A DNA stretch of 46,369 nt, taken from Candidatus Enterousia onthequi (lineage in GTDB: Bacteria; Pseudomonadota; Alphaproteobacteria; Rs-D84). Location of the stretch: positions 1 through 46,369 of the forward strand of contig JAGHVJ010000019.1 of the NCBI GenBank assembly GCA_018064365.1, written 5' to 3'. The translations under genes and the position numbers were made by a program. Numbering within the stretch: position 1 is the stretch's first letter; each line of letters opens with the position of its first letter. The notes under the pieces were generated by a model. The model was not told where the DNA came from. It did not search any database and worked only from the letters and a program-made list of their open reading frames with translations. This document shows, piece by piece, positions 1 through 46,369 of this stretch.

Positions 1-2526
1 TATGTCGGATGTTTTGGCAAAACCTGTTAAAGACGTGTTCATATTTTCTGTGGTAACAACAGAATCAGGTAATGCGACTTTTAATTTGTTGTTTTCGTCT
101 AGTAAATCGGATGTTTTGGCGTAATCAGTTAATGTACTGGTTCTGACGAGTGTGTTTGGTAAATTTGCCTCGATATTTCCGGTTGTTATCACCCCAGATG
201 GCAATTTTGTCGCAATTAATTTGCCGTTTTCAAATATATCCGTTGTTTTGGCGAATGTGCCTCCTAATTTGTTGGTTAAATTTTCTGTAGAAACAGAATC
301 CGCAGAGGCGTATAAACCAGATAATTTGTCAGACAATTTAGATTTGGTTAAATCGTTGTCAGTTAGATATGTGTTGCCTAATTTCCCTGATAATCTTTCT
401 GCTGTTAAATCAGAATCTTTTAAGAAATTGTTTAAGTCGGTGCTTTTTGCGTAAATATCTAAATCCGATTTTTTTGCTAGTGTGTTGATGTCGCTGCTGG
501 TTAAATAACCTTTGTTGGATATCGCGGTGTCAATCATTGTGCCCAAGGTTGTTGAGTTCGCCAAAGCAGCATTTACCTTTTCTGCGTCAATTGTTGGTAA
601 ATCATCTTTGGTTGCTAATTTTTTTGCAGATATTTTTGCATCAAAATTGTTGTCAGTAATAACATTTGCTGCTTTTAATTTGTATGCAATGCTATCAGTT
701 GTGTTTTCATCACCGTTTAACAAAGTGTTAAAACTTTGTTTTGTGGCAAAAGTGTCAGCCAATGTTGCACCCAATTTTGCCGCACTTAAATCACTTGTTT
801 TTGCAAAACCGGCGTTCTTTAATTTGTATTCAACAGAATCTGGAACATTGTCAGCACCATCCAGTTTTTCAACAGTAGCTTGTAATGCGGCAACTGTGTC
901 AATAGATGCGACTTTCAAGGCGTTATTGTTGTTTTTGTCTATAATGTTTCTATCTTGTAAATCTTTTGATATTAATTCTTTGACGGCGTTTTCATCAGTG
1001 CCGACCTCGCCTTTTAATGCAAATTTAGAGTCCAAGTTGGCCAATTCTTCTTTTGTGGCAACTTGCAAGTTTTCTTCTGTATTCAAAATACCTTTTTCTT
1101 TTAATTTTGTGGTAACAATATTATTAACTTCTGTGGTATTTGAACCGATTTTCCCGGATAATGTTGATACGGCGTTGTCATTTGCAATGATTTTTGAGGC
1201 GATTTTTTCTGGGGTGATATCGTCTGGTTTTACAAAAGATTCGCCTAATTTTTGTGTTAACTTTTCGGTGTCAATATCATCTTTGGTTGCAAAATTTTTG
1301 TTCGATAATTCTGTTGGAGTGATAAAAACATTGGTTAGTTTGTCCGACAGTGCGGTTGGTGTAATTGCGTCTGGACGAACGTAGATGTTATCAAGTTTAG
1401 AAGATAATGATTCTGGTGTGACATCGGATGCACTTGCAAATCCAGAATTTTTTAATTTGTACGCAATGGAACCAGTTGTATTTTCGTCACCATCTTGAAG
1501 AACGGATACTTTTGTTTTTAACTGAGACACATCGTCTGTGGGGGCGTATTTGGAATCCAATTTGTTTGCCAGGAAATCTGTTGTAATTTCAGATTTTTTT
1601 ATCATTTGTAATTCGTTATTAGAATCGTATATGCCTTTGTTGACCAAATTTTGTGATACCATATCATCAAACACAGATGTGTTTTGTAATGCCGCAGATA
1701 CGGTTTCTGTATTGATAATTGGTAATTCAGATTTTGTCGCAACTTGGAGTTGATTATTTGTGTCAACAATTCCGCGATTTTGTAAATCTGATTTGATTAA
1801 AGTTTTAACTGTATCTTCGTTTGTGCCGATTTTCCCAGATAATGTGGACACAGCATCATCATTTGCAATGATTTTTGATGCAATTTTTTCCGGGGTTACA
1901 TCGTCTTTTTTTGCGAATTTTACAGCCAAAGTGCTTTCCATTTTTTGCGATAATGCAATTGGTTGAATTTCTTCAGAGGTTGCGACTAACAAATTTCCGC
2001 GATTATCTACGATACCTTTTTCAACCAATTTGTCGCTAATTTTTGAATCGATGGCAGAATCTGAAACGACAGTTTCTTGTAAATCTGATATTGCTTCGTT
2101 AAAACTGGTATTTTGTGTTAAATCTGTTGTTTTAACCACGGTTTGTACTGTTGCGGGTAACGTGTTTTCTATTTGTGTTTGTTTTTGAACCAATTCATCG
2201 ATTTGTTGTTGTAAATTTTCTAAATCTTTTGCTGTTGTATGAACTTGTGTTGTTGTGCTTGTGCCTGTGTTGGGATAATAACGATTGATTTTATTTAATG
2301 GGGAAGAAAATGCGATTCGGGATGTGTTGGTATCAATATTGGCGGCGTTGGGTGTTGTTTTTGTGATGCCTGAATCAGGGGTGGTCGATATTGTGGAAAC
2401 CGTGACTTTTGGACTGCTGACGGTTGTTCCACTAGATAACGGGGTCGAACTGGCACGGATGCTGGCCGCGGCCCAGACAGTGCCGCACAATCCACAGAAA
2501 AACGCAAAAAATCCAAATTTTTTCAT
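1..2526 (-). CDS. Secreted fibrous repeat protein, phage-tail-fibre-like; paralog of 2923..6477. Only the N-terminal 842 codons are present and the gene continues past the window start.
   Basis: ATG at 2526..2524 is preceded by the RBS AAGGGGG. My manual translation of this frame stays open to position 1, which explains its absence from the ORF track. The N-terminus MKKFGFFAFFCGLCGTVWA looks like a signal peptide. It is followed by a T/S-rich stretch, a LQQQIDELV coiled-coil-like stretch and many degenerate repeats with [FYL]A[KT][KT][DS]D[LI] and KGI[VL]D..N.L.VATK motifs. The plus-strand track ORFs at 152..1966 are antisense shadows of this frame. Confidence 0.8.
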   Translation of the reverse strand, partial: MKKFGFFAFFCGLCGTVWAAASIRASSTPLSSGTTVSSPKVTVSTISTTPDSGITKTTPNAANIDTNTSRIAFSSPLNKINRYYPNTGTSTTTQVHTTAKDLENLQQQIDELVQKQTQIENTLPATVQTVVKTTDLTQNTSFNEAISDLQETVVSDSAIDSKISDKLVEKGIVDNRGNLLVATSEEIQPIALSQKMESTLAVKFAKKDDVTPEKIASKIIANDDAVSTLSGKIGTNEDTVKTLIKSDLQNRGIVDTNNQLQVATKSELPIINTETVSAALQNTSVFDDMVSQNLVNKGIYDSNNELQMIKKSEITTDFLANKLDSKYAPTDDVSQLKTKVSVLQDGDENTTGSIAYKLKNSGFASASDVTPESLSSKLDNIYVRPDAITPTALSDKLTNVFITPTELSNKNFATKDDIDTEKLTQKLGESFVKPDDITPEKIASKIIANDNAVSTLSGKIGSNTTEVNNIVTTKLKEKGILNTEENLQVATKEELANLDSKFALKGEVGTDENAVKELISKDLQDRNIIDKNNNNALKVASIDTVAALQATVEKLDGADNVPDSVEYKLKNAGFAKTSDLSAAKLGATLADTFATKQSFNTLLNGDENTTDSIAYKLKAANVITDNNFDAKISAKKLATKDDLPTIDAEKVNAALANSTTLGTMIDTAISNKGYLTSSDINTLAKKSDLDIYAKSTDLNNFLKDSDLTAERLSGKLGNTYLTDNDLTKSKLSDKLSGLYASADSVSTENLTNKLGGTFAKTTDIFENGKLIATKLPSGVITTGNIEANLPNTLVRTSTLTDYAKTSDLLDENNKLKVALPDSVVTTENMNTSLTGFAKTSDI
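968..1225 (-). repeat. Module shared with 5300..5557 (inter-paralog repeat)
   Basis: It aligns without gaps at an offset of 4332 nt to 5300..5557, and most positions are identical by eye. Examples are gatattaattctttgacggc and cttttaatgcaaatttagagtcc in both copies. A related copy also occurs at about 1800..1900. Confidence 0.8.
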
Positions 2527-2641
2527 AATTTTCCCCCTTGTGTTTATCGCAAAACAATCCTTTCTTGATATAAATGGTAGAAAAAAACAAATGTTCAAAG
2601 CAAGTGTATTTTTCAGTTTTTTATATGTTTTTTATTGCTTT

Positions 2642-2670
2642 TTGACACTTGGTGAATTAACATTTGAAAA
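2642..2670 (+). promoter_or_regulatory. Putative sigma70 promoter for tRNA-Pro
   Basis: TTGACA (2642..2647), a 17-nt spacer, then TGAAAA (2665..2670). The mature tRNA 5' end lies 7 nt downstream. Confidence 0.35.
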
Positions 2671-2676
2671 TGTTGT

Positions 2677-2753
2677 CGGGGTGTAGCTCAGCCTGGTAGA
2701 GTACTTGCATGGGGTGCAAGGGGTCGCAGGTTCGATTCCTGTCACCCCGACCA
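2677..2753 (+). tRNA. tRNA-Pro (anticodon GGG), CCA encoded
   Basis: I folded the cloverleaf by hand. The acceptor stem is cggggtg/caccccg and the D stem is gctc/gagt. The anticodon stem is cttgc/gcaag with loop a-t-GGG-g-t, giving U33 and G37. The T arm is gcagg-ttcgatt-cctgt, followed by discriminator A and CCA. Confidence 0.93.
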
Positions 2754-2775
2754 GTTCATAAAAAAATAGATATGA

Positions 2776-2832
2776 TAGGGACTTGATGGTGCGCAAACGT
2801 ACTCGCAGGTTCGATTTCTGTCATCCCGACCT
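2776..2832 (+). pseudogene. Decayed tRNA-Pro-like remnant (copy of the tRNA 3' part)
   Basis: 2803..2831 (tcgcaggttcgatttctgtcatcccgacc) matches tRNA positions 2724..2752 at 27 of 29 nt. Weaker similarity extends upstream (tagggacttgatggtgcgcaa versus tagagtacttgcatggggtgcaa). No 5' acceptor strand is present and no 7-nt anticodon loop can form. Confidence 0.7.
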
Positions 2833-2854
2833 GTTTGAAATAAAATTAAAAACA

Positions 2855-2880
2855 AAAAATCGGTAAAAAACCGATTTTTT
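2855..2880. terminator. Bidirectional rho-independent terminator
   Basis: A perfect 10-bp stem aaaaaatcgg/ccgatttttt with a 6-nt loop. A/T runs on both sides serve the tRNA on the plus strand and the fibre gene on the minus strand. Confidence 0.7.
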
Positions 2881-2922
2881 GTTTAGTTAGAAAAGGGTTA
2901 TTATTTCCCAATTATTCCAGAA

Positions 2923-5900
2923 TTATTTTGTTGGCATCAGACATCCTGTGGTAATACACGGTTTTGGCTTGGTGATATTTGTGTTGATTGTTATAGCGCC
3001 ATTGGCAATTGTTAAACCACCATTGTGTATGTAAGTTACAAGGTCATCCATTGTTAGTGCTTCTTCGGCCGCTTTGCTTTTTATCAAAGTGCTTAAACTG
3101 CTGGTAGAGGTTCCACCTAGTTCGGTTTTTAGCGCGTTTATGGCTAAGTTATTTATTTCTGAATCAGTTTTAGCGATTTTCATCACAGAACCTGTATATG
3201 CAGAATCTTCAGACCAACTTAAATTTCCAGTAGTAGAATCAAATACTGGTTTAAATGTTTTTCCATTTGTACCGTCTTTACCAGCGGCGCCTTTGAGGGT
3301 GTCTATGAAGCCTGCACGATATGTGGGTAAAGCCAATGTTGCACCGCTTAATGTGAAACTACCTTTTTGGATTTCTGCTGTTTGCAGTTCATTAAATTTC
3401 TGGTCTGCTTCGGATTCTCCGCCTATCAGGTCAGGATCGGCAGCAACTGCAGCCAAGCATGCGTTCATATCAGTAAAGTATCCCCCCTTGCCTGCTGTGC
3501 TACCTATTTCTATCTTGCCTGCATAATAATCAGAAATGTCTTTGAGTTTAGCGTATGCACGTGTCATTTTTGCAGGTGATAGACGCATAGCCACAGTATT
3601 GTCGTTTTTCCGTGAATGAGCATCGCACCATAAGTCAGCAGCGGATTGTCCGTTTAAGCCATCTTTACCTTTTTCACCATTTTTACCATTTTCACCATCT
3701 TTTCCTTTGAGGGTGTTTATAAAGTTTGTGCGATGGTTGGCCAAATCGATACTGGCTGTTTTTAAGACGAATTTTCCTGATGTTACGTTGCTTAGTTGTG
3801 TCCGATTAAATTCTTGATCGGCTTCGGATTCACCGCCCATCAAGTCTGGGTTAGCAGTGATCGCTGATACACAGGATTCCATGTCTGCGAAAATACCACC
3901 GCCCAGTTTTGTATCGATTGTGATTGCGCCTGCATTTCTTATATTTGTATCAAATACTCTTACCATTTTTGCAGGAGATAAAGCCAAGGTTGGGTTTCCT
4001 TTAATGTGTGCTTCGCACCAAGCGACTATGGCAGATTTTCCATCTTGCCCGTCTTGACCATTTTGACCGTCGGTGCCCGACATAATTTCATTATATTTCT
4101 CTTCACAAGCAGAAACAAAGTTTTGGTTGCTGTTAGTGCCAAAAGTTTTTACGGATAATCTGTCTTTTGTTGTGCTTGCATTTTTCAATGTTTGCATTTT
4201 AGAAGTACCAAATGTGTTAGACAATTTTTGTCCGATGCCAGTTGTTAAATCTAATGCATCAAATTTTTGAACCAAAGACAAACAATATGCACGTGCTCCA
4301 CCCTGGATTGCGTTGTATTCTGAGGAAGTGAAGTTATCGCATGTTTTATTATCGCCGTATAATGGTTTAATAATCGCATCCAAATTAGTGATTGAGGTGT
4401 CTTTTTCGTTTTTTGCCTCGCAATATGCGTGCCATGCAGTTTCGGCGTCTTCGCCGTCGGTACCAGACATGATTTCGCTATACCGTGCCTCACATGCCTC
4501 CATAAATGTTGCATTTGTTTTGATGGAACTGGCCGTAAATCCAGTCAATTTTACTCTGGACTGGGCGTTGGGTGCGCTGTTAAATGCGGTCATCTTGTCA
4601 GATCCAAATGTTGCGACCAATTTTTTACCAATGCCACTGGTTAAATCCAATGGGTTTTGAGTCAAAGATAAACAGTATGCGCGTGCGCCACCCATGATGG
4701 CGTTGTATTGTGCGTAACTAAACTTGGTTGCGTTGGCACAATCAGATAATTGTGTGACAGATGAGTATAATGCCTTTACTATATCCAGATTTTCTTCGCA
4801 ATATTGTTGTTGAACAGATTTTGCAGATATGCCAGGGTCGCCTTTTTCTCCTTTGAAAGGAACGCCATTGTGTTCACATGTATCATCGGTGCAACTGCAA
4901 ATATATAACAATGCGTCGGTTGTGTTATAGTATGCGTGGCTTTGTGTGTTTGTGTTGCATGATGGCAAATCTGATGTTGATGAAACATTTCCTTTGAAGG
5001 AAAATCCAGAGCCGGCTTCACCTTTGTCACCTTTGACAGATTGTAAGAATTCCGAATCGTTTTTTAAAGTATTTGCTATGTCTGTGGCGGATGCAGATTC
5101 GCCGTCCGCGCCTTTTAATGCGTTACGTAAATTGTCGTTATTCTTGATTTTATGTAACAAACTGTCTGGGGTGTCTATATCTCCGTTGATAGTGTTGTCG
5201 AGTTTTTCTACGGTATCTGATAATTCGGCCATTTTTTCGTCTGTGGCGATTGTTAATGTGCCTTGTTCGTTAACAATGCCACGTTCGTATAAATCTTTAG
5301 ATATTAATTCTTTGACGGCAGTTTCATCGGTGCCAACCTCGCCTTTTAATGCAAATTTAGAGTCCAGGTTTGCTATTTCGTCTTTGGTGGCAACTTGCAA
5401 ATTTTCTTCTGGGTTCAAAATACCTTTTTCTTTTAACTTTGCGGTAACAATAGTGTTAACCTCTGTGGCGTTCGGACCAATTTTTCCGGATAATGTAGCG
5501 GTCGCAACGGCATCATCTGCAATAGCGGCGGCGATTGCGGTTGGTGTGATTTCGTCTTTGGTTGCCAGATTTTGTATTGCATCAGAATTAATGAAGTTTT
5601 TTTCGTTTAATGCAGATTCTGTCACATATCCTTTGGCGGTTATTTCTTCAGAAACCATATTTTTAAAGTTTTGTGAGTTACGTAATGCGTTTGTAACCGT
5701 TTCTTCGGACACAACAACCTGTCCTTTCTTTTCAACGTTTAATTCGCCGTCTTTTAATACGCCTACATCGGTCAATTCATTTGTAATGATGTCACGAATT
5801 TCGCTTTCTTTTGGTTGAATACTATTGACTAATGTGGTCGTTGCGTCAGTGTTTGTTACGATTTTTTGAGCCAAGACATCTGGTTCAATGTCGATTTTTT

Positions 5901-6477
5901 TGGCGAAAGTCACTTCGTTATTGGCGTCAAGTATGCCACGAACTTTTAGACGATTGTCGATATCTGAATTTAAAGATTCTGTATAATTGTCTGTTATCTG
6001 TTGTATAGAAGTTAAAGATGTGGATAAGCCTTGGGTTGTAGAACGAATTTCGGAAAGTGTGTCTTTTAAATCACGATTCGTCGTTGTTAAATCAAGGCTT
6101 TTTATTTGTGACTCAACGGTGTTTTCGACATCGTCGCGTGTAATTTGATTTTGTTCCAGTCCCAATTGTGCGCTGCGCAAATCGTTTATTTGTTGTTGTA
6201 ATTCGGCCAAAACAGATGATGAAACATTGCCGCCACCAGAACTTGGAGCAGGAACGACAGTTGTTGGTGTGAATTTTGATAAAGCAGAAGGTCGCGTTGT
6301 ATTATTGGAAGTTGTCTTCGTTGTGGATGTAGTCAAAATAGTGTTTCCGGATGCGGGTTTGATAGTGTTATTTGTCATGCTGATAGAGCCAGCACGAACG
6401 GTTGGCTGTAAAGCATTAGCAACAGAATATATTGTGGCACATATAAAAGCGACAAGTAAACGAATATGACGTAGCAT
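2923..6477 (-). CDS. Secreted fibre protein (1184 aa) with tail-fibre-like repeats, collagen-like G-X-Y tracts and duplicated Cys-containing globular domains
   Basis: This is track ORF 2923..6528. I prefer the internal ATG at 6477, which has the RBS GAGGGG and yields MLRHIRLLVAFICATIYSVANA, a signal peptide. G-X-Y tracts include GKDGENGKNGEKGKDGLNGQS and GTDGQNGQDGQDGKS. A GFSFKGNV...YICSC...FKGEKGDPG knob-like segment is present. Confidence 0.85.
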   Translation of the reverse strand: MLRHIRLLVAFICATIYSVANALQPTVRAGSISMTNNTIKPASGNTILTTSTTKTTSNNTTRPSALSKFTPTTVVPAPSSGGGNVSSSVLAELQQQINDLRSAQLGLEQNQITRDDVENTVESQIKSLDLTTTNRDLKDTLSEIRSTTQGLSTSLTSIQQITDNYTESLNSDIDNRLKVRGILDANNEVTFAKKIDIEPDVLAQKIVTNTDATTTLVNSIQPKESEIRDIITNELTDVGVLKDGELNVEKKGQVVVSEETVTNALRNSQNFKNMVSEEITAKGYVTESALNEKNFINSDAIQNLATKDEITPTAIAAAIADDAVATATLSGKIGPNATEVNTIVTAKLKEKGILNPEENLQVATKDEIANLDSKFALKGEVGTDETAVKELISKDLYERGIVNEQGTLTIATDEKMAELSDTVEKLDNTINGDIDTPDSLLHKIKNNDNLRNALKGADGESASATDIANTLKNDSEFLQSVKGDKGEAGSGFSFKGNVSSTSDLPSCNTNTQSHAYYNTTDALLYICSCTDDTCEHNGVPFKGEKGDPGISAKSVQQQYCEENLDIVKALYSSVTQLSDCANATKFSYAQYNAIMGGARAYCLSLTQNPLDLTSGIGKKLVATFGSDKMTAFNSAPNAQSRVKLTGFTASSIKTNATFMEACEARYSEIMSGTDGEDAETAWHAYCEAKNEKDTSITNLDAIIKPLYGDNKTCDNFTSSEYNAIQGGARAYCLSLVQKFDALDLTTGIGQKLSNTFGTSKMQTLKNASTTKDRLSVKTFGTNSNQNFVSACEEKYNEIMSGTDGQNGQDGQDGKSAIVAWCEAHIKGNPTLALSPAKMVRVFDTNIRNAGAITIDTKLGGGIFADMESCVSAITANPDLMGGESEADQEFNRTQLSNVTSGKFVLKTASIDLANHRTNFINTLKGKDGENGKNGEKGKDGLNGQSAADLWCDAHSRKNDNTVAMRLSPAKMTRAYAKLKDISDYYAGKIEIGSTAGKGGYFTDMNACLAAVAADPDLIGGESEADQKFNELQTAEIQKGSFTLSGATLALPTYRAGFIDTLKGAAGKDGTNGKTFKPVFDSTTGNLSWSEDSAYTGSVMKIAKTDSEINNLAINALKTELGGTSTSSLSTLIKSKAAEEALTMDDLVTYIHNGGLTIANGAITINTNITKPKPCITTGCLMPTK
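5300..5557 (-). repeat. Module shared with 968..1225 (inter-paralog repeat)
   Basis: See 968..1225. In both proteins it encodes ...DAVATATLSGKIGPNATEVNTIVTAKLKEKGILNPEENLQVATKDEIANLDSKFALKGEVGTDETAVKELISKD-like sequence. Confidence 0.8.
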
Positions 6478-6556
6478 GATTTTTCCCCTCTGGTTTATAA
6501 AAGTCCTTTCTTGAAAAAAGTTTAGCAAAAATAAAAAAAATCACGCAAGGACTTTT

Positions 6557-6988
6557 TTAGTTTTTTTTGCATGTTTGGTCAATTGAGTCTGAGATGTGCT
6601 GAAACATTGCACGTTTGCGTGCGGAATTTTTTGCACAAGGGTCGCAAGACGAACGTACATCCCCCATTTTACATATAAATTTTTGTCCGTTGCAATTGCC
6701 GGTTGTTCTGACGGGAACAATTCTGTTGGCATAATTTTGTTCCATTTCTAGGTAGTGTTTTGGTATTTCGTGTGGGCGATTTTGCCAGATAGCGGTTGTT
6801 TTGTCTGCTGTTGTGCGTTGGCAAATTTTGTTTGACCGTGTGTGTTGCATGGTAATTTTGTCGTTGATTGATGCTTCTCGATTATTGGCAGTAATTAAAA
6901 CCCAAACAACCAAAACGGTACATAATGTTGCTACAATGAATAATAACATGTAATGCGCAACAGAAAAAGCAGATGGTGTGTCGTTCAT
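6557..6988 (-). CDS. Hypothetical membrane-anchored small protein (143 aa)
   Basis: The RBS AAGGAG lies 8 nt upstream of the ATG. The N-terminus has a hydrophobic helix (HYMLLFIVATLCTVLVVWVLI) and the C-terminus carries several Cys. I recognise no family. It sits directly upstream of, and co-directional with, the fibre gene. Confidence 0.55.
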   Translation of the reverse strand: MNDTPSAFSVAHYMLLFIVATLCTVLVVWVLITANNREASINDKITMQHTRSNKICQRTTADKTTAIWQNRPHEIPKHYLEMEQNYANRIVPVRTTGNCNGQKFICKMGDVRSSCDPCAKNSARKRAMFQHISDSIDQTCKKN

Positions 6989-7139
6989 AAAATACTCCTT
7001 GGGGTTAAAATTTGTATGTAAATTGTATAAAATTTGCGAGATATAAAATATGGGTATCTTTTCTTTGGTTGCTTTTTTGATAATTTTGGTGTAGAATATT
7101 GGGTCGCAATTATAACAGTATTATCAAAGAGGTTTTGAA

Positions 7140-8027
7140 ATGTTTGTTACCGAAAAATTAAAAACATTTTCTTGGATAAATGTTGGCAATCCTGATCATG
7201 ATGATTTTGAAAGATTGCAATCCGAGTACAAGATTGATGAAGATAATATTATCGATATTTTAGACCCTGATGAACAGCCTCGATTGGAAATAGAAGATGA
7301 TTACAAGGTCATTATTGTGCGATTCCCTATCATAAACCATGAAAACGATACTTTGTGGCATACAGAGCCTTTATCAATTATTTATTCGCCAAATCGTGTA
7401 ATTACTATATGTAGAAAACGTTGTGATTTGTTGGATAAGATTAAAAAGGATGAAAAAACCTCTCGCGAGGATTTTGTCTTGAATATTTTATTTTATATTG
7501 CCGAGTCTTATTTGCGCTTTTTGAAAGAGTTAAATAAACGGGTTTTGGCAACTAAAAAAGTTTTGCAGCAAAGTGTTTCGAAATACGATTTAATGGCGTT
7601 GTTAGAGGTTGAGAACAGTTATACTTTGTATATGAGTGGTATCAAAGGAAATGTTTCTGTGTTGGATAAATTGGAAAAAATGCGCGGTTTTATCAAGACG
7701 GATGATGCGCAAGAGTTGTCCGAAGATGTTAGGATAGAACTTGGTCAGGCTATCGAGGTTGTGACAAGTTATAGTAAAATGTTAAAATCTATTAAAGAAA
7801 CCTTTGAAAGTATTATAAATATGGAATCTAACCGATATATTAATCGGTTGACAATGTGGAATATTATTTTGGTGATTCCTACGGTGATTGTTGGCTTTTA
7901 TGGTATGAATGTTTCTTTGCCGTTTGCTGAGTATTCTTTTACGGCAATAGGTATATTTGTTGTGATAATTTTGTTGTTGGTTGGTTTTGCGTGTTTTAGT
8001 TGGATAAAGTCTAAAAAATTACGTTAA
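7140..8027 (+). CDS. corA: CorA-family magnesium/cobalt transporter
   Basis: The YGMN motif (GFYGMNVSLPF) lies between two C-terminal TM helices. The length of 295 aa and the soluble acidic N-terminal domain are typical of the family. Confidence 0.85.
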   Translation: MFVTEKLKTFSWINVGNPDHDDFERLQSEYKIDEDNIIDILDPDEQPRLEIEDDYKVIIVRFPIINHENDTLWHTEPLSIIYSPNRVITICRKRCDLLDKIKKDEKTSREDFVLNILFYIAESYLRFLKELNKRVLATKKVLQQSVSKYDLMALLEVENSYTLYMSGIKGNVSVLDKLEKMRGFIKTDDAQELSEDVRIELGQAIEVVTSYSKMLKSIKETFESIINMESNRYINRLTMWNIILVIPTVIVGFYGMNVSLPFAEYSFTAIGIFVVIILLLVGFACFSWIKSKKLR

Positions 8028-8029
8028 AC

Positions 8030-8056
8030 AAACCGCCTAATTGGCGGTTTTTATTT
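8030..8056. terminator. Bidirectional terminator between corA and argS
   Basis: Hairpin aaccgcc-taatt-ggcggtt followed by a T-run; an A-run precedes it on the other strand. Confidence 0.7.
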
Positions 8057-8062
8057 TGTTTT

Positions 8063-9772
8063 TTACATTTTGCTCGGGATTATCAGCCCCATTAAATTTG
8101 TTGCAGTCGTCAATGTGTCACGGGCGAGTTTGGTTATGTGCAGACGTGTTTCTTGTATTTTGTTGTCCAGGTCGTCACGCAATATTGGACTACTATGATA
8201 AAACGCGTTTATTAGTTGGCACAGGTTGTAGGCATAGTTGGCAATCATATCTGTTGCTCGATTTTCGTATGCAGATTGGATTGTTTTGTCAAAATCCATG
8301 ATTGCTAATAACAAATTTCGTTCGTCTTTGTTTATATTTACATTGTGTAGATGCGGTGTGATATTTGCTTTGTTTAATACGGTGTTTAGACGTACGGCGG
8401 TATACAATATGTATGGGCCTGTTTTTCCTTCGAAACTTGTAACGGCATCTGGGTCGAATATGTAGTCTGAACGCAAATCGTGTATTAAATCGTTAAATTT
8501 TAACGCGGCGATGGCGATTGTGTCGATTGTGTTGTCGTCTAGTTCTTTGTTGTTTTCGATTGCGCGAGCGCGAACGGCGTCGGTTATGATTTGGATAATA
8601 TCATCCAAATCGGCGGCGTTGCCGCTGCGGGTTTTAAATGGTTTTCCGTCAGCACCATTGATTGTTCCGTATCCAATGTGTTCGAGGTTTTTTGTGTCAA
8701 AAAGACCGGTAAGTTCGGCGATTCTGAATAGTTGTTCAAAGTGCAAAGATTGTCTTGAATCAGTAAGATATATTATTTTGTTCGGGTTATCTGTTAACTT
8801 TCTATAATATATCGCCATAATGTCTGTTGCGTCGTATGTTGTTGCGCCGCGAGAGTTGTGAAACATCACCGGCGGCATTGGTGCGGTATCTGTGTCTTTT
8901 TTTACAACAACAATTTCGGCACCGTCGCTTTCTTGTAACAGGTTTTTATCACGTAGTAATTTTTCAACAGGCGCTTCGTAAAGCGCTGCATTTTTTTCGC
9001 CTAAGTCGTTGTCAAAAGGCAAAATGTTTAATTTTTTAATTGTGTCATGCATTGACTTTAATGATATAGGCATAAAAATATTGTACAATGCATTATAACC
9101 TGGATGGCCCTGTTGTAATTCAGCGGTGATTGTATGAACGGTGTCCATAAATTTTTCGTCTTGTTTTGCCAATGCTGCGGCCTGGGGATAAAATGTATTT
9201 AATTCGGATGGTTCAAAAGTGTACCGAGATAAATCCATAGTGCTATCAAAATTGTCTTGAAAAAAAGGCCAATCTGGATGGATGCGTTTTATCCATGCGA
9301 TCACCATCCCCATAGAACGTCCCCAATCACCTATGTGGTTATAAGAAATTGTTTTGTGTCCCATAAAACGAAATATTCTGTTTAATGTATCGCCAACAAT
9401 AGATGTGCGAAGATGCCCGATATGCAGCGATTTGGCAACGTTATATGCACCATAATCCATGTCTATAACCAATGGCTTGTCTGTTGTTTGTGGTTGTGGT
9501 GCTGTCGCATTTTCCAAGATAAAATTATTGCGGATTTTTATATTGATAAAGCCAGGTCCCGCAATTTCGGCAGATTCTATAAAATCTAATTCTTGGATTT
9601 TTGGTAAGATTTCTCCGGCCAGTTCGCGCGGATTTTTATGTGCTAATTTTGCACCAATCATTGCTGCGTTCGTCGAAAAATCGCCAAAATCACGATTTCG
9701 TGGTGTTTCCAAATTTGCGGCAAAGCCCAATTTTTCGTTTATTGCATCTGATACATATTTATACAAATTCAT
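8063..9772 (-). CDS. argS: Arginine--tRNA ligase
   Basis: Class I HIGH motif (SLHIGHLRTSIVGD), an ArgS-type N-terminal domain (ETPRNRDFGDFSTNAAM), and the protein ends in Met as ArgS proteins typically do. Confidence 0.95.
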   Translation of the reverse strand: MNLYKYVSDAINEKLGFAANLETPRNRDFGDFSTNAAMIGAKLAHKNPRELAGEILPKIQELDFIESAEIAGPGFINIKIRNNFILENATAPQPQTTDKPLVIDMDYGAYNVAKSLHIGHLRTSIVGDTLNRIFRFMGHKTISYNHIGDWGRSMGMVIAWIKRIHPDWPFFQDNFDSTMDLSRYTFEPSELNTFYPQAAALAKQDEKFMDTVHTITAELQQGHPGYNALYNIFMPISLKSMHDTIKKLNILPFDNDLGEKNAALYEAPVEKLLRDKNLLQESDGAEIVVVKKDTDTAPMPPVMFHNSRGATTYDATDIMAIYYRKLTDNPNKIIYLTDSRQSLHFEQLFRIAELTGLFDTKNLEHIGYGTINGADGKPFKTRSGNAADLDDIIQIITDAVRARAIENNKELDDNTIDTIAIAALKFNDLIHDLRSDYIFDPDAVTSFEGKTGPYILYTAVRLNTVLNKANITPHLHNVNINKDERNLLLAIMDFDKTIQSAYENRATDMIANYAYNLCQLINAFYHSSPILRDDLDNKIQETRLHITKLARDTLTTATNLMGLIIPSKM

Positions 9773-9807
9773 TTTTCTATCTCTTGTTTTATTTTCAATA
9801 TTTTACA

Positions 9808-11091
9808 TTATTCAATTGGCAAAATAACACGAACGCGCAATCCGCCCAAATCGCTGTCTTCTAAAAATAATTGTCCACCATGATTTTCTATTGCGGTTTT
9901 TGCTATGGACAGTCCCAAACCCGTTCCGCCACTGTCGCTACTGCGAGCATCGTCTAAACGAACAAACGGTCGCAAGGCATCGGCTTTGCGATTGTTTGGG
10001 ATTCCGATACCGTCGTCTTCGATTGTGACAATAATGGAGTTAGGTGTGTCTTGTTCAGTGATTTTTATTGTTTTTTTTGCGTATCTGGCGGCGTTTTCTA
10101 TAATATTTGCAAAAGCACGAGTCAGTGCCATTGGGCGCGCGTAAAATTGTACTGGATTATCAGGTAAATCTAGTTGTATGCGTTTGTTTGGAGCGGCATC
10201 ACGTGCCAGACGGATTAATGTTGCGGGCAATTCTGTCGCTTGTTCTATTTCAGGGGTTTCGCCACGAGCAAAAGATAAATATCCGTTTACCATTTCTGTC
10301 ATACGGTCTATGTCTTGTAATAATGTTTTTTTATCAGCGCTATCTGTTTCTATTGCCAGACGCATACGGGTCAATGGCGCTTTTAAGTCGTGGCTGACGG
10401 CATTTAGCATATCAGTTTTTGTGTGATTATAACGATCTATGCGTTCTTTCATTGTTATCATTGATGCGGCTGCGTTACGAATTTCTAGTGAGCCACTTGG
10501 TTTGAAGCCAGGCGCATCCAATCCGCGCCCAAAACGGTTTGCAGCATTTGATATGCGCTTGATACTGCGTGAGTGCAAAATTATAAATGGCGATATTAAA
10601 ATTCCGACAACCAGTATTGAACCGATTAGCCATAAAATGAATACTTCGGTACTGGTAGAATAAACACGATATAACGAAGTGCCAAATGTTGCAATTTGGC
10701 CATCTTGTGTAGGGATATCAACAAAAACCAAACGTTCTCCGCGGTCGATAAAAATATCGGCAGAACGTTTTAAGCGCGTTTGCAAATGTTTGGATAGTCG
10801 GCCTGCGATCATAGAGTTATTGTCGTTTTTTGCGGGACGATTCAGTTTTTTATTAATAGAAACATTTATACCAATATCGCCGGCCATTGTTTTTGCCGCA
10901 GATAAATTATCGGAATCGATAAAATTCATCATTGTTGTAATTTCAGCAGACAAACTGCGTGCCATAGTGTTGTGAACGCGCGTCCAATGATTGCCAAAGA
11001 AAAATTCGGCGATAATAACCTGGACCACAATCAGTGGTAATAACACCATTAAAATGGTGCGACCAAGAAAACTTCTGGGTATTAATCTCAT
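9808..11091 (-). CDS. Sensor histidine kinase (EnvZ-like)
   Basis: Two TM segments, H-box SHDLKAPLTRMRL, N-box IIENAARYA, G1 EDDGIGIP and G2 GGTGLGLSIAK. Confidence 0.9.
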   Translation of the reverse strand: MRLIPRSFLGRTILMVLLPLIVVQVIIAEFFFGNHWTRVHNTMARSLSAEITTMMNFIDSDNLSAAKTMAGDIGINVSINKKLNRPAKNDNNSMIAGRLSKHLQTRLKRSADIFIDRGERLVFVDIPTQDGQIATFGTSLYRVYSTSTEVFILWLIGSILVVGILISPFIILHSRSIKRISNAANRFGRGLDAPGFKPSGSLEIRNAAASMITMKERIDRYNHTKTDMLNAVSHDLKAPLTRMRLAIETDSADKKTLLQDIDRMTEMVNGYLSFARGETPEIEQATELPATLIRLARDAAPNKRIQLDLPDNPVQFYARPMALTRAFANIIENAARYAKKTIKITEQDTPNSIIVTIEDDGIGIPNNRKADALRPFVRLDDARSSDSGGTGLGLSIAKTAIENHGGQLFLEDSDLGGLRVRVILPIE

Positions 11092-11097
11092 GTTTTT

Positions 11098-11745
11098 TTA
11101 CCGTTTTGTTGTTGTGGGTGTGGTTATTAATTTATAACCGCGTCCACGAATAGTTATAATATCCAAGTCTGATGATACACTATTTATTTTGGTTCGCAAG
11201 CGTTTTGCAACCATTGGGGATGCGGCTACGATGTTGCCGATTGGAGATACTAAATTGTGAAGTAATTTTTTTTCTTCCCCGGATAGTGCAAATAATTTGC
11301 CAGTAGATTCAGGTGTGTTTTTTATAAAAAATTCATTATCTGCAAAAAACAAACCGCCGGGAATATCTTGTGCAACGTTTGTTGTGTTTTTTATAATGTT
11401 TTTTAATCGTAATACCAATTCTTGTAATTGAAATGGTTTAGCCAGATAATCGTTTGCGCCGTTTTCTAATCCTGCGATAGCATTTTCTGGGCCAGATAAT
11501 GCGGTCAACATTATGGTTGGGGTTAAATTGCCAGATTTGCGTAATTGCTTTAGAAATGTTAGTCCATCTGTGCCGGTCATCATGCGATCCAGAACAATTG
11601 CGTCAACAGAAACCTTGTTTAATATTTGATCGCCCTGTTCTGCTGAATCTGCGGTTAAAACAGAAAAGTCATGTTGTTGCAAACCGTGTTTCAGGCTTTT
11701 TCTTAATAAATCATCATCGTCAATAATAAGAACGGTTTTATTCAT
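11098..11745 (-). CDS. Response regulator, OmpR/PhoB-type winged helix
   Basis: Receiver-domain motifs LIIDDDD, IVLDRMM and DYLAKPF, with a C-terminal ...IRGRGYKL. Confidence 0.9.
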   Translation of the reverse strand: MNKTVLIIDDDDLLRKSLKHGLQQHDFSVLTADSAEQGDQILNKVSVDAIVLDRMMTGTDGLTFLKQLRKSGNLTPTIMLTALSGPENAIAGLENGANDYLAKPFQLQELVLRLKNIIKNTTNVAQDIPGGLFFADNEFFIKNTPESTGKLFALSGEEKKLLHNLVSPIGNIVAASPMVAKRLRTKINSVSSDLDIITIRGRGYKLITTPTTTKR

Positions 11746-11749
11746 TTTT

Positions 11750-12658
11750 TTATTGCATTGGTTCGACAGCGTATTCGCCGGGCTGGATTGTTAAACTGGA
11801 ACCGGTATCGTTTGGTTTATCACCACGTGTTGCGACATTGAAACGCATGCCACGGGTTGAATATTCTGTTTTGAATAGCGCGTATCCTGTGCCGCCACCG
11901 GTTGTAGAGCCCTGGGTTCCGATAGAATAATAACCGCCCAAGATGCCGTAATCTAAATCAATATAATCCAAGTTTATTAATATGGACATACTGCTGGTGC
12001 CGTCGCTGGTTAAATTGCATGCAAATTCACGATTTGATAGTGTTGCTTGTGAATTTGCAGGTATTACAATATCCATAACTGTTTGATCGCAGCGTCGGTC
12101 TATCCCGTTTACCAGTAATGTATATGTCATACCCACAGAGGCCCGAGATAAACCTGTGGATAAATTTACCTGGGAAATGGATGCTTTTGGAATTTTTGCA
12201 ATTGCGTTTGCGATGCCACTGCGGACGGGAAAGGAAATCCCTGATTGCAAGCAATCGCGAGAAAAAGGGTCTGCCTCGCAGATGTATAATCTGGAATAGC
12301 CATTTGACATAAACATTTGACTAAGGCTATTAAACAAGAAGTTGCGTGTAATACGGTCATTCAAGCGCGTGCAGTTAAAGTTTCTGCATATAACCATTGG
12401 TCGTTCGGAAAAACCAACGCCTGGGTGTGCGCATGCCTGAACGTCGCGATTGTTGACAATGTTTTGATCATAATCAAAATCGTTATCCTGGTGCATAAAT
12501 TCTGTTTCTGGAATAAAATTCTGGTCGTTTGGATATGCATAGTATGACGCCACAGGTGTTTCTGTGTATATAGTTTGAAAACCTTGTGTCATCATGTTGG
12601 CCATCGCAGATTGAGCAAAAATCATGCTGAAAACAATCATAAAATTGGTTTTGTTCAT
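11750..12658 (-). CDS. Secreted hypothetical protein (302 aa), first gene of the two-component operon
   Basis: Signal peptide MNKTNFMIVFSMIFAQSAMA. Its stop is 4 nt from the response-regulator start. I recognise no family. Confidence 0.7.
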   Translation of the reverse strand: MNKTNFMIVFSMIFAQSAMANMMTQGFQTIYTETPVASYYAYPNDQNFIPETEFMHQDNDFDYDQNIVNNRDVQACAHPGVGFSERPMVICRNFNCTRLNDRITRNFLFNSLSQMFMSNGYSRLYICEADPFSRDCLQSGISFPVRSGIANAIAKIPKASISQVNLSTGLSRASVGMTYTLLVNGIDRRCDQTVMDIVIPANSQATLSNREFACNLTSDGTSSMSILINLDYIDLDYGILGGYYSIGTQGSTTGGGTGYALFKTEYSTRGMRFNVATRGDKPNDTGSSLTIQPGEYAVEPMQ

Positions 12659-12784
12659 TTCCTCTTCCTTGGTTCCTTGTGATTAGTTTAGAATTTTTTT
12701 ATATGCTATGTCAAAGCAAAAATATTTTTATTGAAAAATGAATTTGATTTGTACTATAAGTAGAAATGTGAAATTTTAGGTAAG

Positions 12785-13453
12785 GTGAAAAATATGGTTG
12801 ATGTTATTATTACAGGCGAAGGCGGAAAATTACATGCCGTGTATCACAAATCAGATGTTCCGGGCGCACCGGTGGCTGTGGTGTTATCTGGGAATCCGCG
12901 GCAAAAGTATCATATGAACGACCGTGTGTCTTATGCGATGTTTCGTGCATTTATGGATATTGGTTTTTCGGTTGTACGTTTTAATTATCGTGGTGTTAAT
13001 GATTCCGAGGGGGCTATTGGGACTGCGTCTGAAAACATGCTGGATATTGCCACAGTTATAGATTGGATTCAAAATAAAAATGAAGATAGTGATAGAATTT
13101 GGTTGGCCGGCAATCAAATGGGGGCGTGGTATGTATTGCAAACAATGATGCGCAGGCCCGAAGTTTCTGGCTTTGTGTTGGTTTCGCCTGATACTACGGT
13201 TTCTGATTTTCAATTTTTATCACCCCGCCCTAACCGTGGATTGTTGCTGCAAGGCGCATTTGAGGGCGATGATGCGCGTGCGTTTGGAACGCATTTGACA
13301 CATATTCTGAAAAAACAAGCCGAGATAAGTTTGGAAACAATTTATGTAAAAAATGCCGATGCAACTTATGCTACGCCGGCGGATTTACGCCAAATGTATA
13401 ATGATTTCAAGGCGTATGTTGGGCGTGAAGATACAGAAACAAAGTTATTATAA
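12785..13453 (+). CDS. Alpha/beta-fold protein of the COG2945-like family, apparently lacking the catalytic Ser and His
   Basis: Matches the family pattern ...[13 protein letters not shown]...DWIQ...WLAG-x-x-x-GAW... but the nucleophile elbow reads GNQMG. The start could be ATG 12794 (RBS AAGGTGA) rather than GTG 12785. Confidence 0.75.
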
Positions 13454-13461
13454 GTTTTGTA

Positions 13462-14463
13462 GTGGATATCAAAATGAACGCAAATGATAGATTTTTGGAC
13501 CCGAATGTTCCGGATGAATTGGCGATTTCTATTCGCCCAAAGATTTTGAATGATTTTATCGGTCACGAATCGTTGAAACAAAATTTATCCGTGTTTATTG
13601 CGGGGGCTAAATCCAGAGCCGAGGCGATGGATCATGTTTTGCTATATGGACCTCCGGGGTTAGGAAAAACAACCTTGGCACATATAGTTGCAAATGAATT
13701 AGGAACGAATTTTCGCGCAACGGCGGCACCTATGTTGACCAAGCAAGGTGATTTGGCGGCTATTTTAACTGCGTTGGAACCTATGGATGTTTTGTTTATT
13801 GATGAAATTCATCGTTTGCCAACCGCGATAGAAGAAGTTTTGTATTCTGCGATGGAAGATTTTAAGTTGGATATTATGTTAGGTGAAGGGCCGTCTGCAA
13901 AAAGTGTTCGTATTGATTTGCCTCCTTTTACATTGGTTGGTGCAACCACACGTACGGGTTTGCTGTCTAATCCTTTGCGGGAAAGATTTGGAATTGATTT
14001 GCGATTGTCTTTTTATTCGGCGGATGAATTGGCTCGGATTATTATGCGCAGCGCACATATTTTGGGGATGGATATAGATAAAGATGGTGCGTTGATGTTG
14101 GCACGCGCGTCGCGTGGAACACCGCGTATTGCGAACAGGTTGTTAAAACGTGCACGTGATTTTGCAAATGCATTACATGCAGATGTTATTACGGCGGATA
14201 CTATTAAAACCACCCTGTTTCAATTACATATTGACGAATCCGGGTTGGATGCTGTCGATCGTGATTATATGATGACAATTATAAATCATTATGCAGGTGG
14301 TCCGGTTGGAATTGATAATTTGGCGGCGGCGTTAAGCGAACCGGCTGATACAATCGAAGATGTAATTGAACCTTATTTGATGCAATTAGGGTTTATTCAA
14401 CGCACACCTCGTGGACGTGTTGTGACCGATATGGGATATAAACACCTGGGATTGGAAAAATGA
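13462..14463 (+). CDS. ruvB: Holliday junction branch migration ATPase RuvB
   Basis: Walker [12 protein letters not shown], Walker [10 protein letters not shown], and the [14 protein letters not shown] sensor/arginine region. The start may be ATG 13474. Confidence 0.95.
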
Positions 14464-15170
14464 TGCGCAATTTCTTTGTTTTAATTGTTGGCATATTTAT
14501 TTTAGCCGGATGTGCAGGAACATCTGTGTATGAATACAAAATCAACACAAAGCCGTATACCATTGATGGTGTGACTTATTATCCGTTGGCATCGGCAAAT
14601 GGTTTTAGTGAAACTGGGATGGCATCGTGGTATGGACCGGATTTTCATGGTAGAAAAACAGCCAGCGGTGAAACTTATAATAAATATGCATTTACGGCGG
14701 CGCATAAAACTTTACCATTTGGCACACGTGTTCGTGTCACTAGTTTAGATACCAGGGCCAGTACAGAGGTTGTTATAAATGACCGTGGCCCGTTTAAATC
14801 TGGGCGCATAATTGATTTATCTTATTCTGCGGCCAAAGAAATTGGTATGATTGGGCATGGAACGGCACGTGTGCACATAAATGCGGTGGGTTCGGTAAAT
14901 AATTCAAATGCAAAAACAACAACTGTAAAACCTACAACAAATGCGGCAATTGGTACTGGTAATTATTATGTTCAGGTTGGAACGTATTCTGTACAAAACA
15001 ATGCAACCAAGGCCAGTCAGAATTTAAGCACAATGGGTTATGCAAATGTGGTAAAATCACAAAGTGGTAAATATGTTGTGCGTGCGGGGCCGTATAGTAC
15101 GCGTGCGCGCGCAACATCTGTGCGGGACAAATTACAAAAAAGTTATTCTGGGGCATTTATAGTGGAGTGA
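14460..15170 (+). CDS. rlpA: Septal ring lytic transglycosylase RlpA-family lipoprotein with a C-terminal SPOR domain
   Basis: Lipobox ILAGC. The DPBB core is [21 protein letters not shown]...FGTRVRVT...VINDRGPF. The SPOR-like tail is YYVQVGTYS...VRAGPY. It overlaps the ruvB stop (ATGA). Confidence 0.9.
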
Positions 15171-15174
15171 GTGA

Positions 15175-15810
15175 ATGACAACCGCAAAAAGATTAACAGA
15201 TTTTTTTTGTATAAGTGAAAAATTGGAAACTGAAAAACGCCTTACGCGGACATCAAGTGGTGACAATCAAGTTGTGGCGGCGCATTCTTGGAATATGGCA
15301 ATTATGGCTTTGGCGATAAACCCGTATTTAATCCATGTTGTTAATATGGAACGGGTATTAGAGTTATGCTTGTTGCATGATTTGCCAGAGGCGATTTCGC
15401 ATGATATTCCATTGCATGAACAGACAGAATCTATTAAAAAGCAAAAATATATAAATGAACAACATGCTGTTGACACTATAATGTCTTTATTACAGGACGA
15501 TTGGGTAAAAGCCAGATTTGATGAGTACGAGGCAAAGCAAACGCCCGAGGCACGGTTGGTTAAATTATTAGATGTGTTGGATACAGGAATTCAACATATG
15601 TGTGCCAAAGATTTGGTGTATGTGACAAAGTATGATAATGGTTTTTATTGGAAATTATTTTTTTCGAATAAATTTATGACCGGTTTCGATTATGAACCTG
15701 TGTTGCGTGAAATATATGATGAGATTCGTGGCCGTGTCGAAAAACGATTAATTAACGAACAAAATTTGGATATAAATAGATTTATTGATAGAGGTGAAAA
15801 TGACACATAA
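15175..15810 (+). CDS. HD-domain phosphohydrolase (YfbR-like 5'-nucleotidase family)
   Basis: H...HD...D pattern: AAHSWNMAI and LLHDLPEAISHDIP. Confidence 0.8.
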   Translation: MTTAKRLTDFFCISEKLETEKRLTRTSSGDNQVVAAHSWNMAIMALAINPYLIHVVNMERVLELCLLHDLPEAISHDIPLHEQTESIKKQKYINEQHAVDTIMSLLQDDWVKARFDEYEAKQTPEARLVKLLDVLDTGIQHMCAKDLVYVTKYDNGFYWKLFFSNKFMTGFDYEPVLREIYDEIRGRVEKRLINEQNLDINRFIDRGENDT

Positions 15811-16171
15811 ATTTAAATTTCAAATTGCGTATGCGGATACTGATGCCGGTGGGATTGCGTATCATGCGCGTTTTATAGAAATGGCAGAACGTGCCCGTAT
15901 GGATTGGTCGCGCGGCATCAAATATCCGGAAAATGATTTAGGGTTTGTTGTTCGGCAGTTGGATATTAAATACAGTGTGCCATTATTGGTGGGTGATGAT
16001 ATTATAATTGAAACCACGCCAATCAATATTGGTGCGGCATCTGTAAAAATTGAACAAAAGTTTTTACGTGATGGGGTAATTTGTGCTATAATGCATATAA
16101 CGATTGCTTACCTGGATAAAAATTTGCGTCCACGGGCAATCCCAGATTCAATTGTAAAGTTTTTTAAATAA
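15800..16171 (+). CDS. ybgC: Tol-Pal-associated acyl-CoA thioesterase YbgC (4HBT fold)
   Basis: YADTDAGGIAYHARFIEMAERAR motif. ATG 15800 with RBS AGAGGTGA is preferred over the track start at 15785. It lies directly upstream of tolQRA. Confidence 0.85.
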   Translation: MTHKFKFQIAYADTDAGGIAYHARFIEMAERARMDWSRGIKYPENDLGFVVRQLDIKYSVPLLVGDDIIIETTPINIGAASVKIEQKFLRDGVICAIMHITIAYLDKNLRPRAIPDSIVKFFK

Positions 16172-16195
16172 TAAAAACATAAAAAAGGAAAGGAA

Positions 16196-16687
16196 ATGAC
16201 AAATAATTTTTCATTATTGAATTTGTTTACTGGCGACATAATGACTGTATTTGTGTCGATTGTGTTGGTGGTTTTGAGTATTTTGTCTTGGGCGGTTATT
16301 ATTGAAAAGTATCGCGTATGGAAAATGGTAAAAAATAATCCGGTTAAAATAAAACCAAATGACAATCTGGATACGATAGTCGATAAATTGATACGCCCAT
16401 TTGATAAGAATTTGTGGTTTTTGTCGATGGTGTCTTATGTTTCACCTTTTATTGGTTTGTTTGGAACGGTTTGGGGGGTTATGGATTCTTTTGCATCAAT
16501 CGGAATCAATCAATCAGTTAGTATCAGTGTTATTGCCCCGGGATTGGCGACTGCGTTGGGGACAACTGCGTTGGGGTTGATTGCGGCAATTCCTGCGGCA
16601 ATAGCATACCAGTATTATGCAAAAAAATCTGATGATTTGTATAATCGTTTAGATGAAAATCGTATTGAATTAAAAGCGCAACATTAA
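16196..16687 (+). CDS. tolQ: TolQ (MotA/TolQ/ExbB proton channel), unusually short at 163 aa
   Basis: TM1 is FVSIVLVVLSILSWAVIIEK. The conserved TM2/TM3 block is SPFIGLFGTVWGVM...VIAPGLATALGTTALGLIAAIPAAIAY. Confidence 0.85.
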   Translation: MTNNFSLLNLFTGDIMTVFVSIVLVVLSILSWAVIIEKYRVWKMVKNNPVKIKPNDNLDTIVDKLIRPFDKNLWFLSMVSYVSPFIGLFGTVWGVMDSFASIGINQSVSISVIAPGLATALGTTALGLIAAIPAAIAYQYYAKKSDDLYNRLDENRIELKAQH

Positions 16688-16703
16688 ATTTTAAGGATTT
16701 GTG

Positions 16704-17108
16704 ATGCCAAGAAGAACAAGACGTTTTGATGCAGGAATATCGCTGACACCGATGATTGATATTATGACGACATTGTTGGCGGTGTTTATGGTGACGACCC
16801 CAATGATGACGGCTGGTATTGATTTAGAGTTGCCACGTGCAGGACATTCATCTATGACGGGTAATGATCATGCGATTCAGATTAGTGTGGATAGTGCTGG
16901 TCGATATTATTTGGCGCGCGACCAAATGAATTTGGATGATGTTGTGCGTCGTGCGGCGGCCATGCGGACAGAAAATCCTAATTTAACTATTATGATTAGC
17001 GGTGATGCGCGGGCTGATTATGGGGCGGTTATGCGTGCCATGGGACGGTTAAAGGATGCTGGATTTCAAAAGGTTGGATTAAAAACGCAAATTGATAATA
17101 GAAACTAA
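16704..17108 (+). CDS. tolR: TolR (ExbD/TolR family)
   Basis: ISLTPMIDIMTTLLAVFMV with the conserved Asp in the TM helix, plus a periplasmic domain. ATG 16704 has the RBS AAGGA. Confidence 0.85.
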   Translation: MPRRTRRFDAGISLTPMIDIMTTLLAVFMVTTPMMTAGIDLELPRAGHSSMTGNDHAIQISVDSAGRYYLARDQMNLDDVVRRAAAMRTENPNLTIMISGDARADYGAVMRAMGRLKDAGFQKVGLKTQIDNRN

Positions 17109-17863
17109 TGAAAAATCGTGCCAAACAATTTTATTCAGAAAATATTTTAATGTCTGTGATGGGGCATTTGGTGTTGATTGCGTTTATGATAACGTCTGTT
17201 GTGATATTTGTTGAACGCGCAGAAACGGTCGTGCCGGACCGTATTCAAATTATGGAAATTGATTTAAGTAATGTGAAAATTACTGGAAATGAAACTAAAT
17301 TGTATAATACGGATATTCCAAATGTAAAAACACCTGAAACACAAAAAAACAAAACTGATTCTGCATCTGTTCCGGAACATGTTGCCGCTGAAAAAGATAA
17401 AATCACGGATTCGCTTATCGATAATGATGACAACAAAAAAACGCAGAAATTGGCGGAAACAGATAAAAGAACAGATGTGTCTGAAATAAATGCGCCAAAA
17501 AAGAAAACTGTGGTGCGCGTAAATCGCGAAGTGTTATCACTGGACAGAACAATGACTGTTTCTGTGATTGACGCGCTGCGCGTGGCGATGACGCGTTGTT
17601 GGGTAATTGATAGCAGTCGTCCCGATTTATCAGATATTCGTGCGGTTGCGCATTTGAAGATGCGTCCCAACGGAACTGTTGCAGATGTTTGGTTTGAAAG
17701 TGCGGCGCGTGCCGAAACAGATGCAACATTTGCATATGTGTTGAATACAATTCGCGCGGCAATACAAACGTGTGAACCTTTGTCTATGCTGCCACGCAAT
17801 GAATATAATGCGTGGAAAGATATACAATTGACATTTTATCCTACGTCTGGGCGTGTTATGTAG
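17108..17863 (+). CDS. tolA: TolA-like cell envelope integrity protein
   Basis: Position after tolR with a 1-nt overlap. It has an N-terminal TM anchor, a K/D/E/T-rich linker and a C-terminal TolA/TonB-like domain (...RCWVIDSSRPDLSDIRAVAHLKMRPNGTV...). Confidence 0.65.
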   Translation: MKNRAKQFYSENILMSVMGHLVLIAFMITSVVIFVERAETVVPDRIQIMEIDLSNVKITGNETKLYNTDIPNVKTPETQKNKTDSASVPEHVAAEKDKITDSLIDNDDNKKTQKLAETDKRTDVSEINAPKKKTVVRVNREVLSLDRTMTVSVIDALRVAMTRCWVIDSSRPDLSDIRAVAHLKMRPNGTVADVWFESAARAETDATFAYVLNTIRAAIQTCEPLSMLPRNEYNAWKDIQLTFYPTSGRVM

Positions 17864-17975
17864 TTTTTTGTAAAAATTCAAAAATCTGTCAAATTTTTTT
17901 TGATAATTTTTTTAGTTTTTTTATTTGCGTATTTAGTAATAAATGTTCTATGCTTGTCAGAGAAGGTAGGAAAGT

Positions 17976-20900
17976 TTGAAAACTTTATTCCGTATTTTTA
18001 ATGTAATGTTTTTTTCTGCGGCATTAGTGTTTGCTGTGGTGCCAATGGCATTTGCGGCTGGTTCTTGTCCAGGTAGTTTTTTTGATTATGAAAATAAAGA
18101 GTGGATACAAGATTATACTTGTGAAGATGTTGGGCAAAATTTGATTGGAGAAGGTTTTGACCACAATGTACTGACCGATGGTTGTTCGTGTATGTGCGAT
18201 CCATTTGATGCTGCGTTTAATCCTGTGGCGGCTAATGCTTGTATAAAAGGTGAAATTGATGCGTGTGCAGATGTTTGTATTCCACTAGATCTGCCGTGTG
18301 ATTATGGCCAACGTCCATACGTCGTGGATGGCATTGCGCAATGTGGATATTATTTTGACCCAGAGTTTGGTTTGATAGATTATTATGGTAGTCAGAGATG
18401 GCGTGAATTTTTGGATGTTAATGGAATGTCTGCGGGTTATATGTCACCGACCGGTGAACTGTTGCCTTGTGATGGTGATGGAGTAAAAGAAGCTGGGGAT
18501 GGCACAGGTCGGTGTGTTTGTGCTGATGGTGGTTGGTTCTTGATGGATGGTGGTGTTTGTGTTCAAGAATTACCAGTGGATTTGATGTTGGACCCAGAAG
18601 GGACACAAAATTATGCTAATTTGAAGCTCGATTTTTGGCATAATCCGTTTAATTTAGCGAATGAAGGTTATGGTTTGCCGGATGGTGGTGCCGGGTTGAC
18701 ACTGGACCAGATTATGGACATGGTTAATGGTCAAGGCACACAAATGTTTGATCATCATGGCGAATGGACATATACCCCGATGGGTACTGGAACACAGTAT
18801 ATTTATAAATCTATCCCGTTGGTTGGTTATCCTGTGTATTCAGGAACGTCGGCACCTGTGGTTGTTAAAGTCAATTTAGATTTTCAGGGCGGAAATTCGA
18901 GTTGGTCTGAATTTTACTATGTTTATGGTCGTACTACGCCTGGGCCTTTTTTTAATAGTAGTAGTGTGCAGACTCCTATAAACAATTCTGTTATTAACAA
19001 ACCAACTCGTACAGGATATACTTTTGGTGGATATTACACCAGCACGAATGGAAATGGACAGCAATATGTTGATGAAAATGGTGTAATTAGTAACAATTTG
19101 GTCTATTACACAAGTACTACGCCCTTGACACTGTATGCGAAATGGACCCCGAATACATATACTATTAGTTATAATTTAAATAGTGGGACGCATGGGGCGA
19201 GCCATCCAACTTCTGCAACATATGACACATCTTTTACCGTGAGTAATCCTACGCGTTCCGGATATACATTTTCTGGTTGGAAAATCACAGGGATGGATAG
19301 CGTGACACATACGTATGGCAATAGTACCACCGCATCTAATTCAATTTCTTCAACAACTGCAACAACGTTTAAGAATCTTCGTTCAACCAGTGGGACTGTC
19401 ACATTTACAGCACAATGGACACAAAACATTCCTACGTGTTATCAGATTCATTTTGATAATGCTACTAATGGCGGTAGTGGTGGTACGACTGATATTTGGT
19501 TGTATAGAAATTCGAGTAATTTGAGTGATAGCAAAAATTGTAAAATTTATAGTGATAGTGCTTGTACTAATGTGATAACCAGTATAACCCCACCAACAAA
19601 ATTGAATGGATTTTATATTGGTCAGTATTCTGTAACAGGTGTAAATGCAGAAAGTCCTTATAATGAAGGTTGGTTCGATACAGGAGGCGGTTCACATATT
19701 GCTGAAGACAGAAATTATTGTAATAACACCACTAATACCAGCGGTTATTTCAATGATTTGGATTATACATATGGTTTTCAAGGAAATCAAAGCCCAGCGA
19801 TTACTTTGCGTGCACTGTTTGAGTGTACACCGGGTTATTATAATAATTCAGACAACAGATGTTTGGCCAATACCGTTGTATTAGATTGGCAAGAAAGTGG
19901 TGGAAACAGTATTCCTGATGGTTCATGTACGTATGGTGGAAATTTGGTTTTGCCATCGGCACCGTCACGTTCAGGCTATACTTTTACAGGCTGGCGGTTA
20001 GCAGATGGAACAATGGCAAATGCTGGTACAACAATAACTGGTGGATGTGTTGTTGGTTATACTAATGCATATAATGGGACATCGGCTGCTATTACTGCGC
20101 AATGGTCTCAAGGCACCTACACCGTATCGTTTAATGCTAATGGTGGAACCGGCGGACAATCGGCAAATGTATCTGCGACATATGGTTCAGCCATGCCGAC
20201 AATCAGTACAACCGCCCCAACCCGTACTGGATACACATTTGATGGTTGGTATGACAGTGTGAGTTTGCCGTCTGGATATAAGAAATTGGAATATATTGCA
20301 AAGAACAATGCGTCGCAATATATACAGACTGATTATGTTGGAAATTTGAATTCCAGATACGAAGGTGCTGTTCTTCTTACTAATAATACTGACGCTTATG
20401 ATATAGCAAGTCGTGTTAACGCCTCTGGCAATACAAGGAATATTGCGTTTGCATGTTCTGGCAGTACTTCTTATATCGGTTATGGAACGTATATTTCTGC
20501 TGCAACGAATAGACACCAGTGTGTTTTGAATGACAGAATGGATTTTGTGACGGATTATTTAAATAGACAGTGGTCTGTGTCTATTGGTAATTCAACAAGC
20601 ACAAAACAAATGTCTTCTGATGCGATAACCAGTTTTACAAATACAGCACCGTTACAAATATTTTTTAATCGTGTGGCTGGAGCCACCAGTACCGCCAGTT
20701 ATGCTGCGCCAATAGGTACCAGAATTTATTATTTGAAAATTTATGAAAATAATAATTTAGTTCATCATTTTGTTCCCGCTAAACGCAGTAGTGATAATGC
20801 GATTGGTGTCTATGATGTTGTAGAAAATGAATTTTTGACAAATGCTATTGCAAATACAGGTTCGTTTACTGCGGGACCGGAAACAAATCTTGAAGTAAAA

Positions 20901-23285
20901 TATTATAATGCAAATGGAACCAGTGCCAAAAATTGGGATAAAACCGCAAATACAACACTGTATGCACGTTGGACTGCAAAAACATATACAGTATCATTTA
21001 ATGCCAATGGGGGAACAGGTGGACAAACAGCAGATGTAACCGCGACATATGGGGCGGCAATGCCGACATTGGGGGCAAACTCGGCTCCGACACGTACAGG
21101 ATATTATCTTGTTGGATGGTATGATAAAAGTGATTATACCGCCAGTGGTGCAATGCAGTATTATAATGCAAATGGTACAAGTGCGCACAATTGGGATAAA
21201 ACCGCAAATACTACATTATATGCAGGATGGGATGGGATAAAGTATATGATAACTTTGGATGACGAGGCTAATGGCGGAACCAGTGGTTCTGGTAGTGTAA
21301 TACAAAAATATGCGTCAAGATGGACGACGAATGACAATGCCCAGACAACGATAACAAGTGTGAATATACCCAAAAGAACAAACAGTATATTTAATGGGTA
21401 TTATAGTGCAAAAACAAATGGCACTCAGCATATCCCTGCCACTGGTGTTTTACCAGCCAACACAACATTTACAGACGATACGACATTGTATGCGCAATTT
21501 AGCAGTTGCCAATGTTCTGCGGGAACGGGGGTAGATACGTGCACAACAAGTTCTACGACTTCTAATACATGTACGGCAACCGCAACGTGTAAAGTGGGTT
21601 ATGAAGAACCGGTTGCGTCATGTACTGGGGCGAATTGTACAAGTAGTTGTACACCGCAAAAGTATACGATATCAATAAAACCTAATGGTGGAAAAATAAA
21701 TGATTCTGTGAATAATTTCGAGTTTTATGAGTTATATAATACGGAATTTAGAGATTTGACCGGTACCAATGTCCTGACGGATATTCCGGTTGCTGTGCGT
21801 GATGGATATAGTTTGACAGGATATTTTACAGCAAGCACTGGCGGCACACTTAAGATTGGGTCAGACGGACTGTTGCCGGTACCATCGACTTTTATGGGGG
21901 ATACAACACTGTATGCCCAGTGGGCGCAAGATGTTATTACTTGTACAGCTGGAAACTATTTGCCGGCGAATTCCACATCGTGCGCCACATGTCCAGCCGG
22001 ATATTATTGTCCAAACACAGGCAATTATGTACAATCTTCATCAAACCAGGGAATTGTTTCTTGTGCGTCTGGAAAAATCACAGAAACGGCTGGGTCAACC
22101 AGTGCGTCGCAGTGTAAAAGTCCTGAGTTTAGCATGACGACAACATCGCTTGCGGCAGGGACTGTGTTTTCATTTACTATGTCTGCCCAGGGTAATTTTG
22201 TGATTGATTGGGGCGATGGTAATATTCAACAAATAACCCGTACAAATACAACCGACACTACATATTCGCACACATATACAACCGCCGGGACATATACCAT
22301 CGGCCTGTCTGGTCAGGCAACGGGATATAATACCAATACAGCGATCGCAGCGATTAGTTTTAGCGGTAATACAAATATTGCAGGGATATCTGGTTCTCTG
22401 GGTGCGGTATTTGGAACATTGTCGTCTGGTACAAACAAACAACCAAGATTTTATCAAACATTTGCTAACTGTAGTAATTTAACAGGTTCAATTCCATCAG
22501 GTTTGTTTAGTGGAATATCTGGTGCACCAGTTAATCAGTTGTTTGCTTACACGTTTGCTGATTGTAGTGGTTTAACAGGTTCAATCCCAGAAAATTTATT
22601 CAGTGGTGTATCTGGGCCATTAACTAATTATTTGTTCACTGGTACGTTTATGGGATGTAGCGGTTTAACCGGATTTGTACCACAAAATTTATTTGATGGT
22701 TTTACAAAAACAAGTGCTTCTGCCCCGATGTATCATGTGTTTAATGGTACTGGACTTGCCACAGCATGTCCAGCGGGATATTATCAATATATAACTGGGT
22801 TCGAGGCTGATTTTAACAGCAAAGTGGCGTGTACACCATGTCCGACTGGATATACATCTGGTGTTGGGGCAACAGCGAACACAGGGTGTTATTTAACGGT
22901 AGATGGTGGTCAGGTAAGAGACGGAACATCGGGAACAACATTATCAACCTGTGCAGCAGGAACATATAAAACATCGCACAATGAATATTATGGAACAAGT
23001 TATAGTTGTGATACATGTCCGACGACTAATCCGTACAGTCCCGCAGGGGCGGCGGATGCTGGGGCGTGTGGACGCAAGTTGCATATTGGGGATAATGTGA
23101 TGTATTTGCGTTCTACACAAAAGACAACACCTTCGTTAAAGTTCGATTTTAACAAGGATGGTGTGGCTGATTTGTTCGGAAATATGTCAACAAGTTCGAA
23201 AAAAATGTCCAGCGGTGTGGATAAATCTTTTAAAGTCAATTATGGTGGTCAAGTGTATTACATACACGATGATACTGTGCAATAA
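17976..23285 (+). CDS. Giant mosaic secreted/surface protein (1769 aa) combining Cys-rich N-terminus, Listeria/Bacteroides (InlB B-repeat/Flg_new-type) repeats, a nested jelly-roll-like domain, a PKD-like signature, BspA-like LRRs and ephrin-receptor/VSP-like Cys modules
   Basis: TTG start preceded by the RBS GAAGGTAGGA, with signal peptide MKTLFRIFNVMFFSAALVFAVVPMAFA. It contains repeated YTVSFNANGGTGGQ...APTRTGYTF.GWY...TLYA.W units. Other signatures are IDWGDG...YSHTYTTAGTYTI, FANCSNLTGSIPSGLFSG / FADCSGLTGSIPENLFSG / FMGCSGLTGFVPQNLF, and CATCPAGYYCP / CTPCPTGY. Confidence 0.9.
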   Translation: MKTLFRIFNVMFFSAALVFAVVPMAFAAGSCPGSFFDYENKEWIQDYTCEDVGQNLIGEGFDHNVLTDGCSCMCDPFDAAFNPVAANACIKGEIDACADVCIPLDLPCDYGQRPYVVDGIAQCGYYFDPEFGLIDYYGSQRWREFLDVNGMSAGYMSPTGELLPCDGDGVKEAGDGTGRCVCADGGWFLMDGGVCVQELPVDLMLDPEGTQNYANLKLDFWHNPFNLANEGYGLPDGGAGLTLDQIMDMVNGQGTQMFDHHGEWTYTPMGTGTQYIYKSIPLVGYPVYSGTSAPVVVKVNLDFQGGNSSWSEFYYVYGRTTPGPFFNSSSVQTPINNSVINKPTRTGYTFGGYYTSTNGNGQQYVDENGVISNNLVYYTSTTPLTLYAKWTPNTYTISYNLNSGTHGASHPTSATYDTSFTVSNPTRSGYTFSGWKITGMDSVTHTYGNSTTASNSISSTTATTFKNLRSTSGTVTFTAQWTQNIPTCYQIHFDNATNGGSGGTTDIWLYRNSSNLSDSKNCKIYSDSACTNVITSITPPTKLNGFYIGQYSVTGVNAESPYNEGWFDTGGGSHIAEDRNYCNNTTNTSGYFNDLDYTYGFQGNQSPAITLRALFECTPGYYNNSDNRCLANTVVLDWQESGGNSIPDGSCTYGGNLVLPSAPSRSGYTFTGWRLADGTMANAGTTITGGCVVGYTNAYNGTSAAITAQWSQGTYTVSFNANGGTGGQSANVSATYGSAMPTISTTAPTRTGYTFDGWYDSVSLPSGYKKLEYIAKNNASQYIQTDYVGNLNSRYEGAVLLTNNTDAYDIASRVNASGNTRNIAFACSGSTSYIGYGTYISAATNRHQCVLNDRMDFVTDYLNRQWSVSIGNSTSTKQMSSDAITSFTNTAPLQIFFNRVAGATSTASYAAPIGTRIYYLKIYENNNLVHHFVPAKRSSDNAIGVYDVVENEFLTNAIANTGSFTAGPETNLEVKYYNANGTSAKNWDKTANTTLYARWTAKTYTVSFNANGGTGGQTADVTATYGAAMPTLGANSAPTRTGYYLVGWYDKSDYTASGAMQYYNANGTSAHNWDKTANTTLYAGWDGIKYMITLDDEANGGTSGSGSVIQKYASRWTTNDNAQTTITSVNIPKRTNSIFNGYYSAKTNGTQHIPATGVLPANTTFTDDTTLYAQFSSCQCSAGTGVDTCTTSSTTSNTCTATATCKVGYEEPVASCTGANCTSSCTPQKYTISIKPNGGKINDSVNNFEFYELYNTEFRDLTGTNVLTDIPVAVRDGYSLTGYFTASTGGTLKIGSDGLLPVPSTFMGDTTLYAQWAQDVITCTAGNYLPANSTSCATCPAGYYCPNTGNYVQSSSNQGIVSCASGKITETAGSTSASQCKSPEFSMTTTSLAAGTVFSFTMSAQGNFVIDWGDGNIQQITRTNTTDTTYSHTYTTAGTYTIGLSGQATGYNTNTAIAAISFSGNTNIAGISGSLGAVFGTLSSGTNKQPRFYQTFANCSNLTGSIPSGLFSGISGAPVNQLFAYTFADCSGLTGSIPENLFSGVSGPLTNYLFTGTFMGCSGLTGFVPQNLFDGFTKTSASAPMYHVFNGTGLATACPAGYYQYITGFEADFNSKVACTPCPTGYTSGVGATANTGCYLTVDGGQVRDGTSGTTLSTCAAGTYKTSHNEYYGTSYSCDTCPTTNPYSPAGAADAGACGRKLHIGDNVMYLRSTQKTTPSLKFDFNKDGVADLFGNMSTSSKKMSSGVDKSFKVNYGGQVYYIHDDTVQ

Positions 23286-23307
23286 AATCATTTGGACAAA
23301 ATAAAAA

Positions 23308-23337
23308 TACGCTCGATTTATGGGCGTACTTTTTTTA
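23308..23337. terminator. Putative bidirectional terminator (giant gene on plus, rnpB on minus)
   Basis: A 7-bp stem tacgctc/gggcgta with a 7-nt loop, followed by cttttttt. An A-run upstream provides a U-run on the other strand. Confidence 0.5.
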
Positions 23338-23371
23338 TAAAAAAAGTATCAAAATGATGCGGTAATGTCCG

Positions 23372-23730
23372 ATTTCCCCCAGGTCAGATATATAAGCCGG
23401 ATTCTGTACTGCCATTTTTATGTTGTTGTGTCGGACATACACGAACATTATTTATGGTAGCAAGCATAATTAGTCTGCATAATGTGTTGCCACAAAATGT
23501 CAAGCCCCCTACCCGTTATCCATAGCCCTGGGACTGGGCGGAAAACCTTTATGGGGTTGCTGCACATAGAGATTGCTCGTTTCACTCTGAATTTAATCAG
23601 CTCGTCTCTGTAGCTCTAATCGTCGGATTGCTCCGCACGGCCGTTAGCCGCTATGCGTCCCAATGCAGTCCGGACTTTCCTCCGCTATAATATTATAACG
23701 GCTATGCTTCATCTGCCTGGAAAGGAATCT
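23372..23730 (-). ncRNA. rnpB: RNase P RNA (bacterial type A), about 360 nt; ends approximate
   Basis: The reverse complement contains the universally conserved P4 strands GGAGGAAAGTCCGGAC (23668..23685) and ACAGAATCCGGCTTAT (23392..23407). It also has AGAGTGAAACGAGC (J11/12-like) and CGGGTAGGGGGCTTGA. The 5' and 3' termini can pair as P1 (ccaggcaga / tctgacctgg). Confidence 0.9.
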
Positions 23731-23735
23731 GAAAT

Positions 23736-23763
23736 ATTATATTTTACTATATTGAAAAATCAA
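23736..23763 (-). promoter_or_regulatory. Putative rnpB promoter
   Basis: On the minus strand: TTGATT (23763..23758), a 16-nt spacer, then TATAAT (23741..23736), about 6-8 nt upstream of the predicted RNA 5' end. Confidence 0.4.
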
Positions 23764-23767
23764 CAAT

Positions 23768-23992
23768 TTATTTCTTTGCGTTCGCGCCCATGTGACGTGC
23801 AGATTTTAATGCACTTTGCAAAGCACGCATCGCAATTTCACGAATTTTAGGCGCAAATGCACGCATATTCATATTATCTGCGACAGTATCCCCAATCAAT
23901 GTAGCGATATATTCCATCTGGGTTGGTGCAATGGTGTAAATTTCACTGGTTATTTCGGTCGTTTTTAATTGTGTGACAGGTTGTTCGTGCAT
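23768..23992 (-). CDS. Hypothetical small protein (74 aa)
   Basis: RBS AAGGTAGGA upstream of the ATG, with a basic helical C-terminus. I recognise no family, so the coding status is uncertain. Confidence 0.45.
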   Translation of the reverse strand: MHEQPVTQLKTTEITSEIYTIAPTQMEYIATLIGDTVADNMNMRAFAPKIREIAMRALQSALKSARHMGANAKK

Positions 23993-24071
23993 AAAATCCT
24001 ACCTTTTTTTAATAAAAATATTGTCGTTTGGACTTGTTTGTGTCTTTATTTGGATTATATCATAAAGTGGC

Positions 24072-24100
24072 TTGACCGCAAAATATAAAATTGCTATAAA
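24072..24100 (+). promoter_or_regulatory. Putative sigma70 promoter for secA
   Basis: TTGACC, a 17-nt spacer, then TATAAA, 27 nt upstream of the secA ATG. Confidence 0.35.
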
Positions 24101-24127
24101 TACGGTGATAAAAAATAAGGAAAAGGT

Positions 24128-26731
24128 ATGAATATCGTTAAAATGTTGTTGGGTTCTGCAAATGACAGAATTGTAAAGTCTTATGATAAAACTGTATCAT
24201 TGATAAATGATTTAGAACCAAAGTATCACGCAATGAGTGATGATGAATTACGCACTCAGACAGATGTGTTGCGTCAGCGGTTGGCAAATGGCGAAAAAGA
24301 AAAGTCTGTGTTGCCTGATGCGTTCGCCGTTGTGCGCGAGGCTGCGATACGTTCTATTGGATTGCGTCATTTTAATGTCCAATTGATTGGTGGTATGGTG
24401 TTATCTAATGGTCAAATTGCAGAAATGAAAACCGGTGAAGGTAAAACTTTGGTTGCAACATTGGCTTTGTATTTAAAGGCTTTGCATGGTCGTGGCGCAC
24501 ATTTGATTACTGTGAACGATTATTTGGCTTCGCGTGATGCACAATGGATGGGTCAGGTTTATAAATTCTTGGGACTGTCTATTGGTATTATTCAGCATGA
24601 TATGTCTGATGAAGAACGTCGTGCTGCATACGCGTGTGATATTACTTATGTGACGAATTCCGAGTTAGGATTTGATTATCTGCGTGATAATATGAAATTC
24701 TTTAAAGAACAACAGGTTTTGCGGCCGTTATTTTATGCTATTGTTGACGAAGTCGATAGTATTTTAATTGACGAGGCTCGTACTCCGTTGATTATATCGG
24801 GGCCGTCCGAAGATGTTAGTGATTTATACAACAAAGTTGATGCGGTTGTTGCGCAATTTTCAGAATCTGATTTCAAGAAAGACGAAAAAGACAGACATGT
24901 GACATTGACTGAAAGCGGGGTTGATACGGCAACCAGGTTATTAAAAGACGCGGGGTTATTGGTTGGTGATAATTTGTATGCATCTGAAAATGCTGCGTTA
25001 GTTATGCATATTCAACAAGCGTTGTTGGCGCATCATCTGTATCAGAAAAATGTGAATTATGTTGTTCGCTCTGGCGAGATTTTGATTGTTGATGAATTTA
25101 CAGGACGTGTGATGACTGGGCGTCGTTTTGGTCGTGGATTGCATCAGGCGATTGAGGCCAAAGAACATGTGACTGTGCAACCAGAAAATCAAACTGTATC
25201 CAGTATTTCTTATCAGAATTTATTCCGTTTGTATGAAACATTGGCTGGTATGACGGGAACCGCTATGACCGAAGCGGCAGAATTCGAAGAAATTTATAAA
25301 TTGCGTGTGGTTTCTATTCCGACAAATCGTCCGGTTGCTCGCGTTGACCATCATGATGAAATCTATCGTAACAAGGCCGAAAAATACGATGCTATTTTAA
25401 AACAAATTACAGATTGTATGAATCGGAAACAGCCGGTTTTGGTTGGAACGGTATCTATTGAAAAATCAGAAGAATTGGCAGAGTTGGTTCGCAAAAAATT
25501 AAATATAAATCCGGCAGTCTTAAATGCAAAACAACACGAGTCCGAGGCCAAAATCGTCGCCCAGGCTGGCGCCCCAGGGGCCGTCACAATTGCAACAAAT
25601 ATGGCTGGGCGTGGAACAGATATTAAATTGGGTGGTAATGCAGAAGAACTGATTGCGGCATTAGATGAAACGGCACCTGATTTTGAAAAACGCAAGCAAG
25701 AAATTTATGACGAAATTGAAAAGAATAAAAAGTTGGTTTTGGATGCTGGTGGTTTGTATGTTATCGGCACAGAACGTCATGAATCACGTCGTATAGACAA
25801 CCAGTTGCGCGGTCGTTCTGGACGGCAAGGCGATCCGGGTGATTCTAAATTCTTTTTGGCATTGGACGATGATTTGATGCGTATTTTTGGTGCGTCAAGA
25901 TTGGATGGTATGCTGACAACATTGGGGTTAAAGACTGGCGAGGCTATTACACACCCATGGATTACCAAGGCATTAGAAAAAGCACAAAAACGTGTCGAGG
26001 CCCGGTATTTCGAAGCACGTAAAGAATTGCTAAAATACGACGATGTTATGAATGAACAGCGTGGTGTTATTTATAAACAACGCAACGATTTAATGACATC
26101 CAAAGATTTGTCTCCGTTGGCGCATGAATTGATTGGTGATGTTGTTGAAATGATTTGTGAAAACAATATTGCTGAAAAATCTCATCCGGCTGATTGGAAT
26201 ACGACTGGAATTCACGATAGTATGCTGCGTGTGTTTGCGTTGGATATTACCGATATAGAAAACTGGAAAACAGACGAGGAAATTACCGAACGCAAAGCAT
26301 ACGAATCTCTGTATAATTTGGCAATTCGTCGTTATAATCAACAGACCGAAAAATATGGTATCGAATTGATGCAAATGGCAACTCGGCAAATGATGTTGGG
26401 CGCGTTGGATACTGTGTGGAAACGACATTTACAGCAGATGGATTATTTACAGATGTCTATTGGGTTGCGTGGATACGCCCAGAAAAACCCGTTGTATGAA
26501 TACAAGCGCGAAGCATTGGAATTATTCCGTAATACAATAAATAATTTCAAAATTATGTCTGTGTCTTATATTTGCCGTATGGAACTGACTCGGGATGATG
26601 TGAATAAAACAAATGCAGAACGTGCCGCGCATGATGAGGCGTTAAATGGTGAAGCAAATATTCATCGTAATTCGCCCTGCCCGTGTGGTTCTGGATTAAA
26701 ATATAAAAACTGTCATGGCAAATTACATTAA
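24128..26731 (+). CDS. secA: Preprotein translocase ATPase SecA
   Basis: MKTGEGKTLVATL (Walker A), DEVDSILIDEARTPLIISG, TNMAGRGTDIKLGG, and the C-terminal zinc-binding CPCGSGLKYKNCHG. Confidence 0.97.
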   Translation: MNIVKMLLGSANDRIVKSYDKTVSLINDLEPKYHAMSDDELRTQTDVLRQRLANGEKEKSVLPDAFAVVREAAIRSIGLRHFNVQLIGGMVLSNGQIAEMKTGEGKTLVATLALYLKALHGRGAHLITVNDYLASRDAQWMGQVYKFLGLSIGIIQHDMSDEERRAAYACDITYVTNSELGFDYLRDNMKFFKEQQVLRPLFYAIVDEVDSILIDEARTPLIISGPSEDVSDLYNKVDAVVAQFSESDFKKDEKDRHVTLTESGVDTATRLLKDAGLLVGDNLYASENAALVMHIQQALLAHHLYQKNVNYVVRSGEILIVDEFTGRVMTGRRFGRGLHQAIEAKEHVTVQPENQTVSSISYQNLFRLYETLAGMTGTAMTEAAEFEEIYKLRVVSIPTNRPVARVDHHDEIYRNKAEKYDAILKQITDCMNRKQPVLVGTVSIEKSEELAELVRKKLNINPAVLNAKQHESEAKIVAQAGAPGAVTIATNMAGRGTDIKLGGNAEELIAALDETAPDFEKRKQEIYDEIEKNKKLVLDAGGLYVIGTERHESRRIDNQLRGRSGRQGDPGDSKFFLALDDDLMRIFGASRLDGMLTTLGLKTGEAITHPWITKALEKAQKRVEARYFEARKELLKYDDVMNEQRGVIYKQRNDLMTSKDLSPLAHELIGDVVEMICENNIAEKSHPADWNTTGIHDSMLRVFALDITDIENWKTDEEITERKAYESLYNLAIRRYNQQTEKYGIELMQMATRQMMLGALDTVWKRHLQQMDYLQMSIGLRGYAQKNPLYEYKREALELFRNTINNFKIMSVSYICRMELTRDDVNKTNAERAAHDEALNGEANIHRNSPCPCGSGLKYKNCHGKLH

Positions 26732-26757
26732 AGCATAGCAAGGCTCAAAGGAAGGAA

Positions 26758-29700
26758 ATGGCGGGTTTTGTTCATCTTCATGTGCATTCAAAAATTTCTG
26801 TGGGTGCCAGTACTTTATCTATTGCGGCTAATAAAAAGGCCGGAATATTGGCTGGCATCCCAGAATTATGCATTGCTGATGGTATGACGGCATGTGCGCT
26901 GACAGATACAAATATGATGTCTGGATGCGCAGAATTGTCGGATGTTATGCCTGCAAATAAATTACAACCAATAATCGGTATTGAGATTTCTTTGAATCAA
27001 CATACCGCAGATCCAAAAGTTTTACGCGATTCTGCGTTGTCCAAGATTGTTTTATTGGCACAAAATCACGATGGGTATTTGAATTTGTGCGAATTGACTC
27101 GCATTATGTATATGCGACCGGACAATCATCATTTGGGACCATATATTACTTTTGAAGATTTGGAACCATTATCTAGGAATTTAATCTGTTTATCTGGGGC
27201 ACATTTGGGGCCGATTGGGATGGCTGTGTTGAATGCACAAAATTCCACAGCGGATACATATGCTAAAAGATTGCAATCTATATTCGGCGACAGATTTTAT
27301 ATCGAAATTCAACGTCATGGTTTAGAAGATGAAATAAAAACCGAACCTGAATTTTTGCGTATTGCCCAAGATTTTAATATACCTATTGTCGCGACAAACA
27401 ATGTTTGTTTTGCAGCACCTGAAAATTACGAGGCGACCGATGCGTTGGGATGTGTGTTGGGACAAACCAAGGTTATCGACCCAAACCGTTTGCGCGAATC
27501 TTCGGAACAGTATTTTAAGTCAACTGCTGAAATGACAGAATTGTTTAGCGATTTGCCCGAAGCGATTGAAAACACTGAAATAATTGCGTCCAGATGTGGA
27601 TTCTTGGTAAACGTTCATGAAAAACCTTTGTTGCCAAAATTTGGTGATGATTTTGATACCGAGTGTCAGATGTTGCGCGACAACACGATGAACGGGTTAA
27701 AGGCACGAATTGAAGAACACGGCATTACCGATACCCAGCCATACTATGACCAGGCTGAATTTGAGTTAAATGTTATTATTGGTATGGGATTTCCGGGATA
27801 TTTTTTAATCGTTGCTGATTATATTCAATGGTGTCGCGATAATGATATTTTAACGGGGCCTGGGCGTGGTTCGGGTGCAGGTTCTATTGTGGCGTGGTGT
27901 TTGGGCATTACCCATGTTGACCCATTAAAGTATGGTTTGTTGTTTGAAAGATTTTTGAATCCTGACCGTATTTCTATGCCTGATTTTGATGTTGATTTTG
28001 AACCGACCGGAATTGAGCGGGTGTTGGCATATATTTGCGATAAATATGGGCATGATTCTGTGTGTCGCATTATTACATTTGGCAGTTTACAAGCACGTGG
28101 CGCAATTCGTGATATTGGACGCGTTTATGGGATTCCTTACTCTAAATCAGACAGATTGTCTAAACTGATTCCGGCAGATGCAAAAAAATTAAAAGACGCA
28201 GTGGATTCTTCGTCTGAAATGCAGGCGGTGTTGGCGGCAGACGCTGATATGGACAAGGTTGTAAAGGTTGCCGAAGAATTAGAAGGCGCCATTCGAAATC
28301 TGGGTCAACACGCATGCGGTGTTGTTATTGGCGACCGCCCAACGACACAAATTGCACCGGTATATCGCGACCCGTCTAACCCGTTACCGTCCAGTCAATA
28401 CGATGGACATTATTTAGAGGCTACGGGGTTAATCAAATTTGACTTTTTGGGTTTGGAAACATTGGTTGTATTAAAGCATGCTGTAAAGTTGATTCAACAA
28501 ACGCGCGGAGTAAATGTTGATTTAGATAAAATTCCAACCGATGACGATGTGACTATGAAATTATGGCAACGCGGTTTGACCGAAGGCATATTCCAATTCG
28601 ATGCTCCGTTTGTTAAACAGACATTGCGTAAAATGCAACCAACCAGTTTCTTGGAAATTTCGGCATTAAATGCTTTGAATCGTCCTGGGCCTATTGCGTT
28701 TATTCCACAATTTATTGCACGTATGCACGGCGAAGAAAAAATTGAATACGTGCACCCCAAGGCAGAACCGATATTAAAAGAATCTTATGGAATTATCGTT
28801 TATCAAGAACAGGTTATGTTGTTGACACGCGCATTGGCAAACTTTACACGCGGTGAATCTGATACTGTGCGTAAAGCCATGGGTAAAAAGAAATTGGATT
28901 TGTTGGCTAAATTAGAAGTTAAATTCTTGGACGGTTGTGAAGAGCAAGGAACATTGGACCGTGAAACAGCAAAAGATTTGTGGGAAAAATTTAAAGAGTT
29001 TGCAAAATATGCATTTAACAAATCACACGCGATTGCTTATTCTATTGTTGCAAACCAATGTGCATATTTAAAAGCCCATTATACCCCGGAATTTATTGCC
29101 GCAGCAATGTCCAGTAATTTAAATGATACAGACCAGTTATCTTTGTTTGTTGATGATGCAAAATCTAATTTTGGAATTCAAATTGTTGCACCCGATATAA
29201 ACGAAAGCGAATCTTTGTTTTCTGTGCGCGATGGTAAAATTGTTTATGCGTTGGCGGCTATCAAGGGTGTTGGTGTGGTGGCAACAGATGCAATTATTGC
29301 TGAACGACGTGCAAATGGAAAATTTAAAAATTTAACTGATTTTGCAAAACGTTGCGCGCCAATTATGAACAAAAGAATTTTAGAAGCATTCGCGCGTGTT
29401 GGTGTATTAGATTCTTTGGAGAAAAATCGTGCAGCAATATTTATGAACGCAGATATGATTTTGTCTTATGCGTCCAAAAGTAAAGGTAATGGAAATTCTT
29501 TATCTCTGTTTGCAAATACAACCCAAGACGATGTTATGGAAAACCGTTTGCAATCTAATTTGCCCAAAACTGAACCTTGGACATTTGCACAAAGATTAGA
29601 AAATGAATTGGCCGCATTGGGATTTTATATTTCTGCACACCCATTGGACCAATATAAAAATTTAATTGCACGCGAAAAATTGACAACCAGTGCTTCTTTG

Positions 29701-30192
29701 GAAACAGTTGGGGACAGAAAACCGGTGCGTATTGCCGCAAATGTCGGTGCTTTTTCACGACGCAGAACAAAAACCGGCAAAGAAATGATTACGATTGCTG
29801 CAACAGACAGCTTTGGCAATATTGATGCGGTTGCGTTCGGTGATGCATCGTTAGAGTTCGCAAACATTTTATCCAAAGAATCTTTGGTTTTGATATCTGG
29901 TAAATCGTCAAATCGCGACGACCGTGTGTCTGTATTTGTTGATTCTATAACACCGTTGTCTGTATGGGTTGCAAAAATTGCAAAGAAAATTACTTTGGAT
30001 GTATGGAACGGCGATGTGTTGCCAGATTTGAAAAAAACTTTGTCTGGCCTGCCCCGTGGTGTAACACGTGTTGTGTTGAATCTGCACGGTGTGGACAAGA
30101 TTGCGACAATGGCTTTGCCGGGAGGTGTTGAACTGGGTGAACACACGGCTTCTGATTTAACAGCATTGGGGGTCAAGGTACAAATAGAATGA
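26758..30192 (+). CDS. dnaE: DNA polymerase III alpha subunit
   Basis: N-terminal PHP domain (FVHLHVHS), GFPGYFLIVADYIQW, PGRGSGAGSIVAWCLGIT, PDFDVDF, an OB-fold tail and a length of 1144 aa. Confidence 0.97.
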   Translation: MAGFVHLHVHSKISVGASTLSIAANKKAGILAGIPELCIADGMTACALTDTNMMSGCAELSDVMPANKLQPIIGIEISLNQHTADPKVLRDSALSKIVLLAQNHDGYLNLCELTRIMYMRPDNHHLGPYITFEDLEPLSRNLICLSGAHLGPIGMAVLNAQNSTADTYAKRLQSIFGDRFYIEIQRHGLEDEIKTEPEFLRIAQDFNIPIVATNNVCFAAPENYEATDALGCVLGQTKVIDPNRLRESSEQYFKSTAEMTELFSDLPEAIENTEIIASRCGFLVNVHEKPLLPKFGDDFDTECQMLRDNTMNGLKARIEEHGITDTQPYYDQAEFELNVIIGMGFPGYFLIVADYIQWCRDNDILTGPGRGSGAGSIVAWCLGITHVDPLKYGLLFERFLNPDRISMPDFDVDFEPTGIERVLAYICDKYGHDSVCRIITFGSLQARGAIRDIGRVYGIPYSKSDRLSKLIPADAKKLKDAVDSSSEMQAVLAADADMDKVVKVAEELEGAIRNLGQHACGVVIGDRPTTQIAPVYRDPSNPLPSSQYDGHYLEATGLIKFDFLGLETLVVLKHAVKLIQQTRGVNVDLDKIPTDDDVTMKLWQRGLTEGIFQFDAPFVKQTLRKMQPTSFLEISALNALNRPGPIAFIPQFIARMHGEEKIEYVHPKAEPILKESYGIIVYQEQVMLLTRALANFTRGESDTVRKAMGKKKLDLLAKLEVKFLDGCEEQGTLDRETAKDLWEKFKEFAKYAFNKSHAIAYSIVANQCAYLKAHYTPEFIAAAMSSNLNDTDQLSLFVDDAKSNFGIQIVAPDINESESLFSVRDGKIVYALAAIKGVGVVATDAIIAERRANGKFKNLTDFAKRCAPIMNKRILEAFARVGVLDSLEKNRAAIFMNADMILSYASKSKGNGNSLSLFANTTQDDVMENRLQSNLPKTEPWTFAQRLENELAALGFYISAHPLDQYKNLIAREKLTTSASLETVGDRKPVRIAANVGAFSRRRTKTGKEMITIAATDSFGNIDAVAFGDASLEFANILSKESLVLISGKSSNRDDRVSVFVDSITPLSVWVAKIAKKITLDVWNGDVLPDLKKTLSGLPRGVTRVVLNLHGVDKIATMALPGGVELGEHTASDLTALGVKVQIE

Positions 30193-31037
30193 TAAAACAC
30201 ATTCCTGTTCTTTTAAATTCTGTTATGCGCGAATTGGGCGACATTCGCGGGTATCGTATTTTGGATGCAACATTTGGCGCGGGTGGATATACTCGTGCTT
30301 TCTTGGAGGCGGGTGCATCTGTTGTTGCGTTTGACCGCGACCCACATGTTGTTGCGGATGCAAATGAAATCGCAGATGAATTTGGTGACAGATTTCGTTT
30401 TATTGCTGCGCCTTTTTCCAAAATGTCTGAACTGGACGAAAAATTTGATGCGATTGTTTTTGATTTAGGAATTTCTTCTATGCAAATTGATGTTCCCGAA
30501 CGTGGCTTTTCTTTTCGTGGGGACGCACCGTTGGATATGCGTATGTCTGGTGTTGGCGTGGGGGCTGCGGATTTAATAGAACAATCAACAGAATCAGAAC
30601 TGGCTAAAATATTGCGTGAATATGGTGATTTATCCCGTGCGGGGGCGATTGCACGCGCGATAATAAAAAACAAACCAAAAACAACATTTGAATTAAAAAA
30701 TTTAATTTACAATCCGCGTGATGTAGCACCTGTATTCCAGGCTTTGCGTATTGCGGTAAACGATGAAATGGGCGAAGTCCGTCGCGCATTAGAGGCGGTG
30801 CCAAAATTATTAAATGTCGGCGGTAAATGTCTGGTTGTGACATTTCATTCATTAGAAGATAGAATTGTAAAAAATACTTTTCGTGATTGGACAACCGTAC
30901 CAGGAAATCCGTTGATTCCGACAACAACACCGGCACCGTTTCAATTGTTGCGTGCGGTTGTGTCAGATACGGCGGAAATAGAGGCAAATCCTCGGGCGCG
31001 TTCTGCGCATTTGCGTGGGGTACAAAAATCATATTGA
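30189..31037 (+). CDS. rsmH: 16S rRNA (cytosine1402-N4)-methyltransferase RsmH/MraW
   Basis: HIPVLLNSV..., DATFGAGGYTRAFLE, FDLGISSMQID and ERGFSF motifs. Its start overlaps the dnaE stop (ATGA). Confidence 0.93.
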   Translation: MIKHIPVLLNSVMRELGDIRGYRILDATFGAGGYTRAFLEAGASVVAFDRDPHVVADANEIADEFGDRFRFIAAPFSKMSELDEKFDAIVFDLGISSMQIDVPERGFSFRGDAPLDMRMSGVGVGAADLIEQSTESELAKILREYGDLSRAGAIARAIIKNKPKTTFELKNLIYNPRDVAPVFQALRIAVNDEMGEVRRALEAVPKLLNVGGKCLVVTFHSLEDRIVKNTFRDWTTVPGNPLIPTTTPAPFQLLRAVVSDTAEIEANPRARSAHLRGVQKSY

Positions 31038-31086
31038 CCAAGGCGTGCAATTTAATGTAATCTAGGCAAAAAAAGGACAAGGAAAG

Positions 31087-31578
31087 ATGAAAAAATTATT
31101 AGCGTTTGTATTTGGTATATTTGGCGCAACAAATGTGTTTGCCAATCCTGCTTGTGCGGTTTGCACGGTGGCAATTGGCGCGACATTGACAATTTCGCGC
31201 AAATTGGGCGTATGCGACAATGCGGTTGCTGTTTGGTTGGGTGCGTTTTTGGTTATATTGGGATATTGGGCAATAAAATGGTTCGACAATCGCAATTGGC
31301 ACTTTTTTGGTCGTAATGCGGTTTTGATGTTATTATCTTTTTCTACGATTGGAACATTGTATATAAGCCAGTTAAAATACCAGCCGTGTTATTGGATAAT
31401 CGACGCGTTTTTACTGTGGGCAATAGTTGGCGGTGTGGTATATGTGTTATCGCAAAAGTTATACGAATTTATGAAACAAAAAAATAATAATCATGCACAC
31501 TTTCCTTTTGAAAAGGTTGTGATGGCGCTCGGTATGTTATTTATCACCAGTTTCATAGTTTCAAAATTTGCAATGTAA
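31087..31578 (+). CDS. Hypothetical polytopic membrane protein with a CAVC motif after the first hydrophobic segment
   Basis: RBS AAGGAAAG. The sequence MKKLLAFVFGIFGATNVFANPACAVCTVAIGA is followed by three to four hydrophobic helices. Function unknown. Confidence 0.7.
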   Translation: MKKLLAFVFGIFGATNVFANPACAVCTVAIGATLTISRKLGVCDNAVAVWLGAFLVILGYWAIKWFDNRNWHFFGRNAVLMLLSFSTIGTLYISQLKYQPCYWIIDAFLLWAIVGGVVYVLSQKLYEFMKQKNNNHAHFPFEKVVMALGMLFITSFIVSKFAM

Positions 31579-31598
31579 ATAAAAAGAAAGGAAATGAT

Positions 31599-32213
31599 AT
31601 GAAAAAAGATATGAAAAAATTGACTATGCAGGAAATGATTGAAAAAGTTGACGCTGCAAAGAAAGCCAACCCGTTAGATTTGTCTTCGGACCAAGATTTA
31701 TCTATCGCTCTGATGAATTTGATTTCATTAGAAGAACATTTCTTTTTCAGTGGTGCAAAAACTCAAAAGACCGGTTTTTATGATTTGTTGAATACCGTTC
31801 GTTCTATGCGTAAAGAATTGATGGAACGTATTGTCGATAAATCTTCGGTCGAAGGTGGCGAAGTATGGTGCATTTCAAAACATTTGTTGGCGGCTTCTAT
31901 GCGTTTGATGGAGGTTGGAACCAAGGCATTGGGTGCTGGAAACAAGAAAGATGCGACCCAAATGTTTGAAAAAGCATATGATTTATATTCTTTGTTTTGG
32001 GGATTAAATATGCACCTAATTGATTTGGATGGTGTGCATGAATCTGTGCCGGCATTTTATGATGGTGCGGTCGCGGCGTGCAAAATGGATACACCAAAAA
32101 AATCAGCCAAAGAAAAATCTGTTGCAGCTGCGAATAATACCGATGGCGAAAAGTCAACAGTTAAACGTTTGGGTCAATGGGTTAAAAAGGCGGTAAATTG
32201 TTGCATTGAATAA
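31599..32213 (+). CDS. Hypothetical soluble helical protein (204 aa) ending in ...KKAVNCCIE
   Basis: RBS AAAGGAAA. A conserved-looking core reads LISLEEHFFFSGAKT...GEVWCISKHLLAASMRLMEVG...YDLYSLFWGLN. Function unknown. Confidence 0.7.
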   Translation: MKKDMKKLTMQEMIEKVDAAKKANPLDLSSDQDLSIALMNLISLEEHFFFSGAKTQKTGFYDLLNTVRSMRKELMERIVDKSSVEGGEVWCISKHLLAASMRLMEVGTKALGAGNKKDATQMFEKAYDLYSLFWGLNMHLIDLDGVHESVPAFYDGAVAACKMDTPKKSAKEKSVAAANNTDGEKSTVKRLGQWVKKAVNCCIE

Positions 32214-32267
32214 AAGGTGTTGATTTGTTTTTTTGAAAAATGATATAATACCATCAAGAGAGAATAA

Positions 32268-34658
32268 ATGATTAAACATTTGAGATATATTTTATGTGGA
32301 TTGTTGGCGGTTGGAATGACCGCAGCTGGTGCGTTTGCGACAAATACTGGAACTTCGCGCGCAGCTGTATCAGAACGCGCACGTGTATCTGGTATGACAG
32401 CAACGCGTAATGCAAAACAACCGGTGGTTTCAAAACGTAGCACCGCAACACGTTCGGGGCATACTGTTGCAAAACGCGCGTCTGTTTCACCGAATCGTGT
32501 GGCAACGACCGCATCTTCTATTTCTCGGGTTGGTAATATTATCGGCAGTGCGGGCAACGCAGTGGTTCGTCGTGCGTTGGGTTTGTCACGTAATGCAACA
32601 TCTGGTTCTGTGGTACGCGTGGCAACGACACATGGCAATACTGCGCGTTCGGCTGCGAAAATGGGTGGTGCGTCGCGTGCGCGTGCAACTGCGGTATTTT
32701 CAGATGTGTCTAAATTGGGCGACGGTTATAATCAATGTCGTGATGCATATAATACCTGTATGGACCAGTTTTGCGCAGGTGCAAATGAAACGTATCGCAG
32801 ATGTTATTGCAGTAATACTTTTCGTGATTTCCGCGACCGTGAAGATGCTTTGGATGCGGCAACAACATTATTGGCACAGTTTGAAAACAATAATTTAAAT
32901 GCTGTAAACAAAACCGCCGAGGAAGTTAATGCAATGTATTCTGCAACCGAAGGCGAAATGGCGATAAAAACTGACACATCTGGGGCGGCTGCATTATTGA
33001 ACGATATTGGCGACTTGCTGTCTGGCAAGAAAAAAGCAACATCAGTTCCGCAAAACAACATGATGTCGATGAACGGTTTATCTATTGACTTTTCTGGTGA
33101 TTTAGATGACATATGGGGTGCCAGTTCTTCTGCATCATTGTTTAGCACAGAATCTTCTGCGAGTGATTTATCCACGATGGAGGGTGCAGAATTATATAAC
33201 AACGCACACACACAATGTATGCAATTGGTTGGTTCTGTGTGTGATGCCGGCGCGGTTCGTAATATGGCAAAGAGTGCATACAGCATTTTAATTACCCAAG
33301 ATTGTAATGCGTATCAAAAGAAAATAGATGCCAAGACCGAACAGGTAAAAACAACTGTGCGCACGGCGGAAAAATACCTGCGCGAGGCAAGATTGGAAGA
33401 ATACCGCGCACATAATTCTGCGGATGTGAACGAATGTTTAGACAAGGTAGAAAAGGCAATGTTGGCACCAACTGCGTGTGATGCAGATTATGTAAAATGC
33501 TTGGATTATTCTGGTGTATATATCAATTCTACATCTGGCGAACCGATTTATTCCCCACGTTTGTTTAAATTGAATGAATTGATTACATTGGATGGCGTGT
33601 CGGCGGATGTTTTGGTACAAAATCCAGAATTTAATCAATTTTTGGATTCCAAACGCATGTATGCGCAAACAGCATTAGATTCTTGTCGTGGTATAGCGGA
33701 TACGGTTTGGTCTGAATTCAAACGCAATGCATTGATTAAAATTTCCCAGGCACAAGATGAAAAAATCGAAGAAGTCAAAATGTCTTGTGTTTCTACGATG
33801 AAGGAATGTTATGATGCAACAAGCGGACAGTTGAAAAGTTTTGACGACACAACGGCGCAATCATCTGGGGCATTGGCGGCGCGTGCGTCACGCGACATGT
33901 GTTCCGACAAGGTTTTGGCGTGTGCGGCATTATATGGCGATACAGACGGGTGTGTTATTGATGTAAAAACAAACAAAGTGACCACAACCTCTGGTAAAAG
34001 TTGCGGTTTAACATCGTTGATGAATTTTGTTGATACGGTTGACGATGTTCGTATTGCCGAGGGGTGTGCCACCGCGGTTCAGAATTATTTAAAAGATTTA
34101 TGTACCCCAACAAGCGGAGAAGAAGGCTATCCATGGAATTGTAGATTAATGAATTTTGGCGATTTAAATAGCATAACATGGGTTAACAAAAGTAACGCGA
34201 CCACTTTGGTAGATAAAGTTGTAAATTTTGCTTTTGATACTTGTGGATTGCAGAATGGTGAAACACGTGTTCAAAATGAGGTGTTGGGAGAGTTGTCAGG
34301 CATAATGGAAATGTTAGAGGGGCAATTGTCTGACAAATGCACAGAATTAGACGGTTATTGGTATGCCAAGACAGCCGTTGTGGGTAATGTAAGTGCTATG
34401 ACACCATTAAAATCTTTTTATTCAACTGTATTTGGAGGACGTGAAACAGATAATGAAAAAAGTATCGGCACGTGTTTTGAAAATACAACCATGGTTCAAT
34501 GTATAGGATATAACGAAGACAACGCAAAAGATGGTGACATGGCACGATATGATGCTGCACGAGACGAATGTGTGTTTACAGATAAATGGTATGAGCAACA
34601 ATGTGGCTTGTTGGGTAGAGGATATTTTGAAAACGGAGTTTGTTATGTTGCACAATAA
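32268..34658 (+). CDS. Secreted Cys-rich protein (796 aa) with a basic R/S/T/A-rich N-terminal low-complexity region
   Basis: Signal peptide MIKHLRYILCGLLAVGMTAAGAFA. About 120 aa of RAAVSERARVS...VAKRASVS...VRVATT... follow, then a long helical region with many paired Cys (YNQCRDAYNTCMDQFCAG...RRCYCS). Confidence 0.8.
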   Translation: MIKHLRYILCGLLAVGMTAAGAFATNTGTSRAAVSERARVSGMTATRNAKQPVVSKRSTATRSGHTVAKRASVSPNRVATTASSISRVGNIIGSAGNAVVRRALGLSRNATSGSVVRVATTHGNTARSAAKMGGASRARATAVFSDVSKLGDGYNQCRDAYNTCMDQFCAGANETYRRCYCSNTFRDFRDREDALDAATTLLAQFENNNLNAVNKTAEEVNAMYSATEGEMAIKTDTSGAAALLNDIGDLLSGKKKATSVPQNNMMSMNGLSIDFSGDLDDIWGASSSASLFSTESSASDLSTMEGAELYNNAHTQCMQLVGSVCDAGAVRNMAKSAYSILITQDCNAYQKKIDAKTEQVKTTVRTAEKYLREARLEEYRAHNSADVNECLDKVEKAMLAPTACDADYVKCLDYSGVYINSTSGEPIYSPRLFKLNELITLDGVSADVLVQNPEFNQFLDSKRMYAQTALDSCRGIADTVWSEFKRNALIKISQAQDEKIEEVKMSCVSTMKECYDATSGQLKSFDDTTAQSSGALAARASRDMCSDKVLACAALYGDTDGCVIDVKTNKVTTTSGKSCGLTSLMNFVDTVDDVRIAEGCATAVQNYLKDLCTPTSGEEGYPWNCRLMNFGDLNSITWVNKSNATTLVDKVVNFAFDTCGLQNGETRVQNEVLGELSGIMEMLEGQLSDKCTELDGYWYAKTAVVGNVSAMTPLKSFYSTVFGGRETDNEKSIGTCFENTTMVQCIGYNEDNAKDGDMARYDAARDECVFTDKWYEQQCGLLGRGYFENGVCYVAQ

Positions 34659-35970
34659 AATAAATACATGTGGTGGTCTTGTAATTTTCTTTGTGGTGTT
34701 TTTCATAAATTCTGTTGGTCATTGTTATGTCAGTGATTCTATAAAGGCAGGATATAATTGGACGTCCAGTTCTTCTAACAATCACTGTAAATCACACGGT
34801 ATTGATGATGCGTGTGTTGGTAATAGTGCGGTATCTGGAGGTGTTTGTACGGGCTGGGGCAATCGTGGAACTTATAGTGACGAGAGAGCAACATTGTTAT
34901 TTATTGCACATCAGGTTAATGCAAATGGAGCAAAATTTTGTTTGACCCAAGTCCAGGGTGCAAATAAGAATAAAAACAAAGGCGTGGCTGGTCCTTGGCT
35001 TACTTATTATGCTGCCGCTGGGAATCAAACAAAATGCTTTTGGTTGTGTAAAGCAGGTTATGGTGGTCCAGAGTGTAATGACCCAGTAGCAGATGGAGCG
35101 GTATGCAATGCTGAAGAAATATCCAGAAACGCTTTTAGTGGGTACAAACTTGCCACTTCTAGTACTATGAATTTAGAAAGTACGGATTGGATGTTTGGTC
35201 GTTGGCAAAATCCTGGCACAAAATGTAATGCGCATGGAGAAAATGAGCACGAGGCTTTCTTGGCTGTTTCTGGATGGCTTCCGAGTGGTCATGGCGCAAA
35301 AGTTGCTCCGATGATGGCGTGGGCTGACCGGAGTGGTTGGGACGACATGGAATCAGCACCAATTATCCATAGGGTGGGCGACCAGTTGTTAATGTGTTCA
35401 CCTGGATACAAACCAAATCCGTCCAATACAGATTGTGAGGTGGTTAATGCTACGACATGTATGTTGCAAAATGGAACTTTTTGTGACGGGTTTTCTCGAG
35501 ATAAATTTGATGAAACTATACACACTATAGATTCAACTTCTGCAGGCAAGTGTTTACGTTATTTTTGTAAAGATTCTAACAAGGCATTCCCATCATCTGG
35601 CGACACATCTTGTGAAGATTGCGCAGTTGGTGTTCGCGGTGGTCCAAATCCAAATAATGGAGTTTGTGTACTGTGTGATTTAGGACAGTATTTTGATTCA
35701 ACTTCTGGTCAATGCAAGTCTGCCTTGGGATTTTCGCGAACTGATTTACAATATGGTGTTGGAAAAACAAACTCTAAATCAGGAAAGGTATCTGATCAGT
35801 GTTGGACAAAGACAACACCGGAAGAATATGCGAATTGTGTAAAAGGTATAACTACATCAACAAGTATTGATTCATCGAACTTGGTACAAAAGTACAACTT
35901 TAATACACTCAAGTTAAAGCCAACGGATGTACAAACAACAAGTAAAACTAAACTTGCACCAAAATTATAA
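34645..35970 (+). CDS. Secreted Cys-rich protein (441 aa) with EGF-like and furin/TNFR-like cysteine spacing
   Basis: I prefer ATG 34645 (RBS ACGGAG), which gives MLHNKINTCGGLVIFFVVFFINSVGHC, a signal peptide; the track start at 34531 would add an N-terminal extension inside the upstream gene. Motifs CFWLCKAGYGGPEC and CEDCAVGVRGG...GVCVLCDLGQYFDSTSGQC. Confidence 0.75.
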   Translation: MLHNKINTCGGLVIFFVVFFINSVGHCYVSDSIKAGYNWTSSSSNNHCKSHGIDDACVGNSAVSGGVCTGWGNRGTYSDERATLLFIAHQVNANGAKFCLTQVQGANKNKNKGVAGPWLTYYAAAGNQTKCFWLCKAGYGGPECNDPVADGAVCNAEEISRNAFSGYKLATSSTMNLESTDWMFGRWQNPGTKCNAHGENEHEAFLAVSGWLPSGHGAKVAPMMAWADRSGWDDMESAPIIHRVGDQLLMCSPGYKPNPSNTDCEVVNATTCMLQNGTFCDGFSRDKFDETIHTIDSTSAGKCLRYFCKDSNKAFPSSGDTSCEDCAVGVRGGPNPNNGVCVLCDLGQYFDSTSGQCKSALGFSRTDLQYGVGKTNSKSGKVSDQCWTKTTPEEYANCVKGITTSTSIDSSNLVQKYNFNTLKLKPTDVQTTSKTKLAPKL

Positions 35971-35976
35971 AAACAC

Positions 35977-35999
35977 ACCGCCATTTCGGCGGTATTTTT
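35977..35999. terminator. Bidirectional terminator (Cys-rich operon / XRE regulator)
   Basis: Hairpin accgcc-atttc-ggcggt followed by attttt. Confidence 0.6.
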
Positions 36000-36028
36000 A
36001 TAAAAAATTATTTTATCCAAATTTATTT

Positions 36029-36487
36029 TTACAATGTGATTGTGCCGTCGGGTTGTTGTTCGGTGACGGACACGCGATCGCCCTGATTTAATGCGGATAA
36101 AATATCCATTACGATAGCGCGCTGTTTATCGGTTGGTAATTTCCAATACAGATTTATCAAACGCAATGTTTCTGTTTTTCCCATTGGGTCGCCTTCGTCC
36201 TGATCAGAAACACGACGCGACTTTGTCGCCTTGGTTTCGTCGGGCAAATTCCCCGGCAATCCACAAAAGAAAAATGATACAGGCGTATCCAATGCACGGC
36301 CAACCTGGAACAATCTGGATGCAGAAATACGGTTTGTCGCAGATTCATATTTCTGAATTTGTTGACACGATACGCCACACAAATCGCCCAAATCTTTCTG
36401 GGATAATCCCAACATACTGCGGCGTAATTGCATACGGTTGCCGATATGTGTATCTACGGTATTATGAACATATTGTTTTCCAGCCAT
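36029..36487 (-). CDS. XRE-family helix-turn-helix transcriptional regulator
   Basis: HTH: IGNRMQLRRSMLGLSQKDLGDLCGVSCQQIQKYESATNRISASRLFQVGRAL. I prefer ATG 36487 (RBS GAAGGAA) over the track start at 36556. Confidence 0.85.
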   Translation of the reverse strand: MAGKQYVHNTVDTHIGNRMQLRRSMLGLSQKDLGDLCGVSCQQIQKYESATNRISASRLFQVGRALDTPVSFFFCGLPGNLPDETKATKSRRVSDQDEGDPMGKTETLRLINLYWKLPTDKQRAIVMDILSALNQGDRVSVTEQQPDGTITL

Positions 36488-36601
36488 AGTTTCCTTCTTT
36501 ACTTGGTTTATATTCTTATTTTTAATCAAGATAATATTTTTTTGTTGGTTTTGCAATAAAAAATACTTATAATGCAGTCCGGAAATATCAAGGAGATTAT
36601 T

Positions 36602-38077
36602 ATGAAAAAACCACTGGTTCTATGCATTATGGATGGGGTCGGAATAAACGTCAATCACGAACATAACGCGGTCGCGTTGGCAAAAATGCCGTTTTTTAAT
36701 TCTTTGTTGGCGAATTATCCACATTCATCTTTGCGTGCAGACGGCGAATTTGTTGGCTTGCCGGCGGGACTGATGGGCAATTCCGAGGTTGGACATATTA
36801 CTATTGGTTCTGGGCGAGTTGTGCGCCAATATTTATTACGGTTTCAACAAGAAAACTGGGATAATAATGCAAAATTGCAGAAATTTATTTCATCTGTGCG
36901 TGAAACACGTGGAATTGTGCATTTTGCAGGTTTAATGTCGTCAGGCTGCGTGCATTCCAGTATAGATGACGAGTTGGTTATTATAAAATATGTTTTGGAT
37001 GCCGGGTTGCGTGTGTGTATTCACTTTGTTGCAGACGGTCGCGATGTACCACCACAATCTGCATCAGAATTTATCGATTTGATTGAACATCGTTTGGCAA
37101 AATATTTTGCAGATTCGCGCGTGTTTTGGGGGACTTTGTCTGGTCGGTATTATACAATGGACCGCAATCACAATATGGACAGAACGAAACTGGCGTTTGA
37201 TGCGATTGCGCATGCAAAATCTGAAATCTCGGCACCCGACATTCGCACAGCATTGAACAATGCATATGCACGGGGCGAAACAGATGAATTTATTAAACCG
37301 ACAATAATTTCTGGTGCGCCGATAACATCGCACGACGGTTTTTTGTGGGGAAATTATCGTTCTGACCGGTCGCGCCAGATTTTGCGTGCGATGATTGATT
37401 CAAATATCGGTGTAAATATTTTATGTTTTTCTCAATATGGCGAGGGGTTAAATGAAACATGCCCTGCACTGATTGAAGACGAAACACATACGAATTGTTT
37501 GGGCGATATTTTGGCGGCTGCCGGCAAAACCCAGTTGCGTATTGCCGAAACAGAAAAATACAATCATGTGACATATTTCTTTGATATGGAAAGTAATGAC
37601 GAACAATTGGGATGCCAGAAAATTTTAATTCCGTCGCCAGATGTTGCCACATTTGATTTGAAGCCTGAAATGTCTGCGGAACAAATAACCGACACTTTGT
37701 TGCAAGAACTGGCGAATTTTGATGTTGTGATTTTGAATTATGCTAATGGCGATATGGTTGGACATACAGGAAATGAACCTGCGGCAATACGTGCCATGGA
37801 ATTCTTGGATACGCAACTGGCGCGTTTAATTCCGGCGGTGTTAGATTTGGGTGGTGCGTTGCTGATTACTGCGGACCATGGTAATTGTGAAGAAATGTGG
37901 GATTATAAAAATAATGCACCATATACTTCGCACACTACGAACCCAGTAAATTTAATTGTTGTAGGTATGGGCGATATCGTCGTTCGTGACGGTGGCTTGT
38001 GCGACATTGCGCCAACAATGTTAAAAATTTTAGGTATTTCGCAACCCGCGGATATGACAGGCAAGTCTTTGATTTAA
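36602..38077 (+). CDS. gpmI: 2,3-bisphosphoglycerate-independent phosphoglycerate mutase
   Basis: LCIMDGVG, NSEVGHITIGSGR and TADHGN motifs. ATG 36602 has the RBS AAGGAG. Confidence 0.93.
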   Translation: MKKPLVLCIMDGVGINVNHEHNAVALAKMPFFNSLLANYPHSSLRADGEFVGLPAGLMGNSEVGHITIGSGRVVRQYLLRFQQENWDNNAKLQKFISSVRETRGIVHFAGLMSSGCVHSSIDDELVIIKYVLDAGLRVCIHFVADGRDVPPQSASEFIDLIEHRLAKYFADSRVFWGTLSGRYYTMDRNHNMDRTKLAFDAIAHAKSEISAPDIRTALNNAYARGETDEFIKPTIISGAPITSHDGFLWGNYRSDRSRQILRAMIDSNIGVNILCFSQYGEGLNETCPALIEDETHTNCLGDILAAAGKTQLRIAETEKYNHVTYFFDMESNDEQLGCQKILIPSPDVATFDLKPEMSAEQITDTLLQELANFDVVILNYANGDMVGHTGNEPAAIRAMEFLDTQLARLIPAVLDLGGALLITADHGNCEEMWDYKNNAPYTSHTTNPVNLIVVGMGDIVVRDGGLCDIAPTMLKILGISQPADMTGKSLI

Positions 38078-38526
38078 TCTGATTTTTTTCTGCGGAGTGC
38101 AAAAAAATCACGCAACATTTTAGCAGATTCGTCCGCATATTCTGGCATTTGGTGAATTTCAGGTTTCCACAAATGTTTATCAGATTCAAATACGCGCGCA
38201 TTTGCGGTTATTCCCCCGCCCTTTTGGTCAGACGCCGCAAAATATATATTTTTGATTCGCGCAAATGATATCGCCGTTGCGCACATAGCACACGGTTCCA
38301 ACGATACGTAAATATCGCAATCGTCCAAGAATTTAGTTCCCAGTTTTTTACACGCACGATTTATTGCGACGATTTCTGCATGTAATGTTGGATTTTTCTT
38401 TTGTTGAACACGATTTTCACCACGCGCAATAATGCAACCATTATGCACAATTACCGCGCCGATTGGGACATCGTCGTGCTTCATTGCGCGCATAGCCAAA
38501 ATCATTGCTTGATTCATAAAATCCAT
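38074..38526 (-). CDS. tadA: tRNA-specific adenosine deaminase TadA
   Basis: Zinc motifs HAEIVAI and PCAMCATAI, with N-terminal FMNQAMILA...DVPIGAVIV. The start is uncertain among 38526, 38517 and 38553. Confidence 0.88.
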   Translation of the reverse strand: MDFMNQAMILAMRAMKHDDVPIGAVIVHNGCIIARGENRVQQKKNPTLHAEIVAINRACKKLGTKFLDDCDIYVSLEPCAMCATAISFARIKNIYFAASDQKGGGITANARVFESDKHLWKPEIHQMPEYADESAKMLRDFFALRRKKSD

Positions 38527-38543
38527 AATGTATACTGTAATAC

Positions 38544-39098
38544 ATGGATTCAAATTTACAAGTTATTTCTGGGGAATATCGTGGGCGCAAGTTAAAATTG
38601 TCGCCTGATGCACGACCAACCCAGAACTTGGCACGCGGTGCGATTTTTAATTCTTTGACTGGGATTTTACAAGATTTCTGTGATGATATCCATGCGTGGG
38701 ACGCGTTTGCGGGGTCTGGGGCATTGGGGATAGAGGTTTTATCCAGATTTCCAAATTCCACCGTTGTTTTTACCGATATTTCTGAAAAATCTATTCGTGC
38801 AATACAAGAAAATGTCCGTGGCATAGATTTAACACGGTATAAAATCGATAAATCAGATGCGGCATCTGGTATCGGTAAATACGCGAAAAATGTGAACTTG
38901 GTATTTGTTGACCCACCCTATTCTAATTCTGATTTGGGCATTGGGTTTGTTGATGTGTTGGCGGATGCGGGTTTTACCGGCATTGTCGTCCAAGAAATTG
39001 AATCATTTGTAAATTATGTGCCTGACAGCACAAAATGGACCGTATTACGCGACAAGAAATACGGTCGTGCCAGAATATTGATTTTGCGCAAGATTTAA
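38544..39098 (+). CDS. rsmD: 16S rRNA (guanine966-N2)-methyltransferase RsmD
   Basis: ISGEYRGRKLK, PTQNLARGAIFNSL, DAFAGSGALGIEVLSR and VFVDPPY. Confidence 0.88.
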   Translation: MDSNLQVISGEYRGRKLKLSPDARPTQNLARGAIFNSLTGILQDFCDDIHAWDAFAGSGALGIEVLSRFPNSTVVFTDISEKSIRAIQENVRGIDLTRYKIDKSDAASGIGKYAKNVNLVFVDPPYSNSDLGIGFVDVLADAGFTGIVVQEIESFVNYVPDSTKWTVLRDKKYGRARILILRKI

Positions 39099-39194
39099 CT
39101 TGATTTTTCAATATTTTTATTACATAATATGCCCCGCATGACACCCTTGGAGGTCGTGTAAAAAACAAAAAACAATTAAATTAAGGAATTAAAA

Positions 39195-39806
39195 ATGGCT
39201 ATTGAATTAAATGCTGAATTTCGTGATGTTGCTGGCAAGGGGGCCGCACGTGCAATTCGTAATAATCAAAATATCCCTGCGGTAATTTATGGTAATAAAC
39301 AAGAACCAACTGCTATTTCTTTGAATATGCGTGATTTTGAAATGCTGTTGAAACGCCCGTCTTTGCGGACTAAATTGTTCCAAATCAAAACACCAAAAGG
39401 AACAGAAGACGCAATGTTGATGGATATTCAATATCATCCTGTGTCTGACCGTGTTATTCACGTGGATTTCAAACGCATTGATGTTAAAAATCCTGTATCA
39501 GTTAGTGTTCCATTGGAATTGACAAACGCAGAAATTTCTCGTGGTTTGAAAATGGGCGGCGTGTTGAACTTTGCTGTGCGTAAGGTTGCTTTGCGTGGTT
39601 TGGTCAACGATATGCCTGAAAAAATCGTTATCGATTTAACAAATTTGAATATCGGCGATGTGGTTCACGGAACTGATTTGGTATTGCCAAATGGTATTGA
39701 ATTGGGTCTGCACCAGGCTGAATTAGCGTTCGTCACAATCGGTGGTAAAATGCCAGAAGAAAATGATAACAAGGCTGCTGCGGCTGCAACACCTGCTAAA
39801 AAATAA
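39195..39806 (+). CDS. rplY: 50S ribosomal protein L25, long Ctc form
   Basis: ...AGKGAARAIRNNQNIPAVIYG..., HPVSDRVIHVDF, and a C-terminal extension with an Ala/Lys tail. Confidence 0.9.
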   Translation: MAIELNAEFRDVAGKGAARAIRNNQNIPAVIYGNKQEPTAISLNMRDFEMLLKRPSLRTKLFQIKTPKGTEDAMLMDIQYHPVSDRVIHVDFKRIDVKNPVSVSVPLELTNAEISRGLKMGGVLNFAVRKVALRGLVNDMPEKIVIDLTNLNIGDVVHGTDLVLPNGIELGLHQAELAFVTIGGKMPEENDNKAAAAATPAKK

Positions 39807-39826
39807 TAACATAAATTTTATGTTTT

Positions 39827-39851
39827 ACCGCCCATTTGGGCGGTTTTTTTG
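39827..39851 (+). terminator. Rho-independent terminator after rplY
   Basis: Hairpin accgccc-attt-gggcggt followed by ttttttt. Confidence 0.7.
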
Positions 39852-39899
39852 TTGGAATACCTTGGATTTTTAGCACATAATATTTTTTATGTTTTGCCA

Positions 39900-39928
39900 C
39901 TTGAAATCAGTTGTGCAAATCACTATAT
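39900..39928 (+). promoter_or_regulatory. Putative sigma32 (RpoH) heat-shock promoter of dnaK
   Basis: CTTGAAA (39900..39906), a 14-nt spacer, then CACTATAT (39921..39928). The E. coli consensus is CTTGAAA-N13-15-CCCCATNT. Confidence 0.45.
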
Positions 39929-39965
39929 CTGGGTTAGCAAATATTTTCTAAGGAGGCAATGAAAT

Positions 39966-41864
39966 ATGGCAAAAGTATTAGGTATCGATTTGGGTACAAC
40001 AAATTCTGCAATGGCATTTATGGATGGTTCTGATTCCAAAATTATCGAAAATGCCGAAGGTCAACGCACAACCCCGTCTGTGATGGCATTAACCCAGGGC
40101 GGCGAACAACTGGTTGGAATTACTGCGAAAAACCAGGCGGTGACAAATCCTGAAAACACAATTTATGAAATTAAACGACTGATGGGATTGCGTTATGACA
40201 GTCCTGCGGTTCAAGAAATCGCTGCGCGTGTTCCGTATAAAATTGTTGCGGGCGACAATGGTGACGCATGGGTTGAAATGAGTGGTAAAAAATATGCCCC
40301 GTCCCAGATTTCTGCGATGATTTTGGCTAAATTAAAGAAAGACGCAGAAAATTATTTGGGTGAAACGGTGACAGACGCGGTTATTACTGTGCCGGCTTAT
40401 TTTAATGATTCTCAACGTCAGGCAACCAAAGATGCTGGTCGTATCGCTGGTTTGAACGTTTTGCGCATTGTGAACGAACCAACGGCGGCTGCATTAGCAT
40501 ACGGTTTAGACAAAGATAAAAATGGCACTATTGCAGTATATGATTTGGGTGGTGGAACATTCGATGTTTCTATATTAGAAATTGTTGATGGTGTGTTCGA
40601 GGTTAAATCAACCAATGGCGATACTGCGTTGGGCGGTTCTGACTTTGATGCGCGCATTTTGAAACATTTAATTGAAGAATTCAAAGGTCAAACTGGTATC
40701 GATTTGTCTGGCGATAAATTGGCGTTGCAAAGATTAAAAGAGGCCGCAGAAAAGGCAAAGATTGAATTGTCTTCTAAAACATCTGCGGACATCAACCTAC
40801 CTTTCTTGACAGCAGATGCAACCGGGCCAAAACATTTCAATACAACACTGTCGCGTGCAAAATTGGAATCTTTGGTTGAAGATTTGATTAAAAAGACAAT
40901 CGAGCCATGCGAAAAGGCTTTGCGCGATGCAGGTTTATCAAAATCTGAAATCAACGAGGTTATCTTGGTCGGTGGTCAAACACGTATGCCAAAAGTCGCA
41001 GAAACAGTTAAAGAATTCTTTGGTCGCGAACCACACAAGGGCGTGAACCCAGACGAAGTTGTTGCCATGGGTGCCGCTATCCAGGGTGGTGTATTAAAAG
41101 GCGATGTCAAAGACGTTCTGTTGTTGGATGTGACTCCATTGTCTTTGGGTATTGAAACATTGGGTGGGGTGTTCACTCGTTTAATCGACCGCAACACAAC
41201 AATTCCAACGAAAAAATCACAAGTTTTTTCGACGGCAGAAGACAATCAATCTGCGGTGACAATTCGTGTATTCCAAGGCGAACGCGATATGGCGGCAGAT
41301 AACAAATTGTTGGGTCAATTTAATTTAGAAGGTATCGCACCTGCCCCACGTGGTATGCCACAAATCGAGGTTTCTTTTGATATCGATGCAAACGGAATTG
41401 TGCATGTTTCTGCAAAAGATAAAGGCACAGGCAAAGAGCAAGCGATTTCTATTAAATCTGACGGTGGTTTGTCCGAAGACGAAATCAAACGCATGGTTGA
41501 TGAAGCGGCTGCAAATGCAGAGGCTGATAAAAAGAAACGCGAATTAGTTGAGGCAAAGAACCAAGCAGAAACCGCTGTATTTTCGATTGAAAAATCATTA
41601 AAAGAACATGGCGATAAAATTTCTGCGGACGAAAAGAAAGCTATTGAAGATGCAAAAGATGCTTTGAGTGCTGAATTGAAAAACGAAAGCGCAACAGTTG
41701 AATCTTTGAAAGCAAAAACTGATGCTTTGACAGAAAAAGCCATGAAATTGGGCGAAGCGGTATATAAAGCCGCCCAGGCCGAACAACAGGCAAATGCAGG
41801 AAATGCAGAATCTGGCAATGACAACAGTAATACAACTGATGCAGATTTTTCTGAAAAGAAATAA
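39966..41864 (+). CDS. dnaK: Molecular chaperone DnaK (Hsp70)
   Basis: [37 protein letters not shown], and RBS AAGGAGG upstream. Confidence 0.98.
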
Positions 41865-41886
41865 AATCTGGAATCGCAAAATAAAT

Positions 41887-41911
41887 AAAACCGCCATTTG
41901 GCGGTTTTTTT
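41887..41911 (+). terminator. Rho-independent terminator after dnaK
   Basis: Hairpin aaaaccgcc-attt-ggcggtttt followed by a T-run. Confidence 0.75.
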
Positions 41912-41969
41912 ATTGTTTTCTAAAATTTTTGTATTATAAATGAACCTATATAAAACAAGGATAGAAAAC

Positions 41970-42614
41970 ATGACTGAAGAAAATCGCAACAAAGACCAAG
42001 TAGTAATCGGCAAAATCACAGAGATATCACAAAACTATGTTACAGTAAATACGTTGGAATGGGGACTTGTTACTATAAAACGCGGCGAAAATTGGGATTG
42101 CGGTGTATCTTGGGCTGGTTTCATAAAACATCTTAAAATAGGCGACAAAGTAGATATATTATGCACACATAAGACTGACACGCCCCAGAAACCTTTGTAC
42201 GGCTTTTATACATTAGGTAGCTTACTGAGCAGTCCGGCTCGCGACTCTCGGGCAGTAGCACGAAATGAACAACTCATGAATTTTATAGAAAACCCTAAAC
42301 AGGAGGCGGTTGTTATAGATTATTGGTATTTTAATAACCCTTTTCATACAGAAACCCCTGCCACGCATATAAAATGCTGGTCCCCTGTATGGAAAAACAT
42401 TGAGTTTGATAATTATGAGCATATTCCTTTAAGACATAACGATATAATTGTTATAGAAAAAATATTTAGCAATACACTTGATTATTATGTTATCGAAAAT
42501 AAAACACTAACACAAGAAAGACAACGAATTATAAACGATGTTTTATTGTGCGATTTCAATGATGTGGAACGTCAAAAAATATTACTATATCCCGCCAAAG
42601 CAAAACAAAAATAA
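41970..42614 (+). CDS. Hypothetical protein (214 aa from ATG 41970; 224 aa from the track start)
   Basis: RBS AAGGA lies 8 nt upstream of ATG 41970. I recognise no family. It is bracketed by two nearly identical terminators. Confidence 0.6.
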
Positions 42615-42638
42615 AACCGCCGTTTGGCGGTTTTTTTT
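42613..42638. terminator. Bidirectional terminator (hypothetical gene / pfk)
   Basis: Hairpin aaaaccgcc-gttt-ggcggtttt followed by a T-run. The hairpin differs from 41887..41911 at a single loop base, and the T-run overlaps the pfk stop codon. Confidence 0.75.
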
Positions 42639-43719
42639 ATTTTGTTTCACCGATGTATATCCCCATATTATCTGCGGCAATCAGCAATGGGTTATCCATA
42701 TCAACCGTGGCATTTGAAATTGTAAGTCCCGTGATATTTGGATCGATATCTGGACTGCCCCCGGATACAACAGAATCAATTCCGACCGTTGTTATTTTCC
42801 CGTTTTGCAACGCAGTCATAACATAGGTTTCGTTGTTTGCGATTGCGTCCAAGGCTGCTTCGGCCATTTGGGTTGCCAAAATTCTGTCCGTGGGTGTTGT
42901 GTTCCCTGCCCTTTGGACGTGTTCTGGGAACGCAGTTCTGTTTGATATACCCGCAGCCGTCAATGCGCGTGAAACCATATCTGCCGGACGACCAGAATGT
43001 CCACGCAATTTTATACCTTCGGATACTATAATAATTCCGTAATCTGTTGATGCGGACTTAATATGTTTTACCAACTCGGTTATATCAAATTTGATTTCTG
43101 GAATTAAAATCGCAGATGCACCGCCCGCAACCCCCGCGGTCAAAGACAACATACCACTTTTACGTCCCATTGCCTGGACCACAAACCAACGATGATGACT
43201 GCGTGCCGTCAACATTAAATCATCACAAAAATGAGTCAATTGAGATACAGCCGTATCAAAACCAATTGTTTTATCGGTCAGCGGAATATCCATATCTATG
43301 GTTTTTGGAATACAAATCAATTGCAAATCAGAATAAATATCACGCGTTTCCCATGCCAATGCAATACTGCCGTTGCCACCAATTAAAATCAACGCATCCA
43401 GTTTTATTTGTGCCAAATTCTTTTTTAACATTTTTGTAAATTGAGGCAATTTTCCAGATTTAACAGCATGTTCAAAACTGTTTGATTGTCCAACATTACC
43501 ATTGCGCAAAATACTGCCCGCCAACGGCATTTGTTCAGGCGGCAACGAGTCCATGTTTAACCGCACAATATTTGGCGTTTGTGTAGTTAGTCCGTCTGTG
43601 CCGTCTAAAATACCGTATGTTTGCCAGCCGCGTTTATGCGCGCCATAAACAATTTTATAAATTGCCGTATTTAATCCAGAGCAATCGCCCCCAGTTGTCA
43701 TAACGCCTATCTTTTTCAT
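42637..43719 (-). CDS. pfkA: 6-phosphofructokinase (PfkA family; phosphoryl donor not assignable by eye)
   Basis: MKKIGVMTTGGDCSGLN, LILIGGNGS, CIPKTIDMDI and a length of 360 aa. Confidence 0.9.
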   Translation of the reverse strand: MKKIGVMTTGGDCSGLNTAIYKIVYGAHKRGWQTYGILDGTDGLTTQTPNIVRLNMDSLPPEQMPLAGSILRNGNVGQSNSFEHAVKSGKLPQFTKMLKKNLAQIKLDALILIGGNGSIALAWETRDIYSDLQLICIPKTIDMDIPLTDKTIGFDTAVSQLTHFCDDLMLTARSHHRWFVVQAMGRKSGMLSLTAGVAGGASAILIPEIKFDITELVKHIKSASTDYGIIIVSEGIKLRGHSGRPADMVSRALTAAGISNRTAFPEHVQRAGNTTPTDRILATQMAEAALDAIANNETYVMTALQNGKITTVGIDSVVSGGSPDIDPNITGLTISNATVDMDNPLLIAADNMGIYIGETK

Positions 43720-43827
43720 ATTTTCTCCATTTTTGATATCCGTATTATACCATAAAAATTTGACAACAACATTACTTTTGTGCTAATTTTATGCTTGTAA
43801 AATAATATTTATCAAAGGGTTATAGGC

Positions 43828-44967
43828 ATGTCTAGAAAAATGGGGCGAACAAAAAATTCTACAGACGATATGATAAATGGGGCACTGGCGCAACAGCAAG
43901 ATTGGCACGAACGCCGGCAATCGTTTGCACGCGATTTTTTAACTTCATTAAATATGTTTGCGAAACCAAACCCTAATCGTCGCGTTGTTGGTCGCCCAGC
44001 GATAAAATCTGACGAAAAAACACCAGACAACAGAAACAAGAATCGTACTGTTCTGCGCGAATATTGGTTTCCGATTTTATGTGCATTTGTTGTTATTTTT
44101 GTGACAATATGGGTTCTGTTTCATCATATTGGTGCAAACTCTTCTGCGCAACCTGTTCCAGAACCGATTGTTCGAACGGTGGCTAGCGAATTAAAAACAC
44201 CGGCTTTTGACATTGTACGCATTGGTAATGATGGCAAAATTGTTATTGCAGGTCGTTGGAAACCGGACACCCGTGTTTCTGTTTACACAAATAAAAAATT
44301 GGTTGCAACACTGATAACAGATGATAACGGGGAATTTGTTTATGCCCCAACCCGTGCATGGGCGGCAGGCAACTATACTGTGTATTTGATGGATGTTGCG
44401 ACGCACACAAAATCCGAAGACAAAGTATTTCTTTACATATCGGATGCGGGCATGGAAAATTCGGTTTCTTTGTTGATGACCCGCGATGGCAGTCGTGTTT
44501 TACAAGCACCAACAATGTTGCGCGACGGCGATTTATCTGTATCAAAAATAGATTATATGGACAACGGCCGTATGGTTATAACTGGGGACGGATTGCCACG
44601 GCTGCGTGTGTCTGTAATGTTAAATGACGAGATATTAGGAACTGCACGCATTTCTGATTATAAACATTTTGGATTGGGTGCAGATGTTGGTGATTTAACC
44701 CCAGGCGATGAATACACATTGTCTGTGCGTATGCACGACGGCGACGGCAATATAATATCAACCATTACGCATAAATTTATTATGCCGCAAATGACTGGCG
44801 ATGACGATACATATTATACTGTGCGACGCGGTGATTGTTTGTGGATTATTGCACGAAACTTTATGCGGCGTGGTATTTTATTCAGTATGATTGCTGCCCG
44901 CAACAATATTGAAAATCCAGATCTAATTTTTCCAAAACAAAAGTTAAATATACCTGTAAAACAATAA
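43828..44967 (+). CDS. Membrane-anchored LysM peptidoglycan-binding protein
   Basis: A basic cytoplasmic N-terminus, a TM helix (WFPILCAFVVIFVTIWVLF), a beta-rich middle region, and a C-terminal LysM domain (YYTVRRGDCLWIIARN...IFPKQKLNIP). Confidence 0.8.
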   Translation: MSRKMGRTKNSTDDMINGALAQQQDWHERRQSFARDFLTSLNMFAKPNPNRRVVGRPAIKSDEKTPDNRNKNRTVLREYWFPILCAFVVIFVTIWVLFHHIGANSSAQPVPEPIVRTVASELKTPAFDIVRIGNDGKIVIAGRWKPDTRVSVYTNKKLVATLITDDNGEFVYAPTRAWAAGNYTVYLMDVATHTKSEDKVFLYISDAGMENSVSLLMTRDGSRVLQAPTMLRDGDLSVSKIDYMDNGRMVITGDGLPRLRVSVMLNDEILGTARISDYKHFGLGADVGDLTPGDEYTLSVRMHDGDGNIISTITHKFIMPQMTGDDDTYYTVRRGDCLWIIARNFMRRGILFSMIAARNNIENPDLIFPKQKLNIPVKQ

Positions 44968-44997
44968 ATTCAGTTGATAGTATCAAGACAAAATACA

Positions 44998-45022
44998 ACC
45001 GACATTTTTGTCGGTAATTTTT
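44998..45022 (+). terminator. Rho-independent terminator after the LysM gene
   Basis: Hairpin accgaca-tttt-tgtcggt followed by aatttttt. Confidence 0.65.
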
Positions 45023-45082
45023 TAATTCCTACTTTTTTTGCAAGAAATTATACCAGATAAAACGATTTGTTGTGTGGAAAAA

Positions 45083-45107
45083 GTGTCGCAAAAAACCTAG
45101 GTTTTTT
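45083..45107. repeat. 25-nt repeat copy 1, containing an 18-bp perfect palindrome centred on CCTAGG
   Basis: gtgtcgcaaaaaacctaggtttttt. The palindrome is aaaaaacctaggtttttt, immediately followed by TTGACA. Confidence 0.85.
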
Positions 45108-45200
45108 GACAAGTGTTTTTTTTAGTTTTTTTCAATTTTTTTAATTTTCGGTTTTTTTGTAAAAACAAAGGGTTATAAATTTCGGGCTTTGCGCGGCGAT

Positions 45201-45225
45201 GTGTCGCAAAAAAACCTAGGTTTTT
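45201..45225. repeat. 25-nt repeat copy 2
   Basis: gtgtcgcaaaaaaacctaggttttt lies 118 nt downstream of copy 1 and abuts an extended -10 element. Confidence 0.85.
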
Positions 45226-45233
45226 GGTATACT
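45225..45233 (+). promoter_or_regulatory. Putative extended -10 promoter element (TGgTATACT) for the 45297 gene
   Basis: tggtatact lies 64 nt upstream of the ATG at 45297, and the palindromic repeat occupies the position of a -35 region. Confidence 0.35.
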
Positions 45234-45296
45234 ATGCACAAAGGGAAAAAACTAAGGAAATCTAAGGAAAAATCAAAATTATGAGAGAGTAAAAAA

Positions 45297-46369
45297 ATGC
45301 ATAAAAAACATATATTTTTAAGAGTTTTTCAAAAAATCACCATTTTTGCATGTGTTTTTTGTGCATTTTCGGCATGGTCGGATACGACGACATGTGATAT
45401 AGATTTTACACCAGTTACGGGAAACAGTTGGCAAAACGGCACACCAACCCCAACAAATCCAGTTGCAATTGAATCAATCGGCACTAAGATTGGAAATAAA
45501 TATCAAATACCAGTAGTGGCACAGGGTAAGAATTTGTGTCCTTACCAAATAAGCGACTGGAAAACACACACAACACAAACTAGCGGTTATTGGAATTATA
45601 TAGTATCAAATCTTTTACCATCTACTAAATATACTTTAAGTATTTATTCTACTCAAACTTGCCCTCAAGCAGTAATTCGACTTACAGGTAGTAGTTCACC
45701 TTATAAAGTTATTCAAGAGGGTATAACAAGTGTAACAACAGATTCTAATGCAGATGGGACAATTACAATAGGTATGGATAATTATATTTGGGCTGGTGGA
45801 TATTCTAGATATTTAAGTAATATTCAACTTGAACAAGGTTCTGTTGCCACTTCCTACGCCCCATACGGACATAGCACAACCCCAATCTATCTGAACGCAC
45901 CACTGCGGAAAGTTGGTAATTACGCAGATGTTCTTGATTATAAAAACGGCACAATCACCCGTAATGTTGGTGTGAAAGTATTGGATGGGACTGAGAGTTG
46001 GAGTGGAACAACTGTTAGATTTAGCCTCGACATAGCAGATATGATGGGAACTGGAAGTGGTTGGGCAATATTTTGTTCTCATTACAAAGGATACCTAAGT
46101 TCGTCCCCAATAACCGATATGCCAGATTTATCGTGCAAAGCAAACCGAGCAAATTTATTGCTAAAAGACGCAAAGTTTAATGGGGATGTAACTGATTTCA
46201 AATCCTACCTTGCCCAGCAATACGCAAATGGCACACCTGTAACTATCTATTACCCATTGGCGACACCAGTGGTGGAGCAGATAGAAAACTGGTCATGTCC
46301 TGTACCGATAACGGATATAAAAATCGCAACAACCAAAATGGTTGACGAAGAATTTGCACAGGCAGAGGC
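45297..46369 (+). CDS. Signal-peptide protein resembling phage tail fibre / receptor-binding proteins; 5' part only, continuing past the window end
   Basis: My manual translation from ATG 45297 stays open to the window end (357 codons), so it is absent from the track. The N-terminus is MHKKHIFLRVFQKITIFACVFCAFSAW. Motifs: QNGTPTPTNPVAIESIG, GKNL, IQLEQGSVATSYAPYG, PLRKVGNYADVLDYKNGTITRNVG, LDGTESW. Confidence 0.8.
   Translation, partial: MHKKHIFLRVFQKITIFACVFCAFSAWSDTTTCDIDFTPVTGNSWQNGTPTPTNPVAIESIGTKIGNKYQIPVVAQGKNLCPYQISDWKTHTTQTSGYWNYIVSNLLPSTKYTLSIYSTQTCPQAVIRLTGSSSPYKVIQEGITSVTTDSNADGTITIGMDNYIWAGGYSRYLSNIQLEQGSVATSYAPYGHSTTPIYLNAPLRKVGNYADVLDYKNGTITRNVGVKVLDGTESWSGTTVRFSLDIADMMGTGSGWAIFCSHYKGYLSSSPITDMPDLSCKANRANLLLKDAKFNGDVTDFKSYLAQQYANGTPVTIYYPLATPVVEQIENWSCPVPITDIKIATTKMVDEEFAQAE

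Follow-up and report, generated by a model that had tools for sequence, protein, structure and literature searches.

Introduction

Lcl of Legionella pneumophila, an adhesin that binds glycosaminoglycans and is secreted by the type II system, starts with a Sec signal, followed by an N-terminal coiled coil through which the protein attaches back to the cell, a collagen stalk and finally a trimeric head (PMC11162425). The prophage-encoded collagen-like proteins of E. coli are trimeric, combine G-X-Y repeats with globular domains and have modules that are common to phage and cell versions (PMC3368898). Here we describe two neighboring genes at one end of a window (the whole stretch of 46,369 nucleotides that was analysed) from an uncultured gut or rumen alphaproteobacterium. 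They are probably best understood as tandem paralogues of lineage-specific, very long, Sec-exported and most likely homotrimeric fibres of the cell envelope or surface.

Two tandem paralogues with a common layout

Gene 2 is complete (Table 1), and an alternative TTG start at position 6528 would extend its product to 1201 aa; its orthologue P0001 shows an identity of 92–94%. The full length of gene 1 is 1515 aa in the orthologue of a 96%-identical relative. The two products can be aligned across their N-terminal ~450 aa (BLASTP E 4e-47, identity 25–39%), and in both a classical Sec signal peptide is followed by a short motif that hardly varies, a linker rich in Thr and Ser, a coiled coil with LQQQI and ~55-aa repeats. 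In the AlphaFold2 models, which are monomeric and of moderate confidence (mean pLDDT 67–68), long helices are predicted for residues 87–179 of the gene 2 product, and the ~55-aa repeats of both proteins are predicted to consist of helices and a short hairpin. The HMM copies of the Nrep unit in gene 2 overlap the end of the coiled-coil-like helical segment.

Table 1. Features of the locus, in window positions
Feature	Position	Strand	Remarks
Gene 1, partial	1..2526	(-)	N-terminal 842 aa, open at left window edge; signal peptide, ASIRASS motif, Thr/Ser linker, LQQQIDEL coiled coil, Nrep repeats, (Y/F)AK(T/K)(S/T)D(L/I) repeats
Shared block, gene 1 copy	968..1225	(-)	258 nt
Gene 1 predicted signal peptide, aa 1-19	2470..2526	(-)	MKKFGFFAFFCGLCGTVWA, cut before AAS; hydropathy and family conservation
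tRNA-Pro(GGG)	2677..2753	(+)	between both paralogues
Degenerate tRNA-Pro 3'-half copy	2803..2846	(+)	84%; att-like scar
Intrinsic-terminator-like hairpin	2850..2884	(-)	15 pairs and T run; just after gene 2
Gene 2, complete CDS	2923..6477	(-)	1184 aa and stop, ATG start
G-X-Y connector (4 triplets) and C-terminal domain, aa 1063-1184	2926..3291	(-)	terminal C-x4-C loop
B2 domain, aa 945-1063	3289..3645	(-)	2 Cys
G-X-Y connector, 7 triplets, aa 925-945	3643..3705	(-)	tandem repeat of period 9/18 at 3659-3708
B1 domain, aa 815-925	3703..4035	(-)	2 Cys
G-X-Y connector, 5 triplets, aa 801-815	4033..4077	(-)	
A2 domain, aa 680-805	4063..4440	(-)	helical, 4 Cys
A1 domain, aa 554-677	4447..4818	(-)	helical, 4 Cys
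G-X-Y / FSFKG knob / G-X-Y module, aa 483-551	4825..5031	(-)	sole part with phage tail-fibre relatives
Gene 2 Nrep array	5113..5937	(-)	~55-aa helix-helix-hairpin repeats; 4 HMM copies, aa 165-419
Shared block, gene 2 copy	5300..5557	(-)	258 nt; gene-conversion patch
Gene 2 coiled-coil-like helical segment, aa 89-180	5938..6213	(-)	contains LQQQINDL; AlphaFold2
Gene 2 Thr/Ser-rich linker, aa 36-88	6214..6372	(-)	
Mature gene 2 N-terminal motif	6373..6411	(-)	LQPTVRAGSISMT; near-invariant; candidate anchoring or sorting motif
Gene 2 predicted signal peptide, aa 1-22	6412..6477	(-)	MLRHIRLLVAFICATIYSVANA, cut before LQP; sequence, hydropathy, family-wide conservation
143-aa ORF	6557..6988	(-)	directly upstream of gene 2, same strand; N-terminal membrane helix, Cys-rich tail
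corA	7140..8027	(+)	
argS	8063..9772	(-)	

The hairpin motif of the type KGI(V/L)D..N.L.VATK.E occurs in 4–5 copies per protein. The motif [FYL]A[KT][KT][DS]D[LI] is present in gene 1 in 6 strict or 11 loose copies (mean of 0.01 in shuffles), and no strict copy was found in gene 2, where only FAKKIDI and LATKDEI could be seen. A preliminary description of this DNA had assigned both motifs to both genes, which holds for the first of them and is limited to gene 1 for the second. Its other statements on the layout were recovered, namely the tandem paralogy of the two minus-strand genes, the hydrophobic signal peptide at both N-termini, the Thr/Ser-rich spacer with LQQQIDEL in gene 1 and LQQQINDL in gene 2, the gapless 258-nt module common to both genes and, in gene 2, the G-X-Y tracts, the Cys-containing domains and the FSFKG knob flanked by G-X-Y.

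Diversification of the family

The two copies of the shared block are identical at 205 of the 258 nt (79%), and this identity is unevenly distributed, with ~58–65% in the gene-proximal third (plus-strand coordinates 1140–1225) and ~84–91% over plus-strand coordinates 968–1139. Short gene-conversion patches between the paralogues diversify the family, a distinct one being seen in each genome (99–207 nt, 78–93% identity); that of the window shows 88% identity to its own paralogue versus 72% to an orthologue. Change in module copy number diversifies the family as well. Members are 1032 to 3365 aa long and contain 1–8 A domains, 1–2 knobs, 1–2 B domains and, as an option, Cys-rich repeats at the C-terminus, and a 32-aa duplication distinguishes the closest strain from the window.

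Export and cellular location

Both N-termini comprise a basic n-region, a hydrophobic core of 12–15 residues and small residues at positions -3/-1, a pattern conserved across ~40 members of the family. They look like cleavable signal peptides, with cleavage predicted from the sequence, and not like the uncleaved cytoplasmic N-termini that had been named as evidence against export. The mature gene 2 protein contains 18 Cys, with an even count in every module, and this, together with the conserved Sec-type signal peptides, fits export of both proteins. The mature N-terminus follows the family consensus [TS][VI]RA[GS]S..., and the corresponding gene 2 motif is 62–100% identical among orthologues whose flanking regions are 23–68% identical. 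A second conserved motif, (N/S)RGSALSKF, is found ~30 aa downstream in the gene 2-type proteins.

We found no means of outer-membrane translocation or anchoring (no beta-barrel, TPS domain or known sorting signal, at the C-terminus or elsewhere), which makes a periplasmic location possible. After Sec export the fibres could then stay in the periplasm or on the inside of the outer membrane and serve there as structural elements or spacers, their conserved N-terminal motif being a possible binding site for peptidoglycan or for a partner in the membrane. The 143-aa membrane protein, whose position is kept in 13 of 13 related loci with gene calls and which has no Pfam or NCBIfam match, is a possible partner of the fibre proteins. 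Retention in the periplasm is nevertheless rather unlikely, since proteins of 1000 to >3000 aa would, if extended, far exceed the width of this compartment, and the fast module-number change, the indels between strains and the gene conversion seen here are what exposed proteins under diversifying pressure typically show. To our knowledge, all bacterial collagen-like proteins of known location, Lcl among them, are surface or extracellular proteins, and we infer surface display of both fibre proteins.

Modules of gene 2 and the phage relatives of its knob

The five G-X-Y tracts of gene 2 consist of 3, 3, 5, 7 and 4 triplets, and 78 of the 87 tracts of the family sit at module borders. The G-X-Y tracts reach 11.5 bits against Pfam Collagen, for which the threshold is 27.2 bits, no G-X-Y tract was found in gene 1, and neither protein contains a ligand-binding domain of known type. 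The predicted helices and hairpins, the G-X-Y tracts at module borders and a knob homologous to a trimeric phage-fibre module indicate that the fibre is probably trimeric in gene 2 and may be so in gene 1.

The ~70-aa module formed by the knob and its two G-X-Y flanks matches PHROG 3904 (2e-9) and 15437 (5e-8) and 177 phage records by tblastn, and its HMMER matches include proteins that are strong members of PHROG tail-fibre families; the core motif of the knob is conserved independently of the G-X-Y flanks. Relatives outside the clade exist only for this module, and the ones examined proved to be true phage tail-fibre proteins, in which it is repeated, so that the tail-fibre likeness noted in the preliminary description is well founded. 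The same description regarded both proteins as domesticated tail-fibre modules. A captured prophage fibre gene would have gained a signal peptide and been kept as a cellular fibre, at a site that mobile elements have used, as seen from the att-like copies of the tRNA 3' end beside tRNA-Pro. This stands for the knob module and is not supported for gene 1 and for the rest of gene 2. The phage-like portion amounts to ~70 of the 1184 aa of gene 2, and the module is absent from gene 1, in the window part as well as in the full-length orthologue. A tblastn search of 50,697 phage genomes gave no match for the N-terminal repeats, the A domains (A1 and A2), B1 or the long repeats of gene 1, and the C-terminal domain of gene 2 had no tblastn match in phage genomes either. 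PHROG matches of both whole proteins are limited to the knob and the G-X-Y tracts, pattern scans of IMG/VR, of limited sensitivity, found no relatives, and no recognisable tail-attachment domain is present in either protein. Moreover, the locus is syntenic across species with orthologues only ~38% identical, and a common knob is equally explained by module exchange in either direction. With so small a phage-like share and no phage matches for the rest, the term domesticated tail fibre overstates the case, and capture of a prophage fibre gene is quite improbable. Since kinship with phages is limited to one small knob, these are most likely fibres that belong to the cell itself, at its envelope or surface. 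The family is a clade-specific cellular one with one promiscuous trimer module in common with phages.

Conservation of the locus

The order argS-corA-143-aa ORF-gene 2-tRNA-Pro-gene 1-acpS was seen in every retrieved related contig long enough to show it (L001, L007, L010 and L011, with gcrA as a possible further gene), and L009 shows it up to gene 1, where that contig ends. Orthologue identity across these loci goes from 92% down to ~38%, and of the 10 related loci in which tRNAs were searched for, 9 keep the pair at tRNA-Pro. As had been claimed, no prophage surrounds the genes. The flanks in the window are the tRNA, corA and argS, housekeeping genes (SecA, DnaE, DnaK, TolQRA) are found elsewhere in it, and phage genes are absent from the window and from the syntenic related loci. 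Beyond position 1, where a prophage would have told against a cellular fibre, the orthologous contig L001 shows acpS after gene 1 and no phage genes.

The position of the tRNA between the genes and the direct repetition of part of its 3' end (in the window and in L001, L009 and L016) could suggest genomic-island cargo, that is, recently acquired accessory genes outside the lineage core. This is highly improbable, as the repeats are only ~80–260 nt away from the tRNA with no gene in between, synteny of both genes and of both flanks extends to all informative loci, the GC content of the genes (36–42%) is like that of the remaining window, and an integrase is absent.

Of 1.84 billion representative proteins, no more than 89 match the family and, apart from the knob module, searches of Pfam, PDB, Foldseek, PHROG and phage genomes gave no match. 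A known Gram-negative adhesin class (trimeric autotransporter, TpsA, RTX adhesin or chaperone-usher pilus), suggested by the length, repetition, signal peptides and perhaps trimeric state of the proteins, is scarcely credible: Pfam at gathering threshold gave no match for either protein or for five long relatives, so that YadA anchor, stalk and head, TPS and RTX domains are absent, the profile search of PDB sequences (where, as in Pfam, the adhesin homology earlier set against the fibre reading would have appeared) and the Foldseek structural search were without match, and, in place of beta-barrels, the C-termini are globular or rich in Cys.

Proposed architecture and comparison with known systems

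As cellular fibres, both proteins would be exported by Sec, with the signal peptide presumably cut after A-x-A, and the [TS][VI]RA[GS]S... motif and the second N-terminal motif, judging from their conservation, may hold the fibre at the envelope. The Thr/Ser-rich linker, the coiled coil and the helix-hairpin repeats would form the stalk, as modeled with moderate confidence by AlphaFold2. In gene 2, triple-helical G-X-Y connectors and the tail-fibre-type knob may hold three chains in register, and the disulfide-bonded A, B and C-terminal modules would constitute the distal, probably ligand-binding part. Such a fibre, diversified by module copy number and by short conversion patches, might function like a fibrillar or collagen-like adhesin such as Lcl.

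Fibrillar adhesins, in which a long stalk of tandem domains bears a binding domain, resemble these proteins in their great length, tandem repeats of variable copy number and rapid variation among strains; according to Pfam, the present proteins have no stalk or adhesive domain from the known families. Scl1 and Scl2 of Streptococcus and BclA of Bacillus are trimeric fibres in which G-X-Y repeats are combined with globular trimerisation or binding domains; compared with these and with the E. coli collagen-like proteins, the present ones have no LPXTG or exosporium anchoring, a Pfam Collagen score below threshold and unrelated globular domains. Lcl, also from a Gram-negative host, follows the same logic from N- to C-terminus (signal peptide, helical or coiled-coil region, collagen-like stalk, distal globular domain), with no detected similarity in sequence or fold; its collagen region is long and without interruption and it has a single head domain, whereas here G-X-Y tracts of 3–7 triplets separate many modules.

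The phage collagen-like fibres (PHROG 3904, 15437 and 819, with the tail fibre of Erwinia phage PhiEaH1 and minor tail proteins of mycobacteriophages) have the knob module in common with gene 2, through the motif G.G[IF].[FI].G.V.t...LP....G.AY.....D.LLYI....[FW]P....G.pF.G.kG, and likewise join globular modules by short collagen-like connectors. Unlike them, the genes described here are non-phage genes whose products bear Sec signal peptides and no tail-attachment domain, and >90% of gene 2 and all of gene 1 are without phage relatives. The knob itself differs in its cysteines, four in the bacterial copy versus none or one in the aligned phage copies.

Two tandem paralogous genes with Sec-type N-termini

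The minus strand of positions 1–6528 carries two large related genes (see the table below), in agreement with the tandem pair proposed in the preliminary description, and their paralogy is evident from N-terminal halves that are 25–39% identical (BLASTP, E-value 4e-47). Both products begin with a textbook Sec signal composed of a basic n-region, a hydrophobic core and an A-x-A motif, MKKFGFFAFFCGLCGTVWA before AAS in gene 1 and MLRHIRLLVAFICATIYSVANA before LQP in gene 2, as had been described, and cleavage at these sites is predicted from this layout. The Thr/Ser-rich spacer and the LQQQIDEL or LQQQINDL segment reported behind the signal peptides are also present. The 5′ leaders of the two genes (2527–2600 and 6478–6530, minus strand) have a common TCAAGAAAGGA...GGGGAAAA(T/A)T(C)ATG arrangement, which suggests that the duplication took in the ribosome-binding and regulatory region.

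Coordinates of the two fibre genes, the intervening tRNA gene and the modules of the gene 2 protein
Feature	Position	Strand	Remarks
Gene 2	2923–6477	-	complete, 1184 aa
Gene 1	1–2526	-	N-terminal 842 aa; protein continues beyond window edge
tRNA-Pro(GGG)	2677–2753	+	separates gene 1 from gene 2
Gene 2 signal peptide	aa 1–22		
Gene 2 conserved N-terminal motif	aa 23–35		
Gene 2 Thr/Ser linker	aa 36–88		
Gene 2 helical coiled-coil-like segment	aa 89–180		
Gene 2 Nrep repeats	aa 165–419		four repeats, ~55 aa each
Gene 2 G-X-Y / knob / G-X-Y	aa 483–551		
Gene 2 A1	aa 554–677		
Gene 2 A2	aa 680–805		
Gene 2 B1	aa 815–925		G-X-Y before and after
Gene 2 B2	aa 945–1063		G-X-Y before and after
Gene 2 C-terminal domain	aa 1073–1184		

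The most conserved feature of these proteins is the mature N-terminus right behind the signal peptide, which is almost invariant (LQPTVRAGS(I/L)S for the gene 2 type, ASIRASS for the gene 1 type) and constitutes a candidate anchor. A second motif, (N/S)RGSALSKF, lies ~30 residues past it in the gene 2-type proteins, and the linker around these motifs varies freely. The N-terminal motifs showed no match to known sorting signals, and a search of selected ORFs for the N-terminal motif gave no hit.

Modular architecture of the gene 2 protein

The layout of gene 2 was established with HMMs made from its own modules and iterated on the family. Five G-X-Y tracts of 3–7 triplets each are found in gene 2 and none in gene 1; family-wide, such tracts lie at module borders in 78 of 87 cases and reach a maximum of seven triplets. 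Against the Pfam Collagen model (PF01391) gene 2 scores 11.5 bits, below the cut-off of 27.2 bits. The mature chain contains 18 cysteines, with an even count in each module. The KGI(V/L)D..N.L.VATK hairpin motif is repeated in both proteins, as had been noted; the (F/Y/L)A(K/T)(K/T)(D/S)D(L/I) motif, also described for both, is borne out in gene 1, where 11 loose copies compare with an expectation of 0.01, but not a single strict copy exists in gene 2.

AlphaFold2 monomer models, built with the family alignment as input, were of moderate confidence. The model of residues 85–480 (mean pLDDT 68) is predicted to form long helices followed by helix-helix-hairpin repeats (Nrep). In the model of residues 440–1184 (mean pLDDT 67) the globular modules A and B appear as compact, mostly helical domains, with pLDDT values of ~70–89 across most of A and 60–87 across B, and the knob, a small FSFKG module, as a small beta unit. 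The G-X-Y tracts together with the homology of the knob suggest that the protein is probably a homotrimer.

The knob module and its relation to phage tail fibres

The knob module of gene 2 matches PHROG 3904 (2e-9), and tblastn placed the G-X-Y/knob/G-X-Y unit in 177 phage records of tail fibre, minor tail or collagen-like proteins. The 52-aa knob core still aligns to phage fibre proteins once its G-X-Y flanks are removed, and a clear common motif is seen. Ten HMMER hits from outside the core family were scanned with PHROG and Pfam; seven have a strong phage tail-fibre score (PHROG 3904, 15437 or 819, with E-values down to 1e-221), one of them also containing Tail_spike_N and Fibritin_C, and the remaining three gave weak matches. 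The knob is absent from gene 1 of the window and from its full-length orthologue, and is present in some gene 1-type orthologues from other MAGs.

No match was obtained by tblastn in 50,697 phage genomes for the C-terminal domain of gene 2, for A1, A2 and B1 or for the long repeats of gene 1. Pattern scans of IMG/VR (protein and alignment, of limited sensitivity) retrieved no relatives, and the N-terminal 450 aa of both proteins had no PHROG or Pfam match. The initial proposal that the pair represents domesticated tail-fibre modules displayed as exported fibres is therefore only partly upheld: the tail-fibre module is genuine, the proteins are of an exported type and no prophage is present, but the term domesticated fits ~6% of gene 2 and none of gene 1. 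The proteins do not fit the definition of a virion tail fibre: both N-termini have Sec-type signal peptides, no domain for attachment to a tail or baseplate was recognised in them, and no tail-gene module surrounds the locus. Gene 2 offers a clean example of a putatively trimer-forming knob that occurs both in phage tail fibres and in an exported protein of the cell.

An undescribed protein family

An exhaustive HMMER search of 1.84 billion representative proteins yielded 89 hits in total, ~50 of which are family members with matches to the N-terminal, A, B or C-terminal modules; nearly all the others are confined to aa ~430–560 (the knob module and the segment before it) or to the G-X-Y tracts. 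Complete members range from ~1030 to 3365 aa, and many shorter hits are contig-truncated fragments. Pfam gave nothing above threshold for gene 1, gene 2, five long relatives or the 143-aa ORF upstream of gene 2, and no PDB sequence was matched in single-sequence or family-profile searches. With Foldseek (E ≤ 0.001) no structure was retrieved for the C-terminal model in PDB and BFVD or for the N-terminal model in PDB, and the only weak matches that recurred covered ~75 aa of phage fibre or collagen proteins. The exact gene 2 sequence, with either start codon, was not found in public assemblies, no family modules were seen in the other ORFs of the window, and a literature search on the host clade yielded nothing useful concerning surface structures. 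The family is undescribed: its Nrep, A, B and C-terminal domains are new, and its members have a conserved motif at the N-terminus. It appears to belong to an already known kind of protein, namely exported fibrous proteins of modular build in which collagen-like connectors occur together with modules also found in phages.

Module variation and gene conversion

Module counts vary across the family (A 1–8, knob 1–2, B 1–2 and, in full-length members, 2–13 copies of Nrep), and the C-terminal Cys-rich repeats are optional. The window differs from the closest strain by a 32-aa duplication immediately before the knob, and relative to the closest relative its B domains are the most diverged part (87% against 95–100% elsewhere).

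The 258-nt block described as common to both genes (968–1225 and 5300–5557) indeed aligns without gaps, with 205 identical positions. A paralogue-to-paralogue patch was found in every genome examined (99–207 nt, 78–93% nucleotide identity), at a position that differs by lineage and between paralogues that are diverged elsewhere. The patch of the window is 88% identical to its own paralogue and 72% to an orthologue, and this closer relation to the paralogue is the signature of recurrent gene conversion, through which the tandem copies swap short patches. Five short public contigs break in or just past the shared patch (four of them after 380 codons, L002, L003, L005 and L006, and L004 after 422), as repeat-induced assembly breaks would.

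Genomic context

Related contigs were reached through the corA neighbour. The closest orthologues, 92–94% identical for gene 2 and 96% for gene 1, are found in the related MAG GCA_024402795.1 (contig L001), where gene 1 encodes 1515 aa with three Cys-rich repeats at the end and is followed by acpS, with no phage genes. The order argS-corA-143-aa ORF-gene 2-tRNA-Pro-gene 1-acpS, then an unannotated 700-aa-class gene and gcrA, is shared by L001, L007, L010 and L011, and L009 keeps it from argS up to the contig end at gene 1; orthologues across the syntenic loci are from 92% down to ~38% identical. The tRNA-Pro(GGG) lies between the paralogues in nine of the ten loci scanned, the tenth contig stopping too early to show it. 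The rest of the window is occupied by housekeeping genes (SecA, DnaE, DnaK, RsmH, L25, PFK and TolQ/R/A) with a two-component system nearby, and no capsid, terminase, baseplate or integrase gene was found among the neighbours in the window, L001 and L007–L011. Conserved synteny and housekeeping surroundings, in the window as in the related loci, place the pair outside any prophage, as first stated, and make it an old, fixed feature of the lineage. A genomic island at the tRNA-Pro is rejected because the synteny is conserved.

The 3′ half of the tRNA-Pro(GGG) recurs as incomplete direct copies in the window (2803–2846), L001 (5572–5596), L009 (15250–15274) and L016 (12086–12190), at 80–260 nt from the intact tRNA and enclosing no genes; the copies resemble att scars left by earlier integrations and excisions. 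The tRNA orientation is inverted relative to the fibre genes in L012. In L001 the end of gene 1 (742–1500, minus strand, outside the window) comprises three tandem ~75-aa Cys-rich repeats (C..YWN....C..CP.GT.....C.C) of furin/EGF-like resemblance and no Pfam match, and the same repeats close some gene 2-type orthologues in other MAGs.

The 143-aa ORF (6557–6988, minus strand) encodes a protein with a membrane helix at the N-terminus and a tail rich in Cys (C-x7-C ... C-x2-C) at the C-terminus, and has no match in Pfam or NCBIfam. In all related loci it keeps its place immediately upstream of gene 2, and it is a possible fibre partner. Within the loci of the relatives (not whole genomes), a prepilin-peptidase-like gene was the only type II secretion-related gene nearby.

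Other ORFs in the window

Two orphan Cys-rich ORFs without Pfam match or fibre-family modules encode proteins of 796 aa (32268–34658, plus strand) and 479 aa (34531–35970, plus strand). The longer protein starts with an evident signal peptide that is similar to the one of gene 2 (MIKHLRYIL...), and its N-terminal region is rich in Arg, Ala, Ser and Thr; the shorter one contains a hydrophobic stretch internally. A 1769-aa protein (17976–23285, plus strand) combines a signal peptide and an N-terminus rich in Cys with Listeria-Bacteroides repeats (TIGR02543 / Flg_new), and its counterpart in L001 measures 2431 aa. It is another large exported protein of variable length and adjoins tolQRA. The usual genes downstream of rsmH (mraW) are ftsL and ftsI; here that position (31087–32213, plus strand) is taken by two small ORFs, one of 163 aa (multi-pass membrane, CxxC) and one of 204 aa, neither of which matches a known family.

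Interpretation and comparison with known systems

The reading that best fits the data is a family restricted to this lineage, whose members are exported by Sec and form fibres, probably homotrimeric, of the envelope or surface. The conserved N-terminus would be the cell-proximal end, the coiled coil and helical repeats would form the stalk, short G-X-Y connectors and the knob would hold the three chains in register, and the disulfide-bonded A, B and C-terminal modules would make up a variable distal end. The modular layout, the paralogy, the homology of the knob, the synteny, the variation in modules and the conversion patches are established by the analysis; cleavage of the signal peptide, the trimer, attachment by the N-terminal motif, exposure at the surface and a role in binding are inferences from it. 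It is rather unlikely, in our opinion, that the mature N-terminus and the second motif act jointly as an undescribed sorting or anchoring signal for giant trimeric surface fibres, with the 143-aa protein as a possible part. Such a signal would fix the fibres to the envelope of these gut alphaproteobacteria. They would then constitute a novel system for display on the outer surface, assembled from a tail-fibre knob and domain families not described before, with which the bacteria would attach to cells of a host or partner.

At present the result is a solid description of an orphan family whose function is putative. The locus provides two conserved candidate surface fibres that are easy to recognise and consist of domain families that no database describes, in a clade of uncultured gut/rumen alphaproteobacteria with no cultured or experimentally studied relatives among those retrieved. 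If exposed at the surface, the fibres probably help to determine specificity for a host or partner, and they might serve as phage receptors. The N-terminal motif could represent a novel signal for anchoring.

The preliminary description was accurate as a whole, and neither homology to an adhesin class nor an adjoining prophage was encountered, while the N-termini look like cleavable signal peptides. Fibrillar adhesins resemble the family in their stalk of tandem repeated domains, here of variable copy number, but the fibre proteins carry no recognised adhesive domain or cell-wall or membrane anchor in Pfam and PDB profile searches. Bacterial collagen-like proteins differ in that the triplet tracts of gene 2 are short and below the Pfam threshold, and the likeness to phage tail fibres is limited to the knob module of gene 2, which gene 1 lacks. 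Other adhesin classes are rejected, as none of their defining domains was found in the fibre proteins. A trimeric autotransporter is rejected, since the YadA-type beta-barrel anchor, head, neck and stalk are absent from both proteins (Pfam) and no such domains were detected in five long relatives (Pfam) or by the PDB profile search; the C-termini of both proteins (for gene 1, that of the L001 orthologue) are Cys-rich or globular. Among Gram-negative systems, the closest functional analogue of the proposed fibres is Lcl of Legionella, with which no homology was found. Lcl is a trimer exported by type II secretion; its N-terminal coiled coil re-binds the cell, and a collagen stalk and a globular head complete the protein (PMC11162425).

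Follow-up and report, generated by a model that had tools for sequence, protein, structure and literature searches.

The 5.3-kb gene between tolA and secA in the window (the whole 46,369-nucleotide stretch of DNA analysed) encodes a protein of 1769 aa with 49 Cys in an uncultured, genome-reduced gut alphaproteobacterium. On balance we favour reading it as a modular binding protein rich in disulfides and exported through Sec, probably an adhesin, which would be docked by its end domain and vary by module exchange. The gene is real, intact and maintained by selection, and the slot that it fills between tolA and secA is hypervariable. Within the fifth of its Flg_new units a 210-aa domain, overlooked by the first-pass annotation, is nested, and its last 72 residues (here called the tail) make up a previously undescribed and unannotated domain family with a confidently predicted fold. 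The coordinates of all features are given in Table 1.

Table 1. Features of the tolA-secA region in window coordinates (Pfam cut-offs in bits: PF00801, 23.5; PF18911 (PKD_4), 27; PF07699, 23.1; PF09479, 27)
Feature	Residues	Position	Strand	Remark
Upstream neighbours tolQ (MotA_ExbB), tolR (ExbD), tolA-like		16196..17863	+	
RBS-like AAGGTAGGA		17963-17971	+	5-13 nt before TTG start
Whole gene	1-1769	17976..23285	+	1769 codons + stop, TTG start
Sec signal peptide (MKTLFRIF...PMAFA/AG)	1-27	17976..18056	+	Read from sequence
Junction of extra 1.88-kb (630-aa) block of longer allele		18055..18063	+	GCTGGTT direct repeat
N-terminal Cys-rich domain	28-200	18057..18575	+	14 Cys; no Pfam match
Region	201-295	18576..18860	+	No family match
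Flg_new units 1-4 and N-terminal half of unit 5	296-761	18861..20258	+	Unit 3 divergent, with Cys
Nested 210-aa domain (LPSGYKKLEYI...GSFTAGP)	762-971	20259..20888	+	tblastn, alignment A3
C-terminal half of Flg_new unit 5 and units 6, 7	972-1176	20889..21503	+	
Cys-rich linker	1177-1227	21504..21656	+	8 Cys
Flg_new unit 8	1228-1316	21657..21923	+	Segment scan, unit HMM
Ephrin-receptor-like Cys module	1317-1381	21924..22118	+	PF07699 19.4 bits, below 23.1
PKD-like beta-sandwich	1382-1455	22119..22340	+	PF00801 20.3 bits vs 23.5
DUF285/BspA-type LRR	1456-1590	22341..22745	+	Three canonical ~31-aa units and degenerate flanks
Second ephrin-receptor/TNFR-like Cys modules	1591-1697	22746..23066	+	PF07699 21.6 bits, below 23.1
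Conserved all-beta end domain (tail)	1698-1769	23067..23282	+	72 aa
Terminator-like hairpin and T-run		23308-23338	+	3' of gene
Downstream neighbour secA		24128..26731	+	Conserved far border of slot

An intact gene in a hypervariable slot

The first-pass annotation had named a decaying pseudogene as a refuting outcome, and against this stand a 1769-aa reading frame that is free of internal stops over 5.3 kb, an overall dN/dS of 0.44, and indels between strains that are all in frame. Independent metagenome contigs likewise kept the frame, every indel being a multiple of three. Three metatranscriptomes (X28, X30 and X33) gave zero mapped reads, even on secA and tolQ, meaning that the organism was absent from them, and the zero counts are therefore uninformative on expression of the gene.

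In related genomes the interval between tolA and secA contained either no gene or one of 358, 460, 751, 1404, 1487, 1769, 2274, 2431, 3256 or 4353 aa. The earlier description of the protein as an unusually large investment was not upheld, since the genus commonly carries such ORFs of 2000-6000 aa. A strain of ~97% identity carried an allele of 2431 aa (P0268), with one more LRR unit and an extra 630-aa block consisting of a variable-core domain, a Cys domain and 2 Flg_new units, the block being flanked by the 7-bp direct repeat GCTGGTT. Synonymous divergence was patchy along the gene, ranging from 0 (Flg4, Flg5a, Flg8 and Eph1) to 0.37 (LRR), and the same modules were found in differing orders and numbers in hundreds of relatives. 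A foreign origin by composition was ruled out by a G+C of 0.39-0.43 across the gene, the same as that of its neighbours. The earlier picture of a mosaic of horizontally circulating modules thus holds as far as the mosaic is concerned, but import from Gram-positives or eukaryotes is not supported: because the G+C is native and the close module relatives all came from the same gut alphaproteobacterial lineage, the modules appear to have been exchanged within that lineage.

Module composition

The signal peptide that had been claimed at the N-terminus was recognised in residues 1-27 (AFA/AG). The identical signal peptide of allele P0268 continues into AG-LPDG, where there is no Cys, and this favours cleavage by signal peptidase I. 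The Cys-rich region of ~170 aa that had been described after it was also found, by counting its Cys (Table 1); searched as residues 28-300 against 5.8 billion proteins, this N-terminal domain returned its own cluster only and no other homologue, and it had no match in PHROGs. The Cys-rich domain is 31-32% identical to the slot protein of genome G018, and a paralogous copy of it lies inside the extra block of P0268.

A whole-protein Pfam scan matched Flg_new (PF09479) in 7 stretches with 141 bits (E 1e-41), and TIGR02543 scored 56.4 bits (cut-off 20.95). An eighth unit was detected when its segment (1228-1316) was scanned alone, bringing to eight the 'at least seven' units counted previously. 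A custom unit HMM placed units at residues 309-393, 394-479, 631-712, 713-~765 together with 973-1002, 1003-1089, 1105-1182 and 1246-1318, to which the divergent unit 3 is added. Units 5 and 6 are near-duplicates, unit 6 copying the two halves of unit 5 at 70-80%, and where unit 6 has an 8-aa loop, unit 5 holds 210 aa, the flanks of this insert being the two halves of one Flg_new unit. The nested domain shares homology with the variable core of a secreted family that has ~18 copies in the same 0.88-Mb genome; by tblastn it matched copies on 13 contigs over ~215 aa, with 25-31% identity and E values as low as 7e-19. Fourteen invariant columns are common to the insert and 14 family members (alignment A3), and the frame shared around the variable core reads LP.GY.ELEYIE...IPA.R.SD...GMYD......F.N.G.G.F..GP. 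The insert represents the core domain alone, without the signal peptide and the conserved coiled-coil/Cys C-terminal module of the family. No match was obtained for the nested domain in PHROGs or for the profile of its family in the PDB.

For the modules that follow, the families named in the first-pass annotation appear to be right, although by way of relatives and not directly as for Flg_new. The PKD-like module itself falls below both thresholds (PF00801 as in Table 1; PF18911 18.9 bits), but the homologous stretches of relatives score above the PF00801 and PF18911 cut-offs. Its AF2 model is all-beta with a pLDDT >90, and Foldseek matched it to the PKD structure 4xed with a probability of 0.92 but an E of 0.38. 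Both ephrin-receptor-like matches to PF07699 were likewise sub-threshold in this protein, while homologous modules in relatives reached 54.9 and 74.9 bits; such Cys modules were present in 50 of the 120 homologues listed. The first of them was modelled by AF2 with a pLDDT >85 and gave weak local fold matches to thyroglobulin and Elapor1. The second Cys modules gave weak matches to TNFR and an ephrin-receptor-like mastigoneme protein by profile, and to the TNFR and CaSR Cys-rich domains by Foldseek.

The three BspA/DUF285-like LRR units that had been proposed had no direct match to DUF285 (PF03382) or LRR_5 (PF13306) at E<=10, and stand transitively: three relatives have stretches 40-45% identical to residues 1470-1590 (E 1e-12 to 1e-18), of which those in P0011 and P0065 pass PF03382 and that in P0004 passes PF13306. 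In a further relative (P0069) PF13306 scored 21.2, below its cut-off of 27.7. The LRR units always stand after the PKD-like sandwich and before Cys modules. The AF2 model of residues 1319-1640 was confident; Foldseek with the 480-aa C-terminal model, a multi-domain and hence poor query, gave weak local matches, with none for the LRR part.

The C-terminal end domain

The tail was modelled by AF2 with a pLDDT of 93.3 and a pTM of 0.81, as strands of 4-6 residues. It had no Pfam, NCBIfam or PHROGs match, and when the model of the Cys module plus tail was compared by Foldseek with the PDB and BFVD, the tail was without a match at E<=0.001, the Cys part alone being matched. The suspicion that these residues form a shared module was confirmed by profile search, in which the tail matched 307 representative proteins (E<=1e-3) and proved to be shared and mostly C-terminal. 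Among the best 149 of the 307, 101 proteins end at most 5 aa after the tail and 122 at most 15 aa after it, and 26 (17%) have one further domain behind it. Within the genus the tail was found in 106 of 121 genomes, in 1-13 copies each (most genomes having 1-5, the source genome 1). Because 17% are followed by a domain and 15 of the 121 genomes are without a tail, it is neither strictly terminal nor essential. Across the order it is confined to one family, in 6 of 26 genera.

The tail is directly fused to a Cys module ending in C-G-[RHK]-x-[LFM]-[HRY] (alignment A2), and among the variable parts of the gene it is under the strongest constraint (dN/dS 0.09). Tail-bearing proteins range from 80 to 6600 aa and have unrelated interiors; small ones of 190-260 aa consist of a signal peptide, one Cys module and the tail, and nothing more. 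These small proteins were considered as the ancestral slot gene and rejected, as their contexts differ in relatives. A reading of DFNKDGVAD as an FG-GAP or Ca-binding motif was likewise discarded, the loop being a 3-residue insertion in one tail subtype only.

Export, attachment and likeness to known systems

The genome encodes a Tol system, a single BamA and five OmpA-family proteins, which indicates a diderm envelope. A check for a dedicated exporter, as the first-pass annotation had suggested, found no known diderm adhesin export or anchoring pathway. A Pfam/NCBIfam scan of the protein detected no autotransporter or TAA barrel and no T9SS-type CTD (TIGR04183), the genome has a single Omp85, and the C-terminus of the protein (DDTVQ) is not aromatic. 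RTX repeats (HemolysinCabind) had no match in the protein, and the presence of a signal peptide at the N-terminus speaks against a type I route. The sole secretin of the genome is part of a type IVb-pilus-like set and was found in 28 of 28 genomes whether the tail was present or absent, so that no link between secretin and tail is indicated.

From the features above we infer a surface location, ligand binding, a docking role for the tail and a route across the outer membrane. The eight Flg_new beta-repeat units, presumably acting as spacer, would together with stiff Cys modules form a stalk that spaces the putative binding modules, namely the N-terminal Cys-rich domain, the domain nested in repeat 5, and the PKD-plus-LRR unit. 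The tail, fused to the last Cys module, would be the point at which the protein docks to an envelope component, and not an export signal. Whole modules of the slot gene would be gained or lost in frame at short direct repeats, and recombination tracts derived from related modules would add to the change.

Soluble colonisation factors such as TcpF of Vibrio cholerae are released by secretin-containing type IVb pilus systems, and a system of this kind is encoded in this genome. The protein might accordingly be a soluble multivalent lectin or effector released from the cell, its tail being a ligand-binding or oligomerisation domain and not an anchor; its sequence shows neither a membrane-spanning segment nor a lipobox or barrel, and the 190-260-aa proteins resemble soluble factors more than anchors. 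We consider this unlikely, since the strong preference of the tail for the C-terminus in proteins of 80-6600 aa with unrelated interiors fits common handling or docking better than ligand binding, and since, in a gene that otherwise diversifies, no other variable part is as well conserved as the tail. The position after tolQRA would be explained if the product were an envelope protein tied to the Tol system, its tail binding TolA, TolB or peptidoglycan. A tail-bearing gene lies immediately 3' of tolA in ~15 of 28 genomes checked, including another genus, only 112 bp separate tolA from the gene, and canonical partners are relocated (tolB to contig C13, OmpA-family genes to other contigs). The slot is, however, empty in genomes G004 and G007, tail-bearing genes lie elsewhere in many genomes, the gene is equipped with an AT-rich upstream region and a terminator of its own, and typical extracellular binding modules and a hugely variable length would be unexpected for a periplasmic structural partner, which leaves this explanation improbable.

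A further reading, which seems more doubtful still, is that the deletion junction of the short allele created a lipobox-like AAGS/C and that the protein is an outer-membrane lipoprotein lipidated at its N-terminus. FAAGSC with Cys31, K2 and R6 matches the permissive PROSITE-type lipoprotein pattern, but position -3 is Ala and not Leu, Val or Ile, the 2431-aa allele has AG-LPDG without a Cys after the same signal peptide, and Cys31 is part of the Cys-rich domain and internal in the long allele. The N-terminal block that is absent relative to the sister strain could also point to a decaying or non-functional remnant. That the gene is one is scarcely credible given the open frame, the overall dN/dS and the in-frame indels described above, values of 0.09 in the tail and 0 in the second Cys modules (Cys2), and the presence of both an RBS and a terminator.

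We retain the docked, modular binding protein as the preferred reading. Genomes in this lineage measure ~0.9 Mb, and its members lack respiration and most standard transporters (PMC12306168). The lineage probably relies on contact with other cells or the surface of a host. Since just one Flg_new/PKD/LRR/tail protein is encoded in the source genome, its gene is a prime candidate for such contact. As a more speculative extension, possible but tentative, the tail may mark proteins for an undescribed pathway of surface display or retention, serving as the tag by which an envelope receptor captures every protein that bears it, the ancestral cargo gene by tolQRA being the main attachment organ to a host surface or partner cell and rapidly re-tooled; the receptor might be linked to Tol, to the PilN-type secretin or to an expanded T4SS core. 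The locus shows how a binding repertoire stays flexible in a minimal genome: the slot is fixed and the ends are conserved, and the interior modules can be swapped, one of them being a domain taken over from a variable family with many copies. The end domain offers a handle on how a diderm without a type V or IX signature displays giant proteins.

Among known systems, the protein resembles the Flg_new/InlB B-repeat (PF09479) surface proteins in its eight units strongly matching the Pfam model, and the sister allele MCQ2580802.1 is named 'InlB B-repeat-containing protein' at NCBI. It differs from them in its diderm alphaproteobacterial host, in having no LPXTG, GW or other Gram-positive anchor, in the 210-aa domain carried in the loop of one unit, and in the Cys modules that interleave the units. 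Like the BspA protein of Tannerella forsythia and the DUF285 proteins of Mycoplasma it has ~31-aa units of the form F..CS.LTG.IP..LF.G, but only 3-4 of them, with no direct Pfam match and no BspA-type T9SS C-terminal domain. The Cys modules share the CxxC..GYY spacing of eukaryotic ephrin-receptor, GCC2_GCC3 and TNFR modules (PF07699, PF07562), with sub-threshold or weak matches, whereas here they are bacterial and abundant across the lineage, with no sign of recent acquisition from a eukaryote. The tail is similar to the T9SS CTD of Bacteroidota (Por_Secre_tail, TIGR04183) in being a small all-beta domain of ~70-80 aa that ends many unrelated exported proteins of one lineage, but it is without a sequence match to it, belongs to another phylum, is followed by a domain in 17% of cases, is always joined to a Cys module ending CGR, and in most genomes is borne by 1-5 cargo proteins. 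As in variable giant adhesins, close strains gain and lose modules in frame and carry recombination tracts; here, in contrast, the domains are heterogeneous and not one tandem repeat, and the variation is concentrated in the fixed tolA-secA slot.

Gene setting and module anatomy

In the ORF reading of the window, the giant gene comprised 1769 codons without interruption, starting at TTG, with AAGGTAGGA 5-13 nt upstream and a T-run hairpin past its end. Its G+C content (0.39-0.43) was as elsewhere in the window, which is contig C28 of the host assembly (884,736 bp, 37 contigs, 38.8% G+C). Candidatus Enterousia is a group of gut Alphaproteobacteria in the order Rs-D84, with ~0.9-Mb genomes and without respiration (PMC12306168). 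Homologues of the protein carry the database label 'MAG: Alphaproteobacteria bacterium'. The gene is preceded by ruvB, genes for an RlpA-like DPBB-SPOR protein, an HD hydrolase and a YbgC-like thioesterase, tolQ, tolR and a tolA-like gene, and followed by secA and dnaE. A sister strain with a ~97%-identical slot gene lacks the three-gene block between ruvB and tolQ, the ruvB-tolQ distance there being 84 bp (locus L029, 2137-2221). The 843-bp gap before secA holds a 74-aa ORF on the opposite strand, without an assigned family; gene calling picked up its counterpart in the sister strain too.

Features of the giant gene, its protein and related elements (residue numbers refer to the 1769-aa protein)
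Feature	Location	Remark
Giant gene	17976-23285 (+)	tolA-secA slot
Hairpin	23308-23338	with T-run
Three-gene block	14460-16171	ruvB-tolQ interval
74-aa ORF	23768-23992 (-)	sister strain: L029 11777-12001 (-)
Signal peptide	residues 1-27	
N-domain	residues 28-200	Cys-rich, 14 Cys
Region without family match	residues 201-295	
Flg_new units 1-4	residues 296-712	unit 3 divergent
Flg_new unit 5, N-terminal half	residues 713-761	
Nested domain	residues 762-971	
Flg_new unit 5, C-terminal half	residues 972-1000	
Flg_new units 6 and 7	residues 1001-1176	
Cys linker	residues 1177-1227	
Flg_new unit 8	residues 1228-1316	
Ephrin-receptor-like Cys module	residues 1317-1381	
PKD-like sandwich	residues 1382-1455	
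DUF285/BspA-type LRR	residues 1456-1590	three units and degenerate flanks
Second Cys block	residues 1591-1697	
Tail	residues 1698-1769	
Paralogues of the nested domain (examples)	C18:1-963, C17:1-963, C13:48-1580, C22:57429-61127, C10:43274-44329, C12:2-1003	own genome
Post-tail ~132-aa domain (examples)	P0122, P0175, P0195; L017 1937-6400	L017: slot protein of G003
~132-aa domain ending other secreted proteins	L013 5155-6822, L014 4375-6393, C22 57429-59336	
tolB	C13:4483-4800	
Secretin and pilus-type genes	C32:230-2749 (-), C17:5734-10521 (+)	

Of the module families named in the first-pass annotation, Flg_new was recognised directly (a solid Pfam call of 141 bits), and the others were supported through relatives. 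PKD and Ephrin_rec_like scored a few bits under the Pfam cut-offs and are homologous to stretches of relatives that pass those models; the LRR region, for which the Pfam scan gave no direct match, aligned with DUF285-passing stretches of the homologues P0011 and P0065 and with an LRR_5-passing stretch of P0004. An AlphaFold2 model of residues 1290-1769 (input alignment of 20 sequences) was confident over 1319-1640 (pLDDT above 90), and Foldseek returned weak local matches to PKD 4xed (probability 0.92), thyroglobulin and Elapor1.

The same annotation had overlooked the 210-aa domain splitting Flg_new unit 5. Unit 6 nearly duplicates unit 5 (70% identity over 54 aa, 82% over 17 aa), and the loop SDYTASGA of unit 6 corresponds to 210 residues in unit 5, from LPSGYKKLEYI to GSFTAGP. 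This insert matched the central part of ~18 paralogous genes for secreted proteins, spread over 13 contigs of the same genome (25-31% identity, E down to 7e-19, 14 invariant columns). A PDB profile search with the family and a PHROGs search with the insert were both without a match. Other large relatives have the variable-core domain behind the tail or flanked by Cys modules, and in none of them does it interrupt a Flg_new unit. Each paralogue combines a leader and signal peptide that hardly differ across the family, a variable core of ~200 aa (in some with further inserted domains) and a strongly conserved module at the C-terminus (IKIATTKMVDEEF...QTRPDESCPANMKCLLVQDEDGTPHWYPIIEP). Contig ends are where many of them are located, so that the family breaks the assembly.

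The tolA-secA slot and its alleles

The slot was surveyed by finding tolA in relatives and reading the downstream content. Two related genomes (G004 and G007) have no gene between tolA and secA; in others the slot gene encodes 358 (G002), 460 (G013), 751 (G267), 1404 (G018), 1487 (G003), 2274 (G014), 3256 (G006) or 4353 aa (G001). Most slot genes begin with a signal peptide and Cys module and end with a Cys-module-plus-tail unit, and their interiors have only module types in common. When tolA and tail coordinates were compared in 24 genomes, a tail gene directly adjoined tolA in G059, G104, G084, G082, G105, G047 and G240, the last being a member of another genus. Overall, a tail-bearing gene occupies the slot in ~15 of 28 genomes and is the sole tail gene in several single-copy genomes, for which reason the tail-bearing gene probably resided in this slot ancestrally.

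The 90% cluster of the protein includes a 2431-aa sister-strain protein (MCQ2580802.1, 'InlB B-repeat-containing protein'), encoded at the same tolA-secA position and ~97% identical over the shared part. This long allele has a fourth LRR unit and, straight after the signal peptide, 630 additional residues comprising a variable-core domain at the extreme N-terminus, along with another copy of the Cys-rich N-domain and a pair of Flg_new units. Since GCTGGTT flanks the block in the long allele and a single copy is left in the window, the short allele looks like a precise in-frame deletion, the reverse direction being possible. Synonymous divergence between the alleles differed from module to module: Flg4, Flg5a, the nested domain, Flg8 and Eph1 had 0-0.014, Flg5b-6 and the tail had 0.14, PKD had 0.19 and the LRR had 0.37, a mosaic that points to recombination tracts. 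Contigs of four independent gut metagenomes, 90-99% identical to the gene, covered the greater part of it and shared the 1.88-kb junction; LRR segments were replaced (+93 and -90 nt), and one strain was divergent across all of 19420-20633.

The end domain

The idea, raised at first pass, that the tail is shared between proteins was borne out as far as a mostly C-terminal module goes: 307 proteins of a representative set of 1.84 billion matched it at E<=1e-3. Among the best 149, 101 ended no more than 5 residues past the tail and 122 no more than 15, and the other 26 had one extra domain after it (~132 aa, or another variable-core domain of ~190-210 aa). Of 120 listed large homologues, BLAST placed the tail in 23-26, and the 26 segments recovered were all <=10 residues from the C-terminus except that of P0011 (P0030 gave the same segment). 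Carriers span 70 to 6644 aa, including small secreted proteins of 190-260 aa (signal peptide, ~60 aa, one Cys module, tail). The tail is present in 106 of 121 genomes of the genus (1-13 copies each; one in the host genome) and is limited within the order to the family of Enterousia (6 of 26 genera).

A model of residues 1651-1769 (Cys module and tail; input alignment of 30 sequences; pLDDT 93.3, pTM 0.81) had six short strands beyond the Cys module. Foldseek against PDB and BFVD gave no match at E<=0.001, and the weaker matches, to the Cys-rich domains of TNFR and CaSR, were restricted to the Cys part. A membrane barrel was ruled out by strands of 4-6 residues, the polar domain and the lack of an aromatic terminus. 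Two tail subtypes were seen (alignment A2, columns ~121-131): one with a calcium-site-like D.N.DG.(A/P)(D/E) loop, in the 1769-aa protein, G267 and the small proteins, and one shorter by three residues (VKVG..xFYGN). The Cys-containing ~132-aa domain (G.CWC.(I/M)T...W...C...C..FC...FR.AL), found after the tail in ~14 of the best 149, is likewise the last domain in other proteins that the genus secretes.

Export route and interpretation

The 1769-aa protein is best read as a modular adhesin-type protein whose interior was re-tooled via module exchange inside the lineage. The conserved end domain most likely serves as an envelope dock. Modules, nesting, tail family, slot, allele structure and constraint are established by the analysis, whereas docking, surface exposure and ligand binding are presumed. 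The check for a dedicated exporter suggested at first pass revealed no recognised display pathway. The signal peptide is of standard type, the protein has no autotransporter domain, and the single Omp85 of the genome means that there is no two-partner transporter. One lipoprotein secretin adjoins a TcpQ-like gene on contig C32; PilO-like, T2SSE ATPase and T2SSF platform genes lie on C17, and a VirB11-like ATPase gene on C22. The C32 and C17 genes, among them one for a coiled-coil protein, resemble a type IVb pilus set, here split over contigs. As the secretin is single-copy and occurs in 28 of 28 congeneric genomes tested, with or without the tail, no secretin-tail link was demonstrable in them.

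Release from the cell as a soluble factor is unlikely, and an envelope role linked to Tol, suggested by position next to tolA, is less likely again. Tol-Pal genes usually form a single tolQRA-tolB-pal cluster, whereas here they are scattered, the window having tolQRA, another contig tolB, and C7, C17 and C25 five OmpA-family genes. It is more doubtful still that a lipobox arose by accident at the deletion junction of the short allele. Decay of the giant gene is very unlikely, and a pseudogene was rejected: dN/dS between alleles was 0.44 for the gene as a whole, falling to 0.09 for the tail and 0 for Cys2, and all indels in the metagenome contigs were multiples of three.

Retaining the adhesin-type reading, the initial picture of a chimeric adhesin was largely right, although its horizontally circulating modules give way to traffic inside the alphaproteobacterial family, nothing pointing to recent import from Gram-positives or eukaryotes; nor is the protein unusually large, such sizes being common in the genus. 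The name that NCBI already gives the sister allele comes from the Flg_new repeats. New are the undescribed end domain, the nesting of a domain within a Flg_new loop, the hypervariability of the tolA-secA slot and the absence of a recognised display pathway. Giant modular adhesins form a known class, to which the 1769-aa protein probably belongs.

Follow-up and report, generated by a model that had tools for sequence, protein, structure and literature searches.

The window, i.e., the whole stretch of 46,369 nt that was analyzed, contains a locus of four co-directional genes, designated A to D, that lie between rsmH and a convergent regulatory gene, with the following features.

30189-31037: rsmH, the ORF directly before A
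31034-31063, plus strand: promoter-like element 5' of A (TTGACC, 18-nt spacer, TG-TAATCT)
31087-31578, plus strand: gene A, ORF of 163 aa
31599-32213, plus strand: gene B, ORF of 204 aa
32220-32249, plus strand: predicted internal sigma-70 promoter for C(-D) (TTGATT, 18 nt, TGATATAAT, an extended -10)
32268-34658, plus strand: gene C, ORF of 796 aa
34645-35970, plus strand: gene D, 441 aa from the ATG also chosen by the public gene call
35975-35995, both strands: predicted bidirectional intrinsic terminator (hairpin ACACCGCC-ATTTC-GGCGGTGT, with an A-run before and a T-run after)
36029-36556, minus strand: convergent XRE/HTH_3 regulator (Pfam HTH_3, E = 3e-9; probable start 36487)

Spacings determined from the ORF coordinates were 49 nt between rsmH and A, 20 nt between A and B and 54 nt between B and C, and the ORFs of C and D overlap by 14 nt. 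The terminator, which scored on both strands, is common to D and the XRE gene. This arrangement of genes, gaps, overlap, terminator and convergent regulator had been described in the original prediction and was confirmed by ORF, hairpin and Pfam analysis. The absence of any motif of a known enzyme or transporter, also noted there, was borne out by searches of Pfam and NCBIfam, in which no family was found for A, B, C or D, and of the PDB, in which none of the four proteins had a match.

The TTGACC of the element 5' of A overlaps the rsmH stop codon, and the pattern TTGAC(C)-N17/18-TGTAnnAT was retained at the rsmH-A junction of approximately 50 related loci despite divergence of the intergenic sequence. 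The predicted promoter between B and C, which is followed by an AGAGAGA ribosome-binding site, had the top score among promoter-like sites in the region, and its extended -10 motif was present in the B-C spacer of 43/43 loci that carried C. A terminator at this junction was usually absent from C-carrying loci; an additional hairpin terminator was noted between B and the C promoter in locus L058. Of the four-gene operon originally proposed, the close, co-directional genes were therefore upheld but a single A-B-C-D transcription unit was not, given the conserved promoters before A and between B and C. C and D appear to have a promoter of their own, and read-through from the A promoter may also contribute.

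Protein A begins with a signal-like segment, which is followed by NPACAVCTVAIGA (residues 20-32) and then by four hydrophobic helices. Signal peptide cleavage was predicted between VFA and N, with the AxA signal-peptidase site preceding the CxxC motif. This motif, CAVC (residues 23-26), opens a hydrophobic helix of 18 residues, after which come four predicted transmembrane (TM) helices. The CxxC was kept in 78/79 aligned sequences (CPVC in 57/79, CAVC in 15/79), the motif reading C-P/A-V-C-T. In the same 79 sequences, conservation of 95% or more was seen at C23, C26, G41, D44, W50, G52, W61, D106, G115, K130 and K143; C23 and C26 were the sole conserved cysteines, the remaining ones being lineage-specific. 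Net charges in a positive-inside analysis were +3.2 for loop 64-76 and +3.9 for loop 124-143, and since both loops are strongly positive they would be cytoplasmic, which places the CxxC on the predicted extracytoplasmic side. None of the 787 homologues of A that were found carried a Pfam domain, and a fold search with the AF2 model (pLDDT 77) returned no PDB match with E < 1. These results agree with the earlier description of A as a signal or anchor segment, a CxxC and TM helices, and the conservation and sidedness of the CxxC, both of which had been singled out as checks on its proposed function, came out in favor of that function.

Protein B was predicted to be all-helical, as had been stated, and its AF2 model was a helical bundle of low confidence (pLDDT 61.5). 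A variable, low-confidence linker (approximately residues 147-186), probably disordered, is followed by a C-terminal helix that ends in CCIE. Each of two homology searches with B gave at least 8000 scored matches, and no Pfam domain was seen among the B matches listed. Over 202 sequences from Alphaproteobacteria and Patescibacteria, 60 positions were at least 97% identical, and the near-invariant residues include E45, E46, H47, E88, C91, H95, E105, C201 and C202, i.e., a set with three cysteines and two histidines that is kept across phyla. B has neither a thioredoxin nor an NAD(P)H-binding fold, and no cofactor-binding motif was recognized in it. B is among the better-conserved proteins of its lineages still without a family assignment, and its conservation is of value whatever chemistry is true.

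The close association of A with B was evident from loci recovered with either protein as bait. Thus, A was immediately upstream of B in 79/82 loci baited with B, and B followed A in 61/66 loci baited independently with A, with a gap of 35 nt or less in 76/77 genome loci and 61/64 metagenome loci. These loci range over gut Alphaproteobacteria (Ca. Enterousia-like) and Patescibacteria. A-B is an ancient, tightly coupled and unannotated two-gene unit that thousands of bacteria with small genomes possess; in Ca. Enterousia (order Rs-D84), the genome is smaller than 1 Mb and respiratory chains are missing (PMC12306168). C adjoined A-B in 43/80 genome loci and D in 25, whereas all loci outside this one clade contained A-B without C or D. 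A suggestion in the original prediction that A-like and B-like genes are neighbors in other uncultivated lineages was therefore correct, Patescibacteria included, and conservation of the neighborhood across phyla was found for A-B but not for C and D. The self-contained A-D module that had been envisaged was not supported.

The usual partner of A-B outside the C-carrying clade is a probable thioredoxin-fold protein, not C or D. A membrane-anchored protein of predicted thioredoxin/glutaredoxin fold was encoded directly upstream of A in 52/67 metagenome loci, and a thioredoxin-fold partner flanked A-B in 11 genome loci, in the order Trx-A-B or A-B-Trx. With approximately 90 aa, the partner amounts to a minimal glutaredoxin-like domain; it has an N-terminal TM anchor, a conserved cis-Pro-type GVPF motif and, in 57/66 sequences, the DsbA-type motif CPHC; the corresponding motif in some Alphaproteobacteria is CGWC or CPYC. 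Matches to glutaredoxin and thioredoxin models were weak and below curated cut-offs, with one at threshold (L066: 23.6 vs 22.9 bits), and one alphaproteobacterial partner gave a weak MauD match (E = 0.006). The gap between A-B and the CPHC partner was often a few nt. Judged from gene order, the commonest form of the unit, in Patescibacteria, is three genes encoding the CPHC protein, A and B. No thioredoxin-fold partner was found in the window or in the locus surroundings at the 43 C-carrying loci.

Proteins C and D had been described as packed with cysteines behind signal peptides, in agreement with totals of 29 and 24 Cys, respectively. In C, the signal peptide precedes a basic, Ser/Thr/Ala/Arg-rich stretch of approximately 130 aa that is poorly conserved, and then a domain with 28 conserved Cys. 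All 28 Cys beyond the signal peptide were kept in 93-100% of 44 homologues, as compared with 45% for other residues, and the family comprises 647 representative clusters. In D, approximately 20 Cys behind the signal peptide were conserved in 25 homologues. Exported proteins with this many conserved cysteines imply that a disulfide pathway is needed.

Taken as a whole, the sequence evidence suggests that A-B probably handles disulfide bonds outside the cytoplasm. With a probability of approximately 0.5, A and B would form the core, in the membrane and the cytoplasm respectively, of a previously undescribed thiol-disulfide oxidoreductase system that acts outside the cytoplasm. The two genes would be translationally coupled and transcribed from their own promoter. 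Cleavage of the signal peptide of A would leave C-P/A-V-C exposed on the outer side of the membrane, at the N-terminal end of the short hydrophobic helix, where disulfides could be exchanged between this pair and either the thioredoxin-fold partner or, without an intermediary, exported proteins, the job of A being that of DsbB, VKOR or MauE toward DsbA. B would dock on the two strongly basic cytoplasmic loops of A and may provide a cofactor, or act as a sink or source of electrons, via an invariant C91/H47/H95/Glu cluster and the C-terminal vicinal Cys-Cys, in replacement of the quinone that these lineages appear to lack. In lineages that lack respiratory chains, the system would be the analogue of DsbB/VKOR, and C and D would be separately promoted, disulfide-rich secreted proteins that are plausible clients. 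A redox function, its oxidative direction and the role of B are what we infer beyond the observed synteny, conservation, charge-bias topology, promoters and lack of known homologues. The thiol-disulfide role first suggested for A fits the almost constant linkage, in Patescibacteria-like loci, to a membrane-anchored CPHC partner, but its dedication to C and D was not supported. Against a redox system, the one Cys pair of A and the cysteines of B are on opposite sides of the membrane with no evident electron path, and neither protein was similar to any redox enzyme in profile and structure searches. The CGWC or CPYC of some alphaproteobacterial partners likewise gives no hint of an oxidase, and the lack of a thioredoxin-fold partner in the window and at the C-carrying loci also speaks against such a system. 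A wider proposal, in which A and B together with the thioredoxin-fold protein constitute a new quinone-independent pathway that makes or relays disulfides across the membrane and is the main oxidative folding pathway of Patescibacteria/CPR and Rs-D84, with B as a new cytoplasmic redox protein that employs a C-terminal vicinal-Cys arm and a site for a metal or cofactor, is put forward as tentative and on balance doubtful.

Patescibacteria, whose genomes are minimal like those of gut Rs-D84, are generally regarded as lacking respiratory chains, and quinone-dependent oxidases are thus unexpected in these bacteria and in Rs-D84. Numerous bacteria that export proteins with disulfide bonds have neither DsbB nor VKOR nor MauE. 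Since A-B is extremely conserved, unannotated and tied to a CPHC protein, it is a specific candidate for this missing machinery, testable by complementation of E. coli dsbB and dsbD mutants. In a 2026 survey, approximately 20% of species lacked DsbB, VKOR and MauE, and its authors concluded that further oxidative-folding pathways are still to be discovered (bioRxiv 10.64898/2026.03.05.709764).

As in the E. coli DsbA-DsbB and the DsbA/MdbA-VKOR systems, the gene of a probable extracytoplasmic thioredoxin-fold protein with CPHC adjoins that of a small, approximately four-helix membrane protein with a hydrophobic CxxC at the outer end of a helix. However, A lacks sequence or fold similarity to DsbB and VKOR, conserves a single Cys pair as opposed to two and has a cleavable signal peptide, while the minimal partner is without the helical insert of DsbA and those systems have nothing that corresponds to the obligatory cytoplasmic B. 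None of 51 members of the A family matched DsbB (PF02600) at E <= 5, the probability from hhalign of the A profile with E. coli DsbB was 0.3%, and C23 and C26 contrast with the two essential periplasmic Cys pairs of DsbB, a CxxC and a second pair in a loop. Nor did the A family have Pfam matches to VKOR (PF07884), in which a CxxC on TM4 and a loop pair take the place of a single Cys pair; to MauE (PF07291), whose CxC and Phe-Gly motif is absent from A; or to CcdA/DsbD (PF02683, PF13386), both Cys of A being on one helix. The acceptor of DsbB, VKOR and MauE is a quinone, whereas hosts of A-B are reported to lack respiratory chains, which argues against a quinone acceptor here, though scavenged quinone may serve. 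The pair MauE-MauD, recently shown to replace DsbB (bioRxiv 10.64898/2026.03.05.709764), also combines a membrane-anchored thioredoxin-like protein with a small membrane protein that has one Cys motif but differs in the CxC motif, the predicted ubiquinone binding of MauE and the lack of a B equivalent.

Cysteines on both sides of the membrane, an outer thioredoxin-fold protein and the logic of a relay from cytoplasm to envelope are shared with CcdA/DsbD and its ResA, CcmG or Etrx partners, and A-B could by analogy be a reducing or isomerizing relay that runs from the Cys-Cys of B through the CxxC of A to the outer thioredoxin-fold protein, which would be kept reduced for repair or isomerization. 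Such a relay would make use of a cytoplasmic B with an invariant C-terminal vicinal Cys-Cys behind its variable linker, a tail reminiscent of the mobile redox arm that mercuric reductase and insect thioredoxin reductase carry at the C-terminus, and would suit the glutaredoxin/DsbC-like CPYC or CGWC of alphaproteobacterial partners. We consider it unlikely in view of the DsbA-type CPHC in 57/66 partners and of the single outer-face Cys pair of A, as opposed to two membrane-core Cys on separate, pseudo-symmetric TM helices. Furthermore, the 51 A-family members were without a Pfam DsbD or DsbD_2 signal, and B is neither a thioredoxin, the source of electrons for CcdA/DsbD, nor of an NAD(P)H-binding fold. 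Also improbable is a role without redox catalysis, A being a small transporter, channel or membrane scaffold in which the CxxC forms a structural disulfide and B a cytoplasmic regulator or Zn-stabilized adaptor. No catalytic motif was recognized in A or B, C91/H95/C201/C202 of B could form a structural zinc site, and two TM helices of A have invariant Asp at the outer end, where transporters often carry Asp. This role would leave unexplained both the recurrent tight linkage to a CPHC thioredoxin-fold protein and the placement of CxxC at a helix N-terminus, the classic redox-active arrangement.

A hand-over of soft metals (Cu, Hg, Zn, Cd) from an outer CxxC through the CxxC of A to the Cys-Cys and Cys/His of B would resemble MerP-MerT-MerA, in which, likewise, one protein with a CxxC lies outside, a membrane protein has Cys in helix 1 and a cytoplasmic protein ends in a mobile vicinal Cys pair. 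The invariant C91, H47, H95, C201 and C202 of B, a tandem ArsR/SmtB metalloregulator flanking A-B in 6 alphaproteobacterial loci and P-type ATPases within a few kb in 3 loci are consistent with this, but such associations are rare, and the ArsR family, of which the regulator in question matches the BigR model (E = 7e-19), also senses sulfur or redox species. With no homology of A, B or the partner to any Mer protein and no MerT, MerP or HMA matches, a partner of probable thioredoxin fold with cis-Pro instead of the ferredoxin-like HMA fold, and a housekeeping level of conservation in the core gene set of minimal genomes that is unusual for metal resistance (Mer genes being on mobile resistance elements), metal transfer seems a poor prospect.

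An oxidoreductase built on A-B accommodates C and D as a lineage-specific addition with its own promoter, possibly clients and not components. It is very improbable, and as a general statement largely refuted, that the four genes make up a self-contained operon and that A-B serves to fold or anchor C and D: the A-B-C order in 43 species-level loci (25 with D), the usual lack of a B-C terminator and the disulfide-rich, exported nature of C and D favor this view, but all these loci share one syntenic block, dnaE-rsmH-A-B-C-(D)-XRE-gpmI, so that the linkage is explicable by descent in one clade, C has its conserved promoter, and A-B is far commoner without C and D. The XRE gene was present in 37 loci of this block and appears from its context to be a conserved neighbor that nothing ties to the A-B system. 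Distant relatives of C were found in unrelated contexts away from A-B, and the window contains further cysteine-rich secreted proteins whose genes are unlinked to A-B.

The four co-directional genes 3' of rsmH, designated A (CxxC membrane protein), B (helical cytoplasmic protein), C and D (Cys-rich secreted proteins), were located from the ORF table together with the following flanking genes and signals.

26758-30192, dnaE
30189-31037, rsmH
31034-31063, promoter of A at the rsmH-A junction (TTGACC-N17/18-TGTAnnAT), conserved in related loci
31087-31578, A, 163 aa
31599-32213, B, 204 aa
32220-32249, promoter of C(-D), among the best-scoring sites
32268-34658, C, 796 aa
34645-35970, D, 441 aa from an ATG that is also the start in the public gene call
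35975-35995, both strands, bidirectional terminator, a G+C-rich hairpin between A and T runs

Spacers of 49, 20 and 54 nt separated rsmH, A, B and C, while C and D overlapped by 14 nt, and a gene with a Pfam match to HTH_3/XRE converged on the hairpin. Signal peptides were present on C and D, which contained 29 and 24 cysteines, and B lacked any hydrophobic segment. The ORF table and scans thus bore out the original prediction with respect to gene order, spacers, overlap, terminator, convergent regulator, CxxC motif, signal peptides and cysteine content. The original prediction also saw no motif of a known enzyme or transporter in the four proteins; Pfam and NCBIfam scans gave no match above threshold for any of them, and PDB sequence and profile searches returned nothing for A, B, C or D. 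An Rfam scan of 30500-36800 revealed no RNA element, and a repeat search nothing notable. The A promoter overlapped the stop codon of rsmH with its -35 element, and in the window (30189-31087) rsmH was followed by A-B and not by the usual division genes ftsL-ftsI. Proteins clustering at 90% identity with those of the window were named 'MAG: Alphaproteobacteria bacterium', and the nearest loci were from Ca. Enterousia and related MAGs from gut or rumen.

The pairing of A with B was evident from two surveys. In the first, a B profile was run against a single genome for each GTDB species, and 80 of at least 570 matching loci were kept. With the window and some additional loci this made 82, of which 79 had an A homologue directly 5' of B; among the loci were those of Patescibacteria (Falkowbacteria, Uhrbacteria and Parcubacteria) and of MAGs labelled gamma- or deltaproteobacterial. 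In the second, performed independently on metagenome contigs with an A profile as bait, B lay directly 3' of A in 61 of the 66 loci with room for it. The A-B spacer was 35 nt or less in 76/77 genome loci (median 18 nt) and in 61/64 metagenome loci (median 4 nt). A-B is therefore an ancient, tightly coupled pair, and the suggestion in the original prediction that such genes are neighbours in other uncultivated lineages was correct. Detectable homologues numbered 787 for A and at least 8000 for B, the latter figure being reached again with a Falkowbacteria sequence as query, and those listed were devoid of Pfam domains. A literature search found neither the A-B pair nor disulfide pathways of Patescibacteria described. 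Three loci (L030, L052 and L001) and one protein (P0102) were labelled Bacteroides fragilis, Muribaculaceae or Lachnospiraceae although the locus was clearly alphaproteobacterial; these contigs were probably mis-binned in the source assemblies.

In the window, A carried NPACAVCTVAIGA after a signal-like segment. Across 79 sequences the CxxC was CPVC in 57 and CAVC in 15, and C23, C26, G41, D44, W50, G52, W61, D106, G115, K130 and K143 were conserved. The CxxC was situated 1-3 residues past an AxA-type signal-peptidase site (one in CPR-type and three in window-type sequences) and opened an 18-residue hydrophobic helix rich in Gly/Ala. Mean net charges of loops 64-76 and 124-143 were +3.2 and +3.9 while the remaining loops were acidic, so that the positive-inside rule predicts a cytoplasmic position for the two basic loops and an outer-face position for the CxxC, D44 and D106. 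The expected helices were present in an AF2 model of A (pLDDT 77), for which Foldseek found no PDB neighbour with E < 1 (best E-value about 1). Comparison of the A profile with E. coli DsbB by hhalign was negative, and none of 51 family members scanned singly against Pfam and NCBIfam scored above threshold; weak recurrent matches to TMD0_ABC and RseC_MucC were taken as noise. A reading of HAHFPFEKVV in A as a metal ligand was dropped because HAH, which was not conserved in Patescibacteria, is not invariant outside Alphaproteobacteria, and a lipoprotein assignment was rejected since the residues ahead of the first Cys were unlike a lipobox. Two types of A occupied the same syntenic slot in the Enterousia-like clade (loci L005-L065), namely a window type (ANPACAVC, 75-81% identical) and a Patescibacteria-like type (AxA-VCPVC, 32-37% identical), as exemplified by L009:6391-6957 versus L007:6485-6976. 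The B beside either type was 67-88% identical, which suggests that A alone was replaced or recombined.

Protein B was highly conserved, with sixty positions at least 97% identical across 202 sequences from Alphaproteobacteria and Patescibacteria; the near-invariant positions included E45, E46, H47, E88, C91, H95, E105 and the terminal C201 and C202. The AF2 model (pLDDT 61.5) was a four- to five-helix bundle joined to a C-terminal helix by a linker that was variable and modelled with low confidence, and had no significant Foldseek match in the PDB (best E-value about 1). Rubrerythrin/Dps-like fold matches were attributed to generic four-helix bundles, and B was not assigned to the ferritin-like di-iron proteins because paired ExxH motifs were missing. 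Scanned singly against Pfam and NCBIfam, 41 family members gave nothing above threshold, and a weak recurrent match to NPR1_interact was regarded as noise.

Outside the Enterousia-like clade the pair usually had another protein as its third partner. This protein of about 120 aa (Trx), anchored in the membrane at its N-terminus and with a domain resembling glutaredoxin/thioredoxin, was encoded directly 5' of A in 52/67 metagenome loci. It also flanked A-B in 11 genome loci, arranged as Trx-A-B (Patescibacteria) or A-B-Trx (some Alphaproteobacteria). Its profile matches were weak (glutaredoxin, thioredoxin and MauD-type), its active site was CPHC in 57 of 66 sequences, and it kept a GVPF motif where the thioredoxin fold has its cis-proline. 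CPHC is also found at the active sites of the oxidases DsbA and MdbA. A tandem ArsR/SmtB regulator adjoined A-B in six alphaproteobacterial loci. In one alphaproteobacterial lineage (L002:7231-12081 and L003), such a regulator was divergent and 5' of an A-B-Trx cluster followed by a 211-aa unknown protein, an IscU-like protein (weak NifU_N match) and a GGGtGRT-family protein. On an Uhrbacteria contig, a 419-aa protein (L074:4080-5339) with no Pfam match combined a signal peptide, a glutaredoxin-like domain with CPHC and, fused to these, a membrane domain of several passes that bore a GFNPCAMW motif, and may represent a second, fused thiol-redox membrane system. Neighbours of a few Patescibacteria-type trios (L084:4784-5377, L084:7541-7954 and L073:9676-11607) were a Cys-rich membrane protein starting MDNCC, an ORF judged by eye to be hemerythrin-like, and a P-type ATPase of the heavy-metal type, an association too rare for interpretation.

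In the favoured reading, to which we assign a probability of roughly 0.5, A-B would be an extracytoplasmic thiol-disulfide system that ancestrally included the CPHC protein. A would then have a membrane role akin to that of DsbB, VKOR or MauE, and B would be a new kind of cytoplasmic partner to it. This reading is consistent with the constant CPHC partner, the placing of the hydrophobic CxxC where a helix ends on the outer side, the tight gene coupling and the biology of the hosts. Genomes of Ca. Enterousia (order Rs-D84) are smaller than 1 Mb and have neither a TCA cycle nor respiratory chains (PMC12306168), so that quinone-dependent oxidases would be left without an acceptor, and undiscovered oxidative-folding pathways are explicitly expected (bioRxiv 10.64898/2026.03.05.709764). 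In function the system resembles DsbA-DsbB, MdbA-VKOR and MauD-MauE, whereas A-B falls outside DsbB, VKOR and MauE by each family criterion examined (homology, number of Cys pairs and type of motif) and B has a counterpart in none of the three systems. Counted against the favoured reading were the lack of a visible electron path from the outer CxxC of A to the cytoplasmic cysteines of B and the absence of the CPHC gene from the A-B locus of the window. Among the rivals, it seems unlikely that A-B acts as a reducing relay, and a non-catalytic complex is comparably improbable; a soft-metal hand-over chain is quite doubtful. The A-B partnership of the original prediction stands, a thiol-disulfide role at the outer face is probable, and the pair offers a specific candidate, open to simple tests, for the disulfide machinery that has been missing in bacteria with minimal genomes.

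The role of C and D was another matter. C adjoined A-B in 43 and D in 25 of 80 genome loci, every such locus was in the conserved block dnaE-rsmH-A-B-C-(D)-XRE-gpmI, and neither gene was found at the A-B loci surveyed outside the Enterousia-like clade. Given this one shared block, common descent in a single clade could account for the linkage. The B-C spacer contained TTGATT-N17/18-TGnTAnAAT followed by AGAGAGA in 43/43 loci, while identity of C among them was only 37-66%, and in one (L058) a hairpin terminator preceded this promoter. Conserved promoters at the rsmH-A junction and in the B-C spacer thus point to two units, P-A-B and P-C-D, with read-through from the former into the latter possible. 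A self-contained four-gene module dedicated to C/D, as originally proposed, is accordingly very improbable, C and D being beside A-B in one clade and having their own conserved promoter.

All 28 cysteines of C beyond the signal peptide were kept in 93-100% of homologues and about 20 were conserved in D; they seem to form structural disulfides. The C family comprised 647 representative clusters without a Pfam domain, and distant homologues scanned against Pfam and NCBIfam gave no match above threshold. Three distant members were found in contexts of other kinds, away from A and B, and in one genome paralogues were clustered. In the region L168:774-9501, which had no A or B, a distant member of 1166 aa was flanked by two C paralogues of weaker similarity, with an autotransporter nearby, so the family can be multi-copy. 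Mature C began with a basic, low-complexity stretch of ~130 residues rich in Ser/Thr/Ala/Arg (window 32340-32720, residues ~25-150), with a column identity of ~0.2 versus 0.5-0.7 for the Cys-rich body. Further Cys-rich secreted proteins were encoded elsewhere in the window. One was a large envelope protein, unlinked to A-B, at 17976-23285 (+), directly 3' of three ORFs (16196-17863) resembling TolQ/TolR/TolA by eye; this secreted protein of 1769 aa had 49 cysteines, and Listeria-Bacteroides repeats (Flg_new, E = 1e-41) occurred in it five times.
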